From NCBI GenBank assembly GCA_038147085.1, contig JAYQSV010000001.1, forward strand, positions 485,983 through 549,982: a stretch of 64,000 nt of DNA. Reading direction: 5' to 3'. Below the pieces are notes generated by a model. That model had not been told where the DNA came from. It did no database searches and saw nothing but the letters and a program-made list of their open reading frames with translations. Both the position numbers and the translations under genes were made by a program. This stretch comes from Candidatus Actinomarina sp. GTDB taxonomy: Bacteria > Actinomycetota > Acidimicrobiia > Actinomarinales > Actinomarinaceae. Shown piece by piece: positions 1 through 64,000 of the stretch. The first letter of the stretch is position 1. The number at the start of each line of letters is the position of its first letter.

Positions 1-381
1 GAAGAAGTTTTATCTAAAATTGATAAGCTTCAATATGAAAATAAAGATAATTTAGAAGATTATGAACTTTTATTAGAAAAAATAAAAACTTTAAAGAATG
101 ATTTATTAAAAAATTCTACAATTTTGCAGGATGAATGGAAAAAATTAGATAGTAAAATTTCTGAATTAGATATTAAAAAAAATGTTTTTATCAAAAATTT
201 AAGCATAGAACTACAAGATCTATATAAAAATTTAAAGTCTAGTGGAGTAGAAGTAGTGGCTGCTTATAAATTAGATAATCAATGTGGTTGTTGTGGTGTA
301 GATTTAACTTCTAGTGAACTTGAGCAGGTAGAGGAATCAAGATTTAAGCAATGCCCGTATTGCAATGGTGTTATTGTTTAA
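1..381 (+). CDS. C4 zinc-ribbon / coiled-coil protein (COG1579-like), 5'-truncated by window edge
   Basis: Frame 1 is open from nt 1 with no stop. C-terminus carries CGCCGV...CPYC zinc-ribbon pairs after a K/E/L-rich coiled-coil region. Sits immediately upstream of rnhA, as in mycobacterial Rv2229c-Rv2228c synteny. Confidence 0.55.
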   Translation, partial: EEVLSKIDKLQYENKDNLEDYELLLEKIKTLKNDLLKNSTILQDEWKKLDSKISELDIKKNVFIKNLSIELQDLYKNLKSSGVEVVAAYKLDNQCGCCGVDLTSSELEQVEESRFKQCPYCNGVIV

Positions 382-770
382 TGTATAAAATATATTGTGA
401 TGGAGCATCGAGATCTAATCCTGGTGAAGCTTCTATAGGTGTATCTATTCAAAAAAATAATATTGAAGTAGATAATTTATATAGAAAAATAGGCATTGCA
501 AGTAATAATGTTGCAGAATATCAAGCTTTAATCGAAGGATTAAAATATTGTATTTTTAATAGTATTGATGTGGTTGAAATATTTTTAGATTCAAAATTAG
601 TTGTTGAGCAAATGAATAAAAATTATAAAGTTAAATCTGAAAATTTAATAAATTTATTTAATGATGCTCAGCAACTTACTTCACAAATTCGTTCTGTTAA
701 ATTGACCCACATAAGAAGGGAAAATAATAAAAGAGCCGATGAACTAGCAAATAAAGCTCTAGACATATGA
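381..770 (+). CDS. rnhA: Ribonuclease HI
   Basis: YCDGASRSNPG...AEYQALIEGL...HIRRENNKRADELAN matches RNase H catalytic motifs. ATG at 381 overlaps the upstream TAA (TAATG). The ORF-track N-terminal extension lies in the alternative frame of the upstream gene. Confidence 0.8.
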   Translation: MYKIYCDGASRSNPGEASIGVSIQKNNIEVDNLYRKIGIASNNVAEYQALIEGLKYCIFNSIDVVEIFLDSKLVVEQMNKNYKVKSENLINLFNDAQQLTSQIRSVKLTHIRRENNKRADELANKALDI

Positions 771-1234
771 TTTTGTCTTGGACTTCCTTTATTTCTATTT
801 TTTTATTCAGATATATTTTTAAAGACTACAAAGCGGATATGAGATATTTATTATTGGGTACTTCATTTCCAATAATCTTAGATTTAATTTTAAATATTTT
901 AAACATTACAGAAAATTATCAATTTATTGGTCATAGTTTATTTTTTTCTATAACTTTATTTTTTTTAATTATGATTTCAACGAATAGAAATACTATTTTT
1001 CGTAAAAATTCACTACTTGCATGTATTGGTATATTTTTTTATTTGTTTTTAAGTTTTACATGGTTAAATCAATCAATCTTTTTATTTCCACTTTTCCCTG
1101 ATAGTAACTCAAATTTTATACTTTCAAGAAATGTAGAAATTATACTTTCGTTAATCGGAGTAGTTTATTTTTTATTTAAAATTAAAAATTTAACAAATCT
1201 TAAATATTTTCTTAAGTCAGGACTTTTCATTTGA
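767..1234 (+). CDS. hypothetical polytopic membrane protein
   Basis: ATGA overlap with the rnhA stop. Very hydrophobic, about 4 predicted TM segments. No recognisable motif. Confidence 0.35.
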   Translation: MILSWTSFISIFLFRYIFKDYKADMRYLLLGTSFPIILDLILNILNITENYQFIGHSLFFSITLFFLIMISTNRNTIFRKNSLLACIGIFFYLFLSFTWLNQSIFLFPLFPDSNSNFILSRNVEIILSLIGVVYFLFKIKNLTNLKYFLKSGLFI

Positions 1235-1951
1235 AAATAACATATTTAGTGAAACTATAAATAAAAAAGCTCCGAAGCCAATATTTAAATAATTTGAATT
1301 GACAGCAAATGCTACATTGCTACCTAAAATTGATCCAATCACACCAAATATTCCAACGGAAAGACCAATTTTCAATAAGTTTTTATTATTTTTCATTTTT
1401 GTAATTGCAGCTGTTAAAGCAGTCGGAATTGTTGTAATCAGTGATATTCCTTGTGCAACTATATTTGTATAACCTCCAAAGAAAATTAATAGTGGAATTC
1501 TAATAATACCGCCACCTATACCAAGTAGACCAGAGGGTACACCAGAAACAATTCCTATAAGAAAAAAGAACAAAAAGCTATCATATCCTGAACCTTCTAA
1601 TGATGAACCAAAAATCATTTTATATGAAACGAATATCAGCAATAAAGAAAATACTCTTTTAAGAGTTATGGTGTTAATTTGATTAGTCCACTTTCCTCCA
1701 AAGTAACCCCCAACTATTCCACCAAATATAATTAAAATTATATTAAACGATGGTTCAAAACCTTTAAATATATAAGTTAAACTACTAGCAGTAGCAACAA
1801 AAACAACAGCTAAAGATGAAATACCAGTGTTTGTTTTGAAATCAATATTTGTAAAGTAAGTCAATAACGGAACAAATACAACTCCTCCTCCAATACCAAG
1901 TAAACCTGAAAGGAAGCCTCCAATAGATCCAATAATAAAATAGGTTAACAA
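1217..1951 (-). CDS. TauE/SafE (TSUP) family sulfite/anion exporter
   Basis: Duplicated GxxGGxxSGLLGIGGG motifs typical of TauE/SafE permeases. About 8 TM helices. Confidence 0.75.
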   Translation of the reverse strand: MLTYFIIGSIGGFLSGLLGIGGGVVFVPLLTYFTNIDFKTNTGISSLAVVFVATASSLTYIFKGFEPSFNIILIIFGGIVGGYFGGKWTNQINTITLKRVFSLLLIFVSYKMIFGSSLEGSGYDSFLFFFLIGIVSGVPSGLLGIGGGIIRIPLLIFFGGYTNIVAQGISLITTIPTALTAAITKMKNNKNLLKIGLSVGIFGVIGSILGSNVAFAVNSNYLNIGFGAFLFIVSLNMLFSNEKS

Positions 1952-1952
1952 T

Positions 1953-2933
1953 TTACTTACGTAATTTAGGAAGAAGTTCTTTACCTAATAGCTTTATAGT
2001 TTCTTCCTGATTTATTGACGAGATTTGTATAGTTATAATCTCAGAGTTAAATTCTTCAACTAGTGGTTTATAAATAGTTTCAAGTTCAGCGATCGATGAT
2101 GCTCTTGAGAACTTTGACATTATTTCTTCCCTAGGAAAGCTATCTGCTTCAATTCTTAATGCTTCTGGATCAAGTTCATTTAATCTATTTGGTGCTCTTA
2201 AGCCTCTCCAGGATCTAAGTGCAGTCCATGCTTCCTCATCACTTTCAGCAAACATGGTCCATCTATATGTATGAATTGACATTTCGTCTTTTTTTAACTC
2301 TTTAGTTTTTAATCTTGCTGGTTCAATAACATTTTCATAAGCAGTTTTAGGATCTTTAACGCTTATCATTAAACCATCAGCATACTCAGCTGCTACTTGT
2401 GCAGACTTAGGACCACCAGCAGCAAGCCATATAGGAATTTTTTTAACAGGAGGGGAGTAAAGTTTTGCTTTATTTGTTTGATAATACTTTCCTTCAAAAG
2501 TTAATTTTTCACCATTAAAAAGAGATTTTATAATTTTTAAAGCCTCTATTAACCTATCTTTTCTCTCTTCATAGTTAGGAAAATTATATCCAAGAGGTCC
2601 TTCATTAATATTTTCACCAGTTCCTACACCTAGGTGGAAAGTTTTAGGTGTAAGTCTATCAATTGTTGCAGCAGCTTGTGCGATAACACCTGGGTGAATT
2701 CTCCATAGCGGAGTAGTTACTCCTGTTCCAAGATCAAGCTGAGGTAAAGTATTTGCTAGGGCTCCCAAAGTTGACCAAGTAAAATTAGATGCAGAATAAT
2801 CATCAACCCACGGATGAAAATGTTCAGATATAGTTAGCATATCAAATCCAGCATCTTTTGCTATTACTGCGTGTTTAATTAAATCTTCTGGTTGCCACTG
2901 TTCTGAACCTAAAAAATATGAAAATTTTGTCAT
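1953..2933 (-). CDS. Luciferase-like monooxygenase (LLM class, probably F420-dependent) oxidoreductase
   Basis: N-terminal DAGFDMLTISEHFHPW and overall LLM/Fgd-like architecture, 326 aa. Confidence 0.7.
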   Translation of the reverse strand: MTKFSYFLGSEQWQPEDLIKHAVIAKDAGFDMLTISEHFHPWVDDYSASNFTWSTLGALANTLPQLDLGTGVTTPLWRIHPGVIAQAAATIDRLTPKTFHLGVGTGENINEGPLGYNFPNYEERKDRLIEALKIIKSLFNGEKLTFEGKYYQTNKAKLYSPPVKKIPIWLAAGGPKSAQVAAEYADGLMISVKDPKTAYENVIEPARLKTKELKKDEMSIHTYRWTMFAESDEEAWTALRSWRGLRAPNRLNELDPEALRIEADSFPREEIMSKFSRASSIAELETIYKPLVEEFNSEIITIQISSINQEETIKLLGKELLPKLRK

Positions 2934-2965
2934 TATTTAATAATACCTTTTGATTAATTTTAGGT

Positions 2966-2988
2966 GGGTGCCTCGCTAGGAGGCACCC
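2966..2988 (-). terminator. Perfect 9-bp stem hairpin (GGGUGCCUC-cuagc-GAGGCACCC) just 3' of rnpB
   Basis: Seen directly in the sequence. Not followed by a clean U-tract, so it may be a terminator or a processing/stability hairpin. Confidence 0.4.
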
Positions 2989-2989
2989 T

Positions 2990-3330
2990 TGTTCAGTGAA
3001 AATATAAGCCGGATTCTGTTTGTGTTAAACACAAGATAATCATCCATCTTGCATATTTGTTACCAAATATGTCTAGCTACCTACCCGCAATTTTTAGTCG
3101 AGCAAACTAATTGCTTTTTGGTATTGCTCCGAGAGGGGTTTACAAGCTAACTTAATCACTTAAGCTACTGGTAGTCTCTTACACTACCTTTTCACCCTTG
3201 CTTACTAAGTAAGCGGTTTATTTTCTGTTGCACTTTCCGTCAATTTCTTGCCTGGGAGTTACCCAGCTCTCTGCTCTTTGGAGTCCGGACTTTCCTCGAT
3301 AAATCGCGATTATCCATTTCACCTAATTAG
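2990..3330 (-). ncRNA. rnpB: RNase P RNA, bacterial type A
   Basis: Minus strand carries GAGGAAAGUCCGGACUCC (P4 5' strand), AGUGCAACAGAAA, CAAGGGUGAAAAGGUAGUGUAAGAGACUACC, GUAAACCCCUCUCGGAGCAAUACCAAA and ACAGAAUCCGGCUUAU (P4 3' strand) in the canonical order. No ORF, and locally higher GC. Ends are approximate, within about 10 nt. Confidence 0.85.
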
Positions 3331-3348
3331 ATTTTAGTGATTTAGTAT

Positions 3349-3828
3349 CTATTTTGAAAAAATTATTAGTATTTCTTCGACATCGTTAAATGTTAATGGT
3401 CCTATAAATTTTTTTATTATTGTTCCCTCTTTTATTATATGTGTTTCAGGGACTCCAAATACTCCTGAATTTATGGCTAAAGTACTATTTTCATCTATTC
3501 CGTATTTGACGTTTCCTTTTCCATAAACCTCAAGAAATTTAATCGCATCAGATTTTGTATCTTGAAAAGAAATTGCATAAATGTTATTTTTTAGGGAATC
3601 GAACTCTGAAATTTCAATTAATAATTGGTGTTCTTGGATACATTCTAAACACCAAGAAGCCCAGTAATTAATAATTATTGTTTTGCTTAAATCTATTTCA
3701 ATATTCGAATTACTTTCTAGATCAGTAATGTTTTGAGTTAACTCTGGGTTTATATTGATTTGATTAGAGAAATCTGAACTTGTACAACTGACAAATATTA
3801 AAATAAAAATAATAAATTTAATTTTCAT
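3349..3828 (-). CDS. Thioredoxin-fold thiol:disulfide oxidoreductase (TlpA/ResA/CcmG-like), probable lipoprotein
   Basis: WASWCLEC active site. N-terminal signal peptide ending in ...FVSC (lipobox-like). Last gene of the ccm cluster. Confidence 0.7.
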   Translation of the reverse strand: MKIKFIIFILIFVSCTSSDFSNQININPELTQNITDLESNSNIEIDLSKTIIINYWASWCLECIQEHQLLIEISEFDSLKNNIYAISFQDTKSDAIKFLEVYGKGNVKYGIDENSTLAINSGVFGVPETHIIKEGTIIKKFIGPLTFNDVEEILIIFSK

Positions 3829-4354
3829 ATGATTTAAGAATTTCTTCTATTACTTTTTTATCTTCTAGCTCAATATCAGAATCTAACAACAAATCATTTA
3901 AGATTTCTTTACCTTCACTACGAGTAATATCATCTTGTATAAAAATAATTCCTTTATATGTTTTTGCAATTGAAGATGTAGGTAAAATATTTATTGATTC
4001 TTCAATATAATTTAAAGCAGTATTTTTATCTCCAGATTCAAACACCATCCATCCTATTTGAGCTAATGAAAAACTAATATAACTAGGTTCATTTGAATTT
4101 TGAGCGATATACATAAAATGACTTAAAGCAGAAGAATAATCGTATTCTTCAAAGTATCTATTTGCTAATGCAATTCTCATTGGAAATACGTCAGGATTCT
4201 GTGATATGACAATTTCCATCTCTTCATTTGTAACACTTTCGAGATTTGTATTAGTTTCATTTCTATTAGAAGTGTTGTTCGTTAAATTTATATATAAAAA
4301 AATAGATAATAGTAAAACTAGTAATGTACTAATGGACCATTTATTTTTTAACAT
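3818..4354 (-). CDS. TPR-repeat protein, CcmI/CycH-like
   Basis: Single N-terminal TM, then helical repeats with TPR-like spacing. Lies between ccmH and the CcmG-like gene. Confidence 0.45.
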   Translation of the reverse strand: MLKNKWSISTLLVLLLSIFLYINLTNNTSNRNETNTNLESVTNEEMEIVISQNPDVFPMRIALANRYFEEYDYSSALSHFMYIAQNSNEPSYISFSLAQIGWMVFESGDKNTALNYIEESINILPTSSIAKTYKGIIFIQDDITRSEGKEILNDLLLDSDIELEDKKVIEEILKSYEN

Positions 4355-4700
4355 AAATTTTCCTTAGAAAATTTATTACAAAAATTGAAATTATAAAAAT
4401 AGGAATCAAAATAATTTCAAAATTTCTAGTAATTGTGTCTGTAACTATTCTTTCCCCATATCTAGCTACCCAAAAATTATATATTTGTTCATCAGTAAAT
4501 CCCATCTCTAATTGTTCTTTAAGTATAATTTTCATATCAGAAGCATATCCAGAGGGTGAATCATATATAACCTCACCCTGACAAACTGGGCACAATAATA
4601 TTTTGCTCCACTTTTCATACCTTGATTCAGAATCAACTTTAAAGAATGACAAAAAAATTAAAGTTATTAATAAAATTAAACTAATTATTTTGGACTTCAT
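4341..4700 (-). CDS. ccmH: Cytochrome c-type biogenesis protein CcmH
   Basis: LLCPVCQG matches the CcmH LRCxxC motif after a signal peptide. ATG at 4700 overlaps the ccmF stop (ATGA). The ORF-track upstream extension is rejected. Confidence 0.75.
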   Translation of the reverse strand: MKSKIISLILLITLIFLSFFKVDSESRYEKWSKILLCPVCQGEVIYDSPSGYASDMKIILKEQLEMGFTDEQIYNFWVARYGERIVTDTITRNFEIILIPIFIISIFVINFLRKIYVKK

Positions 4701-6583
4701 TTTCTGATTTTTACTTTCGGAATAAAAGAAATTGAACTTATAAATAATCCAACCCAAATTATTAATATTCCAAAATTTTTTCTCACTATTAGCTTATAAG
4801 CATCATTGTTTATAGATTTAACACTTATGTAAGTATCGTATAAAAAACTTCTATAAATTGCTGGAGAACTAATTACTTGTTGAGAAGAATTATTAAATAT
4901 ATTTAAAGAAGTGTATTTAGTTATTTTACCATTTGATATTGGCAGTTTTAACACTGTTTTTTCTGGTAAATTTTCTTCAACTACATCATAAACTTGATAG
5001 TTGTTTTCTGAAAACAGAAAATTATCAAATGAATTTACCTCAAATTCTTGAGAAAAACTCTGTGTAAAATTTAATAAAATTCCAATCGCTAATACGCCAA
5101 GACCTAAATGAGCTATTTGACCAGACCAAAAAGAGGGACTTAAAACTTTGTTAAAGTTCATAATAAAGTTTTTTAAGATCAGTGTAATTAATAAAAATGA
5201 GACTGTTGTTGTCAAACTAAACATAAAAGATCTGTTAAAAAATAGTAAGAAAATGATGCTAATTAAAAGACTAGAGTTTATAAAAATAATATTTTCTTCA
5301 TAAAAGCTCTTTAAATTTATATCTTTTATAGATAGCTTTATAGAAAAGATAATTAAAAATAGTAACATTAGCAATATTGGACCAACTAAAACATCAAAGT
5401 AGTTTCTACCAATTGTAATTTGCCTCCCAAAAAAAGTTTCATAAAAAAGTGGATAGATAGTTCCAATAAAAACAATTATTGCAGAGGAGAAAAGCAGTAT
5501 ATTGTTTGCAATAAAAAACCCAGACCTACCAAATATATTATTTAGTTTTTTTGAAGTTAAAAAGTATTTACTATTTATAGAACCTATATATAGAAATAAA
5601 ATGCTAAAAAGTAGAATTCCTATCAACAAATAAGTTCCAATTGATCCATTTGAAAATGCATGAACTGAAATTAATACCCCTGATCTTGTAATAAAAGTAC
5701 CAAATAGTGTAGAGAGGAACATTAATCCAACAAGAACATAGTTCCAATTTAATAGAGAGTTATTTTGTTTAGTTACCTTTGCAGAATGTAGAAATGCAGT
5801 GGAAAGCAACCAAGGAATAAATGAGACATTTTCAACTGGATCCCAAGCCCAATATCCACCCCAACCTAAAACTTCATAAGACCAAATTGCGCCTAAAGAT
5901 ATTCCAATAGTTAAAAATAACCAAGGAATAAAAGTTAATTTTTGTGCTATTGAGATCCATTCATTATTTGAATTTCTTAGTGCTAACCTACTAATAGTTG
6001 CTACAAATGGGGCTGACATGCCTACATATCCAATATATAAAAATGGCGGATGAATAGCCATCAAGGGATGATTTTGTAGTAATGGATTTGGTCCACGACC
6101 AATTTGACTCGATACTAAATTTTGAAAAGGTAGTAACGAAGATGAATTGCAACCTATGTTACTAGCTTCAACACACCCTGCAAAAGGAGAGGAACTAAAG
6201 ATTGTATATCCAACAAAAAACAACATAATTGAAGAGTAAATTTTTGTGTCAATATTACTTTTACTAATTTTATAATTACTCAAATAGAAGAGCATGAAAA
6301 TGCTTAGTGTTAAATTCCATAACAATATGGAACCATCCAAAGCTCCCCATAAAGAAGCAAATTTATATAAAGGTGGTGTTGATGATGCAGAATAATTAGA
6401 AATGTATGCAACTGAAAAATCATCTATAAATAAACCAATTTCTAATAATAAAAATAAAAAAATATTTAAAAATACGATTAAACGCATAAAAATATGTATT
6501 TTCAATAAATTATTTGTAAATAGAATTATTCCAAGGAATAAAAACAGTAACCAAGAAGATAATATGCCTATTGAAGAAATCAT
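4697..6583 (-). CDS. ccmF: Cytochrome c heme lyase subunit CcmF
   Basis: WGGYWAWDPVEN tryptophan-rich (WWD) motif. 628 aa, more than 12 TM helices. Confidence 0.9.
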   Translation of the reverse strand: MISSIGILSSWLLFLFLGIILFTNNLLKIHIFMRLIVFLNIFLFLLLEIGLFIDDFSVAYISNYSASSTPPLYKFASLWGALDGSILLWNLTLSIFMLFYLSNYKISKSNIDTKIYSSIMLFFVGYTIFSSSPFAGCVEASNIGCNSSSLLPFQNLVSSQIGRGPNPLLQNHPLMAIHPPFLYIGYVGMSAPFVATISRLALRNSNNEWISIAQKLTFIPWLFLTIGISLGAIWSYEVLGWGGYWAWDPVENVSFIPWLLSTAFLHSAKVTKQNNSLLNWNYVLVGLMFLSTLFGTFITRSGVLISVHAFSNGSIGTYLLIGILLFSILFLYIGSINSKYFLTSKKLNNIFGRSGFFIANNILLFSSAIIVFIGTIYPLFYETFFGRQITIGRNYFDVLVGPILLMLLFLIIFSIKLSIKDINLKSFYEENIIFINSSLLISIIFLLFFNRSFMFSLTTTVSFLLITLILKNFIMNFNKVLSPSFWSGQIAHLGLGVLAIGILLNFTQSFSQEFEVNSFDNFLFSENNYQVYDVVEENLPEKTVLKLPISNGKITKYTSLNIFNNSSQQVISSPAIYRSFLYDTYISVKSINNDAYKLIVRKNFGILIIWVGLFISSISFIPKVKIRK

Positions 6584-6981
6584 TTTGAATAATTTTTAGC
6601 GTCGTAAACTTCACCATCATCAGAAATATATTCGTTATCATGTTTTACCAACATATTATCTGCTAAAAATGTGTTATTAACAAAAACACCGTCCAAAATT
6701 ACACCCATATTTTCTTGAAATAATTCTGGTACATATCCATCAAAGTTTATTGAAATAACTGTATTTCCATCTGTAATATTAAAAAGTGTGTTAGTTTCGT
6801 TTTTAGAAATTGAATCTTGCATTACGAAACCACCTAATTTTACTCTTTCATTCAACAAGTCAATATTTTCTAAAGCTTCGGTAGTTGTAAAGTAGTAAAC
6901 AGTGTTATTGTTTGCCAAACGTAAACTTGCAAAAGTTACTAAAACTAAACCTAAAATTATAAATATTAAATTTTTCTTCAC
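6580..6981 (-). CDS. ccmE: Heme chaperone CcmE
   Basis: Single TM, OB-fold region, C-terminal VKHDNEY matching the heme-binding HxxxY motif. Confidence 0.85.
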   Translation of the reverse strand: MKKNLIFIILGLVLVTFASLRLANNNTVYYFTTTEALENIDLLNERVKLGGFVMQDSISKNETNTLFNITDGNTVISINFDGYVPELFQENMGVILDGVFVNNTFLADNMLVKHDNEYISDDGEVYDAKNYSK

Positions 6982-6986
6982 TTAGT

Positions 6987-7658
6987 TTAAATTTTAGCCC
7001 TACTAGATGGGTTTAAATAATTTTCCCATTGAATATCTATTAATTTACTAAATTTACTAACTAATAAAAAATGTAAAAGTGTTGTAAATAAAACACCAAT
7101 TATTAAATAAATTAATATATCAGAAGAAATAGGTGCATTTCCTGAAGAAATTGTTTCTTGAGAAAGAATAGTGGCTTGTTGATGAATTGATCTCCACCAA
7201 ATAACACTAAAGTGGATTATAGGAATTTGAACAATTCCAAATATCCCGATGTAAGAAGAGTTTTTAGCAATTGTATATAAATCTGAATTAAATTTACGTG
7301 ATGCAATATAACCAAGATAAACCAAAAACAAAATCGCTGTTAGGTTTAATCTTGCATCACCCCATACCCACCAAGAACCCCAAGTCAATTTACCCCATAT
7401 AGATCCTGAAATAAGTGTTATAGCAGTAAAAATAAGACCTGATTTTGCATTTGAAACAGCTATTGAATCAAATTTTGGATTGTTACTAAAAAGATATTTG
7501 ATCGAATAAGTAAAAGTTATTGAGTATGCTAAATAGGCAATCCAAACCGAAGGAACATGCATATAGAGAAATTTAGAACTAATACCTTGAGTACCATCAA
7601 ATGGACCAGAATAAATTACTAACATCCACAAAAAAACTACTATTAATATTTTTTTCAT
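6987..7658 (-). CDS. ccmC: Heme exporter protein CcmC
   Basis: WGSWWVWGDARL WWD motif. Start set at the MKKILIV ATG, which overlaps the ccmB stop (ATGA). The longer ORF-track form overlaps ccmB. Confidence 0.85.
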   Translation of the reverse strand: MKKILIVVFLWMLVIYSGPFDGTQGISSKFLYMHVPSVWIAYLAYSITFTYSIKYLFSNNPKFDSIAVSNAKSGLIFTAITLISGSIWGKLTWGSWWVWGDARLNLTAILFLVYLGYIASRKFNSDLYTIAKNSSYIGIFGIVQIPIIHFSVIWWRSIHQQATILSQETISSGNAPISSDILIYLIIGVLFTTLLHFLLVSKFSKLIDIQWENYLNPSSRAKI

Positions 7659-8290
7659 TTTTTTAAAACAAAATAATTTGTAAATGCAATATTTAATAGA
7701 GTTGTTCCAGTCAGTAACATAAAATAAATGGTAGTTAGTTGGGGAGTAATACCTAACCAAATAGGACTTATAATCATAATAAAACCTATGTAGATTGGTA
7801 AAAGCAAAACCATTTGTACAAAATTATTTGAAAAATTTGTAAATAATTGGAAGTACAAGTTAGAAATAGAAGTATTTAAAACAAATAGAAAAATAGTTGC
7901 AACAACACTAAACAAGTTTGTATTTATTGTGCTATTAGTAAGACCAGAAAAAATAATAATAAAAAATAAAACCTGTGGAAAAAAAATTATAATTTCAGCA
8001 ATTAACTTACTATAAAAGTAATTTTGAAAACTGTACTGAGCAAAATTTAGTTCTCTTTTAATTTTTTTAAAATCAAAATTTCTTCTTATTGAGAATAATG
8101 TTGAAAAAATTAGCAAAAATAAAAGCTCTAAAATAAGAAACAATTCATTGTCTATAAAGAACTTATTTTGAGAAAGTAGTGGTAGAAGGATTAATAAAGA
8201 AATTAAAGTTGGAGTTATTAAATAAAGTGAAATATTATTTCTTAATTCAAGCTTTATCTCCTTTTGAAAAATTAATTTATTAAATTTCAT
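7655..8290 (-). CDS. ccmB: Heme exporter permease CcmB
   Basis: Six-TM hydrophobic protein positioned between ccmA and ccmC. Confidence 0.7.
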   Translation of the reverse strand: MKFNKLIFQKEIKLELRNNISLYLITPTLISLLILLPLLSQNKFFIDNELFLILELLFLLIFSTLFSIRRNFDFKKIKRELNFAQYSFQNYFYSKLIAEIIIFFPQVLFFIIIFSGLTNSTINTNLFSVVATIFLFVLNTSISNLYFQLFTNFSNNFVQMVLLLPIYIGFIMIISPIWLGITPQLTTIYFMLLTGTTLLNIAFTNYFVLKK

Positions 8291-8876
8291 TTAAATTTAT
8301 AACCTGAAAATCTGCACCAAAAATATCAACTAATTTTTGAGATGCGATTAAGTTCCCTTTTTTTTGGTTAGTTCTGTTATTAATGAGTTCAATAAAGAGT
8401 TTTATACCTTCATCATCTAAAAAATTGAAAGGTTCATCTATACAAAAAAAATCTGGATTATTTAACTCAATTAGAACTAATTCGCTTCTTTTTTTCATAC
8501 CACTTGAAAAAATTGAAAATCGATCATTCATAAAGTGGATTAAATTATATTTCTCAACAATTAAGCTATATTCCGAGTAATCTATTTTTCCCTTAGTAAA
8601 ATACTCAATATTTTCTTTCAGCGTAAGTTCATTAATTAAGTTATGTTCCGCACCAATTTCTAAAATAAATGTGTCGAAATTAATTTCAAAACTTGAATTA
8701 AATATATTTCCATCAAAATTATTACTTATAAAGTTGATTAAAGTAGATTTTCCAGCACCATTTTTACCAATAACAAAATAATTTTTTGTCTTATCAATTT
8801 CAAGTTTTAAATCAGAAATAACTAATTCGTTTCCATAACCTAAATTTAAATGTTGGGTTGAAATTAATTGATTCAC
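8280..8876 (-). CDS. ccmA: Heme exporter ATP-binding protein CcmA (ABC ATPase)
   Basis: Walker A GKNGAGKST, ABC signature FSSGMKKR, Walker B LVLIELNNP. Confidence 0.75.
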   Translation of the reverse strand: MNQLISTQHLNLGYGNELVISDLKLEIDKTKNYFVIGKNGAGKSTLINFISNNFDGNIFNSSFEINFDTFILEIGAEHNLINELTLKENIEYFTKGKIDYSEYSLIVEKYNLIHFMNDRFSIFSSGMKKRSELVLIELNNPDFFCIDEPFNFLDDEGIKLFIELINNRTNQKKGNLIASQKLVDIFGADFQVINLNEI

Positions 8877-8878
8877 AA

Positions 8879-10381
8879 TTATATTCTATTCGGGTGAAGT
8901 GCTAAAAATTGCATAATTAAATTCAATTCTTGAATGTATTGAGCAGTTGTTGACATATTTATCGGATAATTAATTAAACTATCTAGTACATTTTTGTTTG
9001 TTAAAATTACTTTTTGATTTTCAATTTTAAGACCTAATAATTTAATATATTCATTAGTTTTTATATTTTCTTTTGAATTTATTAAATTATAAAAATTAAT
9101 AAATGTATTAACTTTATTTAAATAATCAAAATATTTTTTTTTGGTTAATGCTTCTTCATACTTTAATTGATCAGATAGGTCTGTAATGTTTTTTTGGAAA
9201 ATTAATAAGTTATTTTCAATATTTTCAAAAAAAGTTTCTAGTTTTACTTTCGTTGTGTAAATATAATTTTCTAAGTCAAAGCTAGTTAAACAAGAACAAA
9301 TTGAATTATTTAAAATAGAATCACCACACTTCGAAGTTCTAGAGTTATTTTTTTTACAATTGACAAGTTGTAATTGAGAGTTGAGAATTTGCTTTATGTT
9401 CTGGGCTAAATTTAATCCAATAATTGGACCATATTGAAAAATAGTATTTTTAGAATCTACTACTTTAGAAATTTCCAGATTAGGTTTATTGCTTTTAAGT
9501 TTTATCCAGTAAATTTTTGTTAGTTTTTTCCCTTTTCTATTTAAATTTGGTTGTAGTAAATTGATTAATCTCGATTCAATTATTATTGCCTCTAATTCAT
9601 TTTTGCAAGAATGCATTTCTAGAATATTAGAATTAGAGATAATTTTATTTGACTTATAACTTCTAGAATAACTTAAATGTGACTGAATACGCTTTTTGAG
9701 GTTAGATGATTTACCAATATAATTATATTTTTCATTATCTTTAAATATATACACTCCAGCAGAATCTGGTAATTTGCCGATGTTAAATTTTTTCTTAATT
9801 GTAGTATCAGGTGAATTTAAAAAATTTGTTAGTTCCTTAAAGTTAGATATTCCATTTAATTTTTTGTCTACCAACATATTCATAAGTATTTCATATGTTG
9901 TTAACACGTCATCTTTTGCATTGTGATTATTTTTGTTTTGAGTCTTAAAAAATTGACTTATAGTTGACAACTTATGGTTTCTCACTTTATTTCTCAATAA
10001 TGCTCTAGACATTTTTAATGTGTCAATCTTTTCATTAAAAGAAATTTCTATTTTGTTTTTTTCAAATGCATTTTTTAAAAAACTTATATCAAAACTCAAA
10101 TTATGACCAACAACTATTGCATTTTCTAAAAAGGTTTTAATATTATTTAATTCACTTTTTAATTCAGGTGAGTTTTTAAGGTGCCAGTCGTATATTCCTG
10201 TTAATTTTGAAATAAACAAAGGAATATTTTTATTGATATTGAATTTTGAGTGATATTCATCAATAAATTCATTATTTATAACTTTCAACATATAGAGTTC
10301 GATGATCTCATCTTTACTTGGGTTTACACCTGTAGTCTCAATGTCTAGAACAACAAGTGGTTTTTTGAATTTTATATCCAA
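8879..10381 (-). CDS. DnaQ-like 3'-5' exonuclease fused to GIY-YIG (UvrC/Cho-like) nuclease domain
   Basis: N-terminus VVLDIETTG...HNLSFDISFL (DEDDh exonuclease). Middle GVYIFKDNEKYNYIGKSSNLKKRIQSH (GIY-YIG). C-terminal region carries a Cys cluster. Same architecture as the mycobacterial Rv2191 Exo-Cho fusion. Confidence 0.75.
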   Translation of the reverse strand: MDIKFKKPLVVLDIETTGVNPSKDEIIELYMLKVINNEFIDEYHSKFNINKNIPLFISKLTGIYDWHLKNSPELKSELNNIKTFLENAIVVGHNLSFDISFLKNAFEKNKIEISFNEKIDTLKMSRALLRNKVRNHKLSTISQFFKTQNKNNHNAKDDVLTTYEILMNMLVDKKLNGISNFKELTNFLNSPDTTIKKKFNIGKLPDSAGVYIFKDNEKYNYIGKSSNLKKRIQSHLSYSRSYKSNKIISNSNILEMHSCKNELEAIIIESRLINLLQPNLNRKGKKLTKIYWIKLKSNKPNLEISKVVDSKNTIFQYGPIIGLNLAQNIKQILNSQLQLVNCKKNNSRTSKCGDSILNNSICSCLTSFDLENYIYTTKVKLETFFENIENNLLIFQKNITDLSDQLKYEEALTKKKYFDYLNKVNTFINFYNLINSKENIKTNEYIKLLGLKIENQKVILTNKNVLDSLINYPINMSTTAQYIQELNLIMQFLALHPNRI

Positions 10382-10382
10382 G

Positions 10383-11174
10383 CTATTTTGTTAATTCCCA
10401 CATGCCAATTGCAGCAGCAGTTGAAGCATTAATAGAATCAACATCGTTTGTTGATCTTATACGCAGTTTTATTGATTCTGGGACAAACCACTCTTTACTA
10501 ATACCAAATTGTTCGGAGCCTACTACTAAAGCAAAATTGATACTTGGCTTATAATTAGTAAGTTCTATTTCACCTTCAGGATCTAAAAGCAAAATTTCAT
10601 AATTTTTTTTAAGAAGAAGATCAATGATTTCTTTATGAGTACCACTAGAAATATTCATATTGAAAACATGTCCAACGGAAGATCTGATAACATTTGGATT
10701 ATAGATATCAGTTATTTTATCAGACAATATTACATTATTGATACCAAATGATTTAGCTGTTCGAATCATAGTACCAAGATTGCCAGGCTTTTCTATTTTG
10801 TCAGGAATTAAAATGGGGCCATTTATATCATGATTTAATTCATTGGTTTCATAATTTACTAAACTAATTAATCCGTCCGGTCTATCTCTATAACTAATGT
10901 TTTGAAATACTTTTTCAGATACGGTTACTATTCTTATATTTTTATCTTGAAATTTTTTAATTAATGAAGCATTGTTTTCTCCAATCAAATATTCTTCACA
11001 AATATACAATGTATCAATTAAAAATTCAGATTTGATTAAGTGATTATTTTCCCGAAAACCTTCACATATTGTTTTATTTGATGTTTTCCTATTCCTATTT
11101 TTTTTTAAAGAAACTAAAAATTTATATTCTGGATTGTTCAGAGATTCAATTCTTTTATTTTGAGAAAAATTCAT
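10383..11174 (-). CDS. SpoU/TrmH family RNA 2'-O-methyltransferase (RlmB-like)
   Basis: SPOUT motifs LVVGSEQFGISKEW and NASTAAAIGMWE. Confidence 0.75.
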   Translation of the reverse strand: MNFSQNKRIESLNNPEYKFLVSLKKNRNRKTSNKTICEGFRENNHLIKSEFLIDTLYICEEYLIGENNASLIKKFQDKNIRIVTVSEKVFQNISYRDRPDGLISLVNYETNELNHDINGPILIPDKIEKPGNLGTMIRTAKSFGINNVILSDKITDIYNPNVIRSSVGHVFNMNISSGTHKEIIDLLLKKNYEILLLDPEGEIELTNYKPSINFALVVGSEQFGISKEWFVPESIKLRIRSTNDVDSINASTAAAIGMWELTK

Positions 11175-11754
11175 TATGTATTAGTTTCTTTTTATTATTT
11201 TTATTAATTATATCTTGATTCTTATTATCTGATATTCCAGCAGTTATCATTCCAGCTATTTTATAATTTAATGGAATCTTAAATAGTTCGTGTATCAAAT
11301 CACGATTAATATTATGTAAACCCATAAATCCACTAGAAAAATCTGACTCTTCAATAAGTAACATACAGTTCATCATTGCTGCACCAGCATCTAAATACCA
11401 ATAAGGAACATCCCAATTTTTCGAATTAATAGCATTTGTTTTATCTTTCATTTCGTACCTTTGATGGTATGCTTCTTCATTTACAAGGATAAAATATAGT
11501 GCTTTAGATTTTGAAATCCATGGGTTAAGTCCTTTTGAAACAAAATCAATTTCTCCAAAAATCTTTGAAACCTCTAAAATATTTTCACTTTCAGTAGAAA
11601 TCAATATCTCAATTCCTCGAGAAAACCCTGCGGTAGGAATTTTTATTGCATTTTTAGGTATATTTAATAATGGCTCAATTGAACATTCAATATCTATATA
11701 ATTTCTTACAACTTTTCGTTGAGTAAGTAGTTTAATTAGGGGAGAAGAAGCCAA
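11155..11754 (-). CDS. Nitroreductase-family protein (putative)
   Basis: RKVVRNY near the N-terminus, PTAGFSRG, and C-terminal W..DAGAAMMNCMLL...GFMG pattern resemble the nitroreductase fold. Weak assignment. Confidence 0.45.
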   Translation of the reverse strand: MASSPLIKLLTQRKVVRNYIDIECSIEPLLNIPKNAIKIPTAGFSRGIEILISTESENILEVSKIFGEIDFVSKGLNPWISKSKALYFILVNEEAYHQRYEMKDKTNAINSKNWDVPYWYLDAGAAMMNCMLLIEESDFSSGFMGLHNINRDLIHELFKIPLNYKIAGMITAGISDNKNQDIINKNNKKKLIHNEFFSK

Positions 11755-11759
11755 ATTAG

Positions 11760-12821
11760 TTAATTACTTAGTAAATAATTTAATACTGAATCTCCAACTT
11801 CTGATGTAGACATTCCCATTTTTCCTGCAGATAATGATTTAAGATTTTGCGCTGTTGAAATTATTGCATTCTCAATATCATTTGCATAACTTTCTTGTCC
11901 TAGCTCAGCCATCATCATAGATGCCGCACCTATACATGCAAGCGGATTAATTACATTTTTATTTGTATATTTTGGAGCAGACCCACCAATTGGTTCAAAC
12001 ATGGAAACTCCATCAGGATTTATATTTCCTCCTGCAGCAATTCCCATACCACCTTGAATCATCGCTCCTAAGTCAGTAATAATATCACCAAACATATTAT
12101 CAGTAACTATAACATCAAACCATTCAGGATTTTTAACCATCCACATGCAAACTGCATCAACATGCCCATAATCAGTCTCAATCTGTGGATAGTCTTTAGC
12201 TATATCGTAAAAAATTCTTTCCCATAAATCATGTGCGTAAGTAAGTACGTTTGTTTTAGCACATAAAGTTACTTTTTTTCTATTGTATTTATTTGCATAT
12301 TCGAATGCATACTTGATGCATCTATGAATTGCATAATAAGTATTGATTGATTCCTGAGTTGCTACCTCTTTATCAGTTCCATAATGAATAAACCCACCAG
12401 CTCCAGCATATAAACCTTCAGTATTTTCTCTAACAACAGTAAAGTTTATATCGTCAGACGTTTTACCATTTAAAGGTGTTTCGATACCTGGATAAAGAAC
12501 TACTGGTCTTAAATTAATATATTGATCAAATTGTTTTCTTAATTTAAGTAAAATACCTTGTTCCAAGATACCAGGTTTAACATCTGGGTGTCCAATAGCA
12601 CCTAATAAAATTGCATCAGAGTTTTCGAATTCTTCAATATCTTGATTTGTTACGAGCTGCTTACTTTTTAAATATCTTTCTCCACCTAAATCATTATTTG
12701 AAAATTTAAATTCAATATCATATTTACTTGAACTTTTTTCTAAAACTTTAACAGCTTCTGCAACTACTTCTGGTCCAGTTCCATCCCCAGGCAATAGAGA
12801 GATTTTATATATTTTTTTCAT
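11760..12821 (-). CDS. leuB: 3-isopropylmalate dehydrogenase
   Basis: Isocitrate/isopropylmalate dehydrogenase family ([11 protein letters not shown]...). Adjacent to leuA. Confidence 0.85.
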
Positions 12822-14308
12822 TTATTTAATGCATTTAAAAAAGACTCAACAGAACCTTGAACAACATCTGTTGAAATAGCTCTACCTTGTTTCATCAAAT
12901 TTTCATCATTGATAATAGTTACAATTTCTGCTGTCGCATCTGCACCTTTAGTAATACTTTCAACTCTGTAATCAATAAGAGTAGCATCAGAATCTAGAAT
13001 GCTTTTTACCGCTGTAAATGCAGCGTGGATCATTCCATCACCTGTTGATTCTTTTGTAATTTCCTTTCCGTTAACATTAAGGGTTACTTTAGCTGAAGCA
13101 AAGTCATCTCTACTATTAACTGATATTGATACTAATTTAGGTTTATCCGAAGTAGTTTCAACTTGTCCAATGATAGCTCGTAATTCACTTTCTACTATTT
13201 CACCTTTTCTATCTGCAATTTTTTTGAAAGTTTCAAAACTATTATTAAAAGTATTCTCATCAAGGTCAATATTTAATTTCTTTAGAGCGTCTTTAAAACC
13301 AGCTCTACCTGAATGTTTTCCAAGTATAATTTTTGCTTCCTGGCCAACTGAATCTGGAGACATAATTTCATAAGTGGTTCTATTTCTTAAAAATCCATGT
13401 TGATGAATACCGGATTCATGACTAAATGCATTTTTTCCAACTACAGCTTTGTTGTATTGAACAGGATACCCAGTGAGTTTAGAGACTAATCTGGATGTTT
13501 CAAAGATTTCTTTAGTTTCTGCATTGATTTCAACACCATATTGATCTTGTCGAGTTTTGATGGCCATGATAATTTCTTCAGTTGATGTATTTCCTGCTCT
13601 TTCACCGATTCCGTTAATAGCACCTTCAATTTGACGCGCACCTGCAGTTATAGCTGTTAAAGAATTAGCAACTGCAAGTCCAAGATCATTATGGCAATGT
13701 GTTGAAATAATAACGTCATCGTTACCACCTTTAACTTCATCATATACCGAAGTAAGTAATTCTAAATAGTCATGTGGTGTGGCATAACCTACTGTATCAG
13801 GGACATTAATTGTAGTAGCTCCTTCTTCAACAGCAGTTTTTAAAACTTCAATTAAGAAATCTTTATCTGTTCTAGTTGCATCTTGAGCAGAAAATTCAAT
13901 ATTATCACATAGTTTTTTTGCGTACCTCACTGATTCCCTTGTGTCTTTTAAAACTTCTTCTTTAGTTTTTCTAAGCATGTGTTCCATATGTATTTGAGAA
14001 GTTGAAGTAAATACATGAATCCTAGATTGTTTTGCAACTTTTATTGCCTCCCATGCTTGCTCAATATCATCAGGATGACACCTTGCTAATGATGCAATAG
14101 TTGAATTTTTAATATTTTTAGCTATTAGATTTACACCTTCCCAATCTCCAGGAGAGGATGCAGCAAAGCCAGCCTCTATAACATCTACTTTTAATTTTTC
14201 AAGTTGTTGTGCAATTAAGAGCTTTTCATTTGGAGTTAAAGCAATCCCAGGACTTTGTTCGCCGTCTCTTAAAGTCGTATCAAAAATGATAAGTCTATCG
14301 TTTTTCAT
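12818..14308 (-). CDS. leuA: 2-isopropylmalate synthase
   Basis: [18 protein letters not shown]-like TIM barrel plus C-terminal regulatory domain. Confidence 0.9.
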
Positions 14309-15321
14309 ACATCTTTTTTAATATCTTTTGCATTTAGAAATGGCATCATATTTCTCAGTTCTTTACCGATTTCTTCTATCTGATGTTGAGATGATTCAGC
14401 TCTTTTTTGTTTTAAAAATGGAGCCCCTTCACGCGCTTGTGACATCCACTCTTTAGCAAATGCACCAGACTGAATTTCTTCAAGGATTTTTTTCATTTCA
14501 GCTTTAGTTTGGTCGGTAATTATTCTTGATCCTCTTGAAAAATCACCATATTCAGCAGTATCAGAAATTGAATGCCTCATCCATTCAAAACCGCCTTCAT
14601 ATAGCAAATCAACTATTAATTTGACCTCGTGTAAAGTTTCAAAATAAGCACTTTCAGGTTGATATCCTGCTTCAACTAAAGTTTCAAAACCGTTTCTGAT
14701 AAGTTCTGTTAATCCACCGCATAGCACAACTTGTTCGCCAAATAAATCAGTTTCAGTTTCTTCTTTAAAAGTAGTTTTTAGAATTCCTGCTCTACCACCA
14801 CCAATCGCAGAGGCGTAAGACATTGCTAAGTTTTCAGTATTTCCACTTATATCTTTTTCTACAGCAACAAGACAAGGCATACCGCTACCTTCTGAATAAG
14901 TTCTCCTGAGTAGATGACCAGGACCCTTTGGAGCAACCATAGCAACTGAAAGATCTTCTCTGGGTACTATTTCATTGAAATGAATATTAAATCCATGTGC
15001 AAATAGGAGAGTGGCACCATCTTTAATATATTCAGCAATTTCATTATTATATACATCTGCCATTACTTGATCGGGTAGTAACAACATTACAACATCAGCA
15101 TCTGAAACAGAGTTTTTTAAATTTTCAACTTTTAATCCAAATTCCTTAGCGCGTATGTTTGATTTTGAATCCTCTCTAAGCCCAACAGTAACGTCTACGC
15201 CTGATTCAAATAAGTTAAGTGCGTGGGCGTGACCTTGACTTCCAAATCCAACTACGGTAACTTTAAGATTTTTTATTATGTCTTGATCTATATTTGAATC
15301 ATAAATAATTTTTGTACTCAT
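14305..15321 (-). CDS. ilvC: Ketol-acid reductoisomerase
   Basis: [17 protein letters not shown] Rossmann motif. 338 aa. Confidence 0.9.
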
Positions 15322-15329
15322 TTTTCTCC

Positions 15330-15803
15330 TTATAAATTTGTTTGCAAAGCAATTCTTCCTCCTCTGGCCATTTCTATAATGCCAAAAGGTTTCATCAGTT
15401 TTTCAAATTTATCCAAATCTTTAGAAGTTCCAGTTAATTCAAAAACTGCATAATCTTGTCCAACATCAACAGATTTAGCATTTGATAAAGTTGCTTTTTC
15501 AATAACTGAAGTTTGAGAATCTTTATTAATTGATACTTTAAGTAATAAAACTTCAGTTTCAATTGTCATATCTGGGTCAAGCTCGACAATTTTTATAACA
15601 TTTATTAATTTATTTAATTGTTTTTTTACTTGTTCAACAGCATCTAGCTCGGTAACTATTGTCATTTTGGATCTACCTTCAATATTTGTTGGCCCAACTG
15701 ATAGTGAGGTGATATTAAAACCTCTTCTTGAAATTGTTGATGAAACCCTAGCTAAAACACCTGGTTTATCTTCCACTAAAACTGATAGAATTCTTTCTGT
15801 CAT
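15330..15803 (-). CDS. ilvN: Acetolactate synthase small (regulatory) subunit
   Basis: N-terminal ACT domain [28 protein letters not shown]. Confidence 0.85.
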
Positions 15804-17512
15804 AAATTTTCCAAATCTTTTTCATTAAGAAGAATATTATCATTGCTTCCACCAGCTGGAACCATAGGAAATACCATATCATCAGGATCTACGACACAAT
15901 CTACTAAAACTGGTTTATCGTTAATTTCTAACATTCGTTCAAAGATATTTTTTACTTCACTTTTTTGGCTTACTCTCAGTCCGACAGCCCCCATTGATTC
16001 TGCTAATTTAACATAGTCAGGTGTATGGTGAGTTAACTCTGAAGCAGAGAAACGACTTTTATAAAATATTTTTTGCCATTGTCTTACCATGCCATGGTTG
16101 CCATTATTAAAAACTACGATTTTAAGAGGTATATTTTCAGTAGACGCAGTTATAAGTTCTTGGCAGGTCATTTGGAAGCAACCATCACCATCTAAAGCTA
16201 AAACTAATTTATCTGGATAGGCAGCCTTTGCTCCAATTGCAGCTGGAAGAGCATATCCCATTGTGCCAAGACCACCCGAATTTAGCCATGTATTTGGTTT
16301 TTCAAACTTCCAATGTTGTGATATCCACATTTGATGTTGTCCAACTCCTGATACAACAATAGCTTCATCTTTAGTTAATTTTTGAATTTCTTCTAATACG
16401 AATGGTACTTTGAGAGGCCCATCTTCATTTTGTGAATAACTTAAAGGAAAGTCTGTTTTCATTTTTGAGATAGACTCTATCCAAGCTTCTACATCTAACT
16501 TTGAATCTCCCAAAGTATCAATCAATGCAGTTACAACACTTTTTGCATCACCTACAATTGGGACTTCTGCTTCTCTAACTTTTCCAATCTCTGCTGGGTC
16601 GATGTCAGCGTGTATTACTTTTGCGTTTTGTGCAAAAAATTCTGGATTAGCAGTTACTCTATCATCAAACCTCACACCAATAGCAATTAATAAATCAGAT
16701 TTTTGTATTGAAGTAGTTGCAGTATAGTTACCATGCATACCAGGCATTCCTAAGCATAGACTATTACCATCAGGAAATCCTCCTCGTCCCATTAGTGTTG
16801 TTACAACTGGAATATTATATTTTGTTGATAGTTCAAATATTTCATTATTAGCTTTTGAGTGAATAACTCCACCACCAATATATAGAACAGGCTTTTTTGA
16901 ATTTTTAATTAACTCAACAGCTTGCTGAATCATTTTTGGATTTGGTTCAAGAGTTGGTTTATAGCCTGGTAAATTTATCGGTCCTGGCTCTATCCAAGCT
17001 GAAACCTCATTAAGGACATCTTTTGGAATATCAACCAAAACTGGTCCGGGTCTACCTGTAGTTGCTATATATTTTGCTTCTTTTAGTATTTGTGGTATTT
17101 CAGAAGCTTTTGTAATTAGATAATTATGCTTAGTAGCAGCCATTGATAATCCTACAGTGTATGCCTCTTGAAAAGCATCATTACCAATAGCAGTTGTTGC
17201 TACCTGTCCAGTAATGGCTAAAAGCGGTGTTGAGTCCATAAGTGCATTAGCCAAGGAAGTAATTAAATTTGTTGCTCCGGGTCCAGATGTTGCAATAACT
17301 ACACCAAGCTCTCCTGTTGCCTGAGCATATCCTTCAGCCATATGACCTGCACCTTGTTCGTGTCTAGCAAGGACATGCCTGACTGGACTATCATAAAGTG
17401 GATCATAGGCAGGTAGTATTGCTCCACCAGGTACACCAAAGACAGTAGATATATTTAAATATTCAAGACTTCTGACTACTAATTCTGCACCACTTAAATT
17501 TTCGTTACTCAT
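15800..17512 (-). CDS. ilvB: Acetolactate synthase large subunit
   Basis: ThDP-dependent AHAS family. Start moved to the ATG at 17512 (MSNENLSGAELVV...). The ORF-track TTG extension runs through the terminator hairpin. Confidence 0.9.
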   Translation of the reverse strand: MSNENLSGAELVVRSLEYLNISTVFGVPGGAILPAYDPLYDSPVRHVLARHEQGAGHMAEGYAQATGELGVVIATSGPGATNLITSLANALMDSTPLLAITGQVATTAIGNDAFQEAYTVGLSMAATKHNYLITKASEIPQILKEAKYIATTGRPGPVLVDIPKDVLNEVSAWIEPGPINLPGYKPTLEPNPKMIQQAVELIKNSKKPVLYIGGGVIHSKANNEIFELSTKYNIPVVTTLMGRGGFPDGNSLCLGMPGMHGNYTATTSIQKSDLLIAIGVRFDDRVTANPEFFAQNAKVIHADIDPAEIGKVREAEVPIVGDAKSVVTALIDTLGDSKLDVEAWIESISKMKTDFPLSYSQNEDGPLKVPFVLEEIQKLTKDEAIVVSGVGQHQMWISQHWKFEKPNTWLNSGGLGTMGYALPAAIGAKAAYPDKLVLALDGDGCFQMTCQELITASTENIPLKIVVFNNGNHGMVRQWQKIFYKSRFSASELTHHTPDYVKLAESMGAVGLRVSQKSEVKNIFERMLEINDKPVLVDCVVDPDDMVFPMVPAGGSNDNILLNEKDLENL

Positions 17513-17654
17513 AAACTTCTTTCCAAAAAAAAACCTCCCACTTTGGGAGGCGCTCAATGCATAACAATGAGCGCTATTTAAGTAATAGCACTAACACTGA
17601 AATGAGAACGTTTAAATTTTTCATTTAGAACTACTATAGTAATCACTACAAAAA
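17513..17654 (-). promoter_or_regulatory. ilvB leader/attenuator: leader peptide ORF, 7-bp hairpin, intrinsic terminator (hairpin + U9)
   Basis: Minus strand reads ATG AAA AAT TTA AAC GTT CTC ATT TCA GTG TTA GTG CTA TTA CTT AAA TAG (MKNLNVLISVLVLLLK). Then hairpin GCGCUCA(uuguuaugcau)UGAGCGC (17550..17574). Then CCUCCCAaagUGGGAGG (17534..17550) + UUUUUUUUU (17525..17533), 12 nt before the ilvB ATG. Confidence 0.65.
17574..17624 (-). CDS. ilvB operon leader peptide MKNLNVLISVLVLLLK (16 aa, 10 of 16 residues Leu/Val/Ile)
   Basis: Short ORF found by eye upstream of ilvB. Branched-chain-rich, with its stop codon overlapping the first hairpin. Confidence 0.6.
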   Translation of the reverse strand: MKNLNVLISVLVLLLK

Positions 17655-18764
17655 ATGAAAGAAATTATTCTTAAAAATTTTTTCCAAGAAAATGGAATTG
17701 AAGTTCCAAAAAACTTCGAAGTGAAAGTGGTTAAGCTACCTTCGAATCTTGATTTTTCACAGAAAATTTATAGTGCTAAAAATTCAAACTTACATGCTGA
17801 TATGAAATTTACATTTAAAGATCCTTTTTACTCTGGTTTGACTAATAAATTTGAATGGGCCAAGTCAGCTTTAATAATTACATATCGATACAAAGAAAAA
17901 AATGAAATGGCATTAACACCTAAAACTGGTCAAGGAAGAATTGCAAAATTTGCAGAAGAAGATTTTTACAAACCTTTGAAAGAGTTTAGTAAACAAATAG
18001 AGACAAAATTAGTGAAAGAAAGAATATTATTCACAACTTTTATTGATAACCCCAATCATTATGATCGAATGTTCTTTGAATCTTCAGGATTAGGTTGGCA
18101 AGGTAAAAGTACAATGATGTTATCGCCCGGCATTGGACCTTGGATGTTAATAGCAACAATTTATGTAAGTGAAAATTTTCAACCCGATAAAATTAAAAAA
18201 TTTAGTTGCGGTAGTTGTAATTTATGTCAAATTTCTTGTCCAACAGGAGCGCTTGATGAAGAATATCAACTTGATTCTAATAAATGTATATCATATTGGT
18301 TACAATCACCTCAAACTATACCTTATAAAATGAGAATTGCTATTGGCAATAGATTATATGGTTGTGATGAATGCTTACTATCATGTCCACCAGGACAAGA
18401 TAGTACTAAAATCGAAATTAAATCTACTAAAGCGAATATAGATTTAGCTGAAATTTTAGATATGAGTGACAATGAATTATTAGAAAAATTTTATTGGTTT
18501 TATATACCGAGAAGAGATGCGGATTTTATAAGGAGAAATGCAATAATTGTTGCAGCAAATAATATAAATAATTCTCTAGAAGTTAAATTATTAGAAAAAT
18601 TTGTACATTTCTCAGAAAATCTCAAATTGTATATAATTTGGGCTTTTTGGAGATTTGGAAAACTAAATAATTTGGAAAAATTTATTAAAAATTCAAACTT
18701 TATGAATGAAACATATTTAAATGAAATTCAAAAACTTAAAATGATGAAACTAGAAGCTTTATAA
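17655..18764 (+). CDS. queG: tRNA epoxyqueuosine reductase QueG (4Fe-4S)
   Basis: CGSCNLCQISCPTGA and CDECLLSCPPG ferredoxin-type cluster motifs with intervening CISYWLQ. About 370 aa. Confidence 0.65.
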   Translation: MKEIILKNFFQENGIEVPKNFEVKVVKLPSNLDFSQKIYSAKNSNLHADMKFTFKDPFYSGLTNKFEWAKSALIITYRYKEKNEMALTPKTGQGRIAKFAEEDFYKPLKEFSKQIETKLVKERILFTTFIDNPNHYDRMFFESSGLGWQGKSTMMLSPGIGPWMLIATIYVSENFQPDKIKKFSCGSCNLCQISCPTGALDEEYQLDSNKCISYWLQSPQTIPYKMRIAIGNRLYGCDECLLSCPPGQDSTKIEIKSTKANIDLAEILDMSDNELLEKFYWFYIPRRDADFIRRNAIIVAANNINNSLEVKLLEKFVHFSENLKLYIIWAFWRFGKLNNLEKFIKNSNFMNETYLNEIQKLKMMKLEAL

Positions 18765-18778
18765 TCTATGCTTGAACT

Positions 18779-20440
18779 ATGAAAAGAATTTCAGATGATG
18801 TCACTCAAGGAGTAAATAAGTCAGCAGCTAGAGCAATGCTTCGAGCTGTTGGTTTAAAAGACGAAGACTTTCAGAAATTTCAGGTTGGGATCGTTTCTGC
18901 AGGAAATGAAGTTACACCTTGTAACTTAACAGGACCAGAACTTTCTGAACATGCAAAATTAGGTGTAAACGGTCAAGATTCAGCTGGACTTATATTTTCT
19001 ACAATAGCTGTTTCTGATGGTATTTCTATGGGTCATGAGGGAATGAGAGCATCGTTAGTCTCACGAGAAGTTATTGCTGACTCAGTTGAACTAGTTATGC
19101 ACGCAGAGAGATTTGATGGAATGGTTACTATAGCAGGGTGTGATAAGTCTTTACCAGGTATGTTGATGGCTGCAGCACGAATTAATCTCCCAAGTATTTT
19201 TTTATATGGAGGCAGTAGTTTACCTGGGACTTATCAAGGTAAAGATATTTCAATAGTTGATGTGTTTGAAGGTATAGGAGCTTTTGAAAAAGGCTCTATT
19301 ACAAAAGAAGATTTATACGAAATAGAATGTGCAGCTTGCCCAGGAGTAGGTTCTTGCGCAGGAATGTTTACTGCAAATACTATGGCTTCAGTAGGAGAAG
19401 CAATTGGGATGAGTCTGCCAGGGACAGCAGCAATTCCTGCTGAGGATTTAAAGCTAAGAGACGCTGCCAAAAGAACAGGTTTACAGTTGAACTATTTGCT
19501 TAAAAATAATATTAAACCAAGAGACATTATGACTCTAGAAGCATTTAAAAATGCTATTACGACTGTTTTAGCTCTTGGTGGAAGTACAAATGCAGTATTG
19601 CACTTGTTAGCAATAGCTTACGAAGCGAAAGTTGAATTAAAATTAGAAGACTTTGACAAACTAAGTAGAAACGTGCCTCATCTCGCTGACATGAAACCAT
19701 TTGGTAAGTATCACATGGTTGACCTTAATAATATTGGCGGAGTTCCAGTAGTTTCAAAAATTTTGCTAGAAAATAATTTAATTAATGGAGATTGTATAAC
19801 CGTAACTGGGAAAACTGTAGGTGAAAATTTAGAAGAAGTAAATATCCCAACAAATCAAAATGTAATTTCATTCCCAGATAATCCAATTTCTCAAGAAGGT
19901 GGAATATCTATATTAAAGGGAAGTCTTTCCCCAAAGGGTTCTGTAGTTAAAAATGCTGGTATCGAAATAAATGAGTTTGAAGGACCAGCAAATGTATTCG
20001 AAAGTGAACAGGATGCTATATCTGCATTATTTGATAATGGAATTAAAAAAGGAGATGTAGTCGTTATAAGAAACGAAGGGCCAAAGGGTGGTCCTGGGAT
20101 GAGAGAGATGTTACAAATTACTGCAGCAATTAAAGGAGCTGGATTAGGTAAGGAAGTTCTTTTAATAACTGATGGTAGATTTTCAGGAGGAACAACAGGT
20201 TTATGCATTGGTCATGTTGCACCAGAGAGTTTTGATATTGGACCAATTGCATTATGTAAAAATGGTGATTCTATTTCATTAAATATTTCAGAGAGAAAAC
20301 TATCGCTAAATGTATCTGAAAGTGAACTTGAGAATAGAAGAAGAGATTATAAACAACCAGCACCAAGATATAATTCTGGAGTTTTATTTAAATATTCAAA
20401 ATTAGTTTCAGGCTCCGACAATGGTGCTGTAACAAATTAA
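18779..20440 (+). CDS. ilvD: Dihydroxy-acid dehydratase
   Basis: IlvD/EDD family, CDKSLPGM motif. 553 aa. Confidence 0.9.
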
Positions 20441-21210
20441 TGATTTTCATATCTGATGTACATCATAAAGTAGAGTTTTTAGAAAAATTACCAAAAAATA
20501 AAGGTCCAGTAGTAATTCTCGGGGATTTAATTAACTGGATAGATTATAGAAATGGTGAGGGTATAGCAAGAGACGTTTTCGGTATTGAAAATGTTTTAAA
20601 GCTAATTGAGTACCGTAAGCAACATCTTTTTGAAAAAAGAAAATTATTATGGAGTGAATTATATGCCAATAATCCTGATCAAATTCAAAAAAAGATGAAG
20701 GATGCAATTGATAAACAATATAATGAAGTTTTTAAATCGTTAAAGAATTTTGAAGTTTGGTTTATTCCTGGGAATGTTGATGATTTACATACATTAAAAA
20801 GTTTTGAATCTGAAAAAATAAAAAATGTTGATAATAGCATTGTTAATACAAATTTTGGAAAAATTGGTTTTGCAGGAGGTGGTGTTCCAACTTTAATCAA
20901 CGCAAGAGGAGAAATTTCTGAATCAGAATTTCAGCAAAAATTAGAAAGATTGAATGGAGTAGATATTATATGTACTCATGCTCCACCAAAAGTTTCTCCT
21001 TTGATAACGGATGTTGTTACTAATAAAATTGAACAAGGGTGGGATTCTTTAGTTGAATTTATCAAAGAAAATAAACCAAAATTTTCGTTATTTGGAGACG
21101 TTCATCAACCACAAGCATCTGAATGGTTTATTAAAAAAACTAAATGTATTAATGTCGGATACTTTAGGGCAACTAATCAATATTTAGAATTAACATCATT
21201 ATATATATGA
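20440..21210 (+). CDS. Metallophosphoesterase (calcineurin-like)
   Basis: ISDVHH...ILGDLINW...GNVDD phosphoesterase motifs. TAATG overlap with ilvD. Confidence 0.7.
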   Translation: MIFISDVHHKVEFLEKLPKNKGPVVILGDLINWIDYRNGEGIARDVFGIENVLKLIEYRKQHLFEKRKLLWSELYANNPDQIQKKMKDAIDKQYNEVFKSLKNFEVWFIPGNVDDLHTLKSFESEKIKNVDNSIVNTNFGKIGFAGGGVPTLINARGEISESEFQQKLERLNGVDIICTHAPPKVSPLITDVVTNKIEQGWDSLVEFIKENKPKFSLFGDVHQPQASEWFIKKTKCINVGYFRATNQYLELTSLYI

Positions 21211-22118
21211 ATTGTTTAGCTTTAGACGTTGGTGGAACTTCTGTAAAGTATGGAATAGTTAATGAAAATTTTAATATATTACATAATGGAAACTTTCCAA
21301 CACCTTCAAATGAACCTTTATTTTTAGACAATATAAATAATGTAGTAAAAGAAGCTCAATTCGAAATTGAAGCTATTTCAGTTGCAATGCCTGGTTTTGT
21401 CAATTCTCAAAATTCGGAATATCTATATGGTACAAATATTCCATTTTCAATTGATTTTAAAAAACTTCAAAATTTTAATAAAAATAAATTTTTTCTAGAT
21501 AATGATGGAAATGTCGCAGCGTATTATGAGTATTCAACTTACTTTTCTTCAAAGTATAGAAATTTAATAATGCTTACCTTTGGAACCGGTATCGGTGGAG
21601 GAATAATTTCAGATGGTAAGTTACTTCGTGGACAAGGTAGTGCTGGAGAATTAGGGCATATTTTAACTTCAACACAAAAAGATATTAAGTGTAATTGTGG
21701 TAAGAAAGGATGTTTAGAAGCATCAACTTCAGCTTCAAAATGGACTGAAGTTTGCAATTCACTAAGTCTAATTAATCCAAATTCAGAATTATCTAAAGCA
21801 TTTAAAAATTTCAAATTTGGTTCCGTACTCTTCGATAAAAAAATTAATATGCTTGAAAATGAAAAGTTCGCTCAGATGCAAATAATTGAAAATATTTCTA
21901 ATGGCTTAGTAAGTTTGTTTGAGATATTTAATAATGAGATATTTGTGATCGGAGGTTCAATGTCTTCGCACCCGTTTGATTTTATTAGTTTAATAGAAGA
22001 TGACTTAGAAAAGAGATTTACATTCCCATCTAGAAATTTTCCAAAATTAACAATTTCTACACAAAAAGGTAATTCTGGAATTTTAGGTGCAGCTTCTCTC
22101 TACTTTAATGAAAAATAA
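21207..22118 (+). CDS. ROK-family sugar kinase (glucokinase-like)
   Basis: LALDVGGTSVKYGIV ATP-binding N-terminus and CNCGKKGC zinc motif of the ROK family. Confidence 0.7.
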   Translation: MNCLALDVGGTSVKYGIVNENFNILHNGNFPTPSNEPLFLDNINNVVKEAQFEIEAISVAMPGFVNSQNSEYLYGTNIPFSIDFKKLQNFNKNKFFLDNDGNVAAYYEYSTYFSSKYRNLIMLTFGTGIGGGIISDGKLLRGQGSAGELGHILTSTQKDIKCNCGKKGCLEASTSASKWTEVCNSLSLINPNSELSKAFKNFKFGSVLFDKKINMLENEKFAQMQIIENISNGLVSLFEIFNNEIFVIGGSMSSHPFDFISLIEDDLEKRFTFPSRNFPKLTISTQKGNSGILGAASLYFNEK

Positions 22119-22785
22119 AAACTCAATCTTACTACCGAGTACTTTTTTCAATAGTGATTTTAAAGTTAAAATTGAAAAATTAAACAGTTCCAAATTAGAG
22201 ACTGTATATTTATTTGATCACACAGTTAATCCTGTTAATAGATCAAAAGATGTTTATAAATTATTAGATGGATTTGAGATTTTAAACAGCTATTTAAGTG
22301 AAAAGAAAAATATCGGATCATGTATATTAAATATCAATTCAAGAAATAAATATGAATTAACAAAAAATTATATAGAAAAATTTATCCAAATTAAGAATTT
22401 TAAGTTAGGACTTGGAATTGGAGACTTATTATATGAATCTACTAAAAAGTTCAATAATAAATTAGATGGAATTATCGAGGAAGTAATTTCTAATAAGAGC
22501 AACAAATTAGGTTCAATATTTTTGGGCGGTAATTCTCAAATTATTCTCGAAGCTTCAAGAAAATATTCATTGGGTATAAATCAATGGTTAGGTACAAATG
22601 ATCAATTTCAAAAAAAATTAAAATTATATAAAGAAATTAAAAAACCTAAAGGTAGTTTAAGTAGATGTGTTGGTTTAAATTATATAAACCACGAATTTGA
22701 TTTTATTGATTACGAAAAAATATTTATTTTTAAAGATACAAATACTGAGAAATTTTTAGAAACAGTGGATATTATTTTTAAATGA
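22108..22785 (+). CDS. Hypothetical protein, weak luciferase-like (LLM) similarity
   Basis: TVYLFDH and SIFLGGNSQIILEASRKYSLGINQW resemble LLM signature regions. Start chosen at the internal ATG (MKNKNS) to limit overlap with the upstream gene. Confidence 0.4.
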   Translation: MKNKNSILLPSTFFNSDFKVKIEKLNSSKLETVYLFDHTVNPVNRSKDVYKLLDGFEILNSYLSEKKNIGSCILNINSRNKYELTKNYIEKFIQIKNFKLGLGIGDLLYESTKKFNNKLDGIIEEVISNKSNKLGSIFLGGNSQIILEASRKYSLGINQWLGTNDQFQKKLKLYKEIKKPKGSLSRCVGLNYINHEFDFIDYEKIFIFKDTNTEKFLETVDIIFK

Positions 22786-23954
22786 CAGAATTTAAAAATC
22801 AGTTAATCAACGATTTCCCGGAATATCTATTTAATGAAATCAACACAATGAAGATTACGGCTCGACAAAAAGGTAGAGATATAATCGATTTAGGTTATGG
22901 AAATCCTGATTTACCTAGCCACCCACTTGTAGTTGAAAAACTAATTGAAGCAGCTCAAATAAAAAAAAATCATAAGTATTCAGTATCAAAAGGAATATTC
23001 GGATTAAGAAAAGCAGTATCAGATAAATATAGAAGAATTTATAACCTTGATCTTGATCCTAATAAAAATATTGTAAATACAATCGGTAGTAAAGAAGGTT
23101 TAACTCACTTATTACTATCTGTATTAGATGTAGGGGATAATATTGTTGTACAAAATCCTAGTTATCCAATACATCACTATGCACCATTAATCGCTAGAGC
23201 AAATACTATAAAAATTAACTCAATAAATACAGATAATTTTTTAATTAAATTAGAGAAAGAATTGAAAACATCAGTTATCAAAGCAGTTTTAGTTTCATTT
23301 CCTCATAATCCAACAACTCAAACTGTAACTCAAGATTTTTATGATAAATTGGTCGAGTTAGCAAATAAGTACGAATTTTTAATAATTAATGATTTTGCCT
23401 ATTCTGATGTCTTTTTTGAGAATCAAGTACCACCTTCATTATTAACTTCTGACCCTGAATTTAAATATTCTGTTGAGCTTTATTCACTTACTAAAGGTTA
23501 TTCAATGGCTGGTTGGAGAGTAGGTTTTGCGATAGGTAATGAGAGTGCAATTAATTCATTAACCAAACTCAAATCATATATTGACTATGGCACCTTCCAA
23601 CCTATACAAATTGCTTCAACAGTAGCTTTAAATGAGTTAGATAAATTTCCTAAAGAATTGTCACAAGTTTATCAAGAGAGAAGAGAAATAATCATTTCTA
23701 CTTTAACTGAACTTGATTTTATTGTACAAGAATCAAACGCTACAATGTTTGTCTGGGCAAAATTACCTGAGAAATTTTCTGACTCCTATGAATTTTCAAA
23801 AAAACTTCTAGATGAAGCTAATGTAGCAGTTTCTCCTGGTATTGGTTTTGGTAGTGCTGGTGAAGGTTATATCAGACTTGCATTGGTAGAAAACAAACAC
23901 AGAATAAGACAAGCAATGAAAAATCTGATAAAGTTTTTTGATAGTAATGTTTGA
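22782..23954 (+). CDS. PLP-dependent aminotransferase, class I (AlaA/AspC-like)
   Basis: IIDLGYGNPDLP near the N-terminus and fold type I aminotransferase length and motifs, including the SLTKGYSMAGWRVG lysine region. Confidence 0.75.
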   Translation: MTEFKNQLINDFPEYLFNEINTMKITARQKGRDIIDLGYGNPDLPSHPLVVEKLIEAAQIKKNHKYSVSKGIFGLRKAVSDKYRRIYNLDLDPNKNIVNTIGSKEGLTHLLLSVLDVGDNIVVQNPSYPIHHYAPLIARANTIKINSINTDNFLIKLEKELKTSVIKAVLVSFPHNPTTQTVTQDFYDKLVELANKYEFLIINDFAYSDVFFENQVPPSLLTSDPEFKYSVELYSLTKGYSMAGWRVGFAIGNESAINSLTKLKSYIDYGTFQPIQIASTVALNELDKFPKELSQVYQERREIIISTLTELDFIVQESNATMFVWAKLPEKFSDSYEFSKKLLDEANVAVSPGIGFGSAGEGYIRLALVENKHRIRQAMKNLIKFFDSNV

Positions 23955-24978
23955 CCTTAGATCCGATACAGTAACAAAACCAAATAAAGATGTAATCTCT
24001 ACCGCATTAACTGCTGAATTAGGAGATGATGAGTATGCAGAAGATAAAACAGTAAATGATCTACAGGAACACTGTGCAAACTTACTTGGATTTGAAGCAG
24101 GTCTCTTTGTAACATCTGGACTACAAGGAAATCAAATTTCTTTATTAATACATACTGATCCAGGAAATGAAGTAATTACCTTATTTGACTCACACATTAA
24201 AAATTATGAACATGGTGCAGCTAGTTTTTTATCAAGAATTCAATTCAGAGATATCGATCACATAAATGGTTTACCAGATCTTAATAATTTAGATTTAATT
24301 TTAAAAAAGTCTAAAGTACATAAACCTTTAATTAGTTGTTTAACTTTAGAAAATACTCATTTAGCATCAGGTGGATCAATTGTCTCTTATTTAGAATTAG
24401 AAAAAATATACAAATTTGCAAAAACTAATAATTTAAATGTTCATATTGATGGTGCAAGAATATGGCATGCTATTATTGAGGAAAATAACACTCAAGATTA
24501 TGGAAGCGTTTGCGATAGCTTAACATTTTGCTTCTCAAAAGGTCTTGGAGCTCCAATCGGCTCAATGCTTCTTGGATCAAAAGATTTTATTTCCAAAGCT
24601 AGAGAGTATAGAAAAATACTTGGTGGGGGAATGCGACAAGTTGGAGTTATTGCTGCAATGGCTAGGAAAGCTTTGGATAACAGAAATGATTTACTTAATG
24701 ATCATAATAAAGCTCGTAAAGTATATAATATTCTCAAAAATGAACTTGAAAACCAAGATTTTATATCAAAACTTACCTATCAAGGAACAAATATGGTTTT
24801 TCTAGAAATTAACAGTCAATTTAAACCAGCATTATTTTTAGATGAACTTTACAGTAATTCAATAATTGCAGGATTAATTAATGAAAATACTGTCAGGTTA
24901 GTTTTTCATAAAGATATAAATGATTCAGATCTAGAAAAAATTAGTGATAAAATACTTTATTCTTCTTCAAAATTTTGA
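23938..24978 (+). CDS. ltaE: Low-specificity L-threonine aldolase
   Basis: DLRSDTVTKP...GDDEYAEDKTVN...EAGLFVTSGLQGNQ matches threonine aldolase N-terminal motifs. Confidence 0.75.
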   Translation: MIVMFDLRSDTVTKPNKDVISTALTAELGDDEYAEDKTVNDLQEHCANLLGFEAGLFVTSGLQGNQISLLIHTDPGNEVITLFDSHIKNYEHGAASFLSRIQFRDIDHINGLPDLNNLDLILKKSKVHKPLISCLTLENTHLASGGSIVSYLELEKIYKFAKTNNLNVHIDGARIWHAIIEENNTQDYGSVCDSLTFCFSKGLGAPIGSMLLGSKDFISKAREYRKILGGGMRQVGVIAAMARKALDNRNDLLNDHNKARKVYNILKNELENQDFISKLTYQGTNMVFLEINSQFKPALFLDELYSNSIIAGLINENTVRLVFHKDINDSDLEKISDKILYSSSKF

Positions 24979-25196
24979 TTCCACTCAGTAATTGATTTTT
25001 CTGATAAATTAATTAATACAATTGTTCCAATTATTCCAATTGAATTAGCTATAAATATGTATGTAGTAAGTGTTAGATTGCAGTTCTCGTTTAAACTTAA
25101 ACGACAAAATGTACTTCCAAGTAAATATCCTATATAAGTAGAAAAAATTAGAACTATAAAAAGAATTACGCCTCTAACTTTGTTGCTAAATCTCAT
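24957..25196 (-). CDS. Hypothetical small membrane protein (79 aa)
   Basis: Two hydrophobic segments. No homology recognised. Could be a chance ORF in AT-rich DNA. Confidence 0.25.
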   Translation of the reverse strand: MRFSNKVRGVILFIVLIFSTYIGYLLGSTFCRLSLNENCNLTLTTYIFIANSIGIIGTIVLINLSEKSITEWNQNFEEE

Positions 25197-25219
25197 AACT
25201 ATATTAACTTTACCTTATT

Positions 25220-25447
25220 ATGTATTTTCCTAATCCATGGATAACAATTTTTAGTTTTGTTTACATTTTTTTAGCAGGAATATTTGGATTTAAATTTAGC
25301 AAAAAAATCGTTGAAATATATTTAAGCAAAATTAATTCAAATAAGTTTTTAAAAAGTCTCGAACCAGTAGTTGGAAGCATAGGGTTTATTTTTGGATTCG
25401 GTATTAACTTGATAATTTTATATTTTTTTATAATTTATATGTCTTAA
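25220..25447 (+). CDS. Hypothetical small membrane protein (75 aa)
   Basis: Two hydrophobic segments. No homology recognised. Confidence 0.25.
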   Translation: MYFPNPWITIFSFVYIFLAGIFGFKFSKKIVEIYLSKINSNKFLKSLEPVVGSIGFIFGFGINLIILYFFIIYMS

Positions 25448-25466
25448 TATACTAACAATGTCATAG

Positions 25467-26000
25467 CTAGTATATATTAATTTTATCTTCTATTATTTCT
25501 TGTATTTCGCAATGGTTTGGGCGGAAATCATTAAACTCTTCATGACCTAGATAAAAGTAGGAAAATGCTCTAATTGTATCTTGATGGGTTACAAAGATTG
25601 TATTTTCATAAAGATTATAAATTTTATGAACTCTTTCATAAACCTCATTTAATTTTTCACTAACGTTATTTAAATCTAGTTTTTTAATTTTAAAGTTTTT
25701 TGTTTTAGAAATTTCATTGAATGTTAGACCTACCCAGTTTATAGGACCCTGCCACTCAGTAATGTATGTTGAATACTCAATTTCAACATTTAAAACACTA
25801 TTTATAATTGAAGATGTTTCTCTAGCTCTTAATAGTGGAGAGGATACAATTTTTTTAATATTGAAATTATTTTTTATTTTTAATGCAGCTATTTGAGCTT
25901 GCTCAATACCATTTTTACTTAAATGAAAACCAGGTATATTAGCGTATTGTATATTTTTATTATTTTCAACTTCGCCATGTCTTATAAATAAATTGGTCAT
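25467..26000 (-). CDS. Histidine phosphatase (phosphoglycerate mutase) family protein
   Basis: RHGE catalytic motif near the N-terminus and SSPLLRARET. Confidence 0.7.
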   Translation of the reverse strand: MTNLFIRHGEVENNKNIQYANIPGFHLSKNGIEQAQIAALKIKNNFNIKKIVSSPLLRARETSSIINSVLNVEIEYSTYITEWQGPINWVGLTFNEISKTKNFKIKKLDLNNVSEKLNEVYERVHKIYNLYENTIFVTHQDTIRAFSYFYLGHEEFNDFRPNHCEIQEIIEDKINIY

Positions 26001-26039
26001 AAATTTAGACTAACTCACTTATAATGTAATATTTAAACT

Positions 26040-26387
26040 ATGGGATTAAACAAAGAAGAAGAAGAAATTCTTAAGCAAATTGAAAAAGAATTAATGAAGG
26101 ATGATCCCAACCTAGCTAAAACTGTTGAGGACTCAACACTATCTAAATTTACAAGGACTAGAGCAGTGTTCTCTTCTGTGATCTTTATTATTGGATTATT
26201 AACAATGTTTAGTACATATATTATTGAACCTGCAATTGCAATAGTTGGTTTTTCAGTAATGGCTTTGTCAGCATATGTATTTGTTTACAACACCCGAGCA
26301 TTGCTTAAAGCTGAAAATATAAACGAATGGAATTTTAAACAAGTAATTAAAATTTTAAGAAACAAAGATACTTCTAGACAAAAATAA
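26040..26387 (+). CDS. DUF3040-family membrane protein
   Basis: N-terminal helix with EEEILKQIEKEL..DDPNLA, then two TM helices. The family is largely actinobacterial and is often found upstream of the dcw cluster. Confidence 0.6.
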   Translation: MGLNKEEEEILKQIEKELMKDDPNLAKTVEDSTLSKFTRTRAVFSSVIFIIGLLTMFSTYIIEPAIAIVGFSVMALSAYVFVYNTRALLKAENINEWNFKQVIKILRNKDTSRQK

Positions 26388-26434
26388 AATTATAAATTAG
26401 ATTTAAATTACATCATTTTTTTTGGGAGTAAGGT

Positions 26435-26926
26435 TTGAAAAAAAATGCTTTTACATCAAAGCAAGCTTGTTATTTGTCAGGTTGTACATCGCATCAATTA
26501 AGATATTGGGATAAAGTTGGATTAGTTAGTCCATCAATCCAATCATCAGATGGTAAACCTGGTGTTCCTAAATTCTACTCTTTTAGAGACATAGTTGCAT
26601 TAAGGGTCATTAAAACACTTTTAGATAATGGCATGAGCATACAAAGAGTTAGAAGAGCATGGAAATATTTAAGCAAAAATGGAGATTTAGTTAAGCATCT
26701 ATCAGAAGTTAAGTTAATGTCTGATGGTAATACAATTTATTCTGTTCAAGAAAATGAGGTTTTCGATGCTTTAAAAAATGGACAACTTACATTTTTTGAA
26801 ACTATCGATAGTATCACTCAAGATGTAAAAGAAGATGTTTCAAAATTTGAACTAGATAAAGAACGTTTTCTTAATTTATTAACAAGAGTTGAAGAAGACG
26901 TACTAAGTCAACAACTTGAAGCCTAA
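26435..26926 (+). CDS. MerR-family HTH transcriptional regulator
   Basis: TSKQACYLSGCTSHQLRYWDKVGLV helix-turn-helix. TTG start with GGGAG Shine-Dalgarno 7 nt upstream. Confidence 0.6.
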   Translation: MKKNAFTSKQACYLSGCTSHQLRYWDKVGLVSPSIQSSDGKPGVPKFYSFRDIVALRVIKTLLDNGMSIQRVRRAWKYLSKNGDLVKHLSEVKLMSDGNTIYSVQENEVFDALKNGQLTFFETIDSITQDVKEDVSKFELDKERFLNLLTRVEEDVLSQQLEA

Positions 26927-26953
26927 TCAAATAAACAACTTTCGAGGTGTGTT

Positions 26954-27457
26954 ATTTCAAATAATAGAACTTTAATTCTAAATTCGACTTTTCAACCACT
27001 TGCAGTTGTAAGTCATCAAAGAGCTATAACCTTACTTTTTAATAATAAAATCAATTCATTACAAGATTCTGATTTATATCTCTCTTCAGTAAATCGAAAA
27101 ATTTATATTCCGAAAGTAGCAATTTTAAAATATTTTGTAAAAGCTCCATATATCAGAAGAGTTGCATTAACAAAAGAAAATGTTTTCATAAGAGATAATT
27201 ACTTGTGCCAATATTGTGGTGAAAATGCTGAATCGATAGATCATGTAACACCAAAGTCAAAAGGAGGTTCACATGAGTGGTCAAATGTAGTTGCGTGTTG
27301 TAAAAAATGTAACTTGATCAAAGCTGATAAATTTATAAAACATACAAATTTAAATTTAAAAAACACACCTTTTCCACCTAAAGGAAATTTTTGGATTAAA
27401 ACTATTATTGGCAATAATCCTGACCCATCCTGGGAAGTATATCTAGAAACAGCATAA
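26954..27457 (+). CDS. HNH endonuclease (actinobacterial ~170-aa family), start codon non-canonical
   Basis: CQYCGENAESIDHVTPKSKGGSHEWSNVVACCKKCNLIKAD HNH/zinc motif. N-terminal domain TLILNSTFQPLAVVS is in the same open frame. No ATG/GTG/TTG occurs between the upstream stop (26924..26926) and residue 93, so ATT at 26954 after GAGGTG (26944..26949) is proposed as the start. Confidence 0.6.
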   Translation: MSNNRTLILNSTFQPLAVVSHQRAITLLFNNKINSLQDSDLYLSSVNRKIYIPKVAILKYFVKAPYIRRVALTKENVFIRDNYLCQYCGENAESIDHVTPKSKGGSHEWSNVVACCKKCNLIKADKFIKHTNLNLKNTPFPPKGNFWIKTIIGNNPDPSWEVYLETA

Positions 27458-27477
27458 AAAATTTTTTTCTTTTTGTG

Positions 27478-27506
27478 TTGCAATGTGGGATATTATGTCA
27501 TATAAT
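27478..27506 (+). promoter_or_regulatory. Putative sigma-70/SigA-type promoter of the dcw cluster: TTGCAA-17 bp-TATAAT
   Basis: -35 at 27478..27483, -10 at 27501..27506. Flanked by GTGTT (27475), GTGGG (27485) and GTGGT (27515) repeats phased at 10 and 30 bp, which are MraZ-box-like. Confidence 0.4.
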
Positions 27507-27542
27507 GTCAGAAAGTGGTTCAAGGCACGAAAGGCGGATAAA

Positions 27543-27968
27543 GTGTTCCTTGGTGAGTTTCAACACACAATGGATTCTAAAGGGAGGGTGGTAATACCAT
27601 CTAAGTTTAGAGACGAGCTTCAACAGGGCTGTGTAGTCACCAAGGGACAAGATAACTGTCTACAAATTCTTACTAAAAAAAATTGGAATATTGAAGCTGA
27701 AAGAATGGCTTCTCTACCGTCAACAGATAAAACATCAAGACAACTAAGAAGAGCTTTATTTAGCGGTGCAATAGATGTAAAAATTGATACTGCCGGTAGA
27801 GTTCAGATTCCCGAAAACCTAAGAAATTATAGTGGAATAGAAATAAATGATGAGGTTACAGTAACAGGATCTGGTCCAGTAGTTGAAGTTTGGTCTACTC
27901 GTAATTGGAAAAAAATTCAAAATGAAGCAGATCAAGCTTTTGCGAATATTAATGAAGTGAAAGGATAG
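27543..27968 (+). CDS. mraZ: Transcriptional regulator MraZ
   Basis: VFLGEFQHTMDSKGRVVIP plus a second SpoVT/AbrB-like repeat. Start set at GTG 27543 because the ORF-track start lies inside the predicted promoter. Confidence 0.8.
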   Translation: MFLGEFQHTMDSKGRVVIPSKFRDELQQGCVVTKGQDNCLQILTKKNWNIEAERMASLPSTDKTSRQLRRALFSGAIDVKIDTAGRVQIPENLRNYSGIEINDEVTVTGSGPVVEVWSTRNWKKIQNEADQAFANINEVKG

Positions 27969-27973
27969 TTCAT

Positions 27974-28054
27974 AGCCAGCTCTCTAGACAACTAAATTGG
28001 AACACCCTTACTCCGCCCAACTTTCCAATTGGTGCCAGTTCTAGAGAGCTGGGT
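27974..28054 (+). promoter_or_regulatory. Nested long hairpin between mraZ and rsmH
   Basis: Outer stem is 13 bp perfect (27976..27988 with 28040..28052), inner stem 8 bp (27995..28002 with 28023..28030). GC-rich relative to the surroundings. Ends 2 nt before the rsmH ATG, so the RBS region is inside the stem. Confidence 0.5.
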
Positions 28055-28972
28055 ATGAACAACAGGGTAGAGTACAAAGAACATATTGGGGTAATGAAGA
28101 AAGAAGTTACAGATATTCTAACTTCTTTACCTAATGGTATTTTCATTGATGCTACTTATGGATACGGTTCTCATTTCAATTATTTTTCGGATAACGTTTT
28201 AAATTTAAATTTTATTGGTTTTGATCGTGATAGTGAAGCTATTGCTAATGCTCAACTTGGTCATAAAGTATATAAATTAAATTTTTCAAAGATAAAGGAC
28301 TATCTTATTAAAAGTAATATTAGTGATTTAAGTGGAGTCTTTTATGACTTTGGTGTTTCTTCTCATCAAATTGACTCTAATTACAGAGGTTTCTCTTTCC
28401 AACAAAACTCAAATCTAGATATGAGAATGGATCAAACTCAAAACAAGTCTGCTTTTGAAGTTATTAATCAATACACTTTGAATGAACTGATTACTATTTT
28501 TAAAAAATATGGAGAATTACAAAAATCTAAAAAAATTGCAAATTCGATAGTTAATTCTCGACCTATATTTACAACTAATGAGTTAAAAAATATAATTCAA
28601 AAATCTATGCCACCTCAAAACCCAAAGTTTGTTGAAAAAGCAATTAGAAAAGTTTTTCAATCAATTCGAATGGAAGTTAATGATGAGCTAAGTGAAATAT
28701 ATGATTCATTAAATGGAGTTAAAGATTTTATTCAAAAAGATGGTGCAATAATTTGTTTAACATACCATTCTCTTGAAGATAAAATTGTAAAAGATTTTTT
28801 TAAAAATCTAACAACTGGCTGTGTTTGTGATCCAAAAATAACTGTTTGTATTTGTATGCAGTTACCAGAATTTAAATACGGCAAAGTTAAAAAACTTAAA
28901 CCAAATTATTCTGAAATTCTTTCAAATTCTAGATCTAAATCAGCAACTTTAAGATACGGGATAAAACTATGA
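28055..28972 (+). CDS. rsmH: 16S rRNA (cytosine1402-N4)-methyltransferase
   Basis: MraW family, IFIDATYGYGSHF SAM-binding motif. Confidence 0.9.
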   Translation: MNNRVEYKEHIGVMKKEVTDILTSLPNGIFIDATYGYGSHFNYFSDNVLNLNFIGFDRDSEAIANAQLGHKVYKLNFSKIKDYLIKSNISDLSGVFYDFGVSSHQIDSNYRGFSFQQNSNLDMRMDQTQNKSAFEVINQYTLNELITIFKKYGELQKSKKIANSIVNSRPIFTTNELKNIIQKSMPPQNPKFVEKAIRKVFQSIRMEVNDELSEIYDSLNGVKDFIQKDGAIICLTYHSLEDKIVKDFFKNLTTGCVCDPKITVCICMQLPEFKYGKVKKLKPNYSEILSNSRSKSATLRYGIKL

Positions 28973-29292
28973 AATTGAAAAATTTTCTATTTTTATTATT
29001 CACATTTTCTTTTCTTTCAGTAATTTTAAATTTGTTAACCAACACACAAATAAATATTCTTTCAAGTCAACTTAGTAATTTAAATAATGAAATTATAGAT
29101 TTGCAAATTGAAAAAGAAGTCACATACAACTTATTCCAAGATAAATTTTCAATTAAAAATATTGATGAATTATCAAAATCATTTAACTTTGTACGTTTAG
29201 ATGTTTACACAATAAAGAGTGACCTAATCGCACCATATAAAATTTTGGAAACAAATAATGAAGTTGAAGTATTAAGTTATTTTGGGAAATGA
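28969..29292 (+). CDS. ftsL: FtsL-like cell division protein (single TM + coiled coil)
   Basis: Position between rsmH and ftsI. N-terminal TM followed by a leucine-rich heptad region. No sequence-level motif. Confidence 0.5.
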   Translation: MKLKNFLFLLFTFSFLSVILNLLTNTQINILSSQLSNLNNEIIDLQIEKEVTYNLFQDKFSIKNIDELSKSFNFVRLDVYTIKSDLIAPYKILETNNEVEVLSYFGK

Positions 29293-30962
29293 AGTTCTAC
29301 AAAATAAAAATCTGGTCATTATTTTCATTATTCATATTCTTTTTCATTACTTTTTCAGGTTTATTTCTTAGCAAAGTTTATGATTTACAATTTAATAAAG
29401 CTGAATACTTCCAAGAACAAGCGCTATCTTATAGGGTAAAAACTGAAGTCCTAGAATCCAGAAGAGGTGTTATATATGATAAAAACTTAGTCGTATTGGC
29501 ATCAAGTACAAATTCTTATGATATAGGAATTTATCCTAACAAAATAGATGATATAAAAAATTTAGCTTCACTACTGTCAAGTTTATTAAACGTTGACACA
29601 AATTTACTTTTAACAAAATTAGTAGAAAATGATAGATTTTTTTATGCTGCTCGTAATGTAAATTATCAAATTGGGAATGAAATTAAAACATGGAGACTTC
29701 AAGGAATTGAGGTAATACCATCAAATAAAAGAATTATTCATGAAGCATCAATTGAAAAAATTATAGGCAAGGTAGATACCGATCAAAATGGAATAGAAGG
29801 TTTGGAGCTGTATTATGACAGTGTTTTAAAGGGGATTGATGGAAAAATTCAATATGAGGCTGCTCCTGATGGAACAATAATACCTCAGGCTAAAATTGTT
29901 ACGACTCAACCAATTCATGGTGAAGATTTAATTTTAACTATTGATTCTGAATATCAATATTTAAGTCAAAATTTGTGTTTTGAAGCTTTAAAGAATACGG
30001 ATGCATTTAATTGTTCGATTGTTTTTGCAAATGCAAACACCGGTGAAATTTTAATTTCGGTAGAGGAGGAGAACCCAAATGAAAATTTAAATATTAATTT
30101 GATTAGTGCTAGAGGACAATATGAACCAGGTTCGTCATTTAAAATCTTTTCAGTTGGTCTTGCACTTGATAAGGGACTAATAAATGAAAATACTGTATTT
30201 TTAGTTGATGATTACATAGAAATAATCGAAGGTTCTTGTAACAGTGGTTACCAAGGTTATAAAGGTTGTTATAAAGATTTTTTGAAACATGAGCCTTATA
30301 ATTTAACAGTTAAAGAAATTATTGAAAGATCTTCAAACGTTGGGGCAATACTAGCTACAGAAAATTTAGAAATTTCTCAATTAGAAGATTTTCTTAAAAG
30401 TCTTGGTTTTAGTCAAAAAACTGGAGTTGAACTTACAGGCGAATCGAAAGGAAGTTTTTCAGACTATAAAACTTGTAAAACTTGTCTCAGTTCACTTGCA
30501 ATAGGTTATTCAGTAAATGTAACACAATTACAAATGGTTAAAGCTTATTCAACAATTGTAAATGGTGGTAAAACGATAGAGCTTACTATCATAAAAAAAC
30601 CACAAAATTTTGAAAATCAAAATCAAGTTATTTCAGAAGAGCTTTCTTTCAGAATGAAAAATCTATTAATTAATGTTGTTGAAGGAGAAAATGGTACTGG
30701 TAGATCTGTAAGGAAAGAAAATTTAATTATAGGAGGAAAAACTGGAACCAGTAGAACACATATTGAAGGAGTTGGTTATTCTAATTCAAGATTTAATACT
30801 TCCTTTACGGGATTTGTAGAAACTGAAAATGGACCTATAGTTGGCTCAGTAATACTTTGGGGTGCTTCAATTTCTCCTTATACAGAATATGTAACAGGTG
30901 GTTCTACTGCAGCACCAATATTTAAATCAATCATTGAGTATTTAGTTCCTGGTTCAAAATGA
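29289..30962 (+). CDS. ftsI: Penicillin-binding protein, class B (FtsI-like transpeptidase)
   Basis: SSFK (SxxK), SSN and KTGT active-site motifs in order. N-terminal TM anchor. Confidence 0.85.
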   Translation: MKFYKIKIWSLFSLFIFFFITFSGLFLSKVYDLQFNKAEYFQEQALSYRVKTEVLESRRGVIYDKNLVVLASSTNSYDIGIYPNKIDDIKNLASLLSSLLNVDTNLLLTKLVENDRFFYAARNVNYQIGNEIKTWRLQGIEVIPSNKRIIHEASIEKIIGKVDTDQNGIEGLELYYDSVLKGIDGKIQYEAAPDGTIIPQAKIVTTQPIHGEDLILTIDSEYQYLSQNLCFEALKNTDAFNCSIVFANANTGEILISVEEENPNENLNINLISARGQYEPGSSFKIFSVGLALDKGLINENTVFLVDDYIEIIEGSCNSGYQGYKGCYKDFLKHEPYNLTVKEIIERSSNVGAILATENLEISQLEDFLKSLGFSQKTGVELTGESKGSFSDYKTCKTCLSSLAIGYSVNVTQLQMVKAYSTIVNGGKTIELTIIKKPQNFENQNQVISEELSFRMKNLLINVVEGENGTGRSVRKENLIIGGKTGTSRTHIEGVGYSNSRFNTSFTGFVETENGPIVGSVILWGASISPYTEYVTGGSTAAPIFKSIIEYLVPGSK

Positions 30963-32359
30963 GTCAATATTTAACTACTTCAGATTTTTCTCGGTTATCT
31001 ATTAATTATGATCATTTAGTTAATAGTTCACTAGATGTTAAAGAAGATTCAATTTTAATAATTAATAACAATAATCAAGAATTATTAGACAAATATATAA
31101 ATGATGCTTTAAAAAGAAATGTAAAACAAATTATCACTAGTTCAAAATCAAGAATTGAAGATACTAAAATATTAAAATTTAAAAATTACGAAGAAGTTTA
31201 TGATTTAGTGCTTGAAAATGTTTATAAAGATTATAAAAAATTAAATTATTATGGAATAACTGGTACAAATGGAAAAACAACAACCGGGTACTACCTAAAG
31301 CAATTACTTGGAGAGGATTGTTTATTTGTCGGAACAATTGATCAAGAAAATGATTTTTCTTTTACAAATGAAACACATTTAACAACTCCAAAATTATTTA
31401 ACTTACTTAAATTATTACGTTTAAAGAATACGAAATTTTCGTCTGTAGTATTAGAAGTTTCATCTCATGCACTAGAACAGGAACGTTTGCCAAATATTGA
31501 ATTTGCAGTTTCAGGTTTTACAAATTTATCACAGGACCATTTAGATTATCACCAAAATATGGAAAATTATTTTTTAGCAAAATCCAAATTATTTAAAAAA
31601 GGTATATCTAAAAAAATGGTTTATATTGATTCAAACTATGGAAGACAGTTATTTAATTTGTCGACAATTCCAAGTATGAGTATTGGTATTGAAAGTCAAA
31701 ATGATGTAATTTTTGACCCTGATCAGCCAATAGGTAAAATACAATTTAAATTATTAGAAAATGAATACATTTGTAATACAAACCTTAATGGTCCAAGAGC
31801 AATAGAAAATTTTTTACTTGCATTTACTATGGCATATTTTTCAGAAAATGTGGAAATAAATGAATTGATACAATTATCAAAAAACATTCAAAATCCTATA
31901 GGTAGATATCAGAAAATAAAATCAGATAAATACGAAGTAATTGTAGATTTTGCGCATACCCCAGAAGCAATAAAAGAAGTAATAAAATATGCTAAATCTA
32001 AAAAAAATAAAGTAAAAGTTGTATTAGGAGCTGGAGGGAATAGGGATAAAAGTAAAAGAAAATATATGGGTGAATCAGCTGCATTAGCTGATGAAATTAT
32101 TGTAAGTAATGATAATCCAAGAAATGAAGATCCTTATCAAATTTCTAAAGATATTTTAGAAGGAATACCTTTAAATAAAAATGTTCAAGTTGTTTTAGAT
32201 AGAGCTGAAGCTATAAATAAAGCAGTGAGCAATCTTGAGGAAGATGAAATTCTATTAATATTAGGTAAAGGTCATGAAAAGACTCAAGAAATTGAAAATG
32301 AGATGTTTAATTTTGATGATGTTCAAGTTGCATATGAGGCTTTAAAGGCAAAACAATGA
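30959..32359 (+). CDS. murE: UDP-N-acetylmuramoyl-L-alanyl-D-glutamate--2,6-diaminopimelate ligase
   Basis: GITGTNGKTT P-loop and DNPR motif (SNDNPRNEDP) characteristic of MurE. Confidence 0.85.
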   Translation: MSQYLTTSDFSRLSINYDHLVNSSLDVKEDSILIINNNNQELLDKYINDALKRNVKQIITSSKSRIEDTKILKFKNYEEVYDLVLENVYKDYKKLNYYGITGTNGKTTTGYYLKQLLGEDCLFVGTIDQENDFSFTNETHLTTPKLFNLLKLLRLKNTKFSSVVLEVSSHALEQERLPNIEFAVSGFTNLSQDHLDYHQNMENYFLAKSKLFKKGISKKMVYIDSNYGRQLFNLSTIPSMSIGIESQNDVIFDPDQPIGKIQFKLLENEYICNTNLNGPRAIENFLLAFTMAYFSENVEINELIQLSKNIQNPIGRYQKIKSDKYEVIVDFAHTPEAIKEVIKYAKSKKNKVKVVLGAGGNRDKSKRKYMGESAALADEIIVSNDNPRNEDPYQISKDILEGIPLNKNVQVVLDRAEAINKAVSNLEEDEILLILGKGHEKTQEIENEMFNFDDVQVAYEALKAKQ

Positions 32360-33414
32360 TTGGAATTATAGTATCAGGTGCGCTAAGTTTTATTTTTGTA
32401 ATTTTTTCAACAAAAATTGGGGTTAATTATTTTAAGTCAAGAAGTATAGGTCAACAAATTCAAGAGGAACTTAGTTTTCATGACCATAAAAAAGGAACGC
32501 CTACTATGGGTGGAGTTTTTATAATTTTAGGAACAGCTTTTGGTTATCTTCTTTCTCATATTAATTTTTGGACCATTGGTGAAGGATTTAAGGTTGAAAT
32601 ATTAAAAATTAATAATGTAGTTTTGAATATATTTTTATTAGCTACATTAATGGGAGTAGTTGGACTAATTGATGATTTATATAAAGTTAAAGCTAGTAGA
32701 AATCTTGGTTTAAAACCAGGAAAAAAGTTTCTTTTTCAATTTATAATTTCAATAATTTGTGTTTTTTACTTTATAAACATTCAAATTGATACAAGTTTCT
32801 ATTTTTTTAGTGGATTTGGAGTAAATATTGGATTTTTAAAATGGGTGTTAGTAGTATTTATAATTCTAGGAATAACAAATTCTGTAAATTTCACAGATGG
32901 GCTTGATGGATTAGTAGCGGGAAGCAGTTCAATAAGTTTTGGTGGAATTTTAGTTTTGTCGTTTTGGATATACAGGCATCCAGAGTACTATTCACAATTC
33001 ATAATTGATAAGTTGTTGACAGTCGATCTTTCACTTTTAATTTCTGCTGTTGCAGGATCATGTCTTGGATTTTTATGGTGGAATACTAATCCTGCAAATA
33101 TAATCATGGGAGATGTCGGATCTCATTTTATTGGTGCTCTTTTTCCAATTTTACTTTTTTCAATCGGTTCAGATGGATTAATTACGTTTTTCTGTTTTCT
33201 ATTCATATTGGAGGGATTGTCAGTGGTTATACAAATTCTTTCATTTAAATATAGAAAGAAACGTGTTTTTAAAATGGCACCTATTCATCATCACTTTGAA
33301 ATGTCTAATTGGGCTGAAACAACTATAATTGTAAGATTTTGGATCATTAACGGTATCGCAATAGTTGTAGGTCTAGGTTTATTTTACGCTGACTTTGTTC
33401 TGTTTGGTCAATAA
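32356..33414 (+). CDS. mraY: Phospho-N-acetylmuramoyl-pentapeptide transferase
   Basis: MraY family motifs (TPTMGGVF, NSVNFTDGLDGL, MGDVGS). 10 TM helices. Confidence 0.9.
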   Translation: MIGIIVSGALSFIFVIFSTKIGVNYFKSRSIGQQIQEELSFHDHKKGTPTMGGVFIILGTAFGYLLSHINFWTIGEGFKVEILKINNVVLNIFLLATLMGVVGLIDDLYKVKASRNLGLKPGKKFLFQFIISIICVFYFINIQIDTSFYFFSGFGVNIGFLKWVLVVFIILGITNSVNFTDGLDGLVAGSSSISFGGILVLSFWIYRHPEYYSQFIIDKLLTVDLSLLISAVAGSCLGFLWWNTNPANIIMGDVGSHFIGALFPILLFSIGSDGLITFFCFLFILEGLSVVIQILSFKYRKKRVFKMAPIHHHFEMSNWAETTIIVRFWIINGIAIVVGLGLFYADFVLFGQ

Positions 33415-34589
33415 TGACTAATTTAATTGTAGGCTTTGGTACTACTGGAAAATCTATCCAAAGATATTTAGAAAGAAATAATGAAACTTTTTACGTTTAT
33501 GATGATTTCCAAGATATACCCGAAAATTTACAATTTAAAGAAACAAATCTTGAGAATATTAATAGAGTTATAATTTCACCAGGCATTAAGCCTGATCATT
33601 GGATATTAAAAGAAGCAAAAAAGTTAAATATTCAAATCACTACAGATATTGAAATATTTTCGAAAACAAATAATTCTAAACTAATTGGCGTTACAGGAAC
33701 AAATGGAAAAACATCATTCGTTTATTATTTATCTGAATTATTAAATAAATATGGGTACAAGTCTACAACTGCGGGCAATATTGGTTTGTCACCTTTAGAA
33801 TTGGAAAATGTTGATAAAATCTATGATTATATAATTATTGAATTGTCGAGTTTTCAACTGGAATACTTAAACTATCTAGATCTTGATATTTCTATAATTA
33901 CTAATATTTTTGAAGATCATATTGATTGGCATGAAACTTTCCAAAATTATTACTTAGCAAAAATTAAAATACTCAATTTTGTAAAAAATAATTCAGATAT
34001 TTACATAGGAGAAGTTGATGGAAGGGTTGTTATTGATAATAAGTTTAAAGTTAACAAAATTGATAAAAAGAAATATAATCTTGAAAATTTTTACGATGAG
34101 TTTGTAAATTTAATGGTTAGTTTGTGTGAGAGATTTAAAATAAGTGAAGAACAAGTTTTGAGTTATTTAAATAATTCAAAGAATATGGAGCATAGATTTG
34201 AAAAGTTTTTTGAAAAAAATTCAACAATATTTATTAACGACTCAAAATCTACAAATTTTCAATCAGTATTCAAAGCAACTACTAAAGTAACAAATTCATT
34301 ACTTATTCTCCATGGTTTAACTAAAGGAATAGATCCTAAAACTTTAAATTTATCAAAAAATGTAAAAGAAGTCTTAGTACCAACTTATATGCAGGACAAT
34401 TTAAATCTAAAAAATGTAAAATTTACCGTTTATACAGAGTTTGGTGATTTAAGAAAATTAATAAATGAAAAGTATAAAGATTATGATTATGTTTTATTTT
34501 CATGTGGGGGCTCAAGCTTTAATGAATTTAAAAATTATAAAGAACGTGGAGAACAATTTAAAAAACTAGTAATGGAGTTACTGCAATGA
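33414..34589 (+). CDS. murD: UDP-N-acetylmuramoylalanine--D-glutamate ligase
   Basis: GVTGTNGKTS P-loop, Mur ligase fold, canonical position. Confidence 0.85.
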   Translation: MTNLIVGFGTTGKSIQRYLERNNETFYVYDDFQDIPENLQFKETNLENINRVIISPGIKPDHWILKEAKKLNIQITTDIEIFSKTNNSKLIGVTGTNGKTSFVYYLSELLNKYGYKSTTAGNIGLSPLELENVDKIYDYIIIELSSFQLEYLNYLDLDISIITNIFEDHIDWHETFQNYYLAKIKILNFVKNNSDIYIGEVDGRVVIDNKFKVNKIDKKKYNLENFYDEFVNLMVSLCERFKISEEQVLSYLNNSKNMEHRFEKFFEKNSTIFINDSKSTNFQSVFKATTKVTNSLLILHGLTKGIDPKTLNLSKNVKEVLVPTYMQDNLNLKNVKFTVYTEFGDLRKLINEKYKDYDYVLFSCGGSSFNEFKNYKERGEQFKKLVMELLQ

Positions 34590-35683
34590 AAGTTTATAAT
34601 GAAATTTTTTTGAAGAGGCTAAACATTGTTTCAATTTCATTCTTAGTTTCATTTGGGATATTACTAAATGTTTCAGCCTCATCCGTACAAGGTTTAAATC
34701 TTTATAATGATAATTTTTACTTCATTAAAAGACATTTATTGGCGGTAATTGTTGGAATATTCTTATTCAATGTTATTAAAAATTTTGAAATAAAAACTAT
34801 TACAAAGTTTTCATCTACTTTAATAGTTGTTATATCAATTATGCTTTTTTTGGTTTTAACTTATGGAATAGTAGTAGGAGGAAGTAGAAGGTGGATTGAT
34901 CTTGGTCCAATTAATTTACAGCCAAGTGAAATATCAAAACCTATAATTCTTTTATGGGTTTCTACTCAAGTATCCTTAAAATATAAAAATGAAAATGATT
35001 TATTAATATTATTTAGATCTTTATTCCTTCCGTTACTTTGCGCTGTTTTGATATTATTTGAGCCAGATTATGGAACATTTGCAACAATTTGCTTTATTGT
35101 ATTTGTTCAAATATTTTTTTCAAAAATAAAATTTATTTATCCAGCTACATTGTTAGGTGCGGTTACACCGCTTTTATATTTTTTAGCCAATTCTTCAGAT
35201 TATAGAGTTAAAAGAATTCAAACATGGTTTTCTGGAAAGTGTGACATTGGAGAAGATTTACTAGGGGATTGTTTCCAGCTCAACCAAAGTCGAATTGCAA
35301 TTAGTTCCGGAGGTTTTTTTGGTCTTGGTCCAGGAACTTCGAGAGCTCGGTGGGGTTCATTGCCTAATGCATACTCAGATTTTATAGCTTCGATAATAGG
35401 TGAAGAGTATGGTTTTTTTGGTATGTTCATATTGATTTCGTTGTTTTTTATTTTAATTATCTCCACCTTTATTATTGGTATTAGAGAATCATCAAAAATC
35501 AAACAGCTTTACATAATTGGTTTTGGTTCTTGGATATTTTTTCAAACAGTAATTAATTTAGGCGGTGCTGTTGGTATAGTACCTATTACTGGAATGGTGC
35601 TTCCATTTGTATCATATGGCTCTACAGCTATGGTTTCAATTTTTGTCGGTTTAGGTATCATGTATTCTAGAAGTAATGAATAA
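34586..35683 (+). CDS. ftsW: FtsW/RodA (SEDS) peptidoglycan glycosyltransferase
   Basis: SEDS family, 10 TM helices, conserved C-terminal block. Position between murD and murG. Confidence 0.85.
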   Translation: MKVYNEIFLKRLNIVSISFLVSFGILLNVSASSVQGLNLYNDNFYFIKRHLLAVIVGIFLFNVIKNFEIKTITKFSSTLIVVISIMLFLVLTYGIVVGGSRRWIDLGPINLQPSEISKPIILLWVSTQVSLKYKNENDLLILFRSLFLPLLCAVLILFEPDYGTFATICFIVFVQIFFSKIKFIYPATLLGAVTPLLYFLANSSDYRVKRIQTWFSGKCDIGEDLLGDCFQLNQSRIAISSGGFFGLGPGTSRARWGSLPNAYSDFIASIIGEEYGFFGMFILISLFFILIISTFIIGIRESSKIKQLYIIGFGSWIFFQTVINLGGAVGIVPITGMVLPFVSYGSTAMVSIFVGLGIMYSRSNE

Positions 35684-36689
35684 AAAAATATGTTTTTTTT
35701 GCGTTGGAACAGGGGGACATGTTCTACCAGTTAAAAATTTAGTACTTGGTTTGTTAAACAAAGGTATTTCAAACGAAAAAATTATTGTTATAACTGATAA
35801 AAGGGGTAGTGTTTATTTAAAAGATTTGTCTGTTGAAGTAACAGTTTTTGAATTTTACGCATCAAAAAATGGAATTCTAGGATATTTATTAAACCTGAGA
35901 AGAATTTTTGTATCTATTTTGCAAATTTATAGTTATTTGAAGAATAAAAATATAAGTATCTTTTTTTCAAGTGGTTCTTATATTTCTCCTATTGCAGGTA
36001 TTGTATCAAAATTGAATAAATGTAAATTTTTTATTCAAGAACAAAATGTGTATGCAGGTTTAGGTAATAAATTAGCTTCAATTTTTGCATTTAAAATATT
36101 TACCTCATTCGAAATAACTTTAAACATAAATGATAAAAAATGTTTTTATTCAGGTCCGATTGTTAATACTAAGTTACTTCCACGAAAAGTTGAAGATTTA
36201 GAACTCAACAGTGTAGGTTTTTATGGTGGTAGTCAAGGTTCTGAACAAATAAATAAATTTGTAGAAGACTTTCTTCAAGATGAATCAAGTTTAAATTATA
36301 AAATAATACATATAACTGGAGAAAAACATTTCAAGAATGTTGAAACAAATAGAAATTATAAAAATTATGCGTTTCTTGAAGATATAGATAAGTTCTATAA
36401 TGAAACATCAATTATCGTAGGTAGAGCTGGAGGGGGGTCCTTAGAGCCTGCATTCTTGGGCATACCACAAATACTTATTCCTTATAAATTTGGTACAACA
36501 TCTTCTCATCAGAGCTTAAATGCAGATTATATTGAAAAAAATGAATTCGGATATATTGTTAATTCATATGAAGAATTAATAGACTCTATCAACTTAATTT
36601 CCTTAAATATAAAAAATAAAAAACAACTTCCAACACTTAAATCTGGGAACAATTTAATAATCGAGGAACTTTTTAATGAGCTTCATTGA
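35676..36689 (+). CDS. murG: UDP-GlcNAc:lipid I N-acetylglucosaminyltransferase
   Basis: GT28 N-terminus FFCVGTGGHVLP, then C-terminal UDP-sugar binding region. Confidence 0.8.
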   Translation: MNKKICFFCVGTGGHVLPVKNLVLGLLNKGISNEKIIVITDKRGSVYLKDLSVEVTVFEFYASKNGILGYLLNLRRIFVSILQIYSYLKNKNISIFFSSGSYISPIAGIVSKLNKCKFFIQEQNVYAGLGNKLASIFAFKIFTSFEITLNINDKKCFYSGPIVNTKLLPRKVEDLELNSVGFYGGSQGSEQINKFVEDFLQDESSLNYKIIHITGEKHFKNVETNRNYKNYAFLEDIDKFYNETSIIVGRAGGGSLEPAFLGIPQILIPYKFGTTSSHQSLNADYIEKNEFGYIVNSYEELIDSINLISLNIKNKKQLPTLKSGNNLIIEELFNELH

Positions 36690-37992
36690 TCAATATCAAA
36701 AAGTTTTCATTCTAGGACTTGGAGGTTCTGGTATGAGTTCAATTGCAAAATTTTTAAGTCAAAAGGGTCATGAAGTCAGTGGGTATGACCAAAGGCAATC
36801 ATATATAACAAATTTGCTTGCAAATGATGGAATTGAATCATTTCATGATTTAAAAAGTTTGAAATATGAAAAAAGCGTTTTGTTCATTGTTTCTTCAGCA
36901 GTAAATCTAAAAAACACATTTTTAGTAGATTACTTAAATGAGGAAAACGTTTTAACAAGACCTCAGTTTTTAAAAAAAATATCTGAAGAATTTGAAATAA
37001 TCGGCGTTACTGGAACTCATGGTAAAACTTCAACTACAGCATTACTATCACATATATTTCACTTTAATAAAATTGATGTATCTTATATATTTGGTGGAGT
37101 AACTTCGTTTAATGGTATTGGAGGTCATTATGGTACCTTCAATAAAATGTTAATTTTAGAGACAGATGAAGCTTTTAATACATTTGAAGAATTAAAAATT
37201 TCAAGTTTATTAGTAACAAATATTGATAATGACCACCTTGATCATTATGGAAGTTTTGAAAATTTAGTCAAAGCTTTTCATACTGTTATAAGAAATGTAA
37301 GTAACAATAAAATTCTAAATTATGAAGATGAAGAACTAAAAAACATAAAATCTATTGGCACAGTATTTTACGGGTCTTCAGAATCATCAGATTATAAAAT
37401 TGATTATCCTGATACGTTCAAATATAAGAAAAAATCATACAAGATTAAAACTAAATTAATTGGTAATCATTTTGTATCGAATATTGTTGGAGCAATTGCA
37501 ATTGCTGAAACTTTAGGAATTGAAATAAATGATTCACTTTTAGCTTTAGAACATTTCAATGGTGTTAAAAGAAGAACTGAATTTATCGGTGAATTTAATA
37601 ATATAAAAATTTATGATGATTACGGTCATCATTCAACTGAAATAAGATCTACAATTTCAGCTCTAAAAGAAAAATATAATGGAAGATTAATTACCATTTT
37701 CCAACCGCATAGATTTACAAGAACAAGAGATAATTTTGATACATTAAAAAAAAGTTTAGAAATTTCAGACATAGCTTATGTTACAGACATTTTCCCAGCT
37801 GGTGAAGATCCGATTCCAGGTATACATAGTTCTAAATTTGAATCTAATAAAATTAAATATATAAAATCACCAAGAATGTTATTACAGCTAATAAAAAATG
37901 AAGCTATCCCAGGAGACATAGTCCTTACTATTGGAGCAGGAGATATTACATTATTAGGACCTCAAATTTTAAGGTACATAAAAAATGAGTAA
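36676..37992 (+). CDS. murC: UDP-N-acetylmuramate--L-alanine ligase
   Basis: GVTGTHGKTSTTAL P-loop, Mur ligase. Confidence 0.85.
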   Translation: MSFIDQYQKVFILGLGGSGMSSIAKFLSQKGHEVSGYDQRQSYITNLLANDGIESFHDLKSLKYEKSVLFIVSSAVNLKNTFLVDYLNEENVLTRPQFLKKISEEFEIIGVTGTHGKTSTTALLSHIFHFNKIDVSYIFGGVTSFNGIGGHYGTFNKMLILETDEAFNTFEELKISSLLVTNIDNDHLDHYGSFENLVKAFHTVIRNVSNNKILNYEDEELKNIKSIGTVFYGSSESSDYKIDYPDTFKYKKKSYKIKTKLIGNHFVSNIVGAIAIAETLGIEINDSLLALEHFNGVKRRTEFIGEFNNIKIYDDYGHHSTEIRSTISALKEKYNGRLITIFQPHRFTRTRDNFDTLKKSLEISDIAYVTDIFPAGEDPIPGIHSSKFESNKIKYIKSPRMLLQLIKNEAIPGDIVLTIGAGDITLLGPQILRYIKNE

Positions 37993-38839
37993 TAAAATTC
38001 TTTTAAGCAACGTTACAACCTATAGATTCGGAGGAGAGTGTAATAGTTTTTATGTACTCAATTCTGTTAATCAAATAAAAGAAATTTTTAAACATACGAT
38101 TCAAAACGACATATTTATTCTTGGAAAAGGATCGAATGTTGCGTTTTCTGATGAAGGTTATAAAGGAACAATTATTAAAAATGAAATAGAATTTATAGAA
38201 ATACTTGATGATAAGAAAACTATTAATGTTGGCGCTGGATCCTTTTTACCTGATGTATCAAGATTTTTATATAAACACGGTCTTTCCGGTGGTGAATTTT
38301 TATTAGGTATTCCAGGTACAGTAGGCGGTGCAATAAAAATGAACGCCGGAAGTTATGGCTACGAAATTGGAAATTTTGTTGAAAGTATTACATGTTTTGA
38401 TCTAGATTTGGGAAAAATAATTGAAATAGAATCTAAAAATTTAAACTTTCACTACAGGAAGACACAAAATCTAGAAAATTACATAATCTTGTCTGCAAAA
38501 CTGATTTTCAATGCTGCAGATCCAAAAATAATTAAAGATAAAATGTCAGAAATGAACAAATTAAGAAAAAAATCTCAACCTTCGGCAATCTATAATGCCG
38601 GTTCAGTATTTAAAAACCCTAAAGGTTATTATGCTGCAGAGTTAATTGATAAAGCTGGCCTGAAGGGTTTTGAAATAGACGGAGTTAGTGTTAGTAATAA
38701 GCATGCTAATTTTTTTGTTGCAAAAAAAGGTGCATCAGCTAAATCTCTTTATAATTTAGTTCAACATGTAAAAGATACTGTAAATATTAAATACGGAGTA
38801 ACTTTAGAAGAAGAAATAATATTTATTGGAAATTTTTGA
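37985..38839 (+). CDS. murB: UDP-N-acetylenolpyruvoylglucosamine reductase
   Basis: FAD-binding PCMH domain (GKGSNV...) and MurB C-terminal domain. Confidence 0.8.
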   Translation: MSNKILLSNVTTYRFGGECNSFYVLNSVNQIKEIFKHTIQNDIFILGKGSNVAFSDEGYKGTIIKNEIEFIEILDDKKTINVGAGSFLPDVSRFLYKHGLSGGEFLLGIPGTVGGAIKMNAGSYGYEIGNFVESITCFDLDLGKIIEIESKNLNFHYRKTQNLENYIILSAKLIFNAADPKIIKDKMSEMNKLRKKSQPSAIYNAGSVFKNPKGYYAAELIDKAGLKGFEIDGVSVSNKHANFFVAKKGASAKSLYNLVQHVKDTVNIKYGVTLEEEIIFIGNF

Positions 38840-39546
38840 CAATGTCTGAACAATTTGAATCAATTCAAATAAGAACATTTAAAACTTTTTTAAATTTTTC
38901 ATTTTTGATTCTTTTATTATCAATAACATTTTTTACTATATTGTCTTCAAAGTATAGAGTTTCAGATTATCAAATAATAAGAACAGATAATAGCTATTTA
39001 GAACTGAATTTAGATAGTTTAGAAACAATTAAAGGAGGTTCGATTTGGCTAATAAATGATTCAGATTTTGAAAAATTAAAATTAGAAAATAGCACTATAG
39101 AAACAATAAACTATACAAAAAATTTACCAAATAATGTGATAATAGAAATAAAAGAATTTGAAGCGATAGCTTCAATAACTGACCTTAGAAACAGTATTCC
39201 AAAAAATACAATATTGTTTAAAAATCAAATTGAGATAAATAAAAACTCTGCGTTGCAAGATTTACCTACTGTAACTGTATCTAATGGTCCAGTTGCAAAT
39301 AATTTTAGCGGAGAGCTTGTTTCATTCTTTGTAACTTTAAAAAAATTTAACTTAAGAGTAGCAGACTTCTCTTTAGTCCATAATGGGACTAGCTTAATTG
39401 GAGAATTCAGAGGTTTGCAAATTTTCTTTGGTCAGCCGGTTGATCTAGGAATCAAAGCGTCCGTTCTAGGCGATTTTTTAAACTCCAAAACTTGCACTGG
39501 AGAAGTGAGGTTTTTATCTTCAGAAGAAATTGTTTCGGATTGTTAA
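38836..39546 (+). CDS. ftsQ: FtsQ/DivIB-like cell division protein
   Basis: N-terminal TM plus POTRA-like region. Position immediately upstream of ftsZ. Confidence 0.55.
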   Translation: MTMSEQFESIQIRTFKTFLNFSFLILLLSITFFTILSSKYRVSDYQIIRTDNSYLELNLDSLETIKGGSIWLINDSDFEKLKLENSTIETINYTKNLPNNVIIEIKEFEAIASITDLRNSIPKNTILFKNQIEINKNSALQDLPTVTVSNGPVANNFSGELVSFFVTLKKFNLRVADFSLVHNGTSLIGEFRGLQIFFGQPVDLGIKASVLGDFLNSKTCTGEVRFLSSEEIVSDC

Positions 39547-39640
39547 TCTAAACCTAAACTATAGATATAGATAAATTTTAAAAAATTTCTTGTTTTAATT
39601 GTTTTGAACTGATAATATTTTTTTATTAACTGGAGAAGAG

Positions 39641-40702
39641 ATGACAACTAAAACAAAAAATAATAAAGGAGTTAATTTAAATATGAGACCCAAAAACTAT
39701 ACAGCAGTTATCAAAGTTGTTGGTGTTGGTGGCGGTGGAACCAATGCTGTAAATAGAATGATTAAAATGGGCATTAAAGGTGTTGATTTTATAGCTGCAA
39801 ACACAGATGCACAAAGTTTGTTAGGTTCTAAAGCTGACTTAAAATTAGATTTAGGGAGAAAAACAACTAGAGGACTAGGAGCAGGAGCAAACCCTGAAGT
39901 AGGAAGGCAAGCTGCTATTGATTCTAGAGAACTAATTGAGGAAGCTTTAAAAGGATCTGATATGGTTTTTATAACTGCTGGTGAAGGTGGCGGCACTGGA
40001 ACTGGAGCATCACCAATTATTGCTGAGATAGCTCACGAACTAGGAGCTTTAACAGTTGGTGTTGTTACTAGACCATTTGGCTTTGAAGGTAGAAGAAGAT
40101 CTGTACAAGCAGAAGAAGGCGTTCAAGCTTTACGTGATGTGTTAGATACTTTGATTGTTATTCCAAACGATCGTCTTTTACAAATAAGTGATAAAGATAT
40201 TAAGGCTAGTGAAGCTTACATTAAGTCTGATGAAATTTTATCTAATGGAGTAAAAGGTATTTCTGGTTTGATTACTCAACCAGGTGTAATAAATGTTGAC
40301 TTTGCAGACGTAAGAACAATATTAAAAGATGCAGGTAATGCTGTATTAGGAATTGGTCGATCAACTGGAGAACAAAGAGCTCCAAATGCTGCACAAGCCG
40401 CAATATCTTCACCACTACTTGAAGCTACTATGGACGGCGCAGAAGGAGTTCTAATTACTGTTTCTGCTTCTGATGACTTAAAATTACAAGAGATAAATGA
40501 AGCAGCAAGAGTCATTACTGAAAAAGCTGATGACAATGCTGAAATCATTTTTGGACATACAGTTGACGAGACTCTCGGAGATGCTGTAGAGGTTACAGTA
40601 GTTGCAGCTGGTTTTGGTCCAAGACCAAATAGAAGACCTAAGAATAATATAAATTATGAAAATAATAATGGAGATGATTTACCTGACTTTATAAAAGGAT
40701 GA
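39641..40702 (+). CDS. ftsZ: Cell division GTPase FtsZ
   Basis: [10 protein letters not shown] tubulin signature, [14 protein letters not shown]. Confidence 0.95.
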
Positions 40703-41286
40703 TTAAATCATACTCAATTAGTAATGCAATATTTACTAATTCTAAAGATGGAAGCATCTCAGAAGTATTAAATAAATTAAAATTTAAGGAATTTTCTGAG
40801 ATGCACCAGACTCATTCAGATTATTTCTTAAAAATTGATTCTGCAGGCACTTTTAATTCGGATGCATTAGTTACTTCAAAAAAAAACTTACCGCTTGTTG
40901 TAAAAACTGCAGACTGTTTACCAATTTTAGCTACTGATGGAGAATTAGTTGCAGCAATACACGCTGGTTGGCGAGGATTACAAAATAAGATTATTGAAAA
41001 ATCAACAAATAATTTTAGTAAAGAAAACTTAAAAGTAGTTGTAGGTCCACACGCACAAAGCTGTTGTTATGAAATTAAAGATGATGTTGCCGTTTACTTT
41101 GAGAATTTTATTGAATTTAGGAATGGTAGAAAATATTTAAGTATGAAAGATTTTGTTAAACAATATTTTGGAACAAACAAAATAGAAAATGAAGTTTCTG
41201 AAATATGTACAATATGTAATCCTGATTATTTTTCATACAGAGAAAATGGAACTAAAAAAAGACAATTTGGACTTATATGGATATAA
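40699..41286 (+). CDS. pgeF: PgeF/YfiH laccase-domain protein (peptidoglycan editing factor / purine nucleoside phosphorylase family)
   Basis: HAGWRGL motif and conserved position after ftsZ. Confidence 0.75.
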
Positions 41287-41891
41287 GGAGTTTAAACAAA
41301 TTAATTTCAAAAATTTCAAACTACTCTGCGAAGTTGTTGCCAGTTGTAAAAAATAGAAGTAATGATGAAATTAAATATTTATATGATTTTGGAATTAGAG
41401 ATTTTGGTGAAAATAGAATAGATGATTATGAAAAACACAAAAGTTTTTTCCAGGATGTTAGGTATCACTTTATTGCTCCATTACAATCTAGGAAATTAAA
41501 ATTTATTTCTCAAAATTTTGAAACTATACATACCTTACAAAGAAAAAAAGAAGTTGATTTATTAGCTAAATTTAAAACAAATAACACTACTTTTTTACAA
41601 ATTAATATTGATAATGATATAAATAAAACTGGACTCAAAGTTGATAATTTATTTAATATGTTTGAATATTGCCTTGAAAATTCAATTATACCAGTTGGTT
41701 TAATGACTATACCAAATATTAATTCTGACCCAAAGTATGTTTTTTCAGAATTATCAAAATTAAATGAAACTTTAAAGAAAAATTATCATCAATATAAAGG
41801 TGAACTTTCAATGGGAATGTCTGATGACTACCAAATTGCATTAGATTACGGTGCTACAATAGTACGTATAGGAACTAAACTATTTAAATAA
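41277..41891 (+). CDS. yggS: YggS-family PLP-homeostasis protein
   Basis: DFGENRIDD motif with TIM-barrel alanine-racemase-N-like architecture. Conserved position. Confidence 0.7.
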   Translation: MDIRSLNKLISKISNYSAKLLPVVKNRSNDEIKYLYDFGIRDFGENRIDDYEKHKSFFQDVRYHFIAPLQSRKLKFISQNFETIHTLQRKKEVDLLAKFKTNNTTFLQINIDNDINKTGLKVDNLFNMFEYCLENSIIPVGLMTIPNINSDPKYVFSELSKLNETLKKNYHQYKGELSMGMSDDYQIALDYGATIVRIGTKLFK

Positions 41892-42328
41892 TGTTAGAAA
41901 AATTTCTTGTTTCAATTGGATTAAAGCAACCTGAAAGAGTAGAAGATTTTGTTAGAAGTCAACCAACTACCGTTAGGCCATCTGATGAAAATAGGTTTAC
42001 AGATTCTGATATTGTAGGAGATGTTCGTGTTCACTCACCAAAAGACGAAGTTGAAATTAAAGCTTTAAGATCTTTTTCAGAAATTCATAACTTAGGCCTA
42101 GCAATAAAGGATGAATTTATAGTTGCTATGGATATTAGAGATATATCAGATCAGAACGAGAGGAGAAGGATTGTAGATTTTGTAACAGGTATGGCTTTTA
42201 TGAGCAACTCAAAAATTCGCTCTATAAACAAAGACGGTGTTTTCCTTATCCTACCTTCAAACTCTTCATTGAGCTCACAAGAAAGACAAAGATTACAAGA
42301 ACTTGGACTATATAAAATAAATGTGTAG
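41891..42328 (+). CDS. sepF: Cell division protein SepF
   Basis: Position and size. C-terminal SepF core FLILPSN-like beta sheet. Confidence 0.7.
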   Translation: MLEKFLVSIGLKQPERVEDFVRSQPTTVRPSDENRFTDSDIVGDVRVHSPKDEVEIKALRSFSEIHNLGLAIKDEFIVAMDIRDISDQNERRRIVDFVTGMAFMSNSKIRSINKDGVFLILPSNSSLSSQERQRLQELGLYKINV

Positions 42329-42587
42329 CCTTACGTATCTTGTTTTTAGATTATTTTATTACTCTCTATTTGCATGGATTATATTGAGCTGGGTACAGAT
42401 TCCATATGATCATCCAATTGGCCAAATTAAAAGTTTTTTAAACAGATATTTTGAAAAAATTTTACATCCAATTCGTTCACGTGTTCCAGTACTAAGACTC
42501 GGTGTTGCCGGAATTGATTTATCACCATTAATTTTGATTATCGGCTTTCAGTTTTTACAACCTTATGTTCTAAGAATTGTTTGTTAG
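42321..42587 (+). CDS. yggT: YggT-family membrane protein
   Basis: Two-TM YGGT repeat protein directly after sepF. Confidence 0.65.
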   Translation: MCSLTYLVFRLFYYSLFAWIILSWVQIPYDHPIGQIKSFLNRYFEKILHPIRSRVPVLRLGVAGIDLSPLILIIGFQFLQPYVLRIVC

Positions 42588-45500
42588 TATTTCAAATTCA
42601 AAATCAATTTTATAATTATAAATATCATTTTTTGCTTCAATATCTTCTATATTAAGTTCAACTGAGAGTGTTTCGTTTTTTATATAGTTAGAAAACTTAT
42701 TAATTGTATCTTTTGCAAAATTATCAATAGATTTAAAATCTAATCTTATTCTGTCTGAAACATTTAAATTTTTGTTTTTCCTTTCTTTTTGAATAGCTGA
42801 AACAATCTCCCTAGATAGTCTTTCCATGATTAGTTCTTCACTCAACTCAGTATTTAGAAAAATACTAAAATCATCAACAATTTCTAATGCATCACTATTA
42901 ACTTTGTTTATTAATACGATTTCAATATCTTCTTTTTGAATTTCAATTTCATTAATATTTACATTTGAATCATTTAAAATTGATTTTTTTAAGCTATCAG
43001 TTGGATTTTCTAATATTTTTGAAATCTTATTAATGTCGGAACCTAATTTTGGACCTAAAGTTTTAAAATTAGGTTTAAATTTATATTCAACCCAGTTATT
43101 TACTTCATTATCAACTAAAATATTTTTTACATTAATTTCGTTAGTTATTAAATTTTTAACCAATTCAATTTTATCTGTTATTTCGTAATCTTTTGAAATT
43201 ATTGTAAGAGATTCTAATGGTTGCTTATTAGGCAATTTAAGCTTAACTCTTAAATTTCTAACACTTTTAATTATTTTTTTTGCAAATTCAACACTTTCTT
43301 CAAGTTCTGCGTTTATTAACTTATCATTAACTTCTGGATATGAACAAAAGTGAACGCTATCATTTTCATTAAAAATTAAACCTTGATATATTTTTTCACT
43401 TGTGAATGGTAAAACTGGGGCAATACACTTCGAGAATTCAATTAATACTTCATGTAATGTTTTAAATGCATTTATTTTATCCTGATCATTTCCATCTTTT
43501 TCTTTCCAAAATCTTTTTCTATTAGATCTAACATACCAATTTGTTAGTTCATCTACAAAGTTGAGTAATGGGGGAATGACTTCATATAGATAATAATTTT
43601 CCATCTTTTCATTCACTATTTTGATTAAAGACTGAAGTGAAGATATTATCCATTGGTCCATTAATGATCTTTCATGTACTGGTGATGCTTTTTCAAGTTC
43701 TTCAGGAGTAATTTGATCAGCATTTGCATAGGTAGAAAAGAAAGAAAAGCTGTTCCACAAAGGCAAAATTATGTTTCTTGTTACTAGCTTAACTCCTTCT
43801 TCAGAAAATTTTAATGGTTCACCACGAACAACTGGTGAATCTATTAAGTAAGCTCTTAAGCTATCACCACCATATTTGTTTAATAATTCTTCAGGGTCAG
43901 GATAGTTTTTTAAACTTTTACTCATTTTTCTACCATCCTCAGCAAGTATCATTCCTGTTGTAATACAATTTTTAAAAGCCACAGAATCAAATAAAGCTAC
44001 AGCAAGAACTGTCAAGGTATAGAACCATCCTCTAGTTTGATCTAAGCCTTCTGCGATAAAATCAGCAGGAAATCCCTGAAAAAATTCTTCATTATTTTCA
44101 AAAGGGTAGTGTTGTTGACCATATGGCATAGATCCAGATTCAAACCAGCAATCTAGAACCTCAGTAGTTCTTTTATAAGTTTTTTCACCAATTTTTATTT
44201 CAAGATCATCCAAGAAATGCCTATGTAGGTCTGAAATTTTTGTACCTGTTAAATCCTCCAACTCTTTCACTGAACCAATACAAATTAAATCGTTTGAATC
44301 ATCTACATTTATCCAAATAGGGATACAGCTTCCCCAGTATCTGTTTCTACTTATTGCCCAATCTCTTGCGTTGGCGAGCCAATTTGAAAATCTTTTTTCT
44401 CCAATAAAACCTGGAACCCAGTGTGTTGATTTATTTAACTCAACCATTCTTTCTTTGATTTTTTCTACATTTACGAACCAAGTAGGAATTGCCTTATAAA
44501 TTAAAGGTGTGCCTGTTCTCCAACAATAAGGATAAGAATGAAATTCTGTTGTCTTAGAAAATAATCGTCCTTTGTTATTTAGTTGATCAATAATAATTTT
44601 GTCAGCATCTTTAACGTTGATATCTTTCAATTCTTCAAAAGTTGAATCAAATCTACCACTTAAAGTAACAGGGTCAGCTATTACATCTATGTTGGAATTT
44701 TTCAAAGTATAAAAATCACTTTCACCATATGCTGGTGCTTGAGAAACCAATCCCGATCCAGATTCTGTATTAGTGTCGTCACTATGAATAATTCTAAAAG
44801 CACCATCTTTGTAGAAATGTTCATATTCTGAATAAGCAGGAAAATATGTCGACCCTATAATTTCTTTTCCAACACAGCTATCTATAATTTCGTAAGAGTA
44901 CTTATCAAGTTCAATCAATCTCTCTTTAGCTATCCAATAAAAGTTTTTTTCAATTTTGATTCTTGTATATTCTATATTTTCACCAACTGCAATAGCTAGA
45001 TTCCCAGGAATACACCATGGTGTTGTAGTCCAAACTAGAAATTGATCACCTTTTCTAACTTTATGGAAATCATCCCTAGCTTCTAAAGTAAAAAATATTG
45101 AGGGATCTTCTACTTCTCTGTAATCCATATTTGCTTCAAAATTGGATAGTGGTGTTGAAGCTGCCCAAGAGTAGGGTAGAACTTTATAATCTTGATAAAT
45201 TAAACCTTTTGACCAAAGTTCTTTAAAAACCCACCAGACACTTTCCATAAAGTCAATATCCATAGTTTTATAATCATTTTCAAAGTCGACCCATCTACCA
45301 ATTTTCCTAGTAATTTTTTCCCAATTTTCAGTATTTGTTTGAACTTGTGATCTGCAAGCTTCATTAAATTTATCTATACCAAACTCATCAATTTGCTGAG
45401 GATCTTCGAGGTTCAAATTTTTTTGAACCTCCATTTCAATAGGTAAGCCATGCACATCCCATCCGAATCTTCTCTCAACGTAATAACCACGCATAGTCCA

Positions 45501-45713
45501 ATACCTAGGGACAATATCTTTAATAACTCCAGCTAATAAATTTCCATAGTGTGGGCTTCCAGTTGGGAATGGTGGGCCATCATAAAACCTAAATACTTTT
45601 TCATCTTTACGATTTTCTACAGATGTTTTAAATGCACTGATACTATCCCAATATTCAGAAACTTCATTTTCTAACTTTGGTAAATCTACATTTGAGTCAA
45701 CACTTTTAAACAT
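42570..45713 (-). CDS. ileS: Isoleucine--tRNA ligase (type 2, eukaryote-like, as in actinobacteria)
   Basis: HIGH (PPFPTGSPHYGNLLAG), KMSKS (KMSKSLKNY) and a CP1 editing domain. 1047 aa, lacks the bacterial C-terminal Zn finger. Confidence 0.95.
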   Translation of the reverse strand: MFKSVDSNVDLPKLENEVSEYWDSISAFKTSVENRKDEKVFRFYDGPPFPTGSPHYGNLLAGVIKDIVPRYWTMRGYYVERRFGWDVHGLPIEMEVQKNLNLEDPQQIDEFGIDKFNEACRSQVQTNTENWEKITRKIGRWVDFENDYKTMDIDFMESVWWVFKELWSKGLIYQDYKVLPYSWAASTPLSNFEANMDYREVEDPSIFFTLEARDDFHKVRKGDQFLVWTTTPWCIPGNLAIAVGENIEYTRIKIEKNFYWIAKERLIELDKYSYEIIDSCVGKEIIGSTYFPAYSEYEHFYKDGAFRIIHSDDTNTESGSGLVSQAPAYGESDFYTLKNSNIDVIADPVTLSGRFDSTFEELKDINVKDADKIIIDQLNNKGRLFSKTTEFHSYPYCWRTGTPLIYKAIPTWFVNVEKIKERMVELNKSTHWVPGFIGEKRFSNWLANARDWAISRNRYWGSCIPIWINVDDSNDLICIGSVKELEDLTGTKISDLHRHFLDDLEIKIGEKTYKRTTEVLDCWFESGSMPYGQQHYPFENNEEFFQGFPADFIAEGLDQTRGWFYTLTVLAVALFDSVAFKNCITTGMILAEDGRKMSKSLKNYPDPEELLNKYGGDSLRAYLIDSPVVRGEPLKFSEEGVKLVTRNIILPLWNSFSFFSTYANADQITPEELEKASPVHERSLMDQWIISSLQSLIKIVNEKMENYYLYEVIPPLLNFVDELTNWYVRSNRKRFWKEKDGNDQDKINAFKTLHEVLIEFSKCIAPVLPFTSEKIYQGLIFNENDSVHFCSYPEVNDKLINAELEESVEFAKKIIKSVRNLRVKLKLPNKQPLESLTIISKDYEITDKIELVKNLITNEINVKNILVDNEVNNWVEYKFKPNFKTLGPKLGSDINKISKILENPTDSLKKSILNDSNVNINEIEIQKEDIEIVLINKVNSDALEIVDDFSIFLNTELSEELIMERLSREIVSAIQKERKNKNLNVSDRIRLDFKSIDNFAKDTINKFSNYIKNETLSVELNIEDIEAKNDIYNYKIDFEFEILTNNS

Positions 45714-45830
45714 ATGAAAAGATTATAAAAAGGTTTTGTATCAACATAAGTAAATTTTAATTGTTTTAAATTATGAAAATTGTGTACTTTAATTAGAAAA
45801 TGTGTAATATACAGTATTAAATAAACAGCT

Positions 45831-46208
45831 ATGGTTAGAAAATTATCAATTAATACAATTAATAAACTCAAGAAAAAGCTTCTTGAAGAAAGAGAGCATC
45901 TTTCTAAAACTCTTGAACACCATCAAATAGAACGTGAAAAAGTCAGACTTTCAGAAGCATCAGCTGAGAGAAGTCCTGATCCTACATCGGCTGATGGGGG
46001 TTCGATGGCATTTGAATTGGAAAAAGAGTTAACTCTAGACGAAAACACTCGACACTTACTAAATCAAGTTGAACATGCGCTAGTTTTAATTCAAAAAAAG
46101 AAATATGGTAATTGTGAAAATTGTAGTGATCCAATTCCATTAGCTAGATTAGATGCATTACCTTACTCTACACATTGCAAGAGTTGTGCTGTTTTAATTG
46201 AATCTTAA
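45831..46208 (+). CDS. DksA/TraR-family C4 zinc-finger protein
   Basis: CENCSDPIPLARLDALPYSTHCKSC four-Cys zinc finger after a coiled-coil region. Confidence 0.7.
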   Translation: MVRKLSINTINKLKKKLLEEREHLSKTLEHHQIEREKVRLSEASAERSPDPTSADGGSMAFELEKELTLDENTRHLLNQVEHALVLIQKKKYGNCENCSDPIPLARLDALPYSTHCKSCAVLIES

Positions 46209-46656
46209 AAATTTAGCCTCTAAATTATCTTTTATAATTTTTTTAGTACTTCTAGATTTATCATCAAAATTTTATATCAGATACTTCAATATACAAGAAA
46301 TTGAGATTATTAATGGAATACTAACAATTGACCTTACTTACAACACCGGAATAGCATTTGGATTTTTAAGCGATTATACAGAAATTACCTACTTTTTTTC
46401 ATTAGTAGTGTTTATTTGGTTAATTATTCAATTTAAAAATTCTGCAAATTCAAATTTCGAATTAATTGGACTCTTATTAATAATTTCTGGAGCAATTGGA
46501 AACTTATCTGAACGTGGATGGAATTTAATATTTAATAATAATGGAAAAGTAACAGATTTTATTGAACTGTTATTTATTCCTAGTTTTAATTTTGCAGACA
46601 TGTACATTAGTTTTGGAATTACAATATTTTTGTTTATGGAGTTTAAAAATAAATAA
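46198..46656 (+). CDS. lspA: Lipoprotein signal peptidase II
   Basis: Four TM helices, FNFADMYISFGI catalytic Asp region. Confidence 0.85.
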   Translation: MNLKNLASKLSFIIFLVLLDLSSKFYIRYFNIQEIEIINGILTIDLTYNTGIAFGFLSDYTEITYFFSLVVFIWLIIQFKNSANSNFELIGLLLIISGAIGNLSERGWNLIFNNNGKVTDFIELLFIPSFNFADMYISFGITIFLFMEFKNK

Positions 46657-47314
46657 TATTGAAGTTGTTTTTGAAAATGAAGATTTTGTAATTTTTAATA
46701 AGCCATTTGGTTTATTAACACATAAAAATGCTTCTTCAAATGAAAGCACTTTACAAGATTTTTTAATTGAAAATTATAAATTAGTTGGATACAAAGAAAA
46801 TTTTCGTAAAGGTATTGTCCACAGACTAGACAGAGTTACAAGCGGTTTAATCTTGTGTCCTTTAAGTTATGAAGTACATGCTGAGTTTGAAAAGAAGTTT
46901 AAAAATAGAGAGATATCTAAACAATATAAAGCAATTGTTGAAGGAATTATCTTTCCAAAAAAAGGAGAAATTGACTTACCTCTCAGACACTCATTAAAAA
47001 ATAGAAAAAAAAGAGAAGTCCATCATGAGGGTAGAAAAGCTTTGACACAGTTTGAATTAATAGATAAAAATGAAAGATTTTCATTAATAGATATAAATTT
47101 GATAACAGGGAGAAACCACCAAATACGAGCTCATTTTGAATATTTAAAATATCCAATTGTTAATGATGAATTATATGGAGGAAAAAGAAATTCACTTGTA
47201 CCCAGCAATGCAATTTGCTTGCAATCTTATAAGCTGAAATTTACATTTAATAAAGAAAACTATTTATTTGAATTAGATATTCCAGAATATTTTACTTCAA
47301 TAATGAATGTGTAA
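46649..47314 (+). CDS. RluA-family 23S rRNA pseudouridine synthase (start non-canonical)
   Basis: HRLDRVTSGLIL catalytic Asp motif and DFVIFNKPFGLL. No ATG/GTG after the lspA stop, so ATA 46649 (GGAG 7 nt upstream) or ATT 46658 is proposed. The ORF-track TTG at 46562 would overlap lspA by 95 nt. Confidence 0.7.
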   Translation: MNNIEVVFENEDFVIFNKPFGLLTHKNASSNESTLQDFLIENYKLVGYKENFRKGIVHRLDRVTSGLILCPLSYEVHAEFEKKFKNREISKQYKAIVEGIIFPKKGEIDLPLRHSLKNRKKREVHHEGRKALTQFELIDKNERFSLIDINLITGRNHQIRAHFEYLKYPIVNDELYGGKRNSLVPSNAICLQSYKLKFTFNKENYLFELDIPEYFTSIMNV

Positions 47315-47342
47315 TTCATATAATTTTCTTTAATATGTTTTT

Positions 47343-50300
47343 ATGAATAAATCTTTTGTACATTTACATGCTCATACAGAATATTCTATGCTTGATGGTG
47401 CAGCAAAAATTAAAGATTATTTAAAAAAGGTATCAGAATTAAATCAACCAGCAGCTGCAATAACTGATCATGGCAATTTATATGGTGCTTTAGAATTTTA
47501 CAACGAAGCAATTAAAATTGGCGTTAAACCTATTATTGGATATGAAGCGTATGTAACTCCAACTTCTAGGTTTGAAAGACCTGAAAGAGATAAAAACAAA
47601 AGATATCATTTAACCCTTCTTGCAGAAAACAATGAAGGATATCAAAATCTTGTAGAGCTTGTTAGTAAAGCATACTTAGAAGGTTATTATTACAAGCCAA
47701 GAATTGACTATGAATTATTGGAAGAGTATTCAAACGGCTTAATTGCATTATCAGGTTGTTTAGGTGGTGAGATAGCCCAGTTTTTAGCTCCTGATGGATC
47801 TAAAGAAGAAGGTAATAATGATGCAGTAAGAAGTTATGAAAATGCACTTTTAGTCGCTAAGAAGTATCAACAAATATTTGGACAAGAGAACTTTTTTATC
47901 GAACTTCATAATCACGGGATTCCTCAACAGATTGATATTCTCCCAGATTTAGTTAAAATTTCAAAAGAAATTGGCGCACCACTTGTTGCAACAAATGATT
48001 CACATTATGTTGAGCAGGAAAATTCTTCAGCTCATGATGCATTATTATGTGTACAAACTAATGCAACTCTTGATGATGAAAGCAGATTTAAATTTGAAGG
48101 ATCTGGATATTATATAAAGTCATCAGAAGAAATGAGAGACCTATTTCCAGAGGATATGTATTTAGATGCGTGTGACAACACATTAAAAATTGCAGATAGA
48201 GTTGATTACAGCTTTGAATTCGACAAAACTTATCTTCCTGATTTTCCTATAAGCCAAGATCAATCTACTGAAGAATTATTGAAATCAAAAGTTATTGAAG
48301 GTGCTAAAGAGCGATATAAAAATATTGATGATGAAGTTATGTCCAGAATAAATTATGAATTAGATGTAATTAATACAATGGGTTTCGCTTCTTATTTTTT
48401 AATTGTTGGAGACCTAATTGAGTTTGCAAAAAAAAATAATATCCGAACAGGTGCTGGTAGAGGATCTGCTGCTGGTTCTATAGTTTCATATTGTCTTGGA
48501 ATAACTGGTATTGATCCAATTAAATATGGACTAATTTTTGAAAGATTTTTAAATAAAGGAAGAAAATCATTACCAGATATTGATATGGATTTTGATGAAA
48601 GATATAGAACTGATGTAATAAATTATGCTATTGAAAAATATGGACAAGATAAAGTTGCTCATATTGTAACCTTTGCAACCATTAAAGCAAAGCAGGCTAT
48701 AAGAGATGCAGCTAGAGTACTGGGGTTACCTTTTTCAAGTGGCGACAAAGTGGCAAAGTTAATGCCTCCAATGATATTGGGTAATACAGCCACAATTTCT
48801 GAATGCCTAGAGTTAGATGAAGACAATACTAGTGGTTATAGTAAGGAATTTTATTCTGCCTCTGAAGAACTACGAAAAGAGTACGGTTCAGATAGTGAAG
48901 TAAAAAAAATAATTGATATAGCTTTAGGGTTAGAGGGTTTAAGAAGACAAGACGGCATTCATGCAGCAGCTATAGTAATTTCTCCAGAAAATATTACTAA
49001 TTATTTACCAATTCAAAGAAAAGGTGAAAATGCTGAAATAGTCACTCAATATGAAATGCATACTGTTGAACAATTAGGTTTACTTAAAATGGACTTTTTA
49101 GGTTTAAGAAATTTATCAATTTTAGATAGAACTATCGAATTAATTGGCGACCCGCTGTTTGATATCGATAATGTGTTGCTCGATGATGCTAAAACTTATA
49201 AGTTATTTTCTGAAGGAAGAATGACGGGTGTTTTCCAATTAGAAAGTAGAGTAGCCCAAACTGTATCCAAAAACTTAAATCCAAAAAGATTTGAGGATAT
49301 TGTAGCGCTAGTAGCATTAATAAGACCAGGTCCTTTAGGTGCAGGTATGCATAATGAATTTGCAGATAGAGCAAATTCAAGAAGAGCAATAGAATATTTA
49401 CATAATGATTTAGAGCCAATATTATCTGAAACTTACGGAATAATTTTATATCAAGAACAGGTTATGCAAATTGCTGAAAAAATAGCCGGATTTAATCTTC
49501 AAGAAGCTGATAATTTAAGAGTCGCTATGGGTAAAAAGATTCCAAAAGTAATGGAAGAGCAAAGAATTAAATTTACAGAAGGTGCGACAAATAATGGTTA
49601 CTCTGAACAATTTTCTATTGAGCTTTTTGATCAAATTGCATATTTTGCAGGTTATGGTTTTAACAAAAGTCACTCAGTGCCGTATGCATTATTAGCCTAT
49701 CAAACAGCATATTTGAAAGCTAATTATCCTGCAGAATATTTAGCAGCTTGTTTAACAGCTGTTAAAAGAGATAAAGATAGAACAGCAATATTTTTATCAG
49801 AAGCCCGAGAGCTTGGAGTTTCAGTAAAAACTCCTAATATAAATGTTAGTTTTGAAGATTTTACAGTTAGAGAAAACGAAATATTGTTTGGACTCTCTGC
49901 AGTAAGAAACGTAGGAGATATTACAGCACAAAAAATTGTTCAAGAAAGAAAAGTAAACGGAGACTTTACTTCAGTAGAAGATTTCCTTTCAAGAATTGAT
50001 TCAAGAGCTTTAAATAAAAGAGGTGTTGAAGCTTTAATACAAGGCGGTGGTCTAGATATATTTGGATATACAAGGTATGGTATGTTTGATTCCGCTGTCG
50101 ATCTCATCGAAGAAGCTAGAAGAAATAAATCTAGTTTAAAAAGTATTCAATCATCACTTTTTGAAATTGAAGATAGTACGAATAAGTTGATTCAAATCAG
50201 TAATAAAGAATGGCCAAAAAAAGAGTTTCTCGAAAGAGAAAGAGAAATGCTGGGTTTTTTTGTTAGTGAAGATCCTTTAGAAGGATATGGAAGAGTTCTT

Positions 50301-50837
50301 AGAGCTGAGTCATCACATACCATAATTGAATTACAAGATATTGATGAAGATGAAGAAATTACAGTTACAATTTCAGGACTTGTTTCAAATGTCCAAAAAA
50401 GGGTTTCAAGAAGAGGTAATCCTTGGATCCAATTTGATCTACAGGACGTAACTGGATCTTTAGGAGTGTTACTATTTAATAAATTAGTAGAGAAATATAA
50501 TAATTTATTTGATGGTGAAATTTATTTAAAAATTACTGGAACTTATATTGGAGGAAGTGAAAACTCTATTAGAGCTAGAGATATTGAATTAGTTGAACCT
50601 TCTAAATTATTAGAAGATATAGATACGTCACCTCTTAGAATTTCTGTTAATGAAACTAAACTTGAAAAGAATAATTTAATTTTACTAAAAGAACTATTAA
50701 GCAAGTACCCTGGTCAATCGATTGTAGAATTAGAAGTTGACAGTAATGGAGTTATTAAATTGTTAGAACTAAAAGATATTAAAGTAAGAAAAACTGTACA
50801 ACTAAAAAATGAAATTACTACCTTATTTTCAAGTTAA
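47343..50837 (+). CDS. dnaE: DNA polymerase III alpha subunit
   Basis: PHP domain HLHAHTEYSMLDGA, polymerase core, OB fold. 1164 aa. Confidence 0.95.
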   Translation: MNKSFVHLHAHTEYSMLDGAAKIKDYLKKVSELNQPAAAITDHGNLYGALEFYNEAIKIGVKPIIGYEAYVTPTSRFERPERDKNKRYHLTLLAENNEGYQNLVELVSKAYLEGYYYKPRIDYELLEEYSNGLIALSGCLGGEIAQFLAPDGSKEEGNNDAVRSYENALLVAKKYQQIFGQENFFIELHNHGIPQQIDILPDLVKISKEIGAPLVATNDSHYVEQENSSAHDALLCVQTNATLDDESRFKFEGSGYYIKSSEEMRDLFPEDMYLDACDNTLKIADRVDYSFEFDKTYLPDFPISQDQSTEELLKSKVIEGAKERYKNIDDEVMSRINYELDVINTMGFASYFLIVGDLIEFAKKNNIRTGAGRGSAAGSIVSYCLGITGIDPIKYGLIFERFLNKGRKSLPDIDMDFDERYRTDVINYAIEKYGQDKVAHIVTFATIKAKQAIRDAARVLGLPFSSGDKVAKLMPPMILGNTATISECLELDEDNTSGYSKEFYSASEELRKEYGSDSEVKKIIDIALGLEGLRRQDGIHAAAIVISPENITNYLPIQRKGENAEIVTQYEMHTVEQLGLLKMDFLGLRNLSILDRTIELIGDPLFDIDNVLLDDAKTYKLFSEGRMTGVFQLESRVAQTVSKNLNPKRFEDIVALVALIRPGPLGAGMHNEFADRANSRRAIEYLHNDLEPILSETYGIILYQEQVMQIAEKIAGFNLQEADNLRVAMGKKIPKVMEEQRIKFTEGATNNGYSEQFSIELFDQIAYFAGYGFNKSHSVPYALLAYQTAYLKANYPAEYLAACLTAVKRDKDRTAIFLSEARELGVSVKTPNINVSFEDFTVRENEILFGLSAVRNVGDITAQKIVQERKVNGDFTSVEDFLSRIDSRALNKRGVEALIQGGGLDIFGYTRYGMFDSAVDLIEEARRNKSSLKSIQSSLFEIEDSTNKLIQISNKEWPKKEFLEREREMLGFFVSEDPLEGYGRVLRAESSHTIIELQDIDEDEEITVTISGLVSNVQKRVSRRGNPWIQFDLQDVTGSLGVLLFNKLVEKYNNLFDGEIYLKITGTYIGGSENSIRARDIELVEPSKLLEDIDTSPLRISVNETKLEKNNLILLKELLSKYPGQSIVELEVDSNGVIKLLELKDIKVRKTVQLKNEITTLFSS

Positions 50838-50850
50838 TTATTATTAGTTT

Positions 50851-51060
50851 ATGTCATTAAATTTAGAAGAGTTTATTTCAAGATTTAAAAAAAGAGCCGA
50901 AGCAGTTAAAAGTAGAGCTATCCCTCCAATTGGTGGGGATGAAAGAGCTGCATTCATAAAACAAGCTGAAGTAGATTATCAAGACTTTATGATTATTTCA
51001 GATTCTGAAATTGAAGTTAATGATGAATACTTAATTTTAAAATATAAGTTAGATAAGTAA
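50851..51060 (+). CDS. Hypothetical small protein (69 aa)
   Basis: ORF 13 nt after dnaE. Hydrophilic. No recognisable motif. Confidence 0.3.
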   Translation: MSLNLEEFISRFKKRAEAVKSRAIPPIGGDERAAFIKQAEVDYQDFMIISDSEIEVNDEYLILKYKLDK

Positions 51061-51720
51061 TTACAAATTTTCATTCATTGGAAAAATTTTATTTATAACT
51101 TCAGCACAAGCTTTTGCAATATCCATATGTTCTTTCTGTGTTCCATTTGCAGATCTTAGCTGAATGTAATGTATCCAACTTCTCAATGTACCATTCATGT
51201 ATAATCTGCTAACAGTATTACCTTCTGGTAAAACTGATCTAGCTTGTTCTTTAGCAATACCATTTTCAATAGCCCAATTGTAAGTTTCAATTGCTGAATC
51301 GATTACATTCTGCTGTTTATTTGCCCAAATCTCATTAATTTTTTGATTATCTGAAGGTATTGAGTTTTGCCTGTTCTTTAAATCCTGTAATCGAGCTTCT
51401 CTAATAACAAATTCTAAATCTTTGACTGGATTTGCATACCTCTGACTAAATTCTTGAAAGCTAAATGATCTATGTCTTAACATTTGTCTAGCAATATCTC
51501 TCGTTGTTTCAATCTCGAGACAAGCACTTACCATTTCTAATGGTGACCAATGTGAATTTTTAATTAGATAATTTATCAATTTTTCAGAAGTTTCAGTGTT
51601 TAGTTGATTTGATGGATTTGAAACTCTAGCACAAAATGCTACAAGCTCTTGAGCGTTATCAATACCATCAAGTGCAATCTCTTCAGTTGGCGTAGAATAA
51701 CTTATTAATTTAACTTTCAT
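51061..51720 (-). CDS. thyX: Flavin-dependent thymidylate synthase
   Basis: ThyX signature RHRSFSFQEFSQRY (RHRx7S). Confidence 0.85.
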   Translation of the reverse strand: MKVKLISYSTPTEEIALDGIDNAQELVAFCARVSNPSNQLNTETSEKLINYLIKNSHWSPLEMVSACLEIETTRDIARQMLRHRSFSFQEFSQRYANPVKDLEFVIREARLQDLKNRQNSIPSDNQKINEIWANKQQNVIDSAIETYNWAIENGIAKEQARSVLPEGNTVSRLYMNGTLRSWIHYIQLRSANGTQKEHMDIAKACAEVINKIFPMNENL

Positions 51721-51750
51721 TTATGTAACTATATTAAAATATTTAAAAAT

Positions 51751-52014
51751 ATGTTTTTACTTAGAATAATTGTTTTTTTAATTATCTCGTCTTTGTTATT
51801 AATACTAAGCTACCCACTTTTAATTGTATTTGATATTTCTAGAGGAGGAAATGGCTTTGGAATATGTGATGATTTAGTTCAATGTAATATCCCAATTACA
51901 GAAGGTCCAAGATTATTAGTTTTATTAATATCTTTATTTTTTGTATTAGTTTTAATGCTAAGAGGTGTTATGAAGTTTATTAATACAATTAATAAAGAAA
52001 AATCTATTCTTTGA
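51751..52014 (+). CDS. Hypothetical small membrane protein (87 aa)
   Basis: Two hydrophobic segments, no homology recognised. Confidence 0.25.
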   Translation: MFLLRIIVFLIISSLLLILSYPLLIVFDISRGGNGFGICDDLVQCNIPITEGPRLLVLLISLFFVLVLMLRGVMKFINTINKEKSIL

Positions 52015-52885
52015 TAACATAAAATATAGATACTAAAACTAACAAAACTCCAAACCAATTTAAAACACCTAGAATTTCATTTGCTATCAATAAACCAATT
52101 AGTAGTGCAAAGATTGCCTCTAAACTCAAAATTAAAGCTGATGTGGATGCCGTAACAACTTTTTGTCCATATAACTGCAAATAGAACGCAGCAACATTTA
52201 CGACTAATCCTAAGAATAAAATAGGTAATAATAATTCATTTGAAAAAATAAAATTTTTAAAGTTTAGAAATGGTAAACATAGAATTGATCCAGCAAAAGA
52301 TTGTACAAACATTAATTGAGAAATTTTAAAGTTGTTAACGTACCTTTCAACCAGGACAATATGAATAGCATATGAAAGTGCACATAATAAAGTAAATAAA
52401 TTTCCTGATATTTGTGATAAATCATTAATAGAAATGAGCACTATTCCAAAAAACCCAACAATTGATAAAATATAATTTTTTTTTGGAATATTATTTTTAT
52501 TTATAATTTTAGAAATATATGGAGTCAAAACTATATAAAACCCGGTTACTACACCAGAATTGACTGTACTTGTGGTAATAAGACCTTGAGTTTGAGTTAT
52601 GTAACCTAGCCAAAGGAAGAACCCCATTAACACTCCAGGATAAAAAGCTTGCTTTCTTGGAAGACCACCAATGAATAAAAATAATATAGAAGCAATAAAA
52701 AAACGAGCAAAAACAATTAAAACAGGAGATACAGTAATTAATAAGTTTTTAACAACTAAGAAAGTTGAACCAAAAAAAAGAGCAGATATAATTAACGCAA
52801 AATATGCTTTGAGCTTTTGATTGGTACCCATAGGATTGAACATTATTATATAACTTAAATTAAAAATATGAGTACTAAGAAACAA
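52004..52885 (-). CDS. EamA/DMT-family transporter
   Basis: 10 TM helices with duplicated EamA-like halves. Real start probably the internal ATG near 52831, which would avoid a head-to-head overlap with nth. Confidence 0.7.
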   Translation of the reverse strand: MFLSTHIFNLSYIIMFNPMGTNQKLKAYFALIISALFFGSTFLVVKNLLITVSPVLIVFARFFIASILFLFIGGLPRKQAFYPGVLMGFFLWLGYITQTQGLITTSTVNSGVVTGFYIVLTPYISKIINKNNIPKKNYILSIVGFFGIVLISINDLSQISGNLFTLLCALSYAIHIVLVERYVNNFKISQLMFVQSFAGSILCLPFLNFKNFIFSNELLLPILFLGLVVNVAAFYLQLYGQKVVTASTSALILSLEAIFALLIGLLIANEILGVLNWFGVLLVLVSIFYVIKE

Positions 52886-53509
52886 ATAAAGGCTAATAAA
52901 ATTCTAAACATTTTAGAAGAGATTTACCCTTCGGTCCCAATTCCACTTCATCACAGAGACCCGTTTACTTTATTAGTAGCAGTGGTGTTATCAGCACAAT
53001 GTACAGATGTTCGTGTAAATCAAGTAACCCCTGATTTATTTAAAGTAGGTGGAACACCGAAAAAAATGTCTCAACTACCGGTGCAGAAAATTGAAAAATT
53101 AATACGACCTTGTGGTCTATCACCGCAAAAATCAAAAGCTATAAAAAAATTATCAAAAATAATATTTGAAAAATATAATTCAAAAGTACCGGAGAGTTTT
53201 AGTGAATTAGAAGAATTACCAGGAGTAGGACATAAAACAGCTTCAGTGGTTATGAGCCAGGCATTCAACGTTCCTGCATTTCCAGTAGATACACATATTC
53301 ATAGACTTGCATATAGATGGGGTTTGTCATCAGGTAAGAATGTTGTGCAAACTGAAAAAGATTTAAAAAAAGTCTTTCCTAAAAATAAATGGAACAAGCT
53401 TCATCTTCAATTTATTTTTTATGGAAGAGAGTATTGTCCTGCAAGAGGACATGACATAACAAATTGTATTATTTGTAATCTATATGGAAGAAAAGTTAAT
53501 TTTAAATAA
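52868..53509 (+). CDS. nth: Endonuclease III
   Basis: HhH-GPD motif (LPGVGHKTASVV) and C-terminal Cx6Cx2Cx5C [4Fe-4S] cluster. Confidence 0.85.
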   Translation: MSTKKQIKANKILNILEEIYPSVPIPLHHRDPFTLLVAVVLSAQCTDVRVNQVTPDLFKVGGTPKKMSQLPVQKIEKLIRPCGLSPQKSKAIKKLSKIIFEKYNSKVPESFSELEELPGVGHKTASVVMSQAFNVPAFPVDTHIHRLAYRWGLSSGKNVVQTEKDLKKVFPKNKWNKLHLQFIFYGREYCPARGHDITNCIICNLYGRKVNFK

Positions 53510-53553
53510 AACCTCTTTAGAATATATTTTTTAACTCTGTCTATATTTGGATA

Positions 53554-54261
53554 GTGGATATTAATTTTAGTATCGCTTTTATATTTGGATTTCTATCTTT
53601 TTTCTCACCTTGTGTATTACCTTTAGTACCAGGCTATTTAGCTATATTTTCACTACAAAGAAATCACAGCTATGAGAAATTAATTGGTGCAATACAATTT
53701 GTATTTGGATTCTCAGTAGTATTCATATCTTTAGCTGCAATAACAACTTCAATTGGTTCATTTTTTACAAAAAATGCAAGTTTACTTTCAAAAGTTAGTG
53801 GAGTAATAATAATTATTTTTGGACTGATTTTATTAATACCAAAATTAAATTCAAAATACTTCTTTAGTTCGAATTTTATTAATATTGACAATTTTAAAAA
53901 AACCAAAAATTTTATTATGGGTTTTACTTTTGGTTTCGGTTTTACACCATGTATAGGACCAGTTTTAGGTGCGCTATTAACTTTGTCTTCAAATGCAGAG
54001 ACTGCTCAATCTGGAATATTTTATTTAGTATTTTTTTCTCTCGGCTTGGGAATACCATTTATAACAATTTCTGTAATTTCCAATAAAGTTAATTTTAAAA
54101 ATAGAATTTTTATTGAAATTCAAAAAATTTCCTCAAAGCTTTCAGGATTAACACTATTGTTTATTGGAACATTAATTTATATGGACAAAATGTATTTGTT
54201 AGCCTCTTTTTTTCAAAATTTATTAATATCATTAAATTTAGAATGGTTAAGTACGATCTAA
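53554..54261 (+). CDS. ccdA: Cytochrome c-type biogenesis thiol-reductant transporter CcdA (DsbD family)
   Basis: FFSPCVLPLVP and second-half Cys (TPCIGP) in a 6-TM protein. Confidence 0.8.
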   Translation: MDINFSIAFIFGFLSFFSPCVLPLVPGYLAIFSLQRNHSYEKLIGAIQFVFGFSVVFISLAAITTSIGSFFTKNASLLSKVSGVIIIIFGLILLIPKLNSKYFFSSNFINIDNFKKTKNFIMGFTFGFGFTPCIGPVLGALLTLSSNAETAQSGIFYLVFFSLGLGIPFITISVISNKVNFKNRIFIEIQKISSKLSGLTLLFIGTLIYMDKMYLLASFFQNLLISLNLEWLSTI

Positions 54262-54262
54262 A

Positions 54263-54835
54263 ATGACGAAATTATATTCCGATTATGCTTTAAAAATTTC
54301 AGGTAAAGATGCATTTACCTTTATAGATTCATTAATTTCAAATAAAGCTGAAATAGAAAAGTATAAAGGATCATATTTTTTAAAACCTGATGGAAAAATA
54401 GATTACTGGTTTTTAGTGACTTTGCGGAGTGATGTAATTTATATACTACAACAAAAAGAAATTCTTTTATTATTAAAGAATTCGTTAGAGAAATATAAAA
54501 TTCGTATAAATTGCGACCTAGAAATTATTGAAGAGATAAATGTATTCGAACTCTCTAATGAAAATGATGAACTTTCAGTTAAAAAAATAAATGACAAATT
54601 TGAAAATGAAAATTGGAAATCAGTTTGTTTAGAGCTGTCCCTACCGACATTGGAAATAATAGCAGGTGGAATTATGCCAAATGAAGTTAATATGCTTGAA
54701 AGCTTTGTTGATTACTATAAAGGTTGTTTTTTAGGACAAGAACAAACTTCTAGAGTAAAGTTTAGAGGTAAACCAAGAAGAATTTTAAAAACTAATGAAA
54801 ATAATACCCAAGAAATTATAAAACTTTTAAATTAA
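54263..54835 (+). CDS. YgfZ/GcvT-like folate-binding protein (short form)
   Basis: C-terminal KGCFLGQE matching the YgfZ KGCYxGQE signature. Confidence 0.6.
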   Translation: MTKLYSDYALKISGKDAFTFIDSLISNKAEIEKYKGSYFLKPDGKIDYWFLVTLRSDVIYILQQKEILLLLKNSLEKYKIRINCDLEIIEEINVFELSNENDELSVKKINDKFENENWKSVCLELSLPTLEIIAGGIMPNEVNMLESFVDYYKGCFLGQEQTSRVKFRGKPRRILKTNENNTQEIIKLLN

Positions 54836-54841
54836 AAAAAT

Positions 54842-55153
54842 ATGGAACCCAGATGTAACTACTGTGGTAGAAAAGTTTTTAAAAATAGATCTCAAAAATA
54901 TAATCTATGTTCCAAGAATTGTAAAAAATTATATTTAAAAAAAGATGACATTATTTCTTTTGAAAACAGAATAAAAGAGATAGTAAAGCATAAGCCTATT
55001 CAAATTTTACAAATACAAAAAGAATTCAGTAAAAGTGAAAAATTTATGGTTATTTCTGCTATTCGTAGACTTATTTACTTTCATAATTTCTTTATTAGTC
55101 AATCAAATAACGAAATAACACAAAAAAGCTATATAATCAGAGTGAAAAAATAG
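54842..55153 (+). CDS. Hypothetical small Cys-rich protein
   Basis: CNYCGRK...CSKNCKK putative zinc ribbon. No further homology. Confidence 0.3.
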   Translation: MEPRCNYCGRKVFKNRSQKYNLCSKNCKKLYLKKDDIISFENRIKEIVKHKPIQILQIQKEFSKSEKFMVISAIRRLIYFHNFFISQSNNEITQKSYIIRVKK

Positions 55154-55781
55154 CACCTTTATCAAATTTTTTTAAAGAATATTGAACTATTGGTCCAACA
55201 GTTAAAACCATAAAAATTGTACCAACTCCATACGACCCTCCTAAAAACACCCCAACTATAAATGCTGAAAAATCAATTGCAACTCTAGTAGCCCTAATAC
55301 TTGGGCCAAGTTTTGAAATACCTACCATAATTCCATCTCTTGGACCAGGACCAAGTCCTGCTCCAACATAAATTCCTACACCAACTGCAAAACATATTGT
55401 TCCAAAAACTAAATAAAATATTTTTAAAAACAAATTACTTGGCGTTGGTAAAAAAAACATAACTAAATCGATAACATTTCCAATAATTAATATATTTAAA
55501 ATCGTTCCAATAAAAGGTTTTTGCTTTAAAGGAATCCAACCTAATAAAATAATGATTCCAGTTATAACTCCAGCGAATCCAATTTTAACATTTATTAATT
55601 GGCTAAAACCATCATGGAAAACATCCCAAGAATTTAAGCCCAAGTTAGCTTCAATAGTAAAAGCTAAACCAAATCCACATAAAAATAGTCCGAATATTAG
55701 CTGTGGTAATCTTGAAATTATTACCTTATTCATTTTGAAAAATGCTTTCAAGTATTGAAATATTCTCAGGACATAATTCAT
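55137..55781 (-). CDS. YczE/YitT-like membrane protein (putative)
   Basis: Five or six TM helices, Gly-rich C-terminal half. Confidence 0.4.
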   Translation of the reverse strand: MNYVLRIFQYLKAFFKMNKVIISRLPQLIFGLFLCGFGLAFTIEANLGLNSWDVFHDGFSQLINVKIGFAGVITGIIILLGWIPLKQKPFIGTILNILIIGNVIDLVMFFLPTPSNLFLKIFYLVFGTICFAVGVGIYVGAGLGPGPRDGIMVGISKLGPSIRATRVAIDFSAFIVGVFLGGSYGVGTIFMVLTVGPIVQYSLKKFDKGAIFSL

Positions 55782-56097
55782 AAACAGCTTGGAATCTTAA
55801 AATTGGAAGAATTCTATCCATTATTTCTACTTTAAGTCCAAAATTTAATAATATTTTTGAAATTTGATTTAATGAGTCGTCAGAATTTTTCCATTCGGAA
55901 CTCGAACTACAAATACTTTTCCCAAGCGATACTACTTCTTCAAAAGTTAAATTTTTTAATGTTTTTTCACTATCTGAAATAATAATTTGATTATAAAACT
56001 CCTCACCATAGCTCGAAGGCTGTAATGATTTATATGCAATAAAAAGTGTTATAAAAGATATGAGTAACAACAAAAATATAGCTAATTTATTTTTCAT
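55726..56097 (-). CDS. Hypothetical secreted or membrane-anchored protein
   Basis: N-terminal signal/anchor MKNKLAIFLLLLISFITLFIA. No motif. Confidence 0.35.
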   Translation of the reverse strand: MKNKLAIFLLLLISFITLFIAYKSLQPSSYGEEFYNQIIISDSEKTLKNLTFEEVVSLGKSICSSSSEWKNSDDSLNQISKILLNFGLKVEIMDRILPILRFQAVYELCPENISILESIFQNE

Positions 56098-56120
56098 ATT
56101 TTAATCAATTCTTTAAATAG

Positions 56121-56202
56121 TACCCGGAGGGGGAGTCGAACCCCCACATCCGAAGATACTGGATTTTGAATCCAGCGCGTCTGCCAATTCCGCCATCCGG
56201 GC
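56121..56202 (-). tRNA. tRNA-Leu (anticodon CAA)
   Basis: Reverse complement GCCCGGATGGCGGAATTGGCAGACGCGCTGGATTCAAAATCCAGTATCTTCGGATGTGGGGGTTCGACTCCCCCTCCGGGTA. Has D-arm, anticodon loop UUCAAAA, long variable arm and GGTTCGA T-loop. CCA is not encoded. Confidence 0.85.
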
Positions 56203-56267
56203 TATATACCGATTATATTTCATATGTAGATGAATGGAGAAAAAATTATTAAGTTAAAATGAAATAA

Positions 56268-58771
56268 ATGATTATCCTAATTGACGGACATAGCATTGCG
56301 TTCAGAGCATTTTATGCTTTACCAGAAACATTAGTTACAAAAGATGGTTTTCCAACGAATGTAATTCATGGTTTTTTAATGATGCTATCAAAATTAGTTA
56401 AAGATTATGAACCTGAGCAGATAATTGTAACTTGGGATATTTCAAAAACAACATTTAGATCAGAAATTTTTCCAGACTACAAAGCTAATAGAACTTCATC
56501 ACCAGAAATTTTTAAAGTTCAAATAAAAAGTCTTCAGCAGCTACTCAAAAACTTTAATATCCCACAAGTTACAGCTGAAGGTTTTGAAGCTGATGATGTT
56601 CTAGGTTCTCTAGCTTTTAAATTTAATAAAGAGAATAAAGAAGTTCATATATTAACTGGTGATAGAGATTCTTTTCAATTAATTAATAACTCTACAAAAA
56701 TTCTTTTTACAAGAAAAGGAATTAGTAATATAGAAGTTTTTGATCAATCATTTTTTGAAGAAAGTTTTCAAATTTCTACTGAACAATACATTGAATATCT
56801 TGCTTTAAAGGGAGATCCTTCTGACAATATACCAGGGGTACCTGGAATTGGTGAAAAAACTGCTAAATCTTTATTGATTCAATATAAAACTATCTCAAAT
56901 ATTTTAGATAATGTTGAATCACTAAGTCCAAAAATTAGAGATAGCTTAATTCAAAATAAAGAATTGCTAGAGCTAAGTAGAAAACTTGCAACAATTAAGA
57001 AGGATTTAAAATTAGAACTTCCAACTCTAACTATTCATGATTCAATTTTTTTTAATGAGAAAATTTTAAATAATTGTATTGAAGATATAAATTCTTATGA
57101 ATTAAATAGATTTCTTGGAACCTCAGAAGCAAAAAAAAATGAAACTACTAACAAAATAAACTCTATTAGAGAATTAGATAAAAAAACAAAATTACAAGGT
57201 AAATATATAGTTTTCTTACACAATGATTATTTTTATTTCACCAATGGTAAAGATTACGGAAAATCTAAATCAATAGGAATCTTTCAAGAAGTAATTTCAG
57301 TTAATTCTCAAAATATCGCATTATTTGATTCTCAAATTTTAGATATTAAAAATTTTATTGCTTTAGATTGTATATTATTTTTGATTAATCCTTCAAATAA
57401 ACCCGACTCAATTTTAAATGTTTGTAAGTCAATAAATATTCTTAATAATTTAGACAAAAAATCAGATGAAATCAGTTTTTTGAATTTTTTTCATGAAAAT
57501 TTTAAAAATGTAATTAAAATTTTATCAAATTTTAATAAAGATAAAATAAGTCTTAATTTATACAAAGAAATCGATTTTCCAATGTTAGAAATTCTTTCAA
57601 GCATGGAAAAAAATGGAATAAATGTTTCATTAAAAAAAATGAAGAATTGTCTAATTCTCTTTCTGTAGAACTCAAAGAGTTGCAAAAGAAATGCTTTTCA
57701 CTTTCAGGGATAGAGTTTAATTTAAACTCTCCAAAACAATTATCGGAAGTACTTTTTCAAAAATTAAACCTCCCAATAATAAAAAAAACACCTTCAGGGG
57801 CACCTTCTACTGATGCGAGTGTACTTGAAGAATTATCTATAAATAATGAACTTCCAGCAGTAATTTTAAAGTACAGAGAACTTGAAAAGATAAGATCAAC
57901 ATATGTTGACGGATTAATTCCAGAAGTCTCAAACGAAGAAAAAATTCATACTCATTACAACCTTTTTGGAGCAGCTACTGGTAGATTGTCTTCTGAAAAA
58001 CCAAATTTACAAAATATTCCAAACAAAACAGAACTTGGTCAAAAAATTAGAGATTTTTTTATAGCATTACCAAATCATAAATTTGTAATTTCAGATTACT
58101 CACAAATTGAATTAAGAGTTTTAGCACACTTAAGCAATGATAAGGAGATGATTAAAATCTTACAAAATGTCGATTCTGATATCCACTCAGAGACAGCTTC
58201 AAGGATATTTAATGTAGATATTTCAAAAGTTGATTATGAAATGAGGAGAAAAGCTAAAGAAGTAAATTTTGGACTTATTTATGGAATGGAAGCATTTGGA
58301 TTGTCAAAAAGTTTAAATATTGAACAAAAAGAAGCAAGCAAATTAATTGAAAATTATTTTTCACAATTTCCTTCTATTAGAGGGTATTTAGAGGAAGTAG
58401 TTAAGTCAGCTGAAGAAAAAACTTATACATCAACTTTACTAGGAAGAAAGCGGTATATAAATGAACTTTCTTCATCTAGTTTTCAGATTAGATCAATGGG
58501 TAAAAGAATCGCTATGAATGCTCCAATTCAAGGCACAGCCTCAGATATTATGAAAAAAGCTATGGTAAATATCTCTAAAAAAATAGAGAATTATGATGAT
58601 ACTAAAATATTACTTCAGATACATGATGAGATTGTTGTTGAGTCATCTGATGTCAGTGTACAAAAAATTAAAGAGATAGTTGAAATAGAAATGAAGAACG
58701 CTGCAAGATTAAAAGTTCCATTGTTTGTTAATACTAAAGTTGCAACAACTCTTGCAAATTTTAATAATTAG
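56268..58771 (+). pseudogene. polA: DNA polymerase I, split in two ORFs by a -1 frameshift in an A8 run (57632..57639)
   Basis: ORF1 (56268..57668) holds the 5'-3' exonuclease and proofreading-like region. ORF2 (57647..58771) holds the polymerase palm/fingers (DYSQIELR, QIHDEIVVE). Inserting one A at 57632..57639 gives the continuous ...GINVSLKKNEELSNSLSVELKELQ.... Confidence 0.85.
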
Positions 58772-58836
58772 TTTGTAAAAAACACAGATATGTTATTCTT
58801 ATTCACGCAATACTATGAATGGACAAATAAAAACAA

Positions 58837-60105
58837 ATGACAGATAATTCAGTTGAAGCTAGTTCGGCTTCTAATGTCGTTGAACTTCCAGATAATATAA
58901 AACCAGAAGATTTTCCAACACTCCTCGAAAAGACTCTTGTATCTTTTAATAATGGTGATGTTATTGAGGGTACAGTTGTCAAAGTTGATAGAAATGAAGT
59001 AATGGTTGACGTTGGTTATAAATCAGAAGGAATAATACCCTCTAGAGAATTATCAGTACGCAAAGGTGTTAATCCGAAAGATTTGATTAAACAAGGTGAA
59101 AAAATTAAAGCTCTTGTGTTAGAAAAAGAAGATGATGAAGGTAGGTTAATTCTTTCTATTAAAAGAGCAGTTTACGAAAAAGCCTGGGGTGACATTCAAG
59201 AAATTGCAGATTCAAAGAAATCCATAAAAGGAACAGTAATTGAGTCAGTTAAAGGTGGTTTGATAGTTGATATTGGAGTTAGAGGATTCTTGCCTGCATC
59301 ATTAATTGATGTTCGAAGAGTTAAAGAATTAACTGCTTATGTTGGAGAAGAAATTGAAGCCAAGATTTTAGAACTTGATCGACAAAAGAATAACATTGTA
59401 CTATCAAGGAAAGCTCATCTTGAAGAAGAACTTTCAGAAGAGCGACAAGGTTTTCTCGATGATTTACAAATAGGAGATGTCAAAGATGGAAAAATTTCTT
59501 CAATTGTTTCATTTGGTGCTTTTGTTGATATTGGTGGTATGGATGGATTGGTTCATGTTTCAGAACTTTCTTGGAGGCATGTTGAAAACCCCAATGAAGT
59601 TGTAAAAGTTGGTGACACAGTTACAGTTAAGGTACTTGAAATTGATAATGACAAAGAAAGGATATCTTTATCTATAAAGCAAGTTAAAGAGGATCCTTGG
59701 TTAGATTTTGAATTACATTATAAAGAAAATGATGTAGTTGAAGGTGAAGTTACAAAAGTTGTTCCATTCGGTGCATTTATAACTATTGGCAAAGGTGTTG
59801 AAGGTTTAGTGCATGTTTCTGAAATTTCTACAGAAAAAATTGATTCTCCTGAATTAGCTCTTGCACTCGGTCAAAAAGTTAAAGTTAAAATTACAGAATT
59901 AGATATTGAAAAAAGAAGAGTAAACCTTTCTATTAAGCAAGCAGATCCTAATTGGAAAGATGTTGAAGTAGAAAAAAATTCACCAAAAACTCACTCATCT
60001 GAATCTGAGGAAGCAGCTCCAAAACGTCAAACTGTTGAAGGTGTTGATGAGTCATTAGAAAATATTCTTCAAGAACTAAAAGAAAGAGGAATAGGAAACT
60101 CTTAG
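58837..60105 (+). CDS. rpsA: 30S ribosomal protein S1
   Basis: Four tandem S1 domains with an actinobacterial-type N-terminus. Confidence 0.9.
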   Translation: MTDNSVEASSASNVVELPDNIKPEDFPTLLEKTLVSFNNGDVIEGTVVKVDRNEVMVDVGYKSEGIIPSRELSVRKGVNPKDLIKQGEKIKALVLEKEDDEGRLILSIKRAVYEKAWGDIQEIADSKKSIKGTVIESVKGGLIVDIGVRGFLPASLIDVRRVKELTAYVGEEIEAKILELDRQKNNIVLSRKAHLEEELSEERQGFLDDLQIGDVKDGKISSIVSFGAFVDIGGMDGLVHVSELSWRHVENPNEVVKVGDTVTVKVLEIDNDKERISLSIKQVKEDPWLDFELHYKENDVVEGEVTKVVPFGAFITIGKGVEGLVHVSEISTEKIDSPELALALGQKVKVKITELDIEKRRVNLSIKQADPNWKDVEVEKNSPKTHSSESEEAAPKRQTVEGVDESLENILQELKERGIGNS

Positions 60106-60135
60106 TTTATTTTTTTTAGCACGTATTCTGTTTCT

Positions 60136-60699
60136 ATGGCTAAAAAAGTTTTCTTCGTTACTGGTCCAATTGGTAGTGGGAAGAGTACAGCTACTGAATA
60201 CTTAAAATCTAAAGGATTTTTAACAATTGATTTAGATATTATTTCTAATGAAATTTTACAAAGTACTCGGTCAGCAAATTTTCTTTCAAGCAATTTTCCT
60301 GAAGCAATAAGTAAAAACGCAATAGATAAGCAAAAATTAGCAAACATTGTTTTTAAAGATTCAAATAAATTAAAAATCTTAGAAGATTTTTTACATCCTA
60401 AAATTCAGGAAAAATTATTGGAAATTCTTACAAAAACTGATCAAGTTGTTTTTGTTGAAATTTCTGCACCAAAAAAAATAGAAAGTGACATAGATTATCT
60501 AGTTATTTTTTCAGATTTAGAAACAAGAAAAAATAGACTACTCAGCAGAGGCATGTTAATTAATGACATAGAAAATCGTATAGAATCACAAAAGGATGAT
60601 GATTGGTGGTTAAATGCTGGTTATACAATCACCAATAAGAACCTAGAACAATTATTTAAGGATATTGACAACTTCCTAAAATTAAATAATTTGGAATAA
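60136..60699 (+). CDS. coaE: Dephospho-CoA kinase
   Basis: VTGPIGSGKST P-loop. About 190 aa. polA-rpsA-coaE synteny. Confidence 0.85.
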   Translation: MAKKVFFVTGPIGSGKSTATEYLKSKGFLTIDLDIISNEILQSTRSANFLSSNFPEAISKNAIDKQKLANIVFKDSNKLKILEDFLHPKIQEKLLEILTKTDQVVFVEISAPKKIESDIDYLVIFSDLETRKNRLLSRGMLINDIENRIESQKDDDWWLNAGYTITNKNLEQLFKDIDNFLKLNNLE

Positions 60700-60734
60700 T
60701 CGAACAGATGTTCTATTTGATATAATAAATTGCT

Positions 60735-62732
60735 ATGATACCATTTCAAGTTAAATCAGAGTTTAAACCAAAAGGCGATCAGCCTAATGCAATTGAAGAG
60801 TTGTATCAGGGATTACAGAATGGAAACGATTTTCAAACACTTAAAGGAATTACTGGATCAGGTAAATCTGCAACCATTGCATGGTTGATTGAGAAATGTC
60901 AATTACCAACACTTGTTTTAGCACCTAACAAAGCTTTAGCTGCACAGTTAGCAAATGAGTTTAGGCAATTCTTTCCAGATAATAGAGTCGAATATTTTGT
61001 GTCTTATTATGACTATTACCAACCAGAAGCTTATGTTCCAAGAACTGATACTTTCATCGAGAAAGATGCAAATATAAATGAAGAAATTGATAGGTTAAGA
61101 CATTCCGCAACGAGTGCTCTTTTGTTGAGAAATGATGTCATCGTTGTATCTTCGGTTTCATGTATTTATGGACTTGGATCACCAGAAGAATACAAAAATA
61201 AGTTAATACCAATTCAATTAGGTCATGAATACGATTTAGATAAATTGTTATTAGATTTGGTAAAACAACAGTACACAAGAAATGATTTAGTTGTTAATAG
61301 AGGTTCTTTCAGGGTTAAAGGCGATACATTAGATATTTTTCCAGTTTATGAAGAAACTATTTTTCGAATTGAGTTCTTTGGTGATGAGGTAGAAAATATA
61401 TCAAGAATAGACCCAACAACTGGAGAAATTCTTGAAAAACTTGGTGAGTTAGCCATACTACCTGCTACACATTATGTTATTTCAGAAGATTTGAAGAAAA
61501 ATGCCATAAATAAAATAAAAGAAGACTTAGACGAACAAATTAAAAAATTTGAAAGTGAAAATAAGCTTTTGGAAGCACAAAGAATTGCACAAAGAACTAA
61601 TTTTGATTTAGAAATGATTTCTGAATTGGGGGTATGTTCTGGAATTGAAAATTATTCAAGATATTTTGATGGAAGAAATCCAGGTGAACCACCTTATACT
61701 TTAATAGATTTTTTTGGTGACAATTTTTTAATGGTAGTTGATGAAAGCCATATAGCCATCCCACAAATAAGAGGACAATATGAAGGTGATAAATCGAGAA
61801 AAACTACATTAGTTGATTATGGGTTTAGATTGCCTGCTGCTTTAGACAATAGGCCTTTAAAATTTGATGAATGGAAAAGTAAAGTAAAGAAAACTGTACT
61901 TGTTTCAGCAACTCCTGGAAAATGGGAGAATGAAAATTCACAACTTTTTGTTGAGCAAATAATAAGACCAACAGGACTTTTAGATCCAAATGTTGTTATA
62001 AAGCCAACTGAAAATCAGATACATGATTTATTAGCAGAAATAAAAAATGTCATTAACAATGGAAATAGAGTGCTTGTAACAACATTAACAAAAAAAATGA
62101 GCGAAGCTTTAAGTGATTTTTTACTCAAATCTGGAATTAAAACTAGATACCTACATTCTGATATAGACACTTTAGAAAGAATTGAGATTTTAAGAGATTT
62201 AAGAAAGGGTGAGTTTGATGTTTTGGTAGGCATTAATTTATTGAGAGAAGGTTTAGACTTACCAGAAGTTCAGTTAGTTGCAATTTTGGACGCTGATAAA
62301 GAAGGTTTTCTGAGATCAGAAACAAGTTTAATTCAGACAATAGGAAGAGCTGCAAGAAATAAAGATGGTTACGTCATTATGTATGCGGATAAGTATACAG
62401 ATTCTATGACAAAAGCTGTTCAGGAGACTAAGAGAAGAAGAGCTTTACAAGAAGAACATAATCGAAAACACAACATTACACCAAAGACAATTGAAAAAGG
62501 AATTACCGATATACTTGAATTAGTTGAAAAAACGCGAGCATCTGATTCTTCTGGATTATCAAAATCTAGCTTAGACATAACTAATGCATCAAAAGAAGAC
62601 TTAATAAAATTATCTAAAAATATAGAAATTGAAATGAAATCAGCTGCAGAATTACTTGAATTCGAGCTTGCTGCTAGATTAAGAGACGAGTTAAAAGAAT
62701 TAAGAAAAGAAATACAAGAATTTTCATTATGA
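60735..62732 (+). CDS. uvrB: Excinuclease ABC subunit B
   Basis: GITGSGKS Walker A, beta-hairpin region, C-terminal UVR coiled coil. Confidence 0.95.
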   Translation: MIPFQVKSEFKPKGDQPNAIEELYQGLQNGNDFQTLKGITGSGKSATIAWLIEKCQLPTLVLAPNKALAAQLANEFRQFFPDNRVEYFVSYYDYYQPEAYVPRTDTFIEKDANINEEIDRLRHSATSALLLRNDVIVVSSVSCIYGLGSPEEYKNKLIPIQLGHEYDLDKLLLDLVKQQYTRNDLVVNRGSFRVKGDTLDIFPVYEETIFRIEFFGDEVENISRIDPTTGEILEKLGELAILPATHYVISEDLKKNAINKIKEDLDEQIKKFESENKLLEAQRIAQRTNFDLEMISELGVCSGIENYSRYFDGRNPGEPPYTLIDFFGDNFLMVVDESHIAIPQIRGQYEGDKSRKTTLVDYGFRLPAALDNRPLKFDEWKSKVKKTVLVSATPGKWENENSQLFVEQIIRPTGLLDPNVVIKPTENQIHDLLAEIKNVINNGNRVLVTTLTKKMSEALSDFLLKSGIKTRYLHSDIDTLERIEILRDLRKGEFDVLVGINLLREGLDLPEVQLVAILDADKEGFLRSETSLIQTIGRAARNKDGYVIMYADKYTDSMTKAVQETKRRRALQEEHNRKHNITPKTIEKGITDILELVEKTRASDSSGLSKSSLDITNASKEDLIKLSKNIEIEMKSAAELLEFELAARLRDELKELRKEIQEFSL

Positions 62733-64000
62733 ATCAAGAATTTTTAAAAATAAGAGGAGCCAAAGAACACAATTTAAAAAACATTTCTGTGGATATACCA
62801 AAAAACTCTCTTGTTGTAATAACAGGTCTATCTGGATCAGGTAAATCTTCATTAGCCTTTGACACTATATACGCAGAAGGACAAAGAAGATATGTAGAGA
62901 GTCTTAGTGCATATGCTCGACAATTTTTAGGACAAATGGAAAAGCCAAATGTCGAAAGTATTGAAGGTCTATCTCCTGCTATAGCAATAGATCAAAAAAC
63001 TTCATCAAGAAGCCCCCGTTCAACAGTTGGCACAGTAACTGAGATCCAAGATTATCTAAGACTTTTATGGGCTAGAATTGGAATTAGTTACTGTCCAAAA
63101 TGTAATAAAAAAATTGATAAACAATCAATTAACTTTATCGTTAAACAAATTTTGCAGCTAGGTGAAAATAAAAACATTGATGTTTTAGCACCAATAATAA
63201 AGTCAAGAAAAGGTGAGTTCGATACATTATTTAAAGATTTACAGTCCCAAGGATTCTCAAGAGTTTTAGTTGATGGTGAAATTGTTAGGTTAGAAGAAGC
63301 TACAAAACTTGATAGATATTTCAATCATGATATTTCAGTAGTTATAGATAGAATAAAAATTCAAAAAACACCAAGCAGAAGATTAACCCAATCTATTGAA
63401 ACAGCCATTAATTTGACTAAAGGCCAGGTTGATATAAGAATTGAAAAAACTACGCAATCATTTAGTCAAAACTTAGGTTGTGTTGATTGTGGTTTATCCT
63501 TTGATAAATTAGAACCTCGTGATTTTTCATTTAATTCTCCATTCGGCGCTTGTGTAAATTGCAATGGAATTGGTGTAAGTTATGAAATAGATGAGAAATT
63601 ACTAGTAAAAGATTTTGAGTTATCAATTGATCAAAATGTTTTTCCTGACATGTCTACACGTAAGTTTTTTCGAGCGCAAATTTTTGGTGTTTGTGAAGAA
63701 TTTAAAATTCCAACTGATGTTCCTTATAAGAATTTAAGCAAAAACCATAGAGATATATTACTTAATGGAAGTAATGGAGTGGAAACAATTATTAGATATG
63801 TAAACAGGTTTGGTAATTCAAGAAAATGGTATAGACCTTATAGTGGAATTATTCCAATGTTTAAAAGACTCTACGAAGAAACAAAATCTGATTCAGCTAG
63901 GGAATATTATCAACAATTTATGAGAGAGCTTCCATGTCGAGGTTGTGATGGTGAAAGGTTCAATGAAAGATCTAGAAAAGTAAAAATTGAGAATACTACA
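62729..64000 (+). CDS. uvrA: Excinuclease ABC subunit A (3'-truncated by window edge)
   Basis: Starts with ATG overlapping the uvrB stop (ATGA). MNQEFLKIRGAKEHNLKNISVDIPKNSLVVITGLSGSGKSSLAFDTIYAEGQRRYVESLSAYARQFLG. Not in the ORF track because no stop falls inside the window. Confidence 0.95.
   Translation, partial: MNQEFLKIRGAKEHNLKNISVDIPKNSLVVITGLSGSGKSSLAFDTIYAEGQRRYVESLSAYARQFLGQMEKPNVESIEGLSPAIAIDQKTSSRSPRSTVGTVTEIQDYLRLLWARIGISYCPKCNKKIDKQSINFIVKQILQLGENKNIDVLAPIIKSRKGEFDTLFKDLQSQGFSRVLVDGEIVRLEEATKLDRYFNHDISVVIDRIKIQKTPSRRLTQSIETAINLTKGQVDIRIEKTTQSFSQNLGCVDCGLSFDKLEPRDFSFNSPFGACVNCNGIGVSYEIDEKLLVKDFELSIDQNVFPDMSTRKFFRAQIFGVCEEFKIPTDVPYKNLSKNHRDILLNGSNGVETIIRYVNRFGNSRKWYRPYSGIIPMFKRLYEETKSDSAREYYQQFMRELPCRGCDGERFNERSRKVKIENTT

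Follow-up and report, generated by a model that had tools for sequence, protein, structure and literature searches.

Few marine bacteria are as abundant or as streamlined as Candidatus Actinomarinales. A 64,000-nt stretch of DNA from Candidatus Actinomarina sp. (the window) carries on its minus strand, at positions 3349–8876, eight close-packed genes in the order ccmA-ccmB-ccmC-ccmE-ccmF-ccmH-TPR(ccmI-like)-ccmG. The locus raises two questions: whether this System I for cytochrome c maturation is native to the lineage or was imported, and whether it operates without CcmD, the gene for which has been described as both universal and indispensable among bacteria (PMC9084895).

Organization of the ccm locus

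The ORF list and family profile matches confirmed the eight-ORF minus-strand operon described in the initial annotation, which had been made from the letters alone. The features are as follows:

8280–8876, minus strand: ccmA, ABC ATPase of the predicted holo-CcmE release complex (PF00005, 59.6 bits; TIGR01189, 56.9 bits)
7655–8290, minus strand: ccmB-like, extremely diverged ABC-2 permease, predicted to contain six TM helices plus an N-terminal helix
6987–7658, minus strand: ccmC, WWD protein with predicted role in heme loading onto CcmE (PF01578, 101.9 bits; TIGR01191, 136.9 bits)
6982–6986, no strand: ccmC-ccmE spacer of 5 nt, at the position of ccmD in other Acidimicrobiia, with no ccmD
6580–6981, minus strand: ccmE, membrane-anchored heme chaperone (PF03100, 77.7 bits; NF009727, 103.5 bits)
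4697–6583, minus strand: ccmF, predicted holocytochrome c synthase (PF01578, 104.9 bits; PF16327, 98.4 bits; TIGR00353, 295.9 bits)
4341–4700, minus strand: ccmH, predicted thiol-disulfide partner of CcmF (PF03918, 60 bits)
3818–4354, minus strand: ccmI-like TPR gene, membrane-anchored presumed apocytochrome chaperone with a weak TPR signal of its own
3349–3828, minus strand: ccmG, DsbE thioredoxin-like protein (TIGR00385, 84 bits with a cutoff of 123; PF00085, 29 bits; PF08534, 27.9 bits)
53554–54261, plus strand: ccdA, membrane thiol-reductant transporter (PF02683, 50.7 bits; PF13386, 33.2 bits)

With homologue-supported starts adopted for ccmC (6987–7658) and ccmH (4341–4700), the junctions are overlaps of 4–14 nt, the 5-nt ccmC/ccmE spacer being the sole exception. 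The ccmC ORF extends back to a TTG at 7760, but homologues support a start at the ATG at 7658; GCA_038153385.1, which encodes an identical CcmF protein, annotates ccmC as 223 aa. The ccmH ORF likewise extends back to a TTG at 4757 and is annotated as 119 aa in a related locus (L081). Residue numbers below are those of the ORF-list translations.

Heme-handling and thiol proteins retain their catalytic residues

The motifs claimed for CcmC and CcmF (WWD), CcmE (HxxxY), CcmH (CxxC), and CcmG (CxxC) were all present, and the window proteins retain all catalytic residues (His, Cys, Trp, and Asp) in the columns that are invariant among 49–77 aligned homologues. All eight genes are under purifying selection, with dN/dS values of 0.03–0.31. 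CcmC carries H68, WGSWWVWGDARL, and H193, all conserved; H68, W122-D135/R137, and H193 fall on columns with a conservation of 90% or more among 62 homologues; the WWD motif and the two periplasmic His ligands that flank it are in place. Its WWD motif contains a one-residue insertion (WVWGDARL) common to about 18 other loci, and its dN/dS is 0.03–0.2. CcmE has the bacterial-type HxxxY motif, with conserved H114 and Y118 in KH114DNEY118. CcmF combines the WWD motif WGGYWAWDP, the P-His pair H178/H308, the TM-His pair H266/H492, and a CcmF_C domain, with its His and Trp columns kept; the roles of these WWD and His residues have been described (PMC10746174). In CcmH, both cysteines of LLCPVCQ (C56PVC59) are conserved.

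The TPR ORF is 25–41% identical by tblastn to the ORF at the same position in Acidimicrobiia, and its counterpart in the Acidimicrobiia-type locus L005 (12503–13300 of that locus) matches TPR_19 with 51.6 bits. The window ORF is recognizable only through this homologue with clear TPR domains, and its ccmI-like role is presumed. Its dN/dS is 0.03–0.28.

CcmG has the motif W59C60LEC63 and the cis-Pro motif GVPET, with W59, C60, C63, P127, and E128 conserved. The protein has a lipoprotein-type signal (…IFVSC), and the lipobox-like Cys is found in all Actinomarinales lineages; in the other Acidimicrobiia examined, CcmG has a TM anchor and lacks this Cys. CcdA, placed at 53554–54261 by the initial annotation, was corroborated by its PF02683 match, and two Pro-Cys motifs are visible in its translation. 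The gene is unlinked to the ccm operon; its flanks are nth (52868–53509, HhH-GPD) and a 190-aa ORF without family assignment, with no adjoining resB or ccsA. Six-frame translation of the window revealed neither ResB nor a third WWD protein, only CcmC and CcmF carrying this motif.

No CXXCH motif occurs in any window reading frame of at least 60 aa, in agreement with the earlier observation that the window holds no apocytochrome gene, and none was found in ten other Actinomarinales loci (about 140 kb). Judging from actinobacterial respiration in general, the likeliest substrates of maturation are QcrC, the dihaem protein of the menaquinol:cytochrome c reductase, and any cytochrome c domain that the oxidase may carry.

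CcmA and the CcmB-like protein are derived

The TIGR01189 score of CcmA (56.9 bits) is under the model cutoff of 131.6. Walker A (GKNGAGKST), the signature (FSSGMKKR), and Walker B (FFCIDEP) are intact. The H-loop reads ASQ, a glutamine replacing the histidine; in a motif alignment of 88 loci, (S/A)SQ appears in every Actinomarinales sequence shown and His in every other.

The permease is much more difficult to recognize. The only direct family match of the ORF is a weak one to PF01061 (25.3 bits); no match to PF03379, to NCBIfam, or to PDB sequence profiles was found, and direct profile comparisons with CcmB were weak and nonsignificant (HMM, 3.5 bits; hhalign, P 0.005–0.016). In a search of 1.84 billion proteins, a profile of Actinomarinales CcmB finds just 27 representatives. 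Of these, P0135 matches this profile with an E value of 1.1e-27 and also matches an Acidimicrobiia CcmB HMM (40.2 bits, E 1.4e-14), a member of which, the CcmB of L005, scores 71 bits against PF03379. The AF2 model of the ORF (pLDDT 74, pTM 0.77) gave ABCG and NosY transmembrane domains as top Foldseek matches (TMq 0.57–0.68), and no solved CcmB chain was returned. From this transitive homology, the conserved position, and the generic ABC-2 fold of the model, the ORF is assigned as a putative CcmB.

The ccmD slot is empty

As the initial annotation had noted, no ccmD lies in the 5-nt gap between ccmC and ccmE. In 43 loci from outside Actinomarinales, an ORF of 35–67 aa encoding a single-TM CcmD sits between these two genes, whereas all 11 Actinomarinales loci, the window included, have a spacer of just 5–32 nt, as measured where both genes are called. 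A CcmD HMM that recovers the controls L005 (6.6e-14) and L047 (5.2e-13) found nothing in the window or in the Actinomarinales loci L001 and L002 (best E 2–2.7). There is no small TM ORF on either strand within 2900–9000, and no CcmD-like ORF in the 64-kb window or in ten other Actinomarinales loci (about 140 kb). The lengths of CcmC, CcmE, and CcmB give no hint of a fusion with CcmD.

With a probability of roughly 55%, the Actinomarinales System I truly lacks CcmD while keeping an HxxxY CcmE, CcmH, CcmI, and CcmG, together with a CcmA bearing an H-loop glutamine and a radically diverged CcmB. Judged from the sequences of the 64-kb window and the ten related loci, the absence of ccmD from its canonical slot and the derived CcmA and CcmB appear to be specific to Actinomarinales. 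The suggestion that this locus represents a lineage-specific trait thus does not hold for System I itself but stands in this narrower form, limited to the loss of ccmD and the derived CcmA and CcmB.

The principal alternative is that ccmD has been relocated, or is too short or diverged to detect, and that the system is a fully canonical CcmABCDEFGHI. CcmD is short and variable in sequence, with reported lengths of 37–100 aa (PMC12077264), and PF04995 matched only 15 of the 37 genuine small ORFs scanned (E ≤ 1; best E 4.6e-6), so that sequence searches for CcmD are insensitive; moreover, our scan covered 64 kb of a genome of about 1 Mb. Against this alternative stand the position of ccmD between ccmC and ccmE in 43 of the loci examined, a slot that is closed in Actinomarinales, the lack of any small TM ORF within 2900–9000 and of a CcmD-like ORF in the 64-kb window, and the lengths of CcmC, CcmE, and CcmB. 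We consider it less likely than not.

An unlikely explanation is that the ccmA/ccmB release module is decaying in this streamlined lineage, the system then being only partly functional or working without ATP-driven release. The H-loop substitution shared by all Actinomarinales shown, a CcmB invisible to Pfam, NCBIfam, and PDB sequence profiles, the missing ccmD, and the GC content of ccmB (0.215, the lowest in the cluster) would fit such decay. Against it, all ORFs are intact throughout the Actinomarinales clade, dN/dS is 0.09–0.16 for ccmB and 0.07–0.31 for ccmA, and about 67 CcmB columns are invariant among sequences merely 45–48% identical to that of the window; the nucleotide-binding motifs of CcmA are likewise preserved.

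Proposed mechanism

Each biochemical step of maturation can be proposed for the window proteins from their homology to those of E. coli and Rhodobacter. CcmC would bind heme b at its WWD/His-His site on the external side of the membrane and present it to membrane-anchored CcmE, which would bind the heme covalently through His114. The CcmA-CcmB ABC module would then release holo-CcmE using ATP. CcmF, predicted to hold a b-heme of its own on H266/H492 and having a WWD/H178/H308 site, would act together with CcmH and the CcmI-like TPR protein in attaching the heme to the apocytochrome CXXCH motif, the cysteines of which would be kept reduced by CcmH and by lipoprotein CcmG, itself re-reduced by the unlinked CcdA. 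The Actinomarinales variant would differ in the holo-CcmE release module, with no ccmD in the slot, an H-loop Gln in CcmA, and a barely recognizable CcmB.

[quoted passage not shown] By analogy with this archaeal system, we infer that holo-CcmE release in Actinomarinales may be independent of CcmD as well. If the CcmD-less reading is true, the locus would be a natural bacterial counterexample to the statement that ccmD is universal and essential (PMC9084895) and a minimal natural system in which to ask what CcmD and ATP hydrolysis do in holo-CcmE release.

The operon is probably native to the lineage

The initial annotation judged a System I unexpected here and suggested lateral acquisition, on the grounds that Actinobacteria use System II. 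That generalization is valid for model Actinomycetes such as Corynebacterium glutamicum, for which ResA/CcdA/CcsB/CcsA are listed as System II (PMC9145763), but not for Acidimicrobiia, the class in which Ca. Actinomarinales have been placed (PMC12008989). The guess of an actinobacterium-like genome was correct: the best CcmF relatives come from OCS155/Ca. Actinomarina single-cell genomes (59–60% identity), followed by dozens of Acidimicrobiia genomes (30–37% identity), in many of which the ccm genes stand in the same order.

Actinomarinales loci L001, L002, L081, and L082–L088 (with a GOS contig among the last group) all share the order TrmH-DEDD-ccmABCEFH-TPR-G-LLM. Scored by tblastn, by which ccmB is undetectable, no fewer than 10 Acidimicrobiia-type loci (for example, L005, L006, L007, L010, L011, L012, L014, L034, and L047), as well as Haloechinothrix (L069), have the order ccmA-C-E-F-H-TPR-G. 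Six further loci (L008, L013, L015, L019, L020, and L041) and Tersicoccus (L026) show the order F-H-TPR-G, with no tblastn match for ccmA or ccmE. The TrmH and DEDD/GIY-YIG exonuclease genes upstream of ccmA also recur in four loci (L017, L019, L020, and L047).

Composition and phylogeny, which the initial annotation had proposed to examine, agree with these data. The cluster has a GC content of 0.253 and a GC3 of 0.175, the remaining 56 ORFs of the window having values of 0.287 ± 0.039 and 0.164 ± 0.022, and is thus not anomalous; the GC content of the whole window is 0.29, and low GC and streamlining have been described (PMC3747508). In a rough NJ distance tree of CcmF, in which the long Actinomarinales branch was placed by midpoint rooting, the window groups with Actinomarina, beside the Acidimicrobiia clade of the same gene order. 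The actinobacterial sequences form two groups in this tree, one of which, from Acidimicrobiales with the order F-G-H, is placed close to Deinococcales.

System I is common in the clade, which is what the initial annotation had named as refuting its proposal, and the lateral-acquisition reading is not supported. The System II of model Actinomycetes, the distance of the window ccdA from any resB or ccsA, and the position of the F-G-H group, which would allow ancient transfers somewhere in the phylum, could be cited for an import from a Gram-negative or other donor that replaced an actinobacterial System II, but with the operon order shared by at least 10 Acidimicrobiia-type loci and the flanking genes by four, complete synteny across Actinomarinales, unremarkable GC and GC3, and nearest CcmF relatives that are all Actinomycetota, such an import is highly improbable, and any transfer would have to be older than the split between these Acidimicrobiia orders and so be irrelevant to this genome. 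Very probably, the operon is a native System I that this genome-streamlined marine actinobacterium of the Ca. Actinomarinales (Acidimicrobiia in GTDB usage) has inherited vertically.

Comparison with other maturation systems

Like the System I of E. coli, Rhodobacter capsulatus, and Paracoccus, the window encodes CcmA, a CcmB-like protein, CcmC, CcmE with HxxxY, CcmF, CcmH, a TPR CcmI-like protein, CcmG, and CcdA, with the ccm genes in one operon and all heme-ligand, WWD, and CxxC residues conserved. It departs from bacterial System I in having no ccmD between ccmC and ccmE, an H-loop Gln in CcmA, a CcmB that PF03379 does not detect, one extra residue in the CcmC WWD motif, a lipoprotein-type CcmG, and the order H-I-G instead of G-H. 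With the Acidimicrobiia-type operons (L005, L007, L011, L014, and L047; Tersicoccus L026 and Haloechinothrix L069), it shares the order ccmA-B-C-…-E-F-H-TPR-G and 30–47% protein identity, whereas those loci possess a CcmD of 35–67 aa, a Pfam-recognizable CcmB, an H-loop His, and a TM-anchored CcmG.

The absence of ccmD is the sole System I* trait shared with the streamlined archaeal Ccm (CcmABCEF) of M. acetivorans (PMC9084895). The archaeal system is without CcmH and CcmI, has a CxxxY CcmE, and consists of scattered genes of mixed HGT origin; the window, in contrast, has CcmH, TPR, CcmG, and an HxxxY CcmE in one operon and is not of the archaeal type.

System II (ResB/CcsB, ResC/CcsA, ResA, and CcdA), found in Actinomycetes and Bacillota, has no CcmE heme chaperone and no ABC module, and in Actinomycetes the genes for ResB/CcsB and CcsA/ResC typically lie beside ccdA, an arrangement absent around the window ccdA. 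The systems of C. glutamicum and Bacillus subtilis perform the same overall task with CcdA and a thioredoxin-like reductase, and their CcsA belongs, like CcmC and CcmF, to the WWD family (PMC9145763).

A System I operon in the window

Eight minus-strand ORFs follow one another at window positions 3349–8876 in the ORF listing, and Pfam and NCBIfam recognized six of these eight directly.

Features of the ccm operon and the ccdA gene
8280–8876, minus strand: CcmA-like ABC ATPase (PF00005, 59.6 bits; TIGR01189, 56.9 bits)
7655–8290, minus strand: membrane ORF of 211 aa at the ccmB position (weak ABC-2 match only)
6987–7760 as the longest ORF, minus strand: CcmC (TIGR01191, 136.9 bits)
6580–6981, minus strand: CcmE (PF03100, 77.7 bits)
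4697–6583, minus strand: CcmF (PF01578 and PF16327; TIGR00353, 295.9 bits)
4341–4757, minus strand: CcmH (PF03918, 60 bits)
3818–4354, minus strand: TPR (ccmI-like) ORF of 178 aa (faint TPR matches only)
3349–3828, minus strand: DsbE/CcmG thioredoxin (TIGR00385, 84 bits)
53554–54261: CcdA (PF02683, 50.7 bits), flanked by nth and a gene of unknown function; resB/ccsA not adjacent

An identical CcmF is encoded by the NCBI assembly GCA_038153385.1, in which the same operon genes have been called. According to those calls, ccmC spans 6987–7658 and ccmH 4341–4700, and the operon junctions are overlaps of 4–14 nt, with the sole exception of the 5-nt spacer between ccmC and ccmE. The initial annotation had described the operon accurately; its eight ORFs, their motifs, and the position of CcdA were all confirmed. 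Its statement that the window is devoid of an apocytochrome gene was also borne out, as no CXXCH motif was found in any window frame of at least 60 aa.

We rejected the alternative of a specialized lyase of the NrfEFG type. There is only one ccmF, located inside the ccmABCE operon, and the window contains neither a second WWD lyase (no WWD protein beyond CcmC and CcmF) nor a cytochrome candidate of the CXXCH or CXXCK type. The best score was to the generic CcmF/NrfE family model TIGR00353. The 415-nt gap between ccmG and the gene of the F420-type LLM oxidoreductase, whose size is kept in the Actinomarinales loci L001, L081, and L082, was rejected as the site of a hidden small gene because it is occupied by the RNase P RNA gene (2989–3325, minus strand; RF00010, 278 bits).

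The operon is conserved across Acidimicrobiia

The window has a GC content of 0.29. When one genome from each GTDB species was searched with CcmF, the top two matches came from single-cell genomes, "OCS155 cluster bacterium AG-333-G23" and "Candidatus Actinomarina sp. AG-313-C18," with 59–60% identity. Below these ranked many metagenome-assembled genomes of Acidimicrobiia and Actinomycetota at 30–37% identity, with Gemmatimonadota, Deinococcales, and Limnocylindria interspersed from about rank 16. The class Acidimicrobiia is taken to include Candidatus Actinomarinales as an order (PMC12008989). Members of this order are ultra-small and have low-GC, streamlined genomes in which the median spacer is 3 bp (PMC3747508); the packed window agrees with this description. 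Two neighbors of the operon, the LLM oxidoreductase and a PRK07883-type DEDD exonuclease, are typical actinobacterial genes.

We compared the window proteins with 80 loci by tblastn. The gene order of L001 and L002, both from Actinomarinales, is exactly that of the window: TrmH, DEDD/GIY-YIG exonuclease, ccmA-B-C-E-F-H-TPR-G, LLM. The Actinomarinales loci L081–L088, which include a Global Ocean Sampling contig and Tara scaffolds, match this order too, and their synteny reaches from leuA to an MMPL gene. The order ccmA-C-E-F-H-TPR-G was found in at least 10 Acidimicrobiia-type loci (e.g. L005, L006, L007, L010, L011, L012, L014, L034, and L047) and in full in the cultured actinomycete Haloechinothrix (L069); tblastn did not detect ccmB in these non-Actinomarinales loci. 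Seven loci (L008, L013, L015, L019, L020, L041, and Tersicoccus L026) keep F-H-TPR-G with no tblastn match for ccmA or ccmE. TrmH and the DEDD exonuclease also lie upstream in L017, L019, L020, and L047, and a second group, from Acidimicrobiales, has the order F-G-H. In the Actinomycetota loci L004 and L009 (ccmF from position 10001), we observed ccmF-H-TPR-G only, and the 10 kb upstream yielded no detectable ccmA, ccmC, or ccmE; these genomes apparently carry the operon as two separate units.

The initial annotation had regarded a System I in an actinobacterium as unexpected and proposed its lateral acquisition. This proposal is not supported, given the same order and flanks across Acidimicrobiia and an unremarkable base composition. 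The cluster has a GC of 0.253 and a GC3 of 0.175, compared with 0.287 ± 0.039 and 0.164 ± 0.022 for the 56 other window ORFs, both within 1 S.D. A rough neighbor-joining tree of CcmF placed the window sequence together with Actinomarina on a long branch, adjacent to the Acidimicrobiia group with the H-TPR-G order. Among the loci compared, System I is common throughout the organism's clade. Because gene order and flanks are conserved across orders of the class, the sequence comparisons indicate that the operon is inherited vertically and is the ordinary maturation system of Acidimicrobiia.

The underlying premise, that actinobacteria use System II, holds for model Actinomycetes such as Corynebacterium glutamicum (PMC9145763) but not for Acidimicrobiia, whose loci carry System I. 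Our literature search found no paper on the Ccm system of Acidimicrobiia or of Actinomarinales. As first posed, the finding of a System I of foreign origin in an actinobacterium is of little importance; what is corrected is a textbook over-generalization, in that Acidimicrobiia, including the abundant marine Actinomarinales, use System I for c-type cytochromes, whereas System II is the route of model Actinomycetes. The two cultured members of the class Actinomycetes, Tersicoccus phoenicis (L026) and Haloechinothrix sp. (L069), carry an Acidimicrobiia-type System I operon with CcmD and the TPR gene; therefore, within the phylum, System I is not limited to Acidimicrobiia.

ccmD is missing from its canonical slot in Actinomarinales

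We inspected the interval between ccmC and ccmE in all loci having both genes. In 43 loci, it contains an ORF of 35–67 aa whose product has a single hydrophobic helix and a tail of basic residues, following the pattern G-[FYW]-V-x-x-[AG]-[YW]-x-x-T…Y…L-x-x-R-x-R. Pfam CcmD (PF04995) matched 15 of the 37 interval ORFs scanned (best E value 4.6e-6), and their lengths are consistent with published CcmD sizes, e.g. 37 aa in Deinococcus (PMC12077264). The interval measures 5 nt in the window, bearing out the initial annotation's report that ccmD is absent there, and 5–32 nt in those remaining Actinomarinales loci for which ccmC and ccmE have both been called.

An HMM built from the 43 CcmD sequences recovered those of L005 (6.6e-14) and L047 (5.2e-13) and found nothing among the six-frame ORFs of the 64-kb window, L001, and L002 (best E value 2–2.7). 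Neither strand of window positions 2900–9000 contains a small ORF that encodes a hydrophobic stretch. Six small transmembrane ORFs from intergenic spaces of the window were rejected as ccmD candidates, Pfam identifying YggT alone and the rest being unrelated. A fusion of CcmD to CcmB (211 aa), CcmC (223 aa), or CcmE (133 aa) was rejected on the basis of their lengths and the lack of an extra transmembrane segment.

These data show that ccmD is gone from its canonical slot across the order Actinomarinales. The loss is noteworthy because a recent functional study describes ccmD as universal among bacteria, indispensable wherever this has been tested, and missing from archaea alone (PMC9084895). 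The archaeal Ccm system shows that holo-CcmE can be released independently of CcmD; unlike the Actinomarinales system, it has neither CcmH nor CcmI, and its CcmE is of the CxxxY type (PMC9084895).

The Ccm proteins retain their key residues and are under purifying selection

Each protein was aligned with 49–77 homologues from related loci, and columns at least 90% conserved (His, Cys, Trp, Asp, and similar) were checked. CcmC keeps His-68, the WWD tryptophans, Asp-135/Arg-137, and His-193; CcmE keeps His-114 and Tyr-118; CcmH keeps Cys-56 and Cys-59; and CcmG keeps Trp-59, Cys-60, Cys-63, and the cis-proline. CcmF keeps the P-His pair His-178/His-308, the TM-His pair His-266/His-492, and the WGGYWAWDP motif, residues whose roles have been described (PMC10746174). 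All residues known to matter are retained in the aligned Ccm proteins. Among the Actinomarinales loci, dN/dS is 0.03–0.31 for all eight genes, with ccmC computed from the 223-aa protein starting at 7658, and the operon is thus under purifying selection and not a relic.

The WWD motif of the window CcmC (WVWGDARL) has one extra residue inserted ahead of the invariant Asp, giving W-x-W-[GSAQE]-D versus W-x-W-D. Because the insertion is shared by about 18 loci that possess CcmD, it is unrelated to the loss of ccmD. It occurs sporadically among Acidimicrobiia, Deinococcales, and Limnocylindria (insertion loci: L006, L010, L012, L013, L017, L019, L020, L034, L038, L041, L051, L058, L066, L068, L075, and L079). 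We also observed that the C-terminal tail of CcmC, VAGxAVxxPxL, is conserved in Acidimicrobiia (L005 at 9191–9379, L007, L008, L010, L011, and L013–L016), with W(E/N)(N/D)YLNPxxRAKI in its place in Actinomarinales (window 6987–7040).

The CcmG signal ends in a lipobox-like cysteine in all Actinomarinales (window 3349–3828; L001, L002, and L082–L084), and the orthologues examined from other Acidimicrobiia (L005, L007, and L011) have a plain N-terminal transmembrane anchor, suggesting a switch in membrane attachment.

The release module is divergent

At the H-loop of CcmA (residues about 183–186), all Actinomarinales listed (window, L001, L002, and L081–L088) have (S/A)SQ, and all other CcmA sequences listed have His at this position. 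Actinomarinales CcmA retains intact Walker A, Walker B, and signature motifs. A Gln at the H-loop position is also carried by the catalytically weak site of TAP1, which makes a slower ATP turnover by this CcmA plausible by analogy.

The protein at the ccmB position belongs to a very narrow family, with 207 close relatives among 5.8 billion clusters, none annotated as CcmB, and only 27 representatives among 1.84 billion. Direct comparisons were negative: Pfam and NCBIfam gave no CcmB match, an HMM of Acidimicrobiia CcmB scored a nonsignificant 3.5 bits, hhalign with 3 and 123 family sequences gave nonsignificant P values of 0.005 and 0.016, and the profile had 0 matches to PDB sequences. The sole sequence route linking ORF 7655–8290 to CcmB was P0135, a divergent family member that matches both the Actinomarinales profile (E value 1.1e-27) and the Acidimicrobiia CcmB HMM (40.2 bits, E value 1.4e-14); the L005 member of that HMM in turn matches PF03379 (71 bits). 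The AlphaFold model (pLDDT 74, pTM 0.77) has an N-terminal helix and six transmembrane helices and is similar to the transmembrane domains of ABCG-type proteins and of NosY (TMq 0.57–0.68), with no solved CcmB chain among the returns of the structure search. Based on position, transitive homology, and predicted fold, we accept this ORF as a putative, highly diverged CcmB.

Proposed maturation pathway

We infer every maturation step assigned here by homology. CcmC would load heme onto His-114 of CcmE, and CcmA/CcmB would release holo-CcmE. CcmF, CcmH, and the TPR protein would then attach heme to CXXCH sites, with cysteines presumably kept reduced via CcdA→CcmG(→CcmH). The cytochrome substrates lie outside the window; according to published summaries, Actinomarina and its sister order possess cytochrome c, a menaquinol:cytochrome c reductase, and a cytochrome c oxidase.

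What is new about the system is confined to its lineage-specific features: no ccmD at the locus, a Gln in the H-loop of CcmA, an extremely diverged putative CcmB, and a CcmG of the lipoprotein type. If the loss of ccmD were genome-wide, this would be a natural bacterial system with CcmD-free holo-CcmE release and an H-loop-Gln CcmA. It is still disputed whether CcmD serves in release, in WWD reset, or in heme acceptance (PMC9616876, PMC12077264), and such a system would inform this dispute; the ccmD result is of modest value, for specialists.

Other observations in the window

Three small unannotated ORFs of 75–87 aa, at 24960–25196 (minus strand), 25220–25444 (plus strand), and 51751–52011 (plus strand), had zero Pfam matches; each encodes two hydrophobic segments and lies in otherwise rare intergenic space. 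Finally, DNA polymerase I (56268–58771, plus strand) is divided into two overlapping ORFs, one of 466 aa with the 5′–3′ exonuclease region followed by one of 374 aa with the family-A polymerase domain. The junction lies at 57631–57668, with the frame change at or just past an A8 homopolymer (57631–57638), and the split reflects either a wrong homopolymer length in the assembly or a genuine frameshift.

What the first reader, a model, noticed from the sequence alone, without database searches (positions are those of the whole stretch)
17513..17654. Branched-chain amino-acid leader peptide and transcription attenuator upstream of ilvB
The 142 nt upstream of ilvB on the minus strand holds a 16-codon ORF, MKNLNVLISVLVLLLK, in which 10 of 16 residues are Leu/Val/Ile. 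Its stop codon overlaps a 7-bp hairpin (GCGCUCA...UGAGCGC). That hairpin abuts a textbook intrinsic terminator (CCUCCCA-aag-UGGGAGG followed by U9), which ends 12 nt before the ilvB ATG. This is the architecture of ribosome-mediated attenuation, as in enterobacterial ilvBN/ilvGMEDA and Corynebacterium ilvBNC, found here in an AT-rich actinobacterium-like genome. I could not pick out an antiterminator pairing by eye, so the switching mechanism is open.
Basis: partly seen in the sequence, partly recalled or inferred. Interest (0 to 1): 0.7.

Follow-up and report, generated by a model that had tools for sequence, protein, structure and literature searches.

The report
Branched-chain amino-acid leader-peptide attenuator of ilvB
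The short stretch in front of the ilvB-ilvN-ilvC-leuA-leuB operon of this marine Actinomarinales genome is a real leader-peptide transcription attenuator, an AT-rich and very compact member of a family found upstream of ilvB across Actinobacteria and recently validated in Mycobacterium tuberculosis, so it is a sound but largely expected finding.

Summary
A 16-codon ORF (MKNLNVLISVLVLLLK, 10 Ile/Leu/Val) ends in a UAG whose G starts a 7-bp hairpin. That hairpin abuts an 8-bp terminator with U9, which ends 12 nt before the ilvB ATG.

The interpretation also holds. A covariance model built only from GC-rich Acidimicrobiia finds one hit in the 64-kb window, exactly here (E about 5e-6). It hits once upstream of ilvB in 97 of 100 sources searched. 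All 19 stem pairs covary. The same layout occurs in Nocardia, Tsukamurella and Nonomuraea, and the M. tuberculosis ilvB1 attenuator is experimentally proven (PMC13236596).

Rare codons mark the sensing site: GUA in GC-rich relatives, GUG in this AT-rich genome.

The antiterminator and terminator share only 2 nt. A stall at codons 9-13 trims the terminator from 8 to 6 bp, favoured by only 1.2 kcal/mol. Outside Actinomarinales there is no overlap at all, so the switching step remains incompletely explained.

Verdict: a new member of a known kind, not represented in Rfam, of modest interest.

The parts
17633..17640 (-). Palindromic -10-like box ACTATAGT. It reads TATAGT at 17638..17633 on the minus strand and is the likely promoter of the leader transcript. 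The same hexamer reads on the plus strand towards the divergent queG-like gene.
   Evidence: Invariant in 8 of 8 Actinomarinales intergenic regions. It lies 8 nt upstream of the uORF ATG in 7 of 7 unique sequences. The plus-strand match is listed. Promoter function is inferred, not shown.
17574..17624 (-). Leader ORF (uORF) of 16 codons plus UAG: MKNLNVLISVLVLLLK. There is no Shine-Dalgarno sequence, and the ATG sits 8 nt after the -10 box, so it is probably leaderless or nearly so.
   Evidence: The length is fixed at 16 codons in all 8 Actinomarinales while the loops vary in length. ILV character is kept despite substitutions. Translation is not shown.
17586..17600 (-). Predicted regulatory stall window, codons 9-13 (S V L V L). 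It contains the rare codons GUG (V10, V12) and CUA (L13).
   Evidence: The ribosome-mask folding model gives the A-full / terminator-trimmed state only for A-site codons 9-13. GUG is 5% of Val codons and CUA 12% of Leu codons in 48 window ORFs.
17570..17592 (-). Hairpin 1:2 (anti-antiterminator): AGUGCUAUU / AAUAGCGCU, 9 bp, -9.6 kcal/mol. It pairs codons 12-14 with the stop-codon region and sequesters the 5' arm of hairpin A.
   Evidence: The arms AGUGCU...AGCGCU are invariant in 8 of 8 Actinomarinales. Leader:A1 complementarity has z = -2.7 in this clade only. There is no covariation, because both arms are invariant.
17550..17574 (-). Hairpin A (2:3, candidate antiterminator): GCGCUCA-11 nt-UGAGCGC, 7 bp, -11.4 kcal/mol. 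Its 5' arm starts at the G of the UAG stop, and its last two nt (17551-17550) are also the two basal nt of the terminator.
   Evidence: Family-wide, the 5' arm starts inside the stop codon in 124 of 129 sequences and the mean z is -4.1. All 10 pairs show compensatory changes.
17525..17551 (-). Intrinsic terminator T: GCCUCCCA-AAG-UGGGAGGU (17551..17533, 8 bp, -12.9 kcal/mol) plus U9 (17533..17525).
   Evidence: All 9 model pairs covary across the family. The stem is invariant and the loop is variable within Actinomarinales.
17526..17591 (-). Extent of the match to covariance model R1, which was built from 60 non-Actinomarinales Acidimicrobiia ilvB leaders.
   Evidence: 28.3 bits, E = 4.9e-6, full-length match to model positions 1-73. 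It is the only hit in the window below E = 1, including with filters off.
11760..17512 (-). The regulated operon: ilvB (17512..15800), ilvN (15803..15330), ilvC (15321..14305), leuA (14308..12818), leuB (12821..11760).
   Evidence: NCBIfam equivalog hits with E from 1e-49 to 1e-253. The genes are packed with 4-nt overlaps. The ilvB start at ATG 17512 is supported by full-length alignment to relatives.

Best explanation
This is a ribosome-mediated (leader-peptide) transcription attenuator controlling the ilvB-ilvN-ilvC-leuA-leuB operon. It is an Actinomarinales member of the actinobacterial ilvB-leader family.

Inferred course of events:
1. Transcription starts a few nt before the leader ATG, from the TATAGT box. 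The 16-codon Ile/Leu/Val-rich uORF is translated at once, probably as a leaderless message.
2. When charged BCAA-tRNAs are plentiful, the ribosome runs to the UAG. There it covers the 5' arm of hairpin A, which begins inside the stop codon. After release, the leader refolds into hairpin 1:2, which also sequesters that arm. In both cases the full 8-bp terminator plus U9 forms, and transcription stops about 100 nt from the start.
3. When Val- or Leu-tRNA is scarce, the ribosome stalls at codons 9-13, which carry the rare GUG and CUA codons. This masks segment 1 and leaves the stop region free, so hairpin A forms as RNA polymerase moves on.
4. Hairpin A holds the two basal nucleotides of the terminator. 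The terminator shrinks to 6 bp (-8.8 instead of -12.9 kcal/mol) and is pushed 2 nt away from the U tract. Termination efficiency falls and the operon is read through.

What is shown: the anatomy, its conservation, stem covariation, rare-codon placement and homology to the family.

What is inferred: the promoter, translation of the uORF, the stall positions, and above all whether a 2-nt overlap is enough to relieve termination. I put attenuation as such at about 0.8. I put the 2-nt competition as the main switching step at about 0.4.
For: - Anatomy is as described.
- Operon identity is confirmed.
- A covariance model built without any Actinomarinales sequence finds exactly this site in the window (E = 4.9e-6; the only hit below E = 1 with filters off) and the equivalent site in six relatives.
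- The model gives one hit per locus, always upstream of ilvB on the ilvB strand, in 97 of 100 sources.
- All 19 stem pairs have compensatory changes. 86% of cells are paired against 73% in shuffles and 38-60% in slid controls. The covariation score is 0.42 against 0.19, reached by 0 of 500 shuffles.
- Hairpin A starts inside the stop codon in 124 of 129 sequences.
- Rare codons sit in the leader. In the window, GUG is 5% of Val codons and is used for 2 of the 3 leader Val codons. In GC-rich relatives, GUA is 65% of leader Val codons against 3.6% in their own ilvB genes. The codon identity therefore flips with genome composition while rarity is kept.
- In the state model, Actinomarinales terminator basal-pair probability falls from 0.84 (ribosome at the stop) to 0.10-0.14 (A-site at codon -5 or -4). 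A7+T6 is -20.2 kcal/mol against -19.0 for A5+T8.
- The same CUCGUA / hairpin / terminator design occurs in Nocardia, Tsukamurella and Nonomuraea.
- Experiment in a homologous system: in the Mtb ilvB1 leader, changing LVVI (which includes GUA) to AAAA abolishes induction, and a terminated leader transcript of about 120 nt is seen (PMC13236596). Corynebacterium ilvB-II behaves as an attenuator (PMC10272879).
Against: - In equilibrium folding the core of the terminator forms in every ribosome state (mean pair probability 0.77 or higher). Only its two basal pairs are contested, and by a margin of 1.2 kcal/mol.
- A 6-bp stem followed by G and U9 may still terminate well.
- In the other 122 family members, hairpin A and the terminator do not overlap. 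The hairpin-A region is less complementary to either terminator arm than shuffled sequence (z about +0.8 to +0.9). The overlap mechanism therefore cannot be the ancestral or general one.
- Hairpin 1:2 and the stems within Actinomarinales are supported by invariance only, not by covariation.
- In S. coelicolor, mutating the ilvB leader codons had no effect on regulation (cited in PMC1262725).
- No transcript or ribosome data exist for this uncultured organism.
Confidence: 0.8

Rival explanations
1. Same element and same sensing by a stalled ribosome, but hairpin A relieves termination without base-pair competition. For example, a stable helix sitting 0-3 nt upstream of the terminator might sterically hinder completion of the terminator stem in the RNA exit channel. 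Alternatively, hairpin A might act on RNA polymerase as a pause or antitermination hairpin. On this view the 2-nt overlap in Actinomarinales is incidental or a secondary reinforcement.
For: - In 109 of 129 family members the terminator loses no pair to hairpin A.
- There is no hidden antiterminator. Complementarity of the A region to T1 or T2 is below shuffles.
- Hairpin A nevertheless abuts the terminator within 3 nt in 86% of sequences, and within 0-1 nt in Nocardia, Tsukamurella and Nonomuraea.
- The position of hairpin A relative to the regulatory codon and the stop codon is tightly conserved.
Against: - I know of no precedent for such a mechanism.
- 14% of members have gaps of 4-6 nt.
- The Mtb study describes its antiterminator and terminator as mutually exclusive structures (PMC13236596), although I could not inspect that sequence.
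- Nearest-neighbour models may miss the relevant competing folds or the kinetics.
Confidence: 0.2
2. The terminator is a constitutive or otherwise-controlled brake that damps expression. Control might come from ppGpp, a protein, or growth-rate effects on RNA polymerase. On this view the ILV-rich uORF is translated but its codons are not the sensor, as was reported for S. coelicolor ilvB.
For: - The S. coelicolor codon substitutions had no effect (cited in PMC1262725).
- The terminator is predicted to form in all modelled states.
- The palindromic ACTATAGT could also be a protein-binding site.
Against: - Rare-codon enrichment is 18-fold for GUA in relatives, and the rare codon switches to GUG in this AT-rich genome. 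That is hard to explain without codon-level sensing.
- The hairpin is fixed to the stop codon in 124 of 129 sequences.
- In Mtb, LVVI to AAAA abolishes induction (PMC13236596).
Confidence: 0.1
3. The ORF encodes a functional small hydrophobic membrane peptide with its own terminator, and its position next to ilvB is coincidental.
For: The peptide is strongly hydrophobic, with basic residues at or near its ends.
Against: - The peptide sequence is poorly conserved apart from its ILV content, and shrinks to 9 codons in relatives, for example MTSSILVLP.
- Conservation is at the RNA-structure and codon-choice level.
- The element is tied to ilvB in 97 of 100 sources and in three Actinomycetes orders.
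- A strong terminator directly in front of an essential biosynthetic operon, with no other promoter in the remaining 12 nt, only makes sense as regulation.
Confidence: 0.03
4. A metabolite- or tRNA-binding riboswitch (ppGpp riboswitch, T-box or similar) rather than a leader peptide.
For: ilvB is riboswitch-controlled in some Firmicutes (PMC10272879).
Against: - No Rfam family matches at E of 10 or less apart from noise in the window. None matches in 19 relatives at gathering score, and none in 5 Actinomycetes loci at E of 0.1 or less.
- Only about 50 nt lie between the stop codon and the U tract, both loops are unconserved, and an in-frame ORF is always present.
Confidence: 0.02

Closest known systems
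Mycobacterium tuberculosis ilvB1NC leader attenuator (Eckartt et al. 2026, PMC13236596; uORF translation shown by D'Halluin et al., bioRxiv 10.1101/2022.06.01.494293)
   Same: - Both lie upstream of ilvB(N)C in an actinobacterium.
- Both have a short translated uORF whose sensing codons are a Leu-Val-Val/Ile run that includes a rare Val codon.
- In both, a ribosome at the stop codon masks the antiterminator, and a Rho-independent terminator with a U tract follows.
- Both give a short terminated leader transcript (about 120 nt in Mtb, about 100 nt predicted here).
- The Mycobacteriales proxies I could fetch (Nocardia LLVIGRRV, Tsukamurella LLVIGRRV) share the CUCGUA core and the hairpin-plus-terminator layout with the Acidimicrobiia family.
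   Different: - Here the uORF stops right at the base of the hairpin (UAG fused to the stem). In the Nocardia, Tsukamurella and Nonomuraea leaders I could fetch the uORF instead runs on into the stem. The Mtb sequence itself was not available; its stop codon is UGA (PMC13236596).
- The rare Val codon is GUG, not GUA.
- The uORF is probably leaderless, whereas the Mtb uORF was classed as 'isolated' rather than leaderless (D'Halluin et al.).
- The U tract ends only 12 nt before the gene start, against about 40 nt in Mtb.
- An extra 1:2 hairpin is present.
- The operon also carries leuA and leuB.
- There is no experimental evidence for this organism. I could not obtain the Mtb sequence for a direct alignment.
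Corynebacterium ilvB-II motif / C. glutamicum ilvBNC leader (Narunsky et al. 2023, PMC10272879)
   Same: Both have a BCAA-rich uORF of 15-17 codons upstream of ilvB, followed by an intrinsic terminator, and both repress in rich medium and are interpreted as attenuation. Here too the free RNA folds the uORF into a hairpin.
   Different: In ilvB-II the antiterminator pairs the loop of P1 with the 3' shoulder of the lower terminator stem, about 150 nt upstream of ilvB. Here no segment is complementary to the 3' terminator arm. No sequence-level comparison was possible, and no Rfam model matched.
Predicted ilvB leader peptides with terminators in Corynebacterium, Mycobacterium and Streptomyces (Seliverstov et al. 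2005, PMC1262725)
   Same: The same prediction applies: short ORFs with runs of Ile/Val/Leu codons next to a terminator with poly-U upstream of ilvB, with no clear antiterminator and an unclear mode of regulation.
   Different: That survey did not include Acidimicrobiia or any AT-rich actinobacterium. It described the ORFs as overlapping the terminator hairpins, whereas here the ORF overlaps the upstream hairpin only.
Enterobacterial ilvBN, ilvGMEDA and leu leader attenuators (textbook knowledge, not tested here)
   Same: The logic is the same: the ribosome's position on a leader ORF rich in regulatory, often rare, codons chooses between 1:2, 2:3 and 3:4 pairings.
   Different: The enterobacterial antiterminator and terminator share a whole stem arm, whereas here they share 2 nt. 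Those leaders are longer (about 150-190 nt) and use Shine-Dalgarno-led uORFs. There is no sequence homology.
Bacillus subtilis trp leader (TRAP system), as a precedent for small overlaps
   Same: As I recall, its antiterminator and terminator overlap by only 4 nt and are nevertheless functionally exclusive. This shows that a small overlap at the base of a terminator can be enough.
   Different: It is protein-mediated rather than ribosome-mediated, it is unrelated in sequence, and its overlap is 4 nt rather than 2.

Membership tests
Classical ribosome-mediated transcription attenuator | A short ORF enriched in codons for the pathway's end products, immediately upstream of the biosynthetic operon | tested here: met
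   10 of 16 residues are ILV, P = 1e-3. The operon is ilvBNC-leuAB.
Classical ribosome-mediated transcription attenuator | An intrinsic terminator (G+C stem plus U tract) between the leader ORF and the first structural gene | tested here: met
   8-bp stem, -12.9 kcal/mol, U9, ending 12 nt before the ATG. The stem covaries across the family.
Classical ribosome-mediated transcription attenuator | An antiterminator that is mutually exclusive with the terminator because they share a segment | tested here: inconclusive
   Hairpin A shares only 2 nt with the terminator. A7+T6 is favoured over A5+T8 by 1.2 kcal/mol, and the terminator core always forms. In 109 of 129 family members the terminator loses no pair to hairpin A.
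Classical ribosome-mediated transcription attenuator | Ribosome position (stalled at regulatory codons versus at the stop codon) selects the fold | tested here: met
   This was tested in silico only. Stalls at codons 9-13 give A-full / T-trimmed. A ribosome at the stop codon, or free RNA, gives 1:2 or a masked hairpin A with the full terminator. In vivo behaviour was not tested.
Classical ribosome-mediated transcription attenuator | Use of rare codons at the sensing positions | tested here: met
   GUG is 5% of Val codons (used at V10 and V12), CUA 12% (L13) and CUC 3% (L7). In relatives, GUA is 65% of leader Val codons against 3.6% background.
Classical ribosome-mediated transcription attenuator | The leader ORF is translated, and read-through responds to amino-acid supply | not testable with these tools
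   The organism is uncultured and no transcript or ribosome-profiling data are available here.
Actinobacterial ilvB leader family (Acidimicrobiia model R1; Mtb ilvB1 type) | A significant match to a sequence-and-structure model built from other members | tested here: met
   R1 was built from 60 non-Actinomarinales sequences. The window hit is 28.3 bits, E = 4.9e-6, full length, and unique. Nonomuraea also matches at E = 9e-6. Tsukamurella (E = 0.03) and Nocardia (E = 1.3) match only weakly.
Actinobacterial ilvB leader family (Acidimicrobiia model R1; Mtb ilvB1 type) | Conserved position directly upstream of ilvB on the same strand | tested here: met
   97 of 100 sources, one hit each. In the window it lies 12 nt upstream of ilvB.
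Actinobacterial ilvB leader family (Acidimicrobiia model R1; Mtb ilvB1 type) | A Leu-Val core (CUC GUA) with a G+C hairpin beginning about 5-13 nt after the rare Val codon | tested here: met
   The family distance distribution peaks at 5-8 and 10-13 nt. The window has GUG-CUA instead of CUC-GUA, and its last GUG lies 14 nt from the stem. The L001-type Actinomarinales leaders have it at 8 nt. The codon identity differs but the rarity is kept.
Actinobacterial ilvB leader family (Acidimicrobiia model R1; Mtb ilvB1 type) | Direct sequence or structure alignment to the experimentally validated Mtb ilvB1 leader | not tested
   The Mtb leader sequence could not be obtained. It is not in the paper's text or supplements, and PLSDB holds no Mycobacterium record with ilvB. 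Nocardia and Tsukamurella served as proxies.
Curated Rfam families (amino-acid leaders, ilvB-associated motifs, riboswitches, T-box) | A match at or near a family's gathering score | tested here: not met
   In the window the best hits are noise (Phe_leader 18 bits against a gathering score of 55; E 0.9-10). There were 0 hits in 19 relatives at gathering score and 0 hits at E of 0.1 or less in 5 Actinomycetes loci.

The most novel reading that the evidence does not exclude
Across the whole actinobacterial ilvB-leader family, including this element, the ribosome-gated hairpin fused to the stop codon may relieve termination without competing for the terminator's bases. It would act as a rigid helix placed 0-3 nt upstream that hinders completion of an otherwise insulated terminator, or as a hairpin that modifies RNA polymerase. 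That would be a mode of leader-peptide attenuation distinct from the textbook alternative-pairing model. It could also explain the 'paradoxical' Streptomyces data and the long-standing failure to find an antiterminator in these leaders.
Probability: 0.15. Interest if true: 0.75.

Novelty: new member of a known kind. Interest (0 to 1): 0.3.

Why it matters
The element gives Candidatus Actinomarinales, a streamlined and uncultured marine actinobacterium, a concrete and testable cis-regulatory element. It suggests that a genome of about 29% GC has kept amino-acid-sensing attenuation in about 100 nt, re-coded for its own codon usage: the rare Val codon GUG replaces the GUA used by GC-rich relatives.

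The comparative set assembled here has more general uses.
- It defines a phylum-wide ilvB-leader family that Rfam does not contain. It comprises 129 unique elements, a calibrated covariance model and covariation support for two hairpins. It could be used to annotate genomes and to stop gene callers from extending ilvB over the attenuator.
- It sharpens an open mechanistic question. In most members the ribosome-gated hairpin and the terminator do not overlap, and sequence complementarity between them is lower than in shuffled sequence.

Tried and rejected
- Rfam scans of the window (E of 10 or less), of 19 relatives (gathering score) and of 5 Actinomycetes loci (E of 0.1 or less) found no family. 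I rejected riboswitch, T-box and known-leader membership.
- I searched for a hidden antiterminator with duplex energies against shuffles: hairpin-A region against T1 and T2, and leader against T2, A1 and A2. Nothing was found outside the Actinomarinales 1:2 pairing, and the A region is depleted in complementarity to T. My eye-picked 'T1 mimics' in hairpin-A loops of the CCCCUCGC subfamily did not survive this test.
- The equilibrium ribosome-mask model on 129 sequences showed no state that removes the terminator. The same held for Nocardia, Tsukamurella and Nonomuraea.
- RNAalifold on the plain MAFFT alignment gave only 8 pairs, because the alignment is not structure-aware. I replaced it with a model-based alignment.
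- A strict TANNNT -10 box 5-10 nt upstream of the uORF start is present in only 22% of the family, against 2-3% in controls. The leaderless reading is therefore well supported only for Actinomarinales (7 of 7).
- Attempts to get the Mtb leader sequence failed: the paper's text and supplements, the PDB route and PLSDB.
- The idea that GGGAGG in the terminator is the ilvB Shine-Dalgarno sequence was rejected, because it lies 21 nt or more from the ATG here and 13-200 nt away in relatives.
- The terminator cannot belong to a neighbouring gene, because both flanking genes start here rather than end here.
- The plus strand of the hairpin has no U tract, so the terminator is not bidirectional.
Full report
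**1. The observation**

On the minus strand the 142-nt intergenic region 17513..17654 contains the following elements.
- An ORF from ATG 17624 to TAG 17576..17574, encoding MKNLNVLISVLVLLLK (10 of 16 residues Ile/Leu/Val).
- A 7-bp hairpin, GCGCUCA-11 nt-UGAGCGC (17574..17550), whose first G is the G of the stop codon. I call it hairpin A.
- Directly abutting it, a terminator GCCUCCCA-AAG-UGGGAGGU (17551..17533; 8 pairs including a closing G-U), with nine U (17533..17525).
- Twelve nt further on, the ilvB ATG at 17512.

The region folds better than any of 200 dinucleotide shuffles (-41.5 kcal/mol, z = -3.9). The ILV content has P = 1e-3 against the window's own 25.9% ILV.

The flanking genes are confirmed by NCBIfam. 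On the minus strand they are ilvB, ilvN, ilvC, leuA and leuB, packed with 4-nt overlaps. On the plus strand a queG-like gene and ilvD diverge from the operon. No gene ends in this intergenic region, so the terminator cannot serve a neighbouring gene.

**2. Whose genome, and who else has the element**

The IlvB protein finds its closest relatives (82-85% identity) in Candidatus Actinomarina / Actinomarinales MAGs and single-cell genomes. The next closest (52-64%) are GC-rich Acidimicrobiia. The window is about 29% GC.

In all eight Actinomarinales sequences the intergenic region keeps these features:
- a palindromic ACTATAGT box 8 nt upstream of the uORF ATG;
- a uORF of exactly 16 codons that stays ILV-rich despite many substitutions;
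- the invariant arms AGUGCU...AGCGCU, GCGCUC...GAGCGC and GCCUCCC...GGGAGGU;
- the U9 tract.

Both hairpin loops vary freely in sequence, and the terminator loop also varies in length.

Surprisingly, the same architecture is present upstream of ilvB in GC-rich Acidimicrobiia: a short ORF ending in an ILV run, a stop codon fused to a G+C hairpin, then a CCUCCC/GGGAGG-type terminator. Example leader peptides are MTSSILVLP* and MTMKQDFAADVVLLIE*.

**3. Formal homology and structure tests**

I built a covariance model (R1) from 60 diverse non-Actinomarinales elements.
- It finds a single full-length hit in the 64-kb window, at 17526..17591 on the minus strand (28.3 bits, E = 4.9e-6). The next best hit has E = 1.6, even with filters off.
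- It finds one hit at the equivalent place in each Actinomarinales locus.
- It finds one hit upstream of ilvB in 97 of 100 sources.

On the model-based alignment all 19 pairs show compensatory double changes. 86% of cells are paired, against 73% in column shuffles and 38-60% in slid controls. The covariation score is 0.42 against 0.19, reached by 0 of 500 shuffles. This alignment is fitted to the structure, which inflates the figures somewhat. An independent per-sequence analysis agrees: hairpin A has a mean z of -4.1, and its 5' arm starts inside the stop codon in 124 of 129 sequences.

No Rfam 15 family matches the element in the window, in 19 relatives or in 5 Actinomycetes loci.

**4. Link to what is known**

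Leader peptides with terminators upstream of ilvB were predicted in Corynebacterium, Mycobacterium and Streptomyces in 2005. No clear antiterminator was found, and a puzzling negative mutational result in S. coelicolor was noted (PMC1262725).

The Corynebacterium element (the ilvB-II motif) was characterised as a uORF attenuator in 2023 (PMC10272879).

In 2026 the M. tuberculosis ilvB1 leader was shown experimentally to be a BCAA-sensing attenuator (PMC13236596):
- a translated uORF with regulatory codons LVVI (GUA highlighted);
- a ribosome at the stop codon masking the antiterminator;
- a Rho-independent terminator;
- a terminated transcript of about 120 nt;
- loss of induction when LVVI is changed to AAAA.

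I could not obtain the Mtb sequence. Chromosome-scale actinomycete records in PLSDB gave me three proxies:
- Nocardia farcinica: (V)NRNELLVIGRRVQR*
- Tsukamurella: MKHSNQLLVIGRRVNA*
- Nonomuraea: MLRSEILVVLRRRAGR*

Each has the same CUCGUA core, a G+C hairpin beginning about 8 nt after the GUA codon, and an adjacent CCCUCG-type terminator with a U tract. Model R1 matches Nonomuraea at E = 9e-6 and the other two weakly. The family is therefore phylum-wide. In Acidimicrobiia the uORF stops at the base of the hairpin, whereas in Actinomycetes it runs on into it.

**5. Codon evidence for sensing**

In the GC-rich relatives GUA makes up 65% of Val codons in the last eight leader codons but only 3.6% in their own ilvB genes. 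CUU and AUU are also enriched. 116 of 122 leaders carry an in-frame GUA at a constrained distance from hairpin A.

In the AT-rich window the rare Val codon is GUG (5% of Val codons in 48 ORFs). It supplies two of the three leader Val codons (V10, V12). CUA (12%) and CUC (3%) are also used.

So the codon identity has flipped with genome composition while its rarity is preserved. This is what a tRNA-charging sensor predicts, and it is hard to explain otherwise. In Actinomarinales GUGCU also pairs with AGCGC in hairpin 1:2, so RNA structure may contribute to its conservation.

UAG is the stop codon in 85% of leaders, although it is the rarest stop in the window (9 of 48). Its G, and often its A, are part of hairpin A.

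**6. How it probably switches**

The MFE fold revealed a third hairpin, 1:2 (AGUGCUAUU / AAUAGCGCU, 17592..17570, -9.6 kcal/mol). It pairs codons 12-14 with the stop region and so competes with the 5' arm of hairpin A. Complementarity between the leader and A1 is significant only in Actinomarinales (z = -2.7).

I modelled a ribosome footprint from -15 to +12 around the A-site codon.
- Free RNA, or a ribosome at the stop codon, gives hairpin 1:2 or a masked hairpin A, together with the full 8-bp terminator.
- A stall at codons 9-13, exactly where the rare GUG, GUG and CUA codons lie, frees the stop region. The full hairpin A forms and takes the two basal nucleotides (17551-17550) of the terminator.
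- The basal-pair probability falls from 0.84 to 0.10-0.14 in all seven unique Actinomarinales sequences.
- The terminator shrinks from 7-8 bp (about -12.5 kcal/mol) to 5-6 bp (about -8.4 kcal/mol), and its stem moves 2 nt away from the U tract.

This is the classical 1:2 / 2:3 / 3:4 logic, but with a minimal overlap. The preference is only 1.2 kcal/mol (-20.2 against -19.0), and the terminator core forms in every state. From memory, the B. subtilis trp leader works with a 4-nt overlap, so a small overlap is not absurd. Whether 2 nt suffice is an inference.

**7. What remains unexplained**

In the other 122 family members, and in the three Actinomycetes, hairpin A and the terminator do not overlap. 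The hairpin-A region is significantly less complementary to either terminator arm than shuffled sequence (z about +0.8 to +0.9).

Hairpin A nevertheless sits within 3 nt of the terminator in 86% of sequences, and its gating by ribosome position is precisely conserved.

Either nearest-neighbour equilibrium models miss the relevant competition, or the family uses a non-pairing way of relieving termination, such as steric hindrance or an effect on RNA polymerase. I rate the latter at about 0.15. It is the most novel reading the data allow.

**8. Verdict**

The element is an AT-rich, compact and probably leaderless member of the actinobacterial ilvB leader-peptide attenuator family. That kind has been predicted since 2005 and is experimentally validated in Mtb and Corynebacterium.

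It is new only in its host clade, in its re-coded rare codons, in the extra 1:2 hairpin, and in not being covered by Rfam. Interest is modest (0.3). The family-wide absence of an antiterminator overlap is the one aspect that could repay experiments.

Noticed in passing
window 17633..17640 (both strands): A perfectly palindromic -10-like box, ACTATAGT, lies in the 30 nt between the divergent queG-like ATG (17655, plus strand) and the leader ATG (17624, minus strand). It is invariant in 8 of 8 Actinomarinales and reads TATAGT in both directions. It may be a shared back-to-back promoter or an operator. The uORF ATG follows 8 nt later without a Shine-Dalgarno sequence, which suggests a leaderless uORF.
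   Followed up: partly
window 17512..17557, minus strand: The longest ilvB ORF starts at TTG 17557 (585 aa). That start would run through hairpin A and the terminator. Alignment to relatives supports ATG 17512 (570 aa). Automatic gene callers could over-extend ilvB and hide the attenuator.
   Followed up: yes
window 11760..17512, minus strand: leuA and leuB are fused to ilvBNC with 4-nt start/stop overlaps, so one attenuator would govern Ile/Val and Leu genes together. There is no separate leuA leader, so the actinobacterial 'LEU element' described in PMC1262725 has no room here.
   Followed up: no
L005-L160 (GC-rich Acidimicrobiia ilvB leaders) compared with window 17589..17597: The rare codon flips with genome composition. 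GUA is 65% of leader Val codons but 3.6% of ilvB Val codons in GC-rich relatives. The AT-rich window instead uses GUG, which is 5% of its Val codons.
   Followed up: yes
129 unique ilvB leaders (L001-L160 and the window): UAG is the leader stop codon in 85% of cases (113 of 133 detected elements), and in 8 of 8 Actinomarinales, although it is the rarest stop in the window (9 of 48 ORFs). Its G or AG forms the first pair or pairs of hairpin A. An additional role, such as RF1-specific slow release, cannot be excluded.
   Followed up: partly
terminator stems, window 17533..17551 and relatives: The terminator arms are strand-asymmetric and nearly constant from 29% to 70% GC genomes: all-pyrimidine CCUCCC on the 5' side and all-purine GGGAGG on the 3' side. 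These resemble an anti-Shine-Dalgarno and a Shine-Dalgarno sequence. The asymmetry may simply insulate the terminator from hairpin A, but the sequence constancy is unexplained.
   Followed up: partly
L164 (Rhodococcus sp. USK10 plasmid), L165 (Streptomyces sp. NBC_00212 plasmid): Plasmid-borne extra copies of ilvB-ilvN-ilvC lack the leader element (no model hit).
   Followed up: no
window 2989..3325 (-) and 56120..56202 (-): Bacterial RNase P RNA class A (278 bits) and a tRNA-Leu(CAA) gene. These are the only Rfam or ARAGORN hits in the window.
   Followed up: no
PLSDB records NZ_LT559118.1 (11.85 Mb, Nonomuraea 'plasmid I') and NZ_LN868939.1 (2.66 Mb, Nocardia 'plasmid 2'): These 'plasmid' records are chromosome-scale and carry core genes such as ilvB together with its attenuator. 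They appear to be mislabelled chromosome sequences.
   Followed up: no

Follow-up and report, generated by a model that had tools for sequence, protein, structure and literature searches.

An HNH endonuclease gene of Actinomarinales with a probable AUU start codon

AUU is accepted as a bacterial start codon, albeit a rare one, and very few instances of its use have been confirmed, those in E. coli being limited to infC and pcnB (bioRxiv 10.1101/063800). Initiation at AUU in this organism is weak, reaching ∼1–2 % of that at AUG in one reporter system (bioRxiv 10.1101/063800) and being 6–8 times less than that at AUG in another (PMC3592434); AUU mRNAs compete poorly, above all in the cold and under nutrient limitation (PMC5499595). 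At the thrS–infC junction, about half of initiation has been attributed to re-initiation (PMC3592434). Evolutionary switches to this codon are rare, from AUG extremely so: they were counted once in 61,358 ancestral AUG starts and once in 5,080 for GUG, and the same work found non-AUG, or weaker, start codons to be associated with stronger Shine–Dalgarno (SD) sequences (PMC5622118).

Here we describe an HNH endonuclease gene from a 64,000-nucleotide stretch of Candidatus Actinomarina DNA (the window, to which all coordinates refer). From comparisons of this gene with its relatives we conclude that, in this Actinomarinales lineage, it is probably intact, selected and translated from a near-cognate AUU codon at position 26954, a reading to which we assign a probability of roughly 85 %.

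An HNH reading frame without a canonical start

The best genome matches to the window were Candidatus Actinomarina and other Actinomarinales metagenome-assembled genomes (MAGs) and single-cell genomes, and its GC content of 25–34 % in 4-kb windows is that of an AT-rich genome. The gene order comprises a DUF3040 gene (26040–26387), a MerR-family regulator, the HNH endonuclease, MraZ, RsmH and the remaining dcw genes; DUF3040–MerR–HNH–MraZ–RsmH is the order in every contig for which gene calls were listed, and all Actinomarinales loci examined have the HNH gene adjacent to MerR and ahead of the mraZ/dcw cluster. The MerR gene (26435–26926, + strand) specifies 163 aa, with a TTG start preceded by GGGAG at a distance of 5 nt and a TAA stop at 26924–26926. 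Its product has a MerR-type helix–turn–helix, with a Pfam profile match to PF13411 (MerR_1) of 55.7 bits against a cut-off of 21.6, whilst no NCBIfam equivalog threshold was reached (HspR scored 31 bits, its cut-off being 105).

The MerR and HNH genes are probably co-transcribed. A scan of 25900–27700 revealed no terminator-like site in the gap between them, and promoter-like sites in that region did not exceed shuffled expectation. An Rfam scan of the window returned RNase P RNA and one tRNA, both located elsewhere, and no 16S rRNA. The MerR 3′ end could pair with the SD, but weakly and no better than in shuffled sequences.

Directly after the MerR stop, and in the same frame, the sequence is open from 26927 to a TAA at 27455–27457, giving 176 codons that encode SNKQLSRCV, an isoleucine and SNNRTLILNSTFQPLAVVS..., followed by CQYC...DH...N...CKKC. 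The first ATG, GTG or TTG within this frame is a TTG at 27203, which is codon 93 and specifies the Leu just before the first CxxC. Upstream, an SD sequence, GAGGTG (26944–26949, + strand), ends 4 nt before an in-frame ATT (26954–26956, + strand), or 5 nt before it if only the core GAGGT (26944–26948) is considered. A first, sequence-only reading of the window had reported this open frame, the missing start, the SD–ATT arrangement and the presence of both the conserved N-terminal block RTLILNSTFQPL and the HNH core (two CxxC pairs, D–H and N), all of which were borne out here.

The window has 80 open frames of ≥ 100 codons, of which this one has the longest leader without a start (92 codons). 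The next five leaders extend over 45–73 codons and, by their coordinates, are all antisense to much longer ORFs. As a window-wide search found no other gene that needs a non-canonical start, the feature is specific to this gene and does not point to recoding of the genome.

The junction in related lineages

As explanations for such an arrangement, the earlier reading had offered, with no preference stated, AUU initiation, read-through of the MerR stop to give a MerR–HNH fusion, and a very recent nonsense or start mutation, with a read error at the junction as a further concern, and had proposed that orthologous junctions be compared. A scan of a genome collection provided 35 Actinomarinales-type loci, together with one distant, non-syntenic match. 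The HNH gene begins with ATG or GTG in 34 of these loci, the start codon being located 6–9 codons before a conserved [RK]TLILN block and 20–40 nt after the MerR stop. The exception, L001, from a MAG labelled casp15 and with 87 % amino-acid identity to the window, has no canonical start and instead carries GAGGT-aaata-ATT. Further members of this clade were obtained from the contig that bears the nearest protein match in the database (L037), from a metagenome scan (L038–L041) whose pattern lay downstream of the start and was hence unbiased towards ATT, and from contigs bearing public truncated calls (L050–L063). The arrangement GAGGT-N5-ATT-TCN was found in the window and in 20 contigs from other public records or samples (21/21), and it spans at least four sublineages, distinguished by the lengths of their public calls (84, 111, 132 and 149 aa).

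The window's own junction recurred unchanged in four of these contigs (L057, L059, L062 and L063) and with one SNP in the spacer in four more (L056, L058, L060 and L061). As it is thus reproduced in independent public assemblies from several samples, a read or assembly error can be set aside. The two GTG triplets that overlap the SD in the window, at 26947 and 26949, raise the related notion that translation begins out of frame and reaches the HNH frame by a programmed frameshift. These triplets are not conserved, being absent from the L037-type (gaggtaagta) and L001-type (gaggtaaata) junctions, and the short frames that they open both stop within 6–9 codons; frameshifting from either was therefore rejected, and we consider the chance that an error or a frameshift explains the locus to be negligible.

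Between the MerR stop and the ATT lies a spacer (26927–26953, + strand) of 27 nt in all sublineages of the ATT clade, which we propose to be untranslated. It reads TAA TCA AAT ATA CAA CTG CCG AGG TAA GTA ATT in L037-type and TAA TCC AAA GAT TAA GGA TTG AGG TAA ATA ATT in L001-type sequences, each shown from the MerR stop to the ATT; the former thus has one, and the latter two, additional in-frame TAA codons, the last of them lying two codons before the ATT. Outside GAGGT, only 9–10 of 22 spacer positions are identical to L001, and even the 5 nt between GAGGT and the ATT vary (gtgtt, aagta or aaata), leaving GAGGT as an invariant island. Conservation at the protein level is likewise missing (SNKQLSRCV compared with SNIQLPR-stop-V and SKD-stop-GLR-stop-I).

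These observations bear directly on read-through of the MerR TAA, by which the HNH domain would be made as the distal part of a fusion and would not need initiation of its own. In its favour, the two genes share a frame in the window, with no stop from 26927 until the terminal codon of the HNH gene at 27457. However, the sister sublineages interpose one or two further stops, the would-be linker is unconserved, and in a second ATT clade described below (P0082) the MerR stop and the HNH gene are out of frame. Moreover, a UAA followed by U, as present here, is an efficient termination context in E. coli, and no significant RNA structure was found downstream; around the junction, four folds had z-scores of −1.9 to +1.2 and shared no structure. 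Programmed read-through was therefore rejected as a candidate, and the probability that a fusion is produced at all appears very slight. Instead, the continuity of the MerR and HNH frames is, judging from these alignments, a coincidence specific to the window's lineage, which has TGT where its sisters have TAA and is the only one in which the spacer is open.

The same stops delimit where translation of the HNH gene could begin. In the sister lineages, only GTA or ATA, the ATT and three poorly conserved codons separate the last stop from the conserved block, such that the ATT is the sole shared codon known to serve as a bacterial start. It occupies the same position in all 21 sequences of the clade and is the only start on offer there, no in-frame ATG, GTG or TTG in the window frame being found upstream of the conserved, selected coding region, and it has a ribosome-binding site at functional spacing, with GAGGT 5 nt upstream (the anti-SD being assumed here). 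Comparison of the junctions hence favours initiation at AUU, with the ATT kept across the clade and the two genes separated in sister sublineages by extra TAA codons. The ATT of the window clade sits 2–3 codons downstream of the ATG or GTG of other clades and so did not arise by a simple point change, unlike that of P0082.

The SD sequence also sets the clade apart. Defining a core SD as AGGA, GGAG or GAGG within −20 to −5 (after PMC5622118), we found one in only 1 of 34 orthologous loci with ATG or GTG starts (L002), but in all seven ATT-clade loci scored, where GAGG is at −10. Within the window, such a 4-mer precedes 11 of 68 crude gene calls, and a 5-mer 2 of 68; SD motifs are thus rare, and a conserved GAGGT at fixed spacing is unusual for this organism. 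From this distribution, GAGGT is seen as a derived partner of the ATT start, a pattern that fits the reported association of weak starts with strong SD sequences (PMC5622118).

A second ATT clade was found amongst public proteins, represented by a 139-aa call (P0082) that occurs on at least 24 contigs, TARA samples among them. In the four contigs inspected, the junction reads TAG ACA ATT AGA ACA TTA ATA CTC AAC (stop-T-I-R-T-L-I-L-N). Its sister clade, P0081 (L048 and L049), has GAC AAT GAG..., that is, in register, ACA ATG AGA ACT CTA ATT CTC AAC, its ATG occupying precisely the codon position of the ATT in P0082. Synonymous changes between the two clades number 14.5 over codons 2–25, against 3.5 nonsynonymous ones; dN is 0.087, and synonymous sites have reached saturation. 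In a neighbour-joining protein tree, which as a tree of one short protein has limited resolution, the two ATT clades are separated by clades that use ATG or GTG. On these sequences, the ATT state recurred independently in a further Actinomarina clade that is unrelated to the first. P0082 lacks a core SD, having GTGAG alone, and compensation by the SD is therefore not general. What it does possess is a four-codon mini-ORF (ATG AAA AGT GAG TAG) that ends 3 nt before the ATT, a geometry that recalls the E. coli thrS–infC junction, UAA GGU AUU (PMC3592434); the MerR stop and the HNH gene differ in frame by 1.

Such geometry raises the question of how ribosomes would reach the AUU. Rather than by de novo, SD-driven initiation, the codon could be used mainly by ribosomes that re-initiate after the MerR stop, i.e. 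by translational coupling. The distance from this stop to the ATT, which is exactly 27 nt in every sublineage despite divergence of the sequence, is in keeping with this, as is the P0082 mini-ORF with its likeness to thrS–infC. On the other hand, a role for SD pairing is indicated by the clade-specific GAGGT, which is conserved and suitably spaced, and in E. coli reporters lacking an SD a gap of 20 nt brought a roughly tenfold fall in re-initiation (PMC3592434). We therefore regard re-initiation as unlikely to be the main route; the two routes to the AUU are compatible with each other.

Selection on the gene and its predicted product

For the three main sublineages of the ATT clade, the Nei–Gojobori dN/dS was ∼0.08 over the whole HNH gene and 0.05–0.11 for codons 1–83, all of which precede the first canonical start. 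Synonymous divergence (dS) from the window amounted to 0.34 for L037 and 0.91 for L001; with values reaching ∼0.9 at such low dN/dS, the start-less state must be old and the gene kept under purifying selection. Each of the six full-length clade sequences that were translated has an uninterrupted 167-codon frame (for the 21 sequences as a whole, the junction alone was read), and the window protein retains all 25 residues that are invariant in an alignment of 43 family members, including C85, C88, D96, H97, N111, C116, C119 and N120.

Had the start been lost recently, leaving a decaying pseudogene, one would expect a gene with no canonical start for which gene callers return fragments only, as is the case here. 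Decay is, however, at odds with a dN/dS of ∼0.08 that includes the 83 start-less codons and holds at these divergences between clade members, with the intact frames and invariant residues, and with a genome described as highly streamlined (PMC7771536). As such, neither a pseudogene nor a recent nonsense or start mutation finds support, and we consider either to be very improbable.

Within the clade, codons 5–17 (RTLILNSTFQPLA) show only synonymous differences (CTA/TTA, TCG/TCT, ACT/ACA and CAA/CAG). The AGA-ACT-TTA codons just after the start are invariant, and the case for translation of these three consequently comes from the other clades and the structure model. Amongst the 35 Actinomarinales-type loci the block [RK]TLILNSTFQPL is conserved in 34, with synonymous variation, the variant in L027 being RTLILNATYQPL.

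The coding sequence as proposed (26954–27457, + strand) would specify 167 aa, with fMet at the ATT, MSNNRTLILNSTFQPL...YLETA-stop. For peptide matching, the predicted ATT-started product takes the form MSNNRTLILNSTFQPLAVVSHQR, with an N terminus of (M)SNNR. An AlphaFold2 model of this product had a mean pLDDT of 87, and in it a compact N-terminal domain of beta-beta-alpha-beta-beta arrangement (pLDDT 83–94) has RTLIL as its first strand and precedes the HNH core. The N-terminal alpha/beta domain, residues 5–58 (b1 RTLIL, b2, a1, b3 and b4; 26966–27127, + strand), lies wholly upstream of any canonical start, whilst the HNH (beta-beta-alpha-Me) nuclease core, with its two CxxC pairs, D–H and N, extends over 27206–27334 (+ strand) and is the region of the Pfam and PDB matches.

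Profile matches to Pfam HNH_5 (PF14279; 46.7 bits, cut-off 27.5) and HNH (PF01844; 41.8 bits, cut-off 21.4) span residues 94–136 of the 176-codon frame and exceed the curated cut-offs; together with the D–H...N motif and two zinc-binding CxxC pairs they identify the protein, by profile and motif, as a member of the HNH family and a predicted nuclease. The predicted enzyme has two domains, its zinc-bound HNH core lying C-terminal to the alpha/beta domain. Sequence and fold matches in the PDB (IscB/Cas9 HNH, 4h9d and EcoKMcrA 6ghc) cover the HNH core only (query-normalized TM-score ≤ 0.36), and one Foldseek search of the PDB found no match for the ∼75-residue N-terminal domain. Thus, compared with small stand-alone HNH endonucleases, such as Gme HNH (4h9d) and those of McrA type, the protein shares the beta-beta-alpha-Me core, D–H, N and two CxxC pairs; its N-terminal domain is unmatched, and the core alone aligns. 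The name 'McrA' given to it in IMG is an automatic label.

Public annotations of this gene begin further downstream. The exact 84-aa fragment from TTG 27203 (27203–27457, + strand), the first canonical start, is public on 26 contigs, which come from NCBI, ENA and Logan and reach ∼1.01 Mb in length, and the other listed members of its 90 % cluster have 111, 132 or 149 aa. Every public call inspected for the ATT clade (84, 111, 132 or 149 aa, on well over 200 contigs) is N-terminally truncated, and the 167-aa product was absent from a collection of 15 billion proteins. These fragments would be genuine if translation began only at an internal canonical codon (TTG 27203 in the window and others in its sisters), giving a truncated HNH core and leaving the frame upstream untranslated. 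Canonical codons do exist downstream, and pipelines select them; yet the available codon differs between sublineages, with none conserved, and no SD precedes TTG 27203. Furthermore, codons 1–83 are under purifying selection as strong as that on the rest of the gene and specify a compact domain, modelled with confidence and conserved throughout the order. An exclusively internal start is therefore improbable, and the 84-aa call, which in the window genome omits the whole N-terminal domain, is best regarded as a truncation artefact: with pipelines limited to ATG, GTG and TTG, a conserved HNH gene has been mis-annotated.

A proposed AUU start and its comparison with known systems

We propose that GAGGU(G) would pair with the CCUC core of the 16S rRNA 3′ tail, assuming that the universal core applies in this organism, and would thereby position the 30S subunit with the AUU, 5 nt downstream of GAGGU, in the P site. 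Initiator fMet-tRNA would then decode AUU with a third-position mismatch, and the 167-aa product would begin Met-Ser-Asn-Asn-Arg-Thr-Leu-Ile-Leu-Asn (MSNNRTLILN). By analogy with E. coli infC, pcnB and the reporter data, IF3 would be expected to discriminate against AUU complexes, resulting in low output. The strong SD, which is unusual for the genome and absent from nearly all ATG and GTG orthologs, may partly offset the weak codon, and ribosomes that terminate at the MerR stop 27 nt upstream may contribute some re-initiation. For this locus, how efficient AUU is and how IF3 acts are both extrapolated from E. coli; if AUU output is a small fraction of that of AUG here as well, expression of the nuclease would be low, and an AUU start suggests that such low expression is tolerated or favoured.

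It is possible, although we hold this far more tentatively than AUU initiation itself, that the AUU is not a product of drift but a selected throttle on the expression of a conserved housekeeping HNH nuclease in these ultra-small marine Actinomarinales. Under such a scheme the throttle would have arisen at least twice independently in the family, once with a new strong SD, would be coupled to translation of MerR and might respond to IF3 level or growth state in the manner of infC.

As AUU initiation is an established, if rare, mechanism, the HNH gene adds a natural case of the infC and pcnB type and not a new mechanism. What is somewhat unusual here is the rarity of AUG-to-AUU change, its recurrence in one gene family and the derived SD in an SD-poor genome. 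A clade-fixed AUU with a derived SD, together with a second AUU state, makes this a clear natural example of how start codon and SD can compensate for each other. In the preprint 'Actinomarina, resolved', neither start codons nor HNH are mentioned.

The closest likeness is to E. coli infC (which specifies IF3) and pcnB, where AUU starts an otherwise normal, conserved gene with an SD upstream; a similarly low efficiency would be expected here. In infC, moreover, the AUU follows the stop of the upstream cistron by a few nucleotides, and initiation is sensitive to IF3 (bioRxiv 10.1101/063800; PMC3592434). The present gene differs from both in specifying an HNH nuclease, in the phylum to which it belongs and in being a case known from the sequence alone of an uncultured organism. 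In addition, infC has a demonstrated autoregulatory loop, in which IF3 discriminates against its own start, whereas a loop of this kind is not apparent for an HNH nuclease, and the ATT state of the HNH gene is specific to clades and not family-wide, most orthologs having ATG or GTG. The pairing of a weaker start codon with a stronger, better conserved SD resembles the trend reported by Belinky, Rogozin and Koonin in 2017 (PMC5622118). Their statistics, however, concern GUG and UUG across genomes, whilst here one gene family shows two independent AUU states, set in an SD-poor, AT-rich genome, with gain of an SD in one of the two ATT clades only.

Annotation and start contexts of the HNH gene

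In public databases, the HNH endonuclease of the window's clade is represented by shortened forms: all 15 listed members of its 90 % cluster (P0001/P0121) are truncated calls of 84, 111, 132 or 149 aa, spread over NCBI, ENA, JGI and Logan contigs that number more than 200 in all. The complete 167 aa product, read from the proposed ATT at 26954 (26954–27457, plus strand), had no entry in the searched public collection of 15 billion proteins. The truncated calls are a systematic annotation error.

A core Shine–Dalgarno 4-mer (AGGA, GGAG or GAGG) precedes only 11 of 68 crude gene calls window-wide. Such motifs are rare in front of genes here, and two neighbours, the HNH gene and the merR gene directly upstream (26435–26926, plus strand), each have both a weak start codon and one of the window's few clear Shine–Dalgarno sequences; for merR, these are a TTG and the GGGAG preceding it (26418–26437).

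Gene neighbourhood and structural RNAs

A distant Acidimicrobiales genome (GCA_026002915.1; loci L046/L047) encodes an HNH homologue, 43 % identical, three genes upstream of mraZ/rsmH but without an adjoining MerR gene, and the link of HNH to the dcw cluster may therefore predate the MerR–HNH pairing. In the window, mraZ is listed at 27483–27968 (ATG 27483, 161 aa); in the Pfam MraZ match, profile position 2 corresponds to residue 22 of this ORF, so the true start is probably GTG 27543 (M-FLGEF...), which has AAGG 8 nt 5' of it. With that start, the promoter-like site TTGCAA-17-TATAAT (27478–27506; 10 of 12 matches) would fall inside an 85 nt HNH–mraZ spacer as a plausible candidate promoter of the dcw cluster; it scored highest in the scanned region (25900–27700), where promoter-like sites were not above shuffled expectation.

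An Rfam scan placed a class A bacterial RNase P RNA (2989–3325, minus strand, 278 bits) and one tRNA (56121–56202, minus strand) in the window; no rRNA was found anywhere in it, even with GC reaching 33–34 % at 12–20 kb.

ATT codons in related clades

In the clade whose HNH genes start GTG GGT AAY (L006, L009, L014, L016, L020, L021 and L025), codon −4 relative to the conserved KTLILN block, the homologue of the window's ATT, varies among GTG, ATG, ATA, ATT and TTA. Since this codon toggles, ATT may already have been present there in the ancestor from which the window's clade descends, and the upstream GTG may have been lost.

A second Actinomarina clade (contigs L042–L045) has the same gene with an ATT start (L042 positions 2408–2428), at which position its sister (L048/L049) has ATG. 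No core Shine–Dalgarno motif precedes the ATT in L042–L045, only GTGAG; an in-frame four-codon mini-ORF, ATG AAA AGT GAG TAG, ends 3 nt 5' of it, an arrangement that resembles the geometry of the thrS–infC junction.

Follow-up and report, generated by a model that had tools for sequence, protein, structure and literature searches.

A private single-base frameshift in polA of a streamlined actinobacterium lies beside, not within, an A8 run and is probably a consensus artefact

Organisation of the polA locus

The window, by which we mean the whole 64,000-nucleotide stretch of DNA that was analysed, is densely coding and has a G+C content of 29%. It comes from a streamlined actinobacterium related to the Actinomarinales, and the nearest named orthologues, which are about 62% identical, are annotated as Candidatus Actinomarina or Acidimicrobiaceae. 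A preliminary description of this DNA had reported a polA gene that is split into two overlapping open reading frames. This is borne out by an ORF scan of the window, in which the coordinates of the two forward-strand frames agree with the Pfam domains that they encode (Table 1). ORF1 carries the 5'-3' exonuclease (FEN) domain in residues 2-252, with matches to 5_3_exonuc_N (PF02739, E = 1.6e-52) and 5_3_exonuc (PF01367, E = 7.3e-29), and it contains the first 32 or so residues of the polymerase domain, beginning at residue 428 (nucleotide 57549). It ends with ...SLKKMK, followed by a seven-residue out-of-frame tail, NCLILFL, and a stop codon. The reading frame of ORF2 has been open since 57557, so the two frames overlap over 57557..57668, and its product matches DNA_pol_A (PF00476, E = 1.5e-140) over profile positions 8-378 of 381.

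When the frame is repaired, the resulting protein finds its best match among solved structures in 6VDE, the Pol1 of Mycobacterium smegmatis (E = 2e-154), followed by Taq Pol I (E = 7e-143), and its homology to the polymerase of both begins at residue 428. It shares its architecture and its length with these enzymes, that of Taq being 832 amino acids long. A Pfam search (E <= 0.001) of ORF1 detected no 3'-5' proofreading exonuclease family; this is consistent with the Taq/mycobacterial subtype of Pol I, which does not have a 3'-5' exonuclease, and differs from the E. coli type, which has a proofreading domain. The locus is an ordinary polA, encoding an 834-amino-acid Pol I composed of FEN, spacer and family-A polymerase. 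Whereas all of the relatives are single-chain, the window polA does not encode one uninterrupted polypeptide: it is split at 57644, and the break, at residue 459/460, falls about 32 residues into the polymerase domain and not at a domain boundary.

The surroundings of polA show conserved synteny, with the order polA-rpsA-coaE-uvrB, which is shared with mycobacteria; in contig L001, a relative of the same species, uvrA and uvrC are found further along. Most of the MEGAHIT contigs that were fetched through polA start within the tRNA-Leu(CAA) gene that lies directly upstream.

Table 1. Features of the polA locus in the window
Feature	Position	Strand	Description
tRNA-Leu(CAA)	56120..56202	-	directly upstream of polA; context
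polA ORF1	56268..57668	+	466 aa; stop TAG 57666..57668
A8 run	57632..57639	+	wild-type length; frame (TT)A AAA AAA A(TG) = L-K-K-M
Heptamer A AAA AAA	57632..57638	+	X_XXY_YYZ form of a slippery site, in the zero frame
Lesion	57642..57646	+	AAGAA in the window, AAGGAA in 11 same-species contigs; one G gone at 57644
polA ORF2	57647..58771	+	374 aa from TTG; remainder of the family-A polymerase domain
Polymerase motif A, DYSQIELR	58094..58117	+	intact in ORF2
Polymerase motif B, RRKAKEVNFGLIYG	58244..58285	+	intact in ORF2
Polymerase motif C, QIHDE	58616..58630	+	intact in ORF2
rpsA (S1 domains)	58837..60105	+	downstream of polA, followed by coaE and uvrB; conserved synteny, context

Position of the missing base

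The frameshift had been placed within the A8 homopolymer in the preliminary description, with A9 as the intact state, and comparison with orthologues had been proposed. The run is present, and one added A does produce a single ORF of 834 amino acids, but the comparison shows that A8 is the wild-type length and moves the lesion five nucleotides downstream. Alignment of the closest relative, L001 (GCA_038153385.1), with window positions 46268..64000 gives 99.86% identity over 17,734 nucleotides, with 24 mismatches and one gap; this single gap is one G of a GG pair at 57644, five nucleotides beyond the A run, and the run in L001 is also A8. The relatives read ATG AAG GAA TTG where the window reads ATG AAG AAT TGT, and a three-way alignment that includes L002 (98.9%) identifies the window as having the derived state. 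The junction was read in 24 related contigs (among them L001, L002, L003, L004, L013, L014, L017, L082-L085, L087 and L088-L098), which extend from 99.9% DNA identity to 79% protein identity in a MAG from the Caspian Sea (L017) and include four contigs of a clade at about 92%, five JGI contigs at 92-94% and 11 more contigs of the same species at 99.5-99.7%. In every one of them the run is A8 and is in frame (TTA AAA AAA ATG).

The protein sequences tell the same story. The junction of the intact orthologues is SLKKMKELSNS, with ...MKDLS in more distant clades and ...MKNLS as variants; the junction that had been expected from the addition of an A, SLKKNEELSNS, is two residues off. A search with the repaired protein returned P0001 (834 amino acids, reported as 100% identical), from which it differs only by Q205K and at the junction, together with hundreds of full-length orthologues of 831-834 amino acids. 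Because ORF1 still reads ...SLKKMK, the frame is right through the A run. The window contains 34 A/T runs of at least 8 nucleotides and no gene is broken at any of the others, so the A8 run is not special in itself. Judged from these alignments, the split comes from one absent G just past an A8 run of normal length. The finding of A9 in sequencing reads, which had been suggested as the observation that would refute a true frameshift, is ill-chosen for this purpose: all relatives with an intact gene have A8, and A8 reads are expected either way. The informative difference is that between G and GG at 57644, or between TT and TTT at 57647-57648.

Two explanations that give the A run a leading part fare badly against this comparison. 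In one, the intact state is A9 and the window has lost one A from it, as a homopolymer sequencing error or by a real contraction that is rescued by slippage of the endosymbiont type. The restoration of the ORF by one added A and the AT-richness of the genome (29% G+C) speak for it, but the comparative data have already refuted it: A8 is present in each intact relative, out to 79% protein identity; orthologues have LKKMKEL and the window still encodes LKKMK; and the alignment gap falls at the GG pair, outside the A run. The poly(A) frameshifts of Buchnera and Blochmannia resemble the polA split in that the genome is AT-rich, a poly(A) tract lies near the frameshift and a single A in the mRNA restores the frame. 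Those lesions are changes in tract length, however, in tracts that are usually of 9-10 nucleotides or longer, whereas the tract in the window has the ancestral A8 length that is seen throughout its intact orthologues, the lesion lies five nucleotides downstream and the organism is free-living. In the other explanation polA is naturally split, or is expressed by a conserved programmed frameshift as dnaX is. The slippery heptamer in the zero frame and the conservation of A8 in relatives agree with it, and dnaX (A AAA AAG with its stimulators) shares a zero-frame heptamer placed just upstream of the -1 shift that is needed. Unlike dnaX, the window has neither a hairpin downstream nor a Shine-Dalgarno-like stimulator upstream, and its two-frame layout is not conserved. 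No stimulatory structure was found in 57640..57720 (z = +1.08; 174/200 shuffles fold at least as well), and no Shine-Dalgarno-like element is visible upstream, such motifs being generally missing from the genes here. All of the relatives are in one frame across the junction, which excludes a programmed frameshift, and conservation of A8 is accounted for by codon bias, because Leu-Lys-Lys-Met is written TTA AAA AAA ATG at 29% G+C. We regard both explanations as extremely improbable. The broad choice that had been offered between artefact, pseudogene and slippage-rescued gene stands, while a change in the length of the A8 run fails as its mechanism.

Distribution of the deletion and accuracy of the assembly

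The deletion is private to the window contig. It is absent from all 13 of the other contigs of the same species (L001, L002 and L088-L098; 99.5-99.9% identity, with L002 at 98.9% in the three-way alignment), each of which has an intact reading of the 834-amino-acid type at the lesion site, and so the deletion allele is represented by one assembly among 14 same-species sequences and is missing from independent assemblies of the same population. A single frame crosses the junction in all relatives, although the polA of L002 has a separate private break. No other member of the ORF1 protein cluster has the frameshifted tail, and when the out-of-frame C terminus of ORF1 was used as a protein query, its sole match was an adapter-contaminated fragment of 138 amino acids. 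An exact-pattern scan for both alleles (CATTAAAAAAAATGAAG[N]AATTGTCTAA) found none in JGI metagenome and GTDB genome contigs. A looser pattern found seven loci, five of which are the intact polA of the 92-94% clade; L081, an apparent deletion allele, and L086 proved to be unrelated chance matches to this pattern. A search of genome contigs for related loci found only the Caspian Sea MAG relative with 79% protein identity and no locus from the source species.

The polA gene of the window is free of decay and has intact catalytic motifs. Its four private substitutions (at 56564, 57530, 57833 and 57994) are all third-position and synonymous, which implies that the deletion, if it is real, is very recent or that the gene is still under selection. 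When overlaps between stop-to-stop ORFs were surveyed across the 64 kb together with Pfam matches, polA proved to be the only split gene: the candidates CcmH/CcmF and ilvC/ilvN, a cytochrome-c assembly gene with its ABC-2 transporter neighbour, and a trio of MerR-like, HNH and MraZ genes all turned out to be distinct genes. The broken polA of L002 raised the possibility that the lineage loses this gene repeatedly. We rejected it: with four private indels in the 12.9 kb compared for L002, its polA break looks like noise.

The window belongs to an NCBI contig of 1,012,864 bp, and short-read assemblies from the same population break at 6-20 kb. This difference in length suggests that the window contig is of long-read origin. 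Its accuracy was assessed against same-species contigs that together span most of the window, over the 40,458 positions that are covered by at least four contigs at 99.4% identity or above; here 72 substitutions and two 1-nucleotide indels are private to the window. One of the indels is the polA G at 57644; the other is a T3 to T4 change at 39593, which is intergenic, lies upstream of ftsZ and is contradicted by 7/7 high-identity contigs of the same species. The 12.5 kb around polA that same-species short-read contigs overlap contains 180 runs of at least 5 nucleotides, 30 of them of at least 7, and all of these have the same length in the short-read contigs. Over the 40,458 positions the sole homopolymer that differs from any contig is A9 versus A10 at 17525, a run that is also variable among the short-read contigs themselves. 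The consensus of the window is good, yet it is not free of private indels in short runs. In the sister contig L002 (1.04 Mb), one private indel breaks polA (A7 to A9) and a DsbD-like gene is shifted out of frame twice; such changes show that long contigs of this lineage can hold consensus indels. In a set of 84 nanopore Actinomarina genomes, 0.5% of genes are reported to carry residual indels or unique frameshifts (bioRxiv 10.64898/2026.04.03.716425). The window presents the same picture of an isolated split gene in one genome on a streamlined actinobacterial contig of about 1 Mb, and a frameshift unique to one genome would count as technical under the criteria of that study. It differs from the residual indels of long reads in that the missing base belongs to a GG pair and not to the adjacent long homopolymer, and in that the long homopolymers around polA match the short-read contigs.

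The codon at the lesion varies within the population. The major allele, ATG AAG GAA TTG (string AAGGAATTG), is found in 11 contigs of the same species, and a minor allele, ATG AAG AAT TTG (MKNL, P0129; AAGAATTTG), is found in L088 and L089, same-species MEGAHIT contigs from two independent short-read assemblies. The minor allele amounts to the major allele minus a G and plus a T. The window string, AAGAATTG, differs from the major allele by the lack of one G and from the minor by the lack of one T, and the deletion reads ...AAAAAAAATGAAGAATTGTC... across the lesion site. We put the likelihood that a deletion placed at random would hit the polymorphic codon like this at roughly 1%, which is low enough for the coincidence to need an explanation. 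Candidates are a half-resolved mixture of alleles, a real intermediate of a compensated frameshift and a local misalignment hotspot. The flanking markers 56927T, 57190A, 58300A and 59091A group the window with L001 and L002, and 57682A and 58435A, which are private to L088 and L089, are missing from it. More distant clades have GAT at the polymorphic codon.

Origin of the missing G and its meaning

We favour the explanation that the missing G is an artefact of consensus or assembly, to which we assign a probability of roughly 0.6. The consensus of a long-read metagenome assembly would have dropped one G of AAG GAA at 57644, perhaps because the alleles AAG GAA TTG and AAG AAT TTG were mis-resolved in such a way that the deletion was called and the insertion was not; the Pol I of the cell would then be a normal single chain that reads ...SLKKMK(E/N)LSNS... 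at the junction. The artefact is favoured by the restriction of the lesion to one long contig and its absence from the other contigs of the same species (0/13 carry it), by its occurrence in a strongly constrained housekeeping gene without decay, by the second private 1-nucleotide indel at 39593 and by the position of the site on a polymorphic codon, where half-calling of a complex variant fits what is seen. Population genetics predicts that, in a free-living population of huge size, null alleles in the polymerase domain of Pol I will be very rare, and residual indels per gene in long-read MAGs are commoner than such alleles. Against the artefact, errors from noisy reads typically strike long runs and not a GG pair, and the long runs here are accurate; two private indels set beside 72 substitutions are compatible with natural variation; and one of the two indels is intergenic, as would be expected of real variation that has been filtered by selection.

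These last points are shared by the alternative that the strain has a real and very recent frameshift, with or without leaky rescue, which is possible though at well below even odds. In such a strain the truncated Pol I would keep its full flap exonuclease, the part most often needed for the maturation of Okazaki fragments, and its polymerase domain would be missing or poorly expressed; E. coli is viable with a polA mutation that removes the polymerase domain and leaves the 5' nuclease in place. A leak of full-length product could arise by a -1 slip of the ribosome or by insertion of an A by RNA polymerase. The computed product of the -1 slip is full-length (834 amino acids, with no stop) and has ...LKKNEEL... 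for ...LKKMKEL...; the A AAA AAA heptamer, five nucleotides before the deletion, is in the zero frame, and the deletion itself lies inside the overlap of the two frames; and the four synonymous substitutions fit a very recent event or a leaky gene that is still selected. On the other side, the allele occurs in just one of 14 same-species sequences, the population shows clear purifying selection on polA and the heptamer is followed by no stimulatory RNA structure. The break bisects the polymerase domain, with the consequence that ORF2 alone is unlikely to fold. For the same reason, re-initiation at TTG 57647 to make a separate polymerase chain is functionally doubtful; the genes here generally have no Shine-Dalgarno motifs, and ribosome-binding sites therefore offer no guide at this codon. 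The literature on slippage also bears on rescue at A8. [quoted passage not shown] E. coli RNA polymerase is reported to require more than 7 A and to bypass indels poorly (PMC6260861), and by that measure A8 is marginal for slippage. A genome-wide transcriptome of Buchnera revealed no reading frame restored by transcription error (PMC5574713). On these thresholds, any rescue at A8 would be low-level and accidental; it would amount to a nearby mutation being suppressed by chance, in contrast to the Buchnera/Blochmannia lesions, which change the length of a poly(A) tract. A special case of a real mutation makes the window the surviving midpoint of a path from AAG GAA TTG through AAG AAT TG to the AAG AAT TTG of L088 and L089, with the deletion buffered by a leak at A AAA AAA/A8 and by the retained FEN half, and with AAG AAT TTG as its compensated descendant. 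The window is indeed one indel from both natural alleles, an arrangement with a chance of the order estimated above, and the minor allele has been assembled twice independently. The flanking markers, however, place the window with L001 and L002 and not with L088 and L089, and GAA and AAT can each derive from an ancestral GAT by one substitution, so that no frameshifted intermediate is required. We consider this special case improbable.

Whether it is the favoured artefact or a real deletion, the split is of an ordinary and known kind, a single-base frameshift in one metagenome-derived genome. Annotation of this genome should treat polA as probably intact, or flag it as "frameshifted, needs read check". 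The case also illustrates that a homopolymer beside an ORF break does not locate the lesion: near-identical contigs shifted it by five nucleotides, and in doing so changed the question from A8 versus A9 to G versus GG. The split should not be scored as the loss of polA from a streamlined genome. A real deletion would provide a modest but tidy example of a frameshift in a housekeeping gene of a free-living bacterium that is buffered by an adjacent slippery site; and if the path through AAG AAT TG is the true one, a compensated-frameshift trajectory would have been caught midway in a free-living, streamlined planktonic bacterium.

Sequence variation at the polA junction and in neighbouring lineages

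The junction at which polA is split in the window is also the site of a natural amino-acid polymorphism. Two same-species short-read contigs, L088 and L089, carry AAT in place of the major-allele GAA at 57644..57646, which exchanges glutamate for asparagine at the N-terminal end of the polymerase domain (E460N), and both differ additionally at 57682 and 57718. In more distant clades the codon for residue 460 is GAT, encoding aspartate.

Substitutions private to the window are dense in two short segments, with 23 in approximately 290 nt at 10464..10755 and four in 11 nt at 11260..11270, against a background private divergence of about 0.1-0.2%. These clusters suggest short recombination tracts whose source was a more divergent lineage.

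Most of the MEGAHIT contigs fetched through polA, from the same species (the 99% clade) and from its relatives at approximately 92-94% identity (the 92% clade), start at the equivalent of position 56123, inside the gene for tRNA-Leu(CAA). This common start suggests a break in the assembly graph at sequence that is identical between co-occurring species.

Other features of the window

Features located in the window (positions in window numbering)
Feature	Position	Strand	Details
RNase P RNA, bacterial class A	2989..3325	-	278 bits
GC-rich hairpin (CCTCCC...GGGAGG) followed by A9 run	17525..17542		T9 on minus strand; upstream of acetolactate synthase gene
HNH-endonuclease ORF	26927..27457	+	Pfam HNH_5/HNH, residues 94-136 of stop-to-stop frame
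Second private 1-nt indel	39593		Intergenic; gene end 39546, ftsZ start 39641
tRNA-Leu(CAA)	56120..56202	-	

The RNase P RNA fills a 412-nt gap between ORFs. The hairpin and the A-run that follows it look like a terminator or attenuator; the length of the run varies between 9 and 10 among same-species short-read contigs. The HNH-endonuclease ORF has no in-frame ATG, GTG or TTG upstream of 27203, so some 90 of its N-terminal codons are without a canonical start. Its frame opens immediately behind the TAA stop codon of a MerR-like gene that lies upstream in the same frame. Read-through, loss of the original start codon or use of a non-canonical one could each account for this arrangement.

Private indels as a measure of assembly reliability

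In the sister genome L002 (GCA_038142085.1; 1.04-Mb contig), a 12.9-kb stretch contains four private indels, at the equivalents of 53653, 54206, 54834 and 57179, and two of the four are frameshifts in a DsbD-like gene. Another of the four breaks the polA of L002 itself: A7 has become A9, leaving an exonuclease-only ORF of 314 aa and a polymerase ORF of 463 aa. These indels look like the product of a noisy long-read consensus rather than of recurrent polA loss. At its second private indel the window has T4, where T3 is found in all seven high-identity same-species contigs that cover the position and also in L101. This difference is a useful calibrator of the reliability of short-run indels in the window's assembly.
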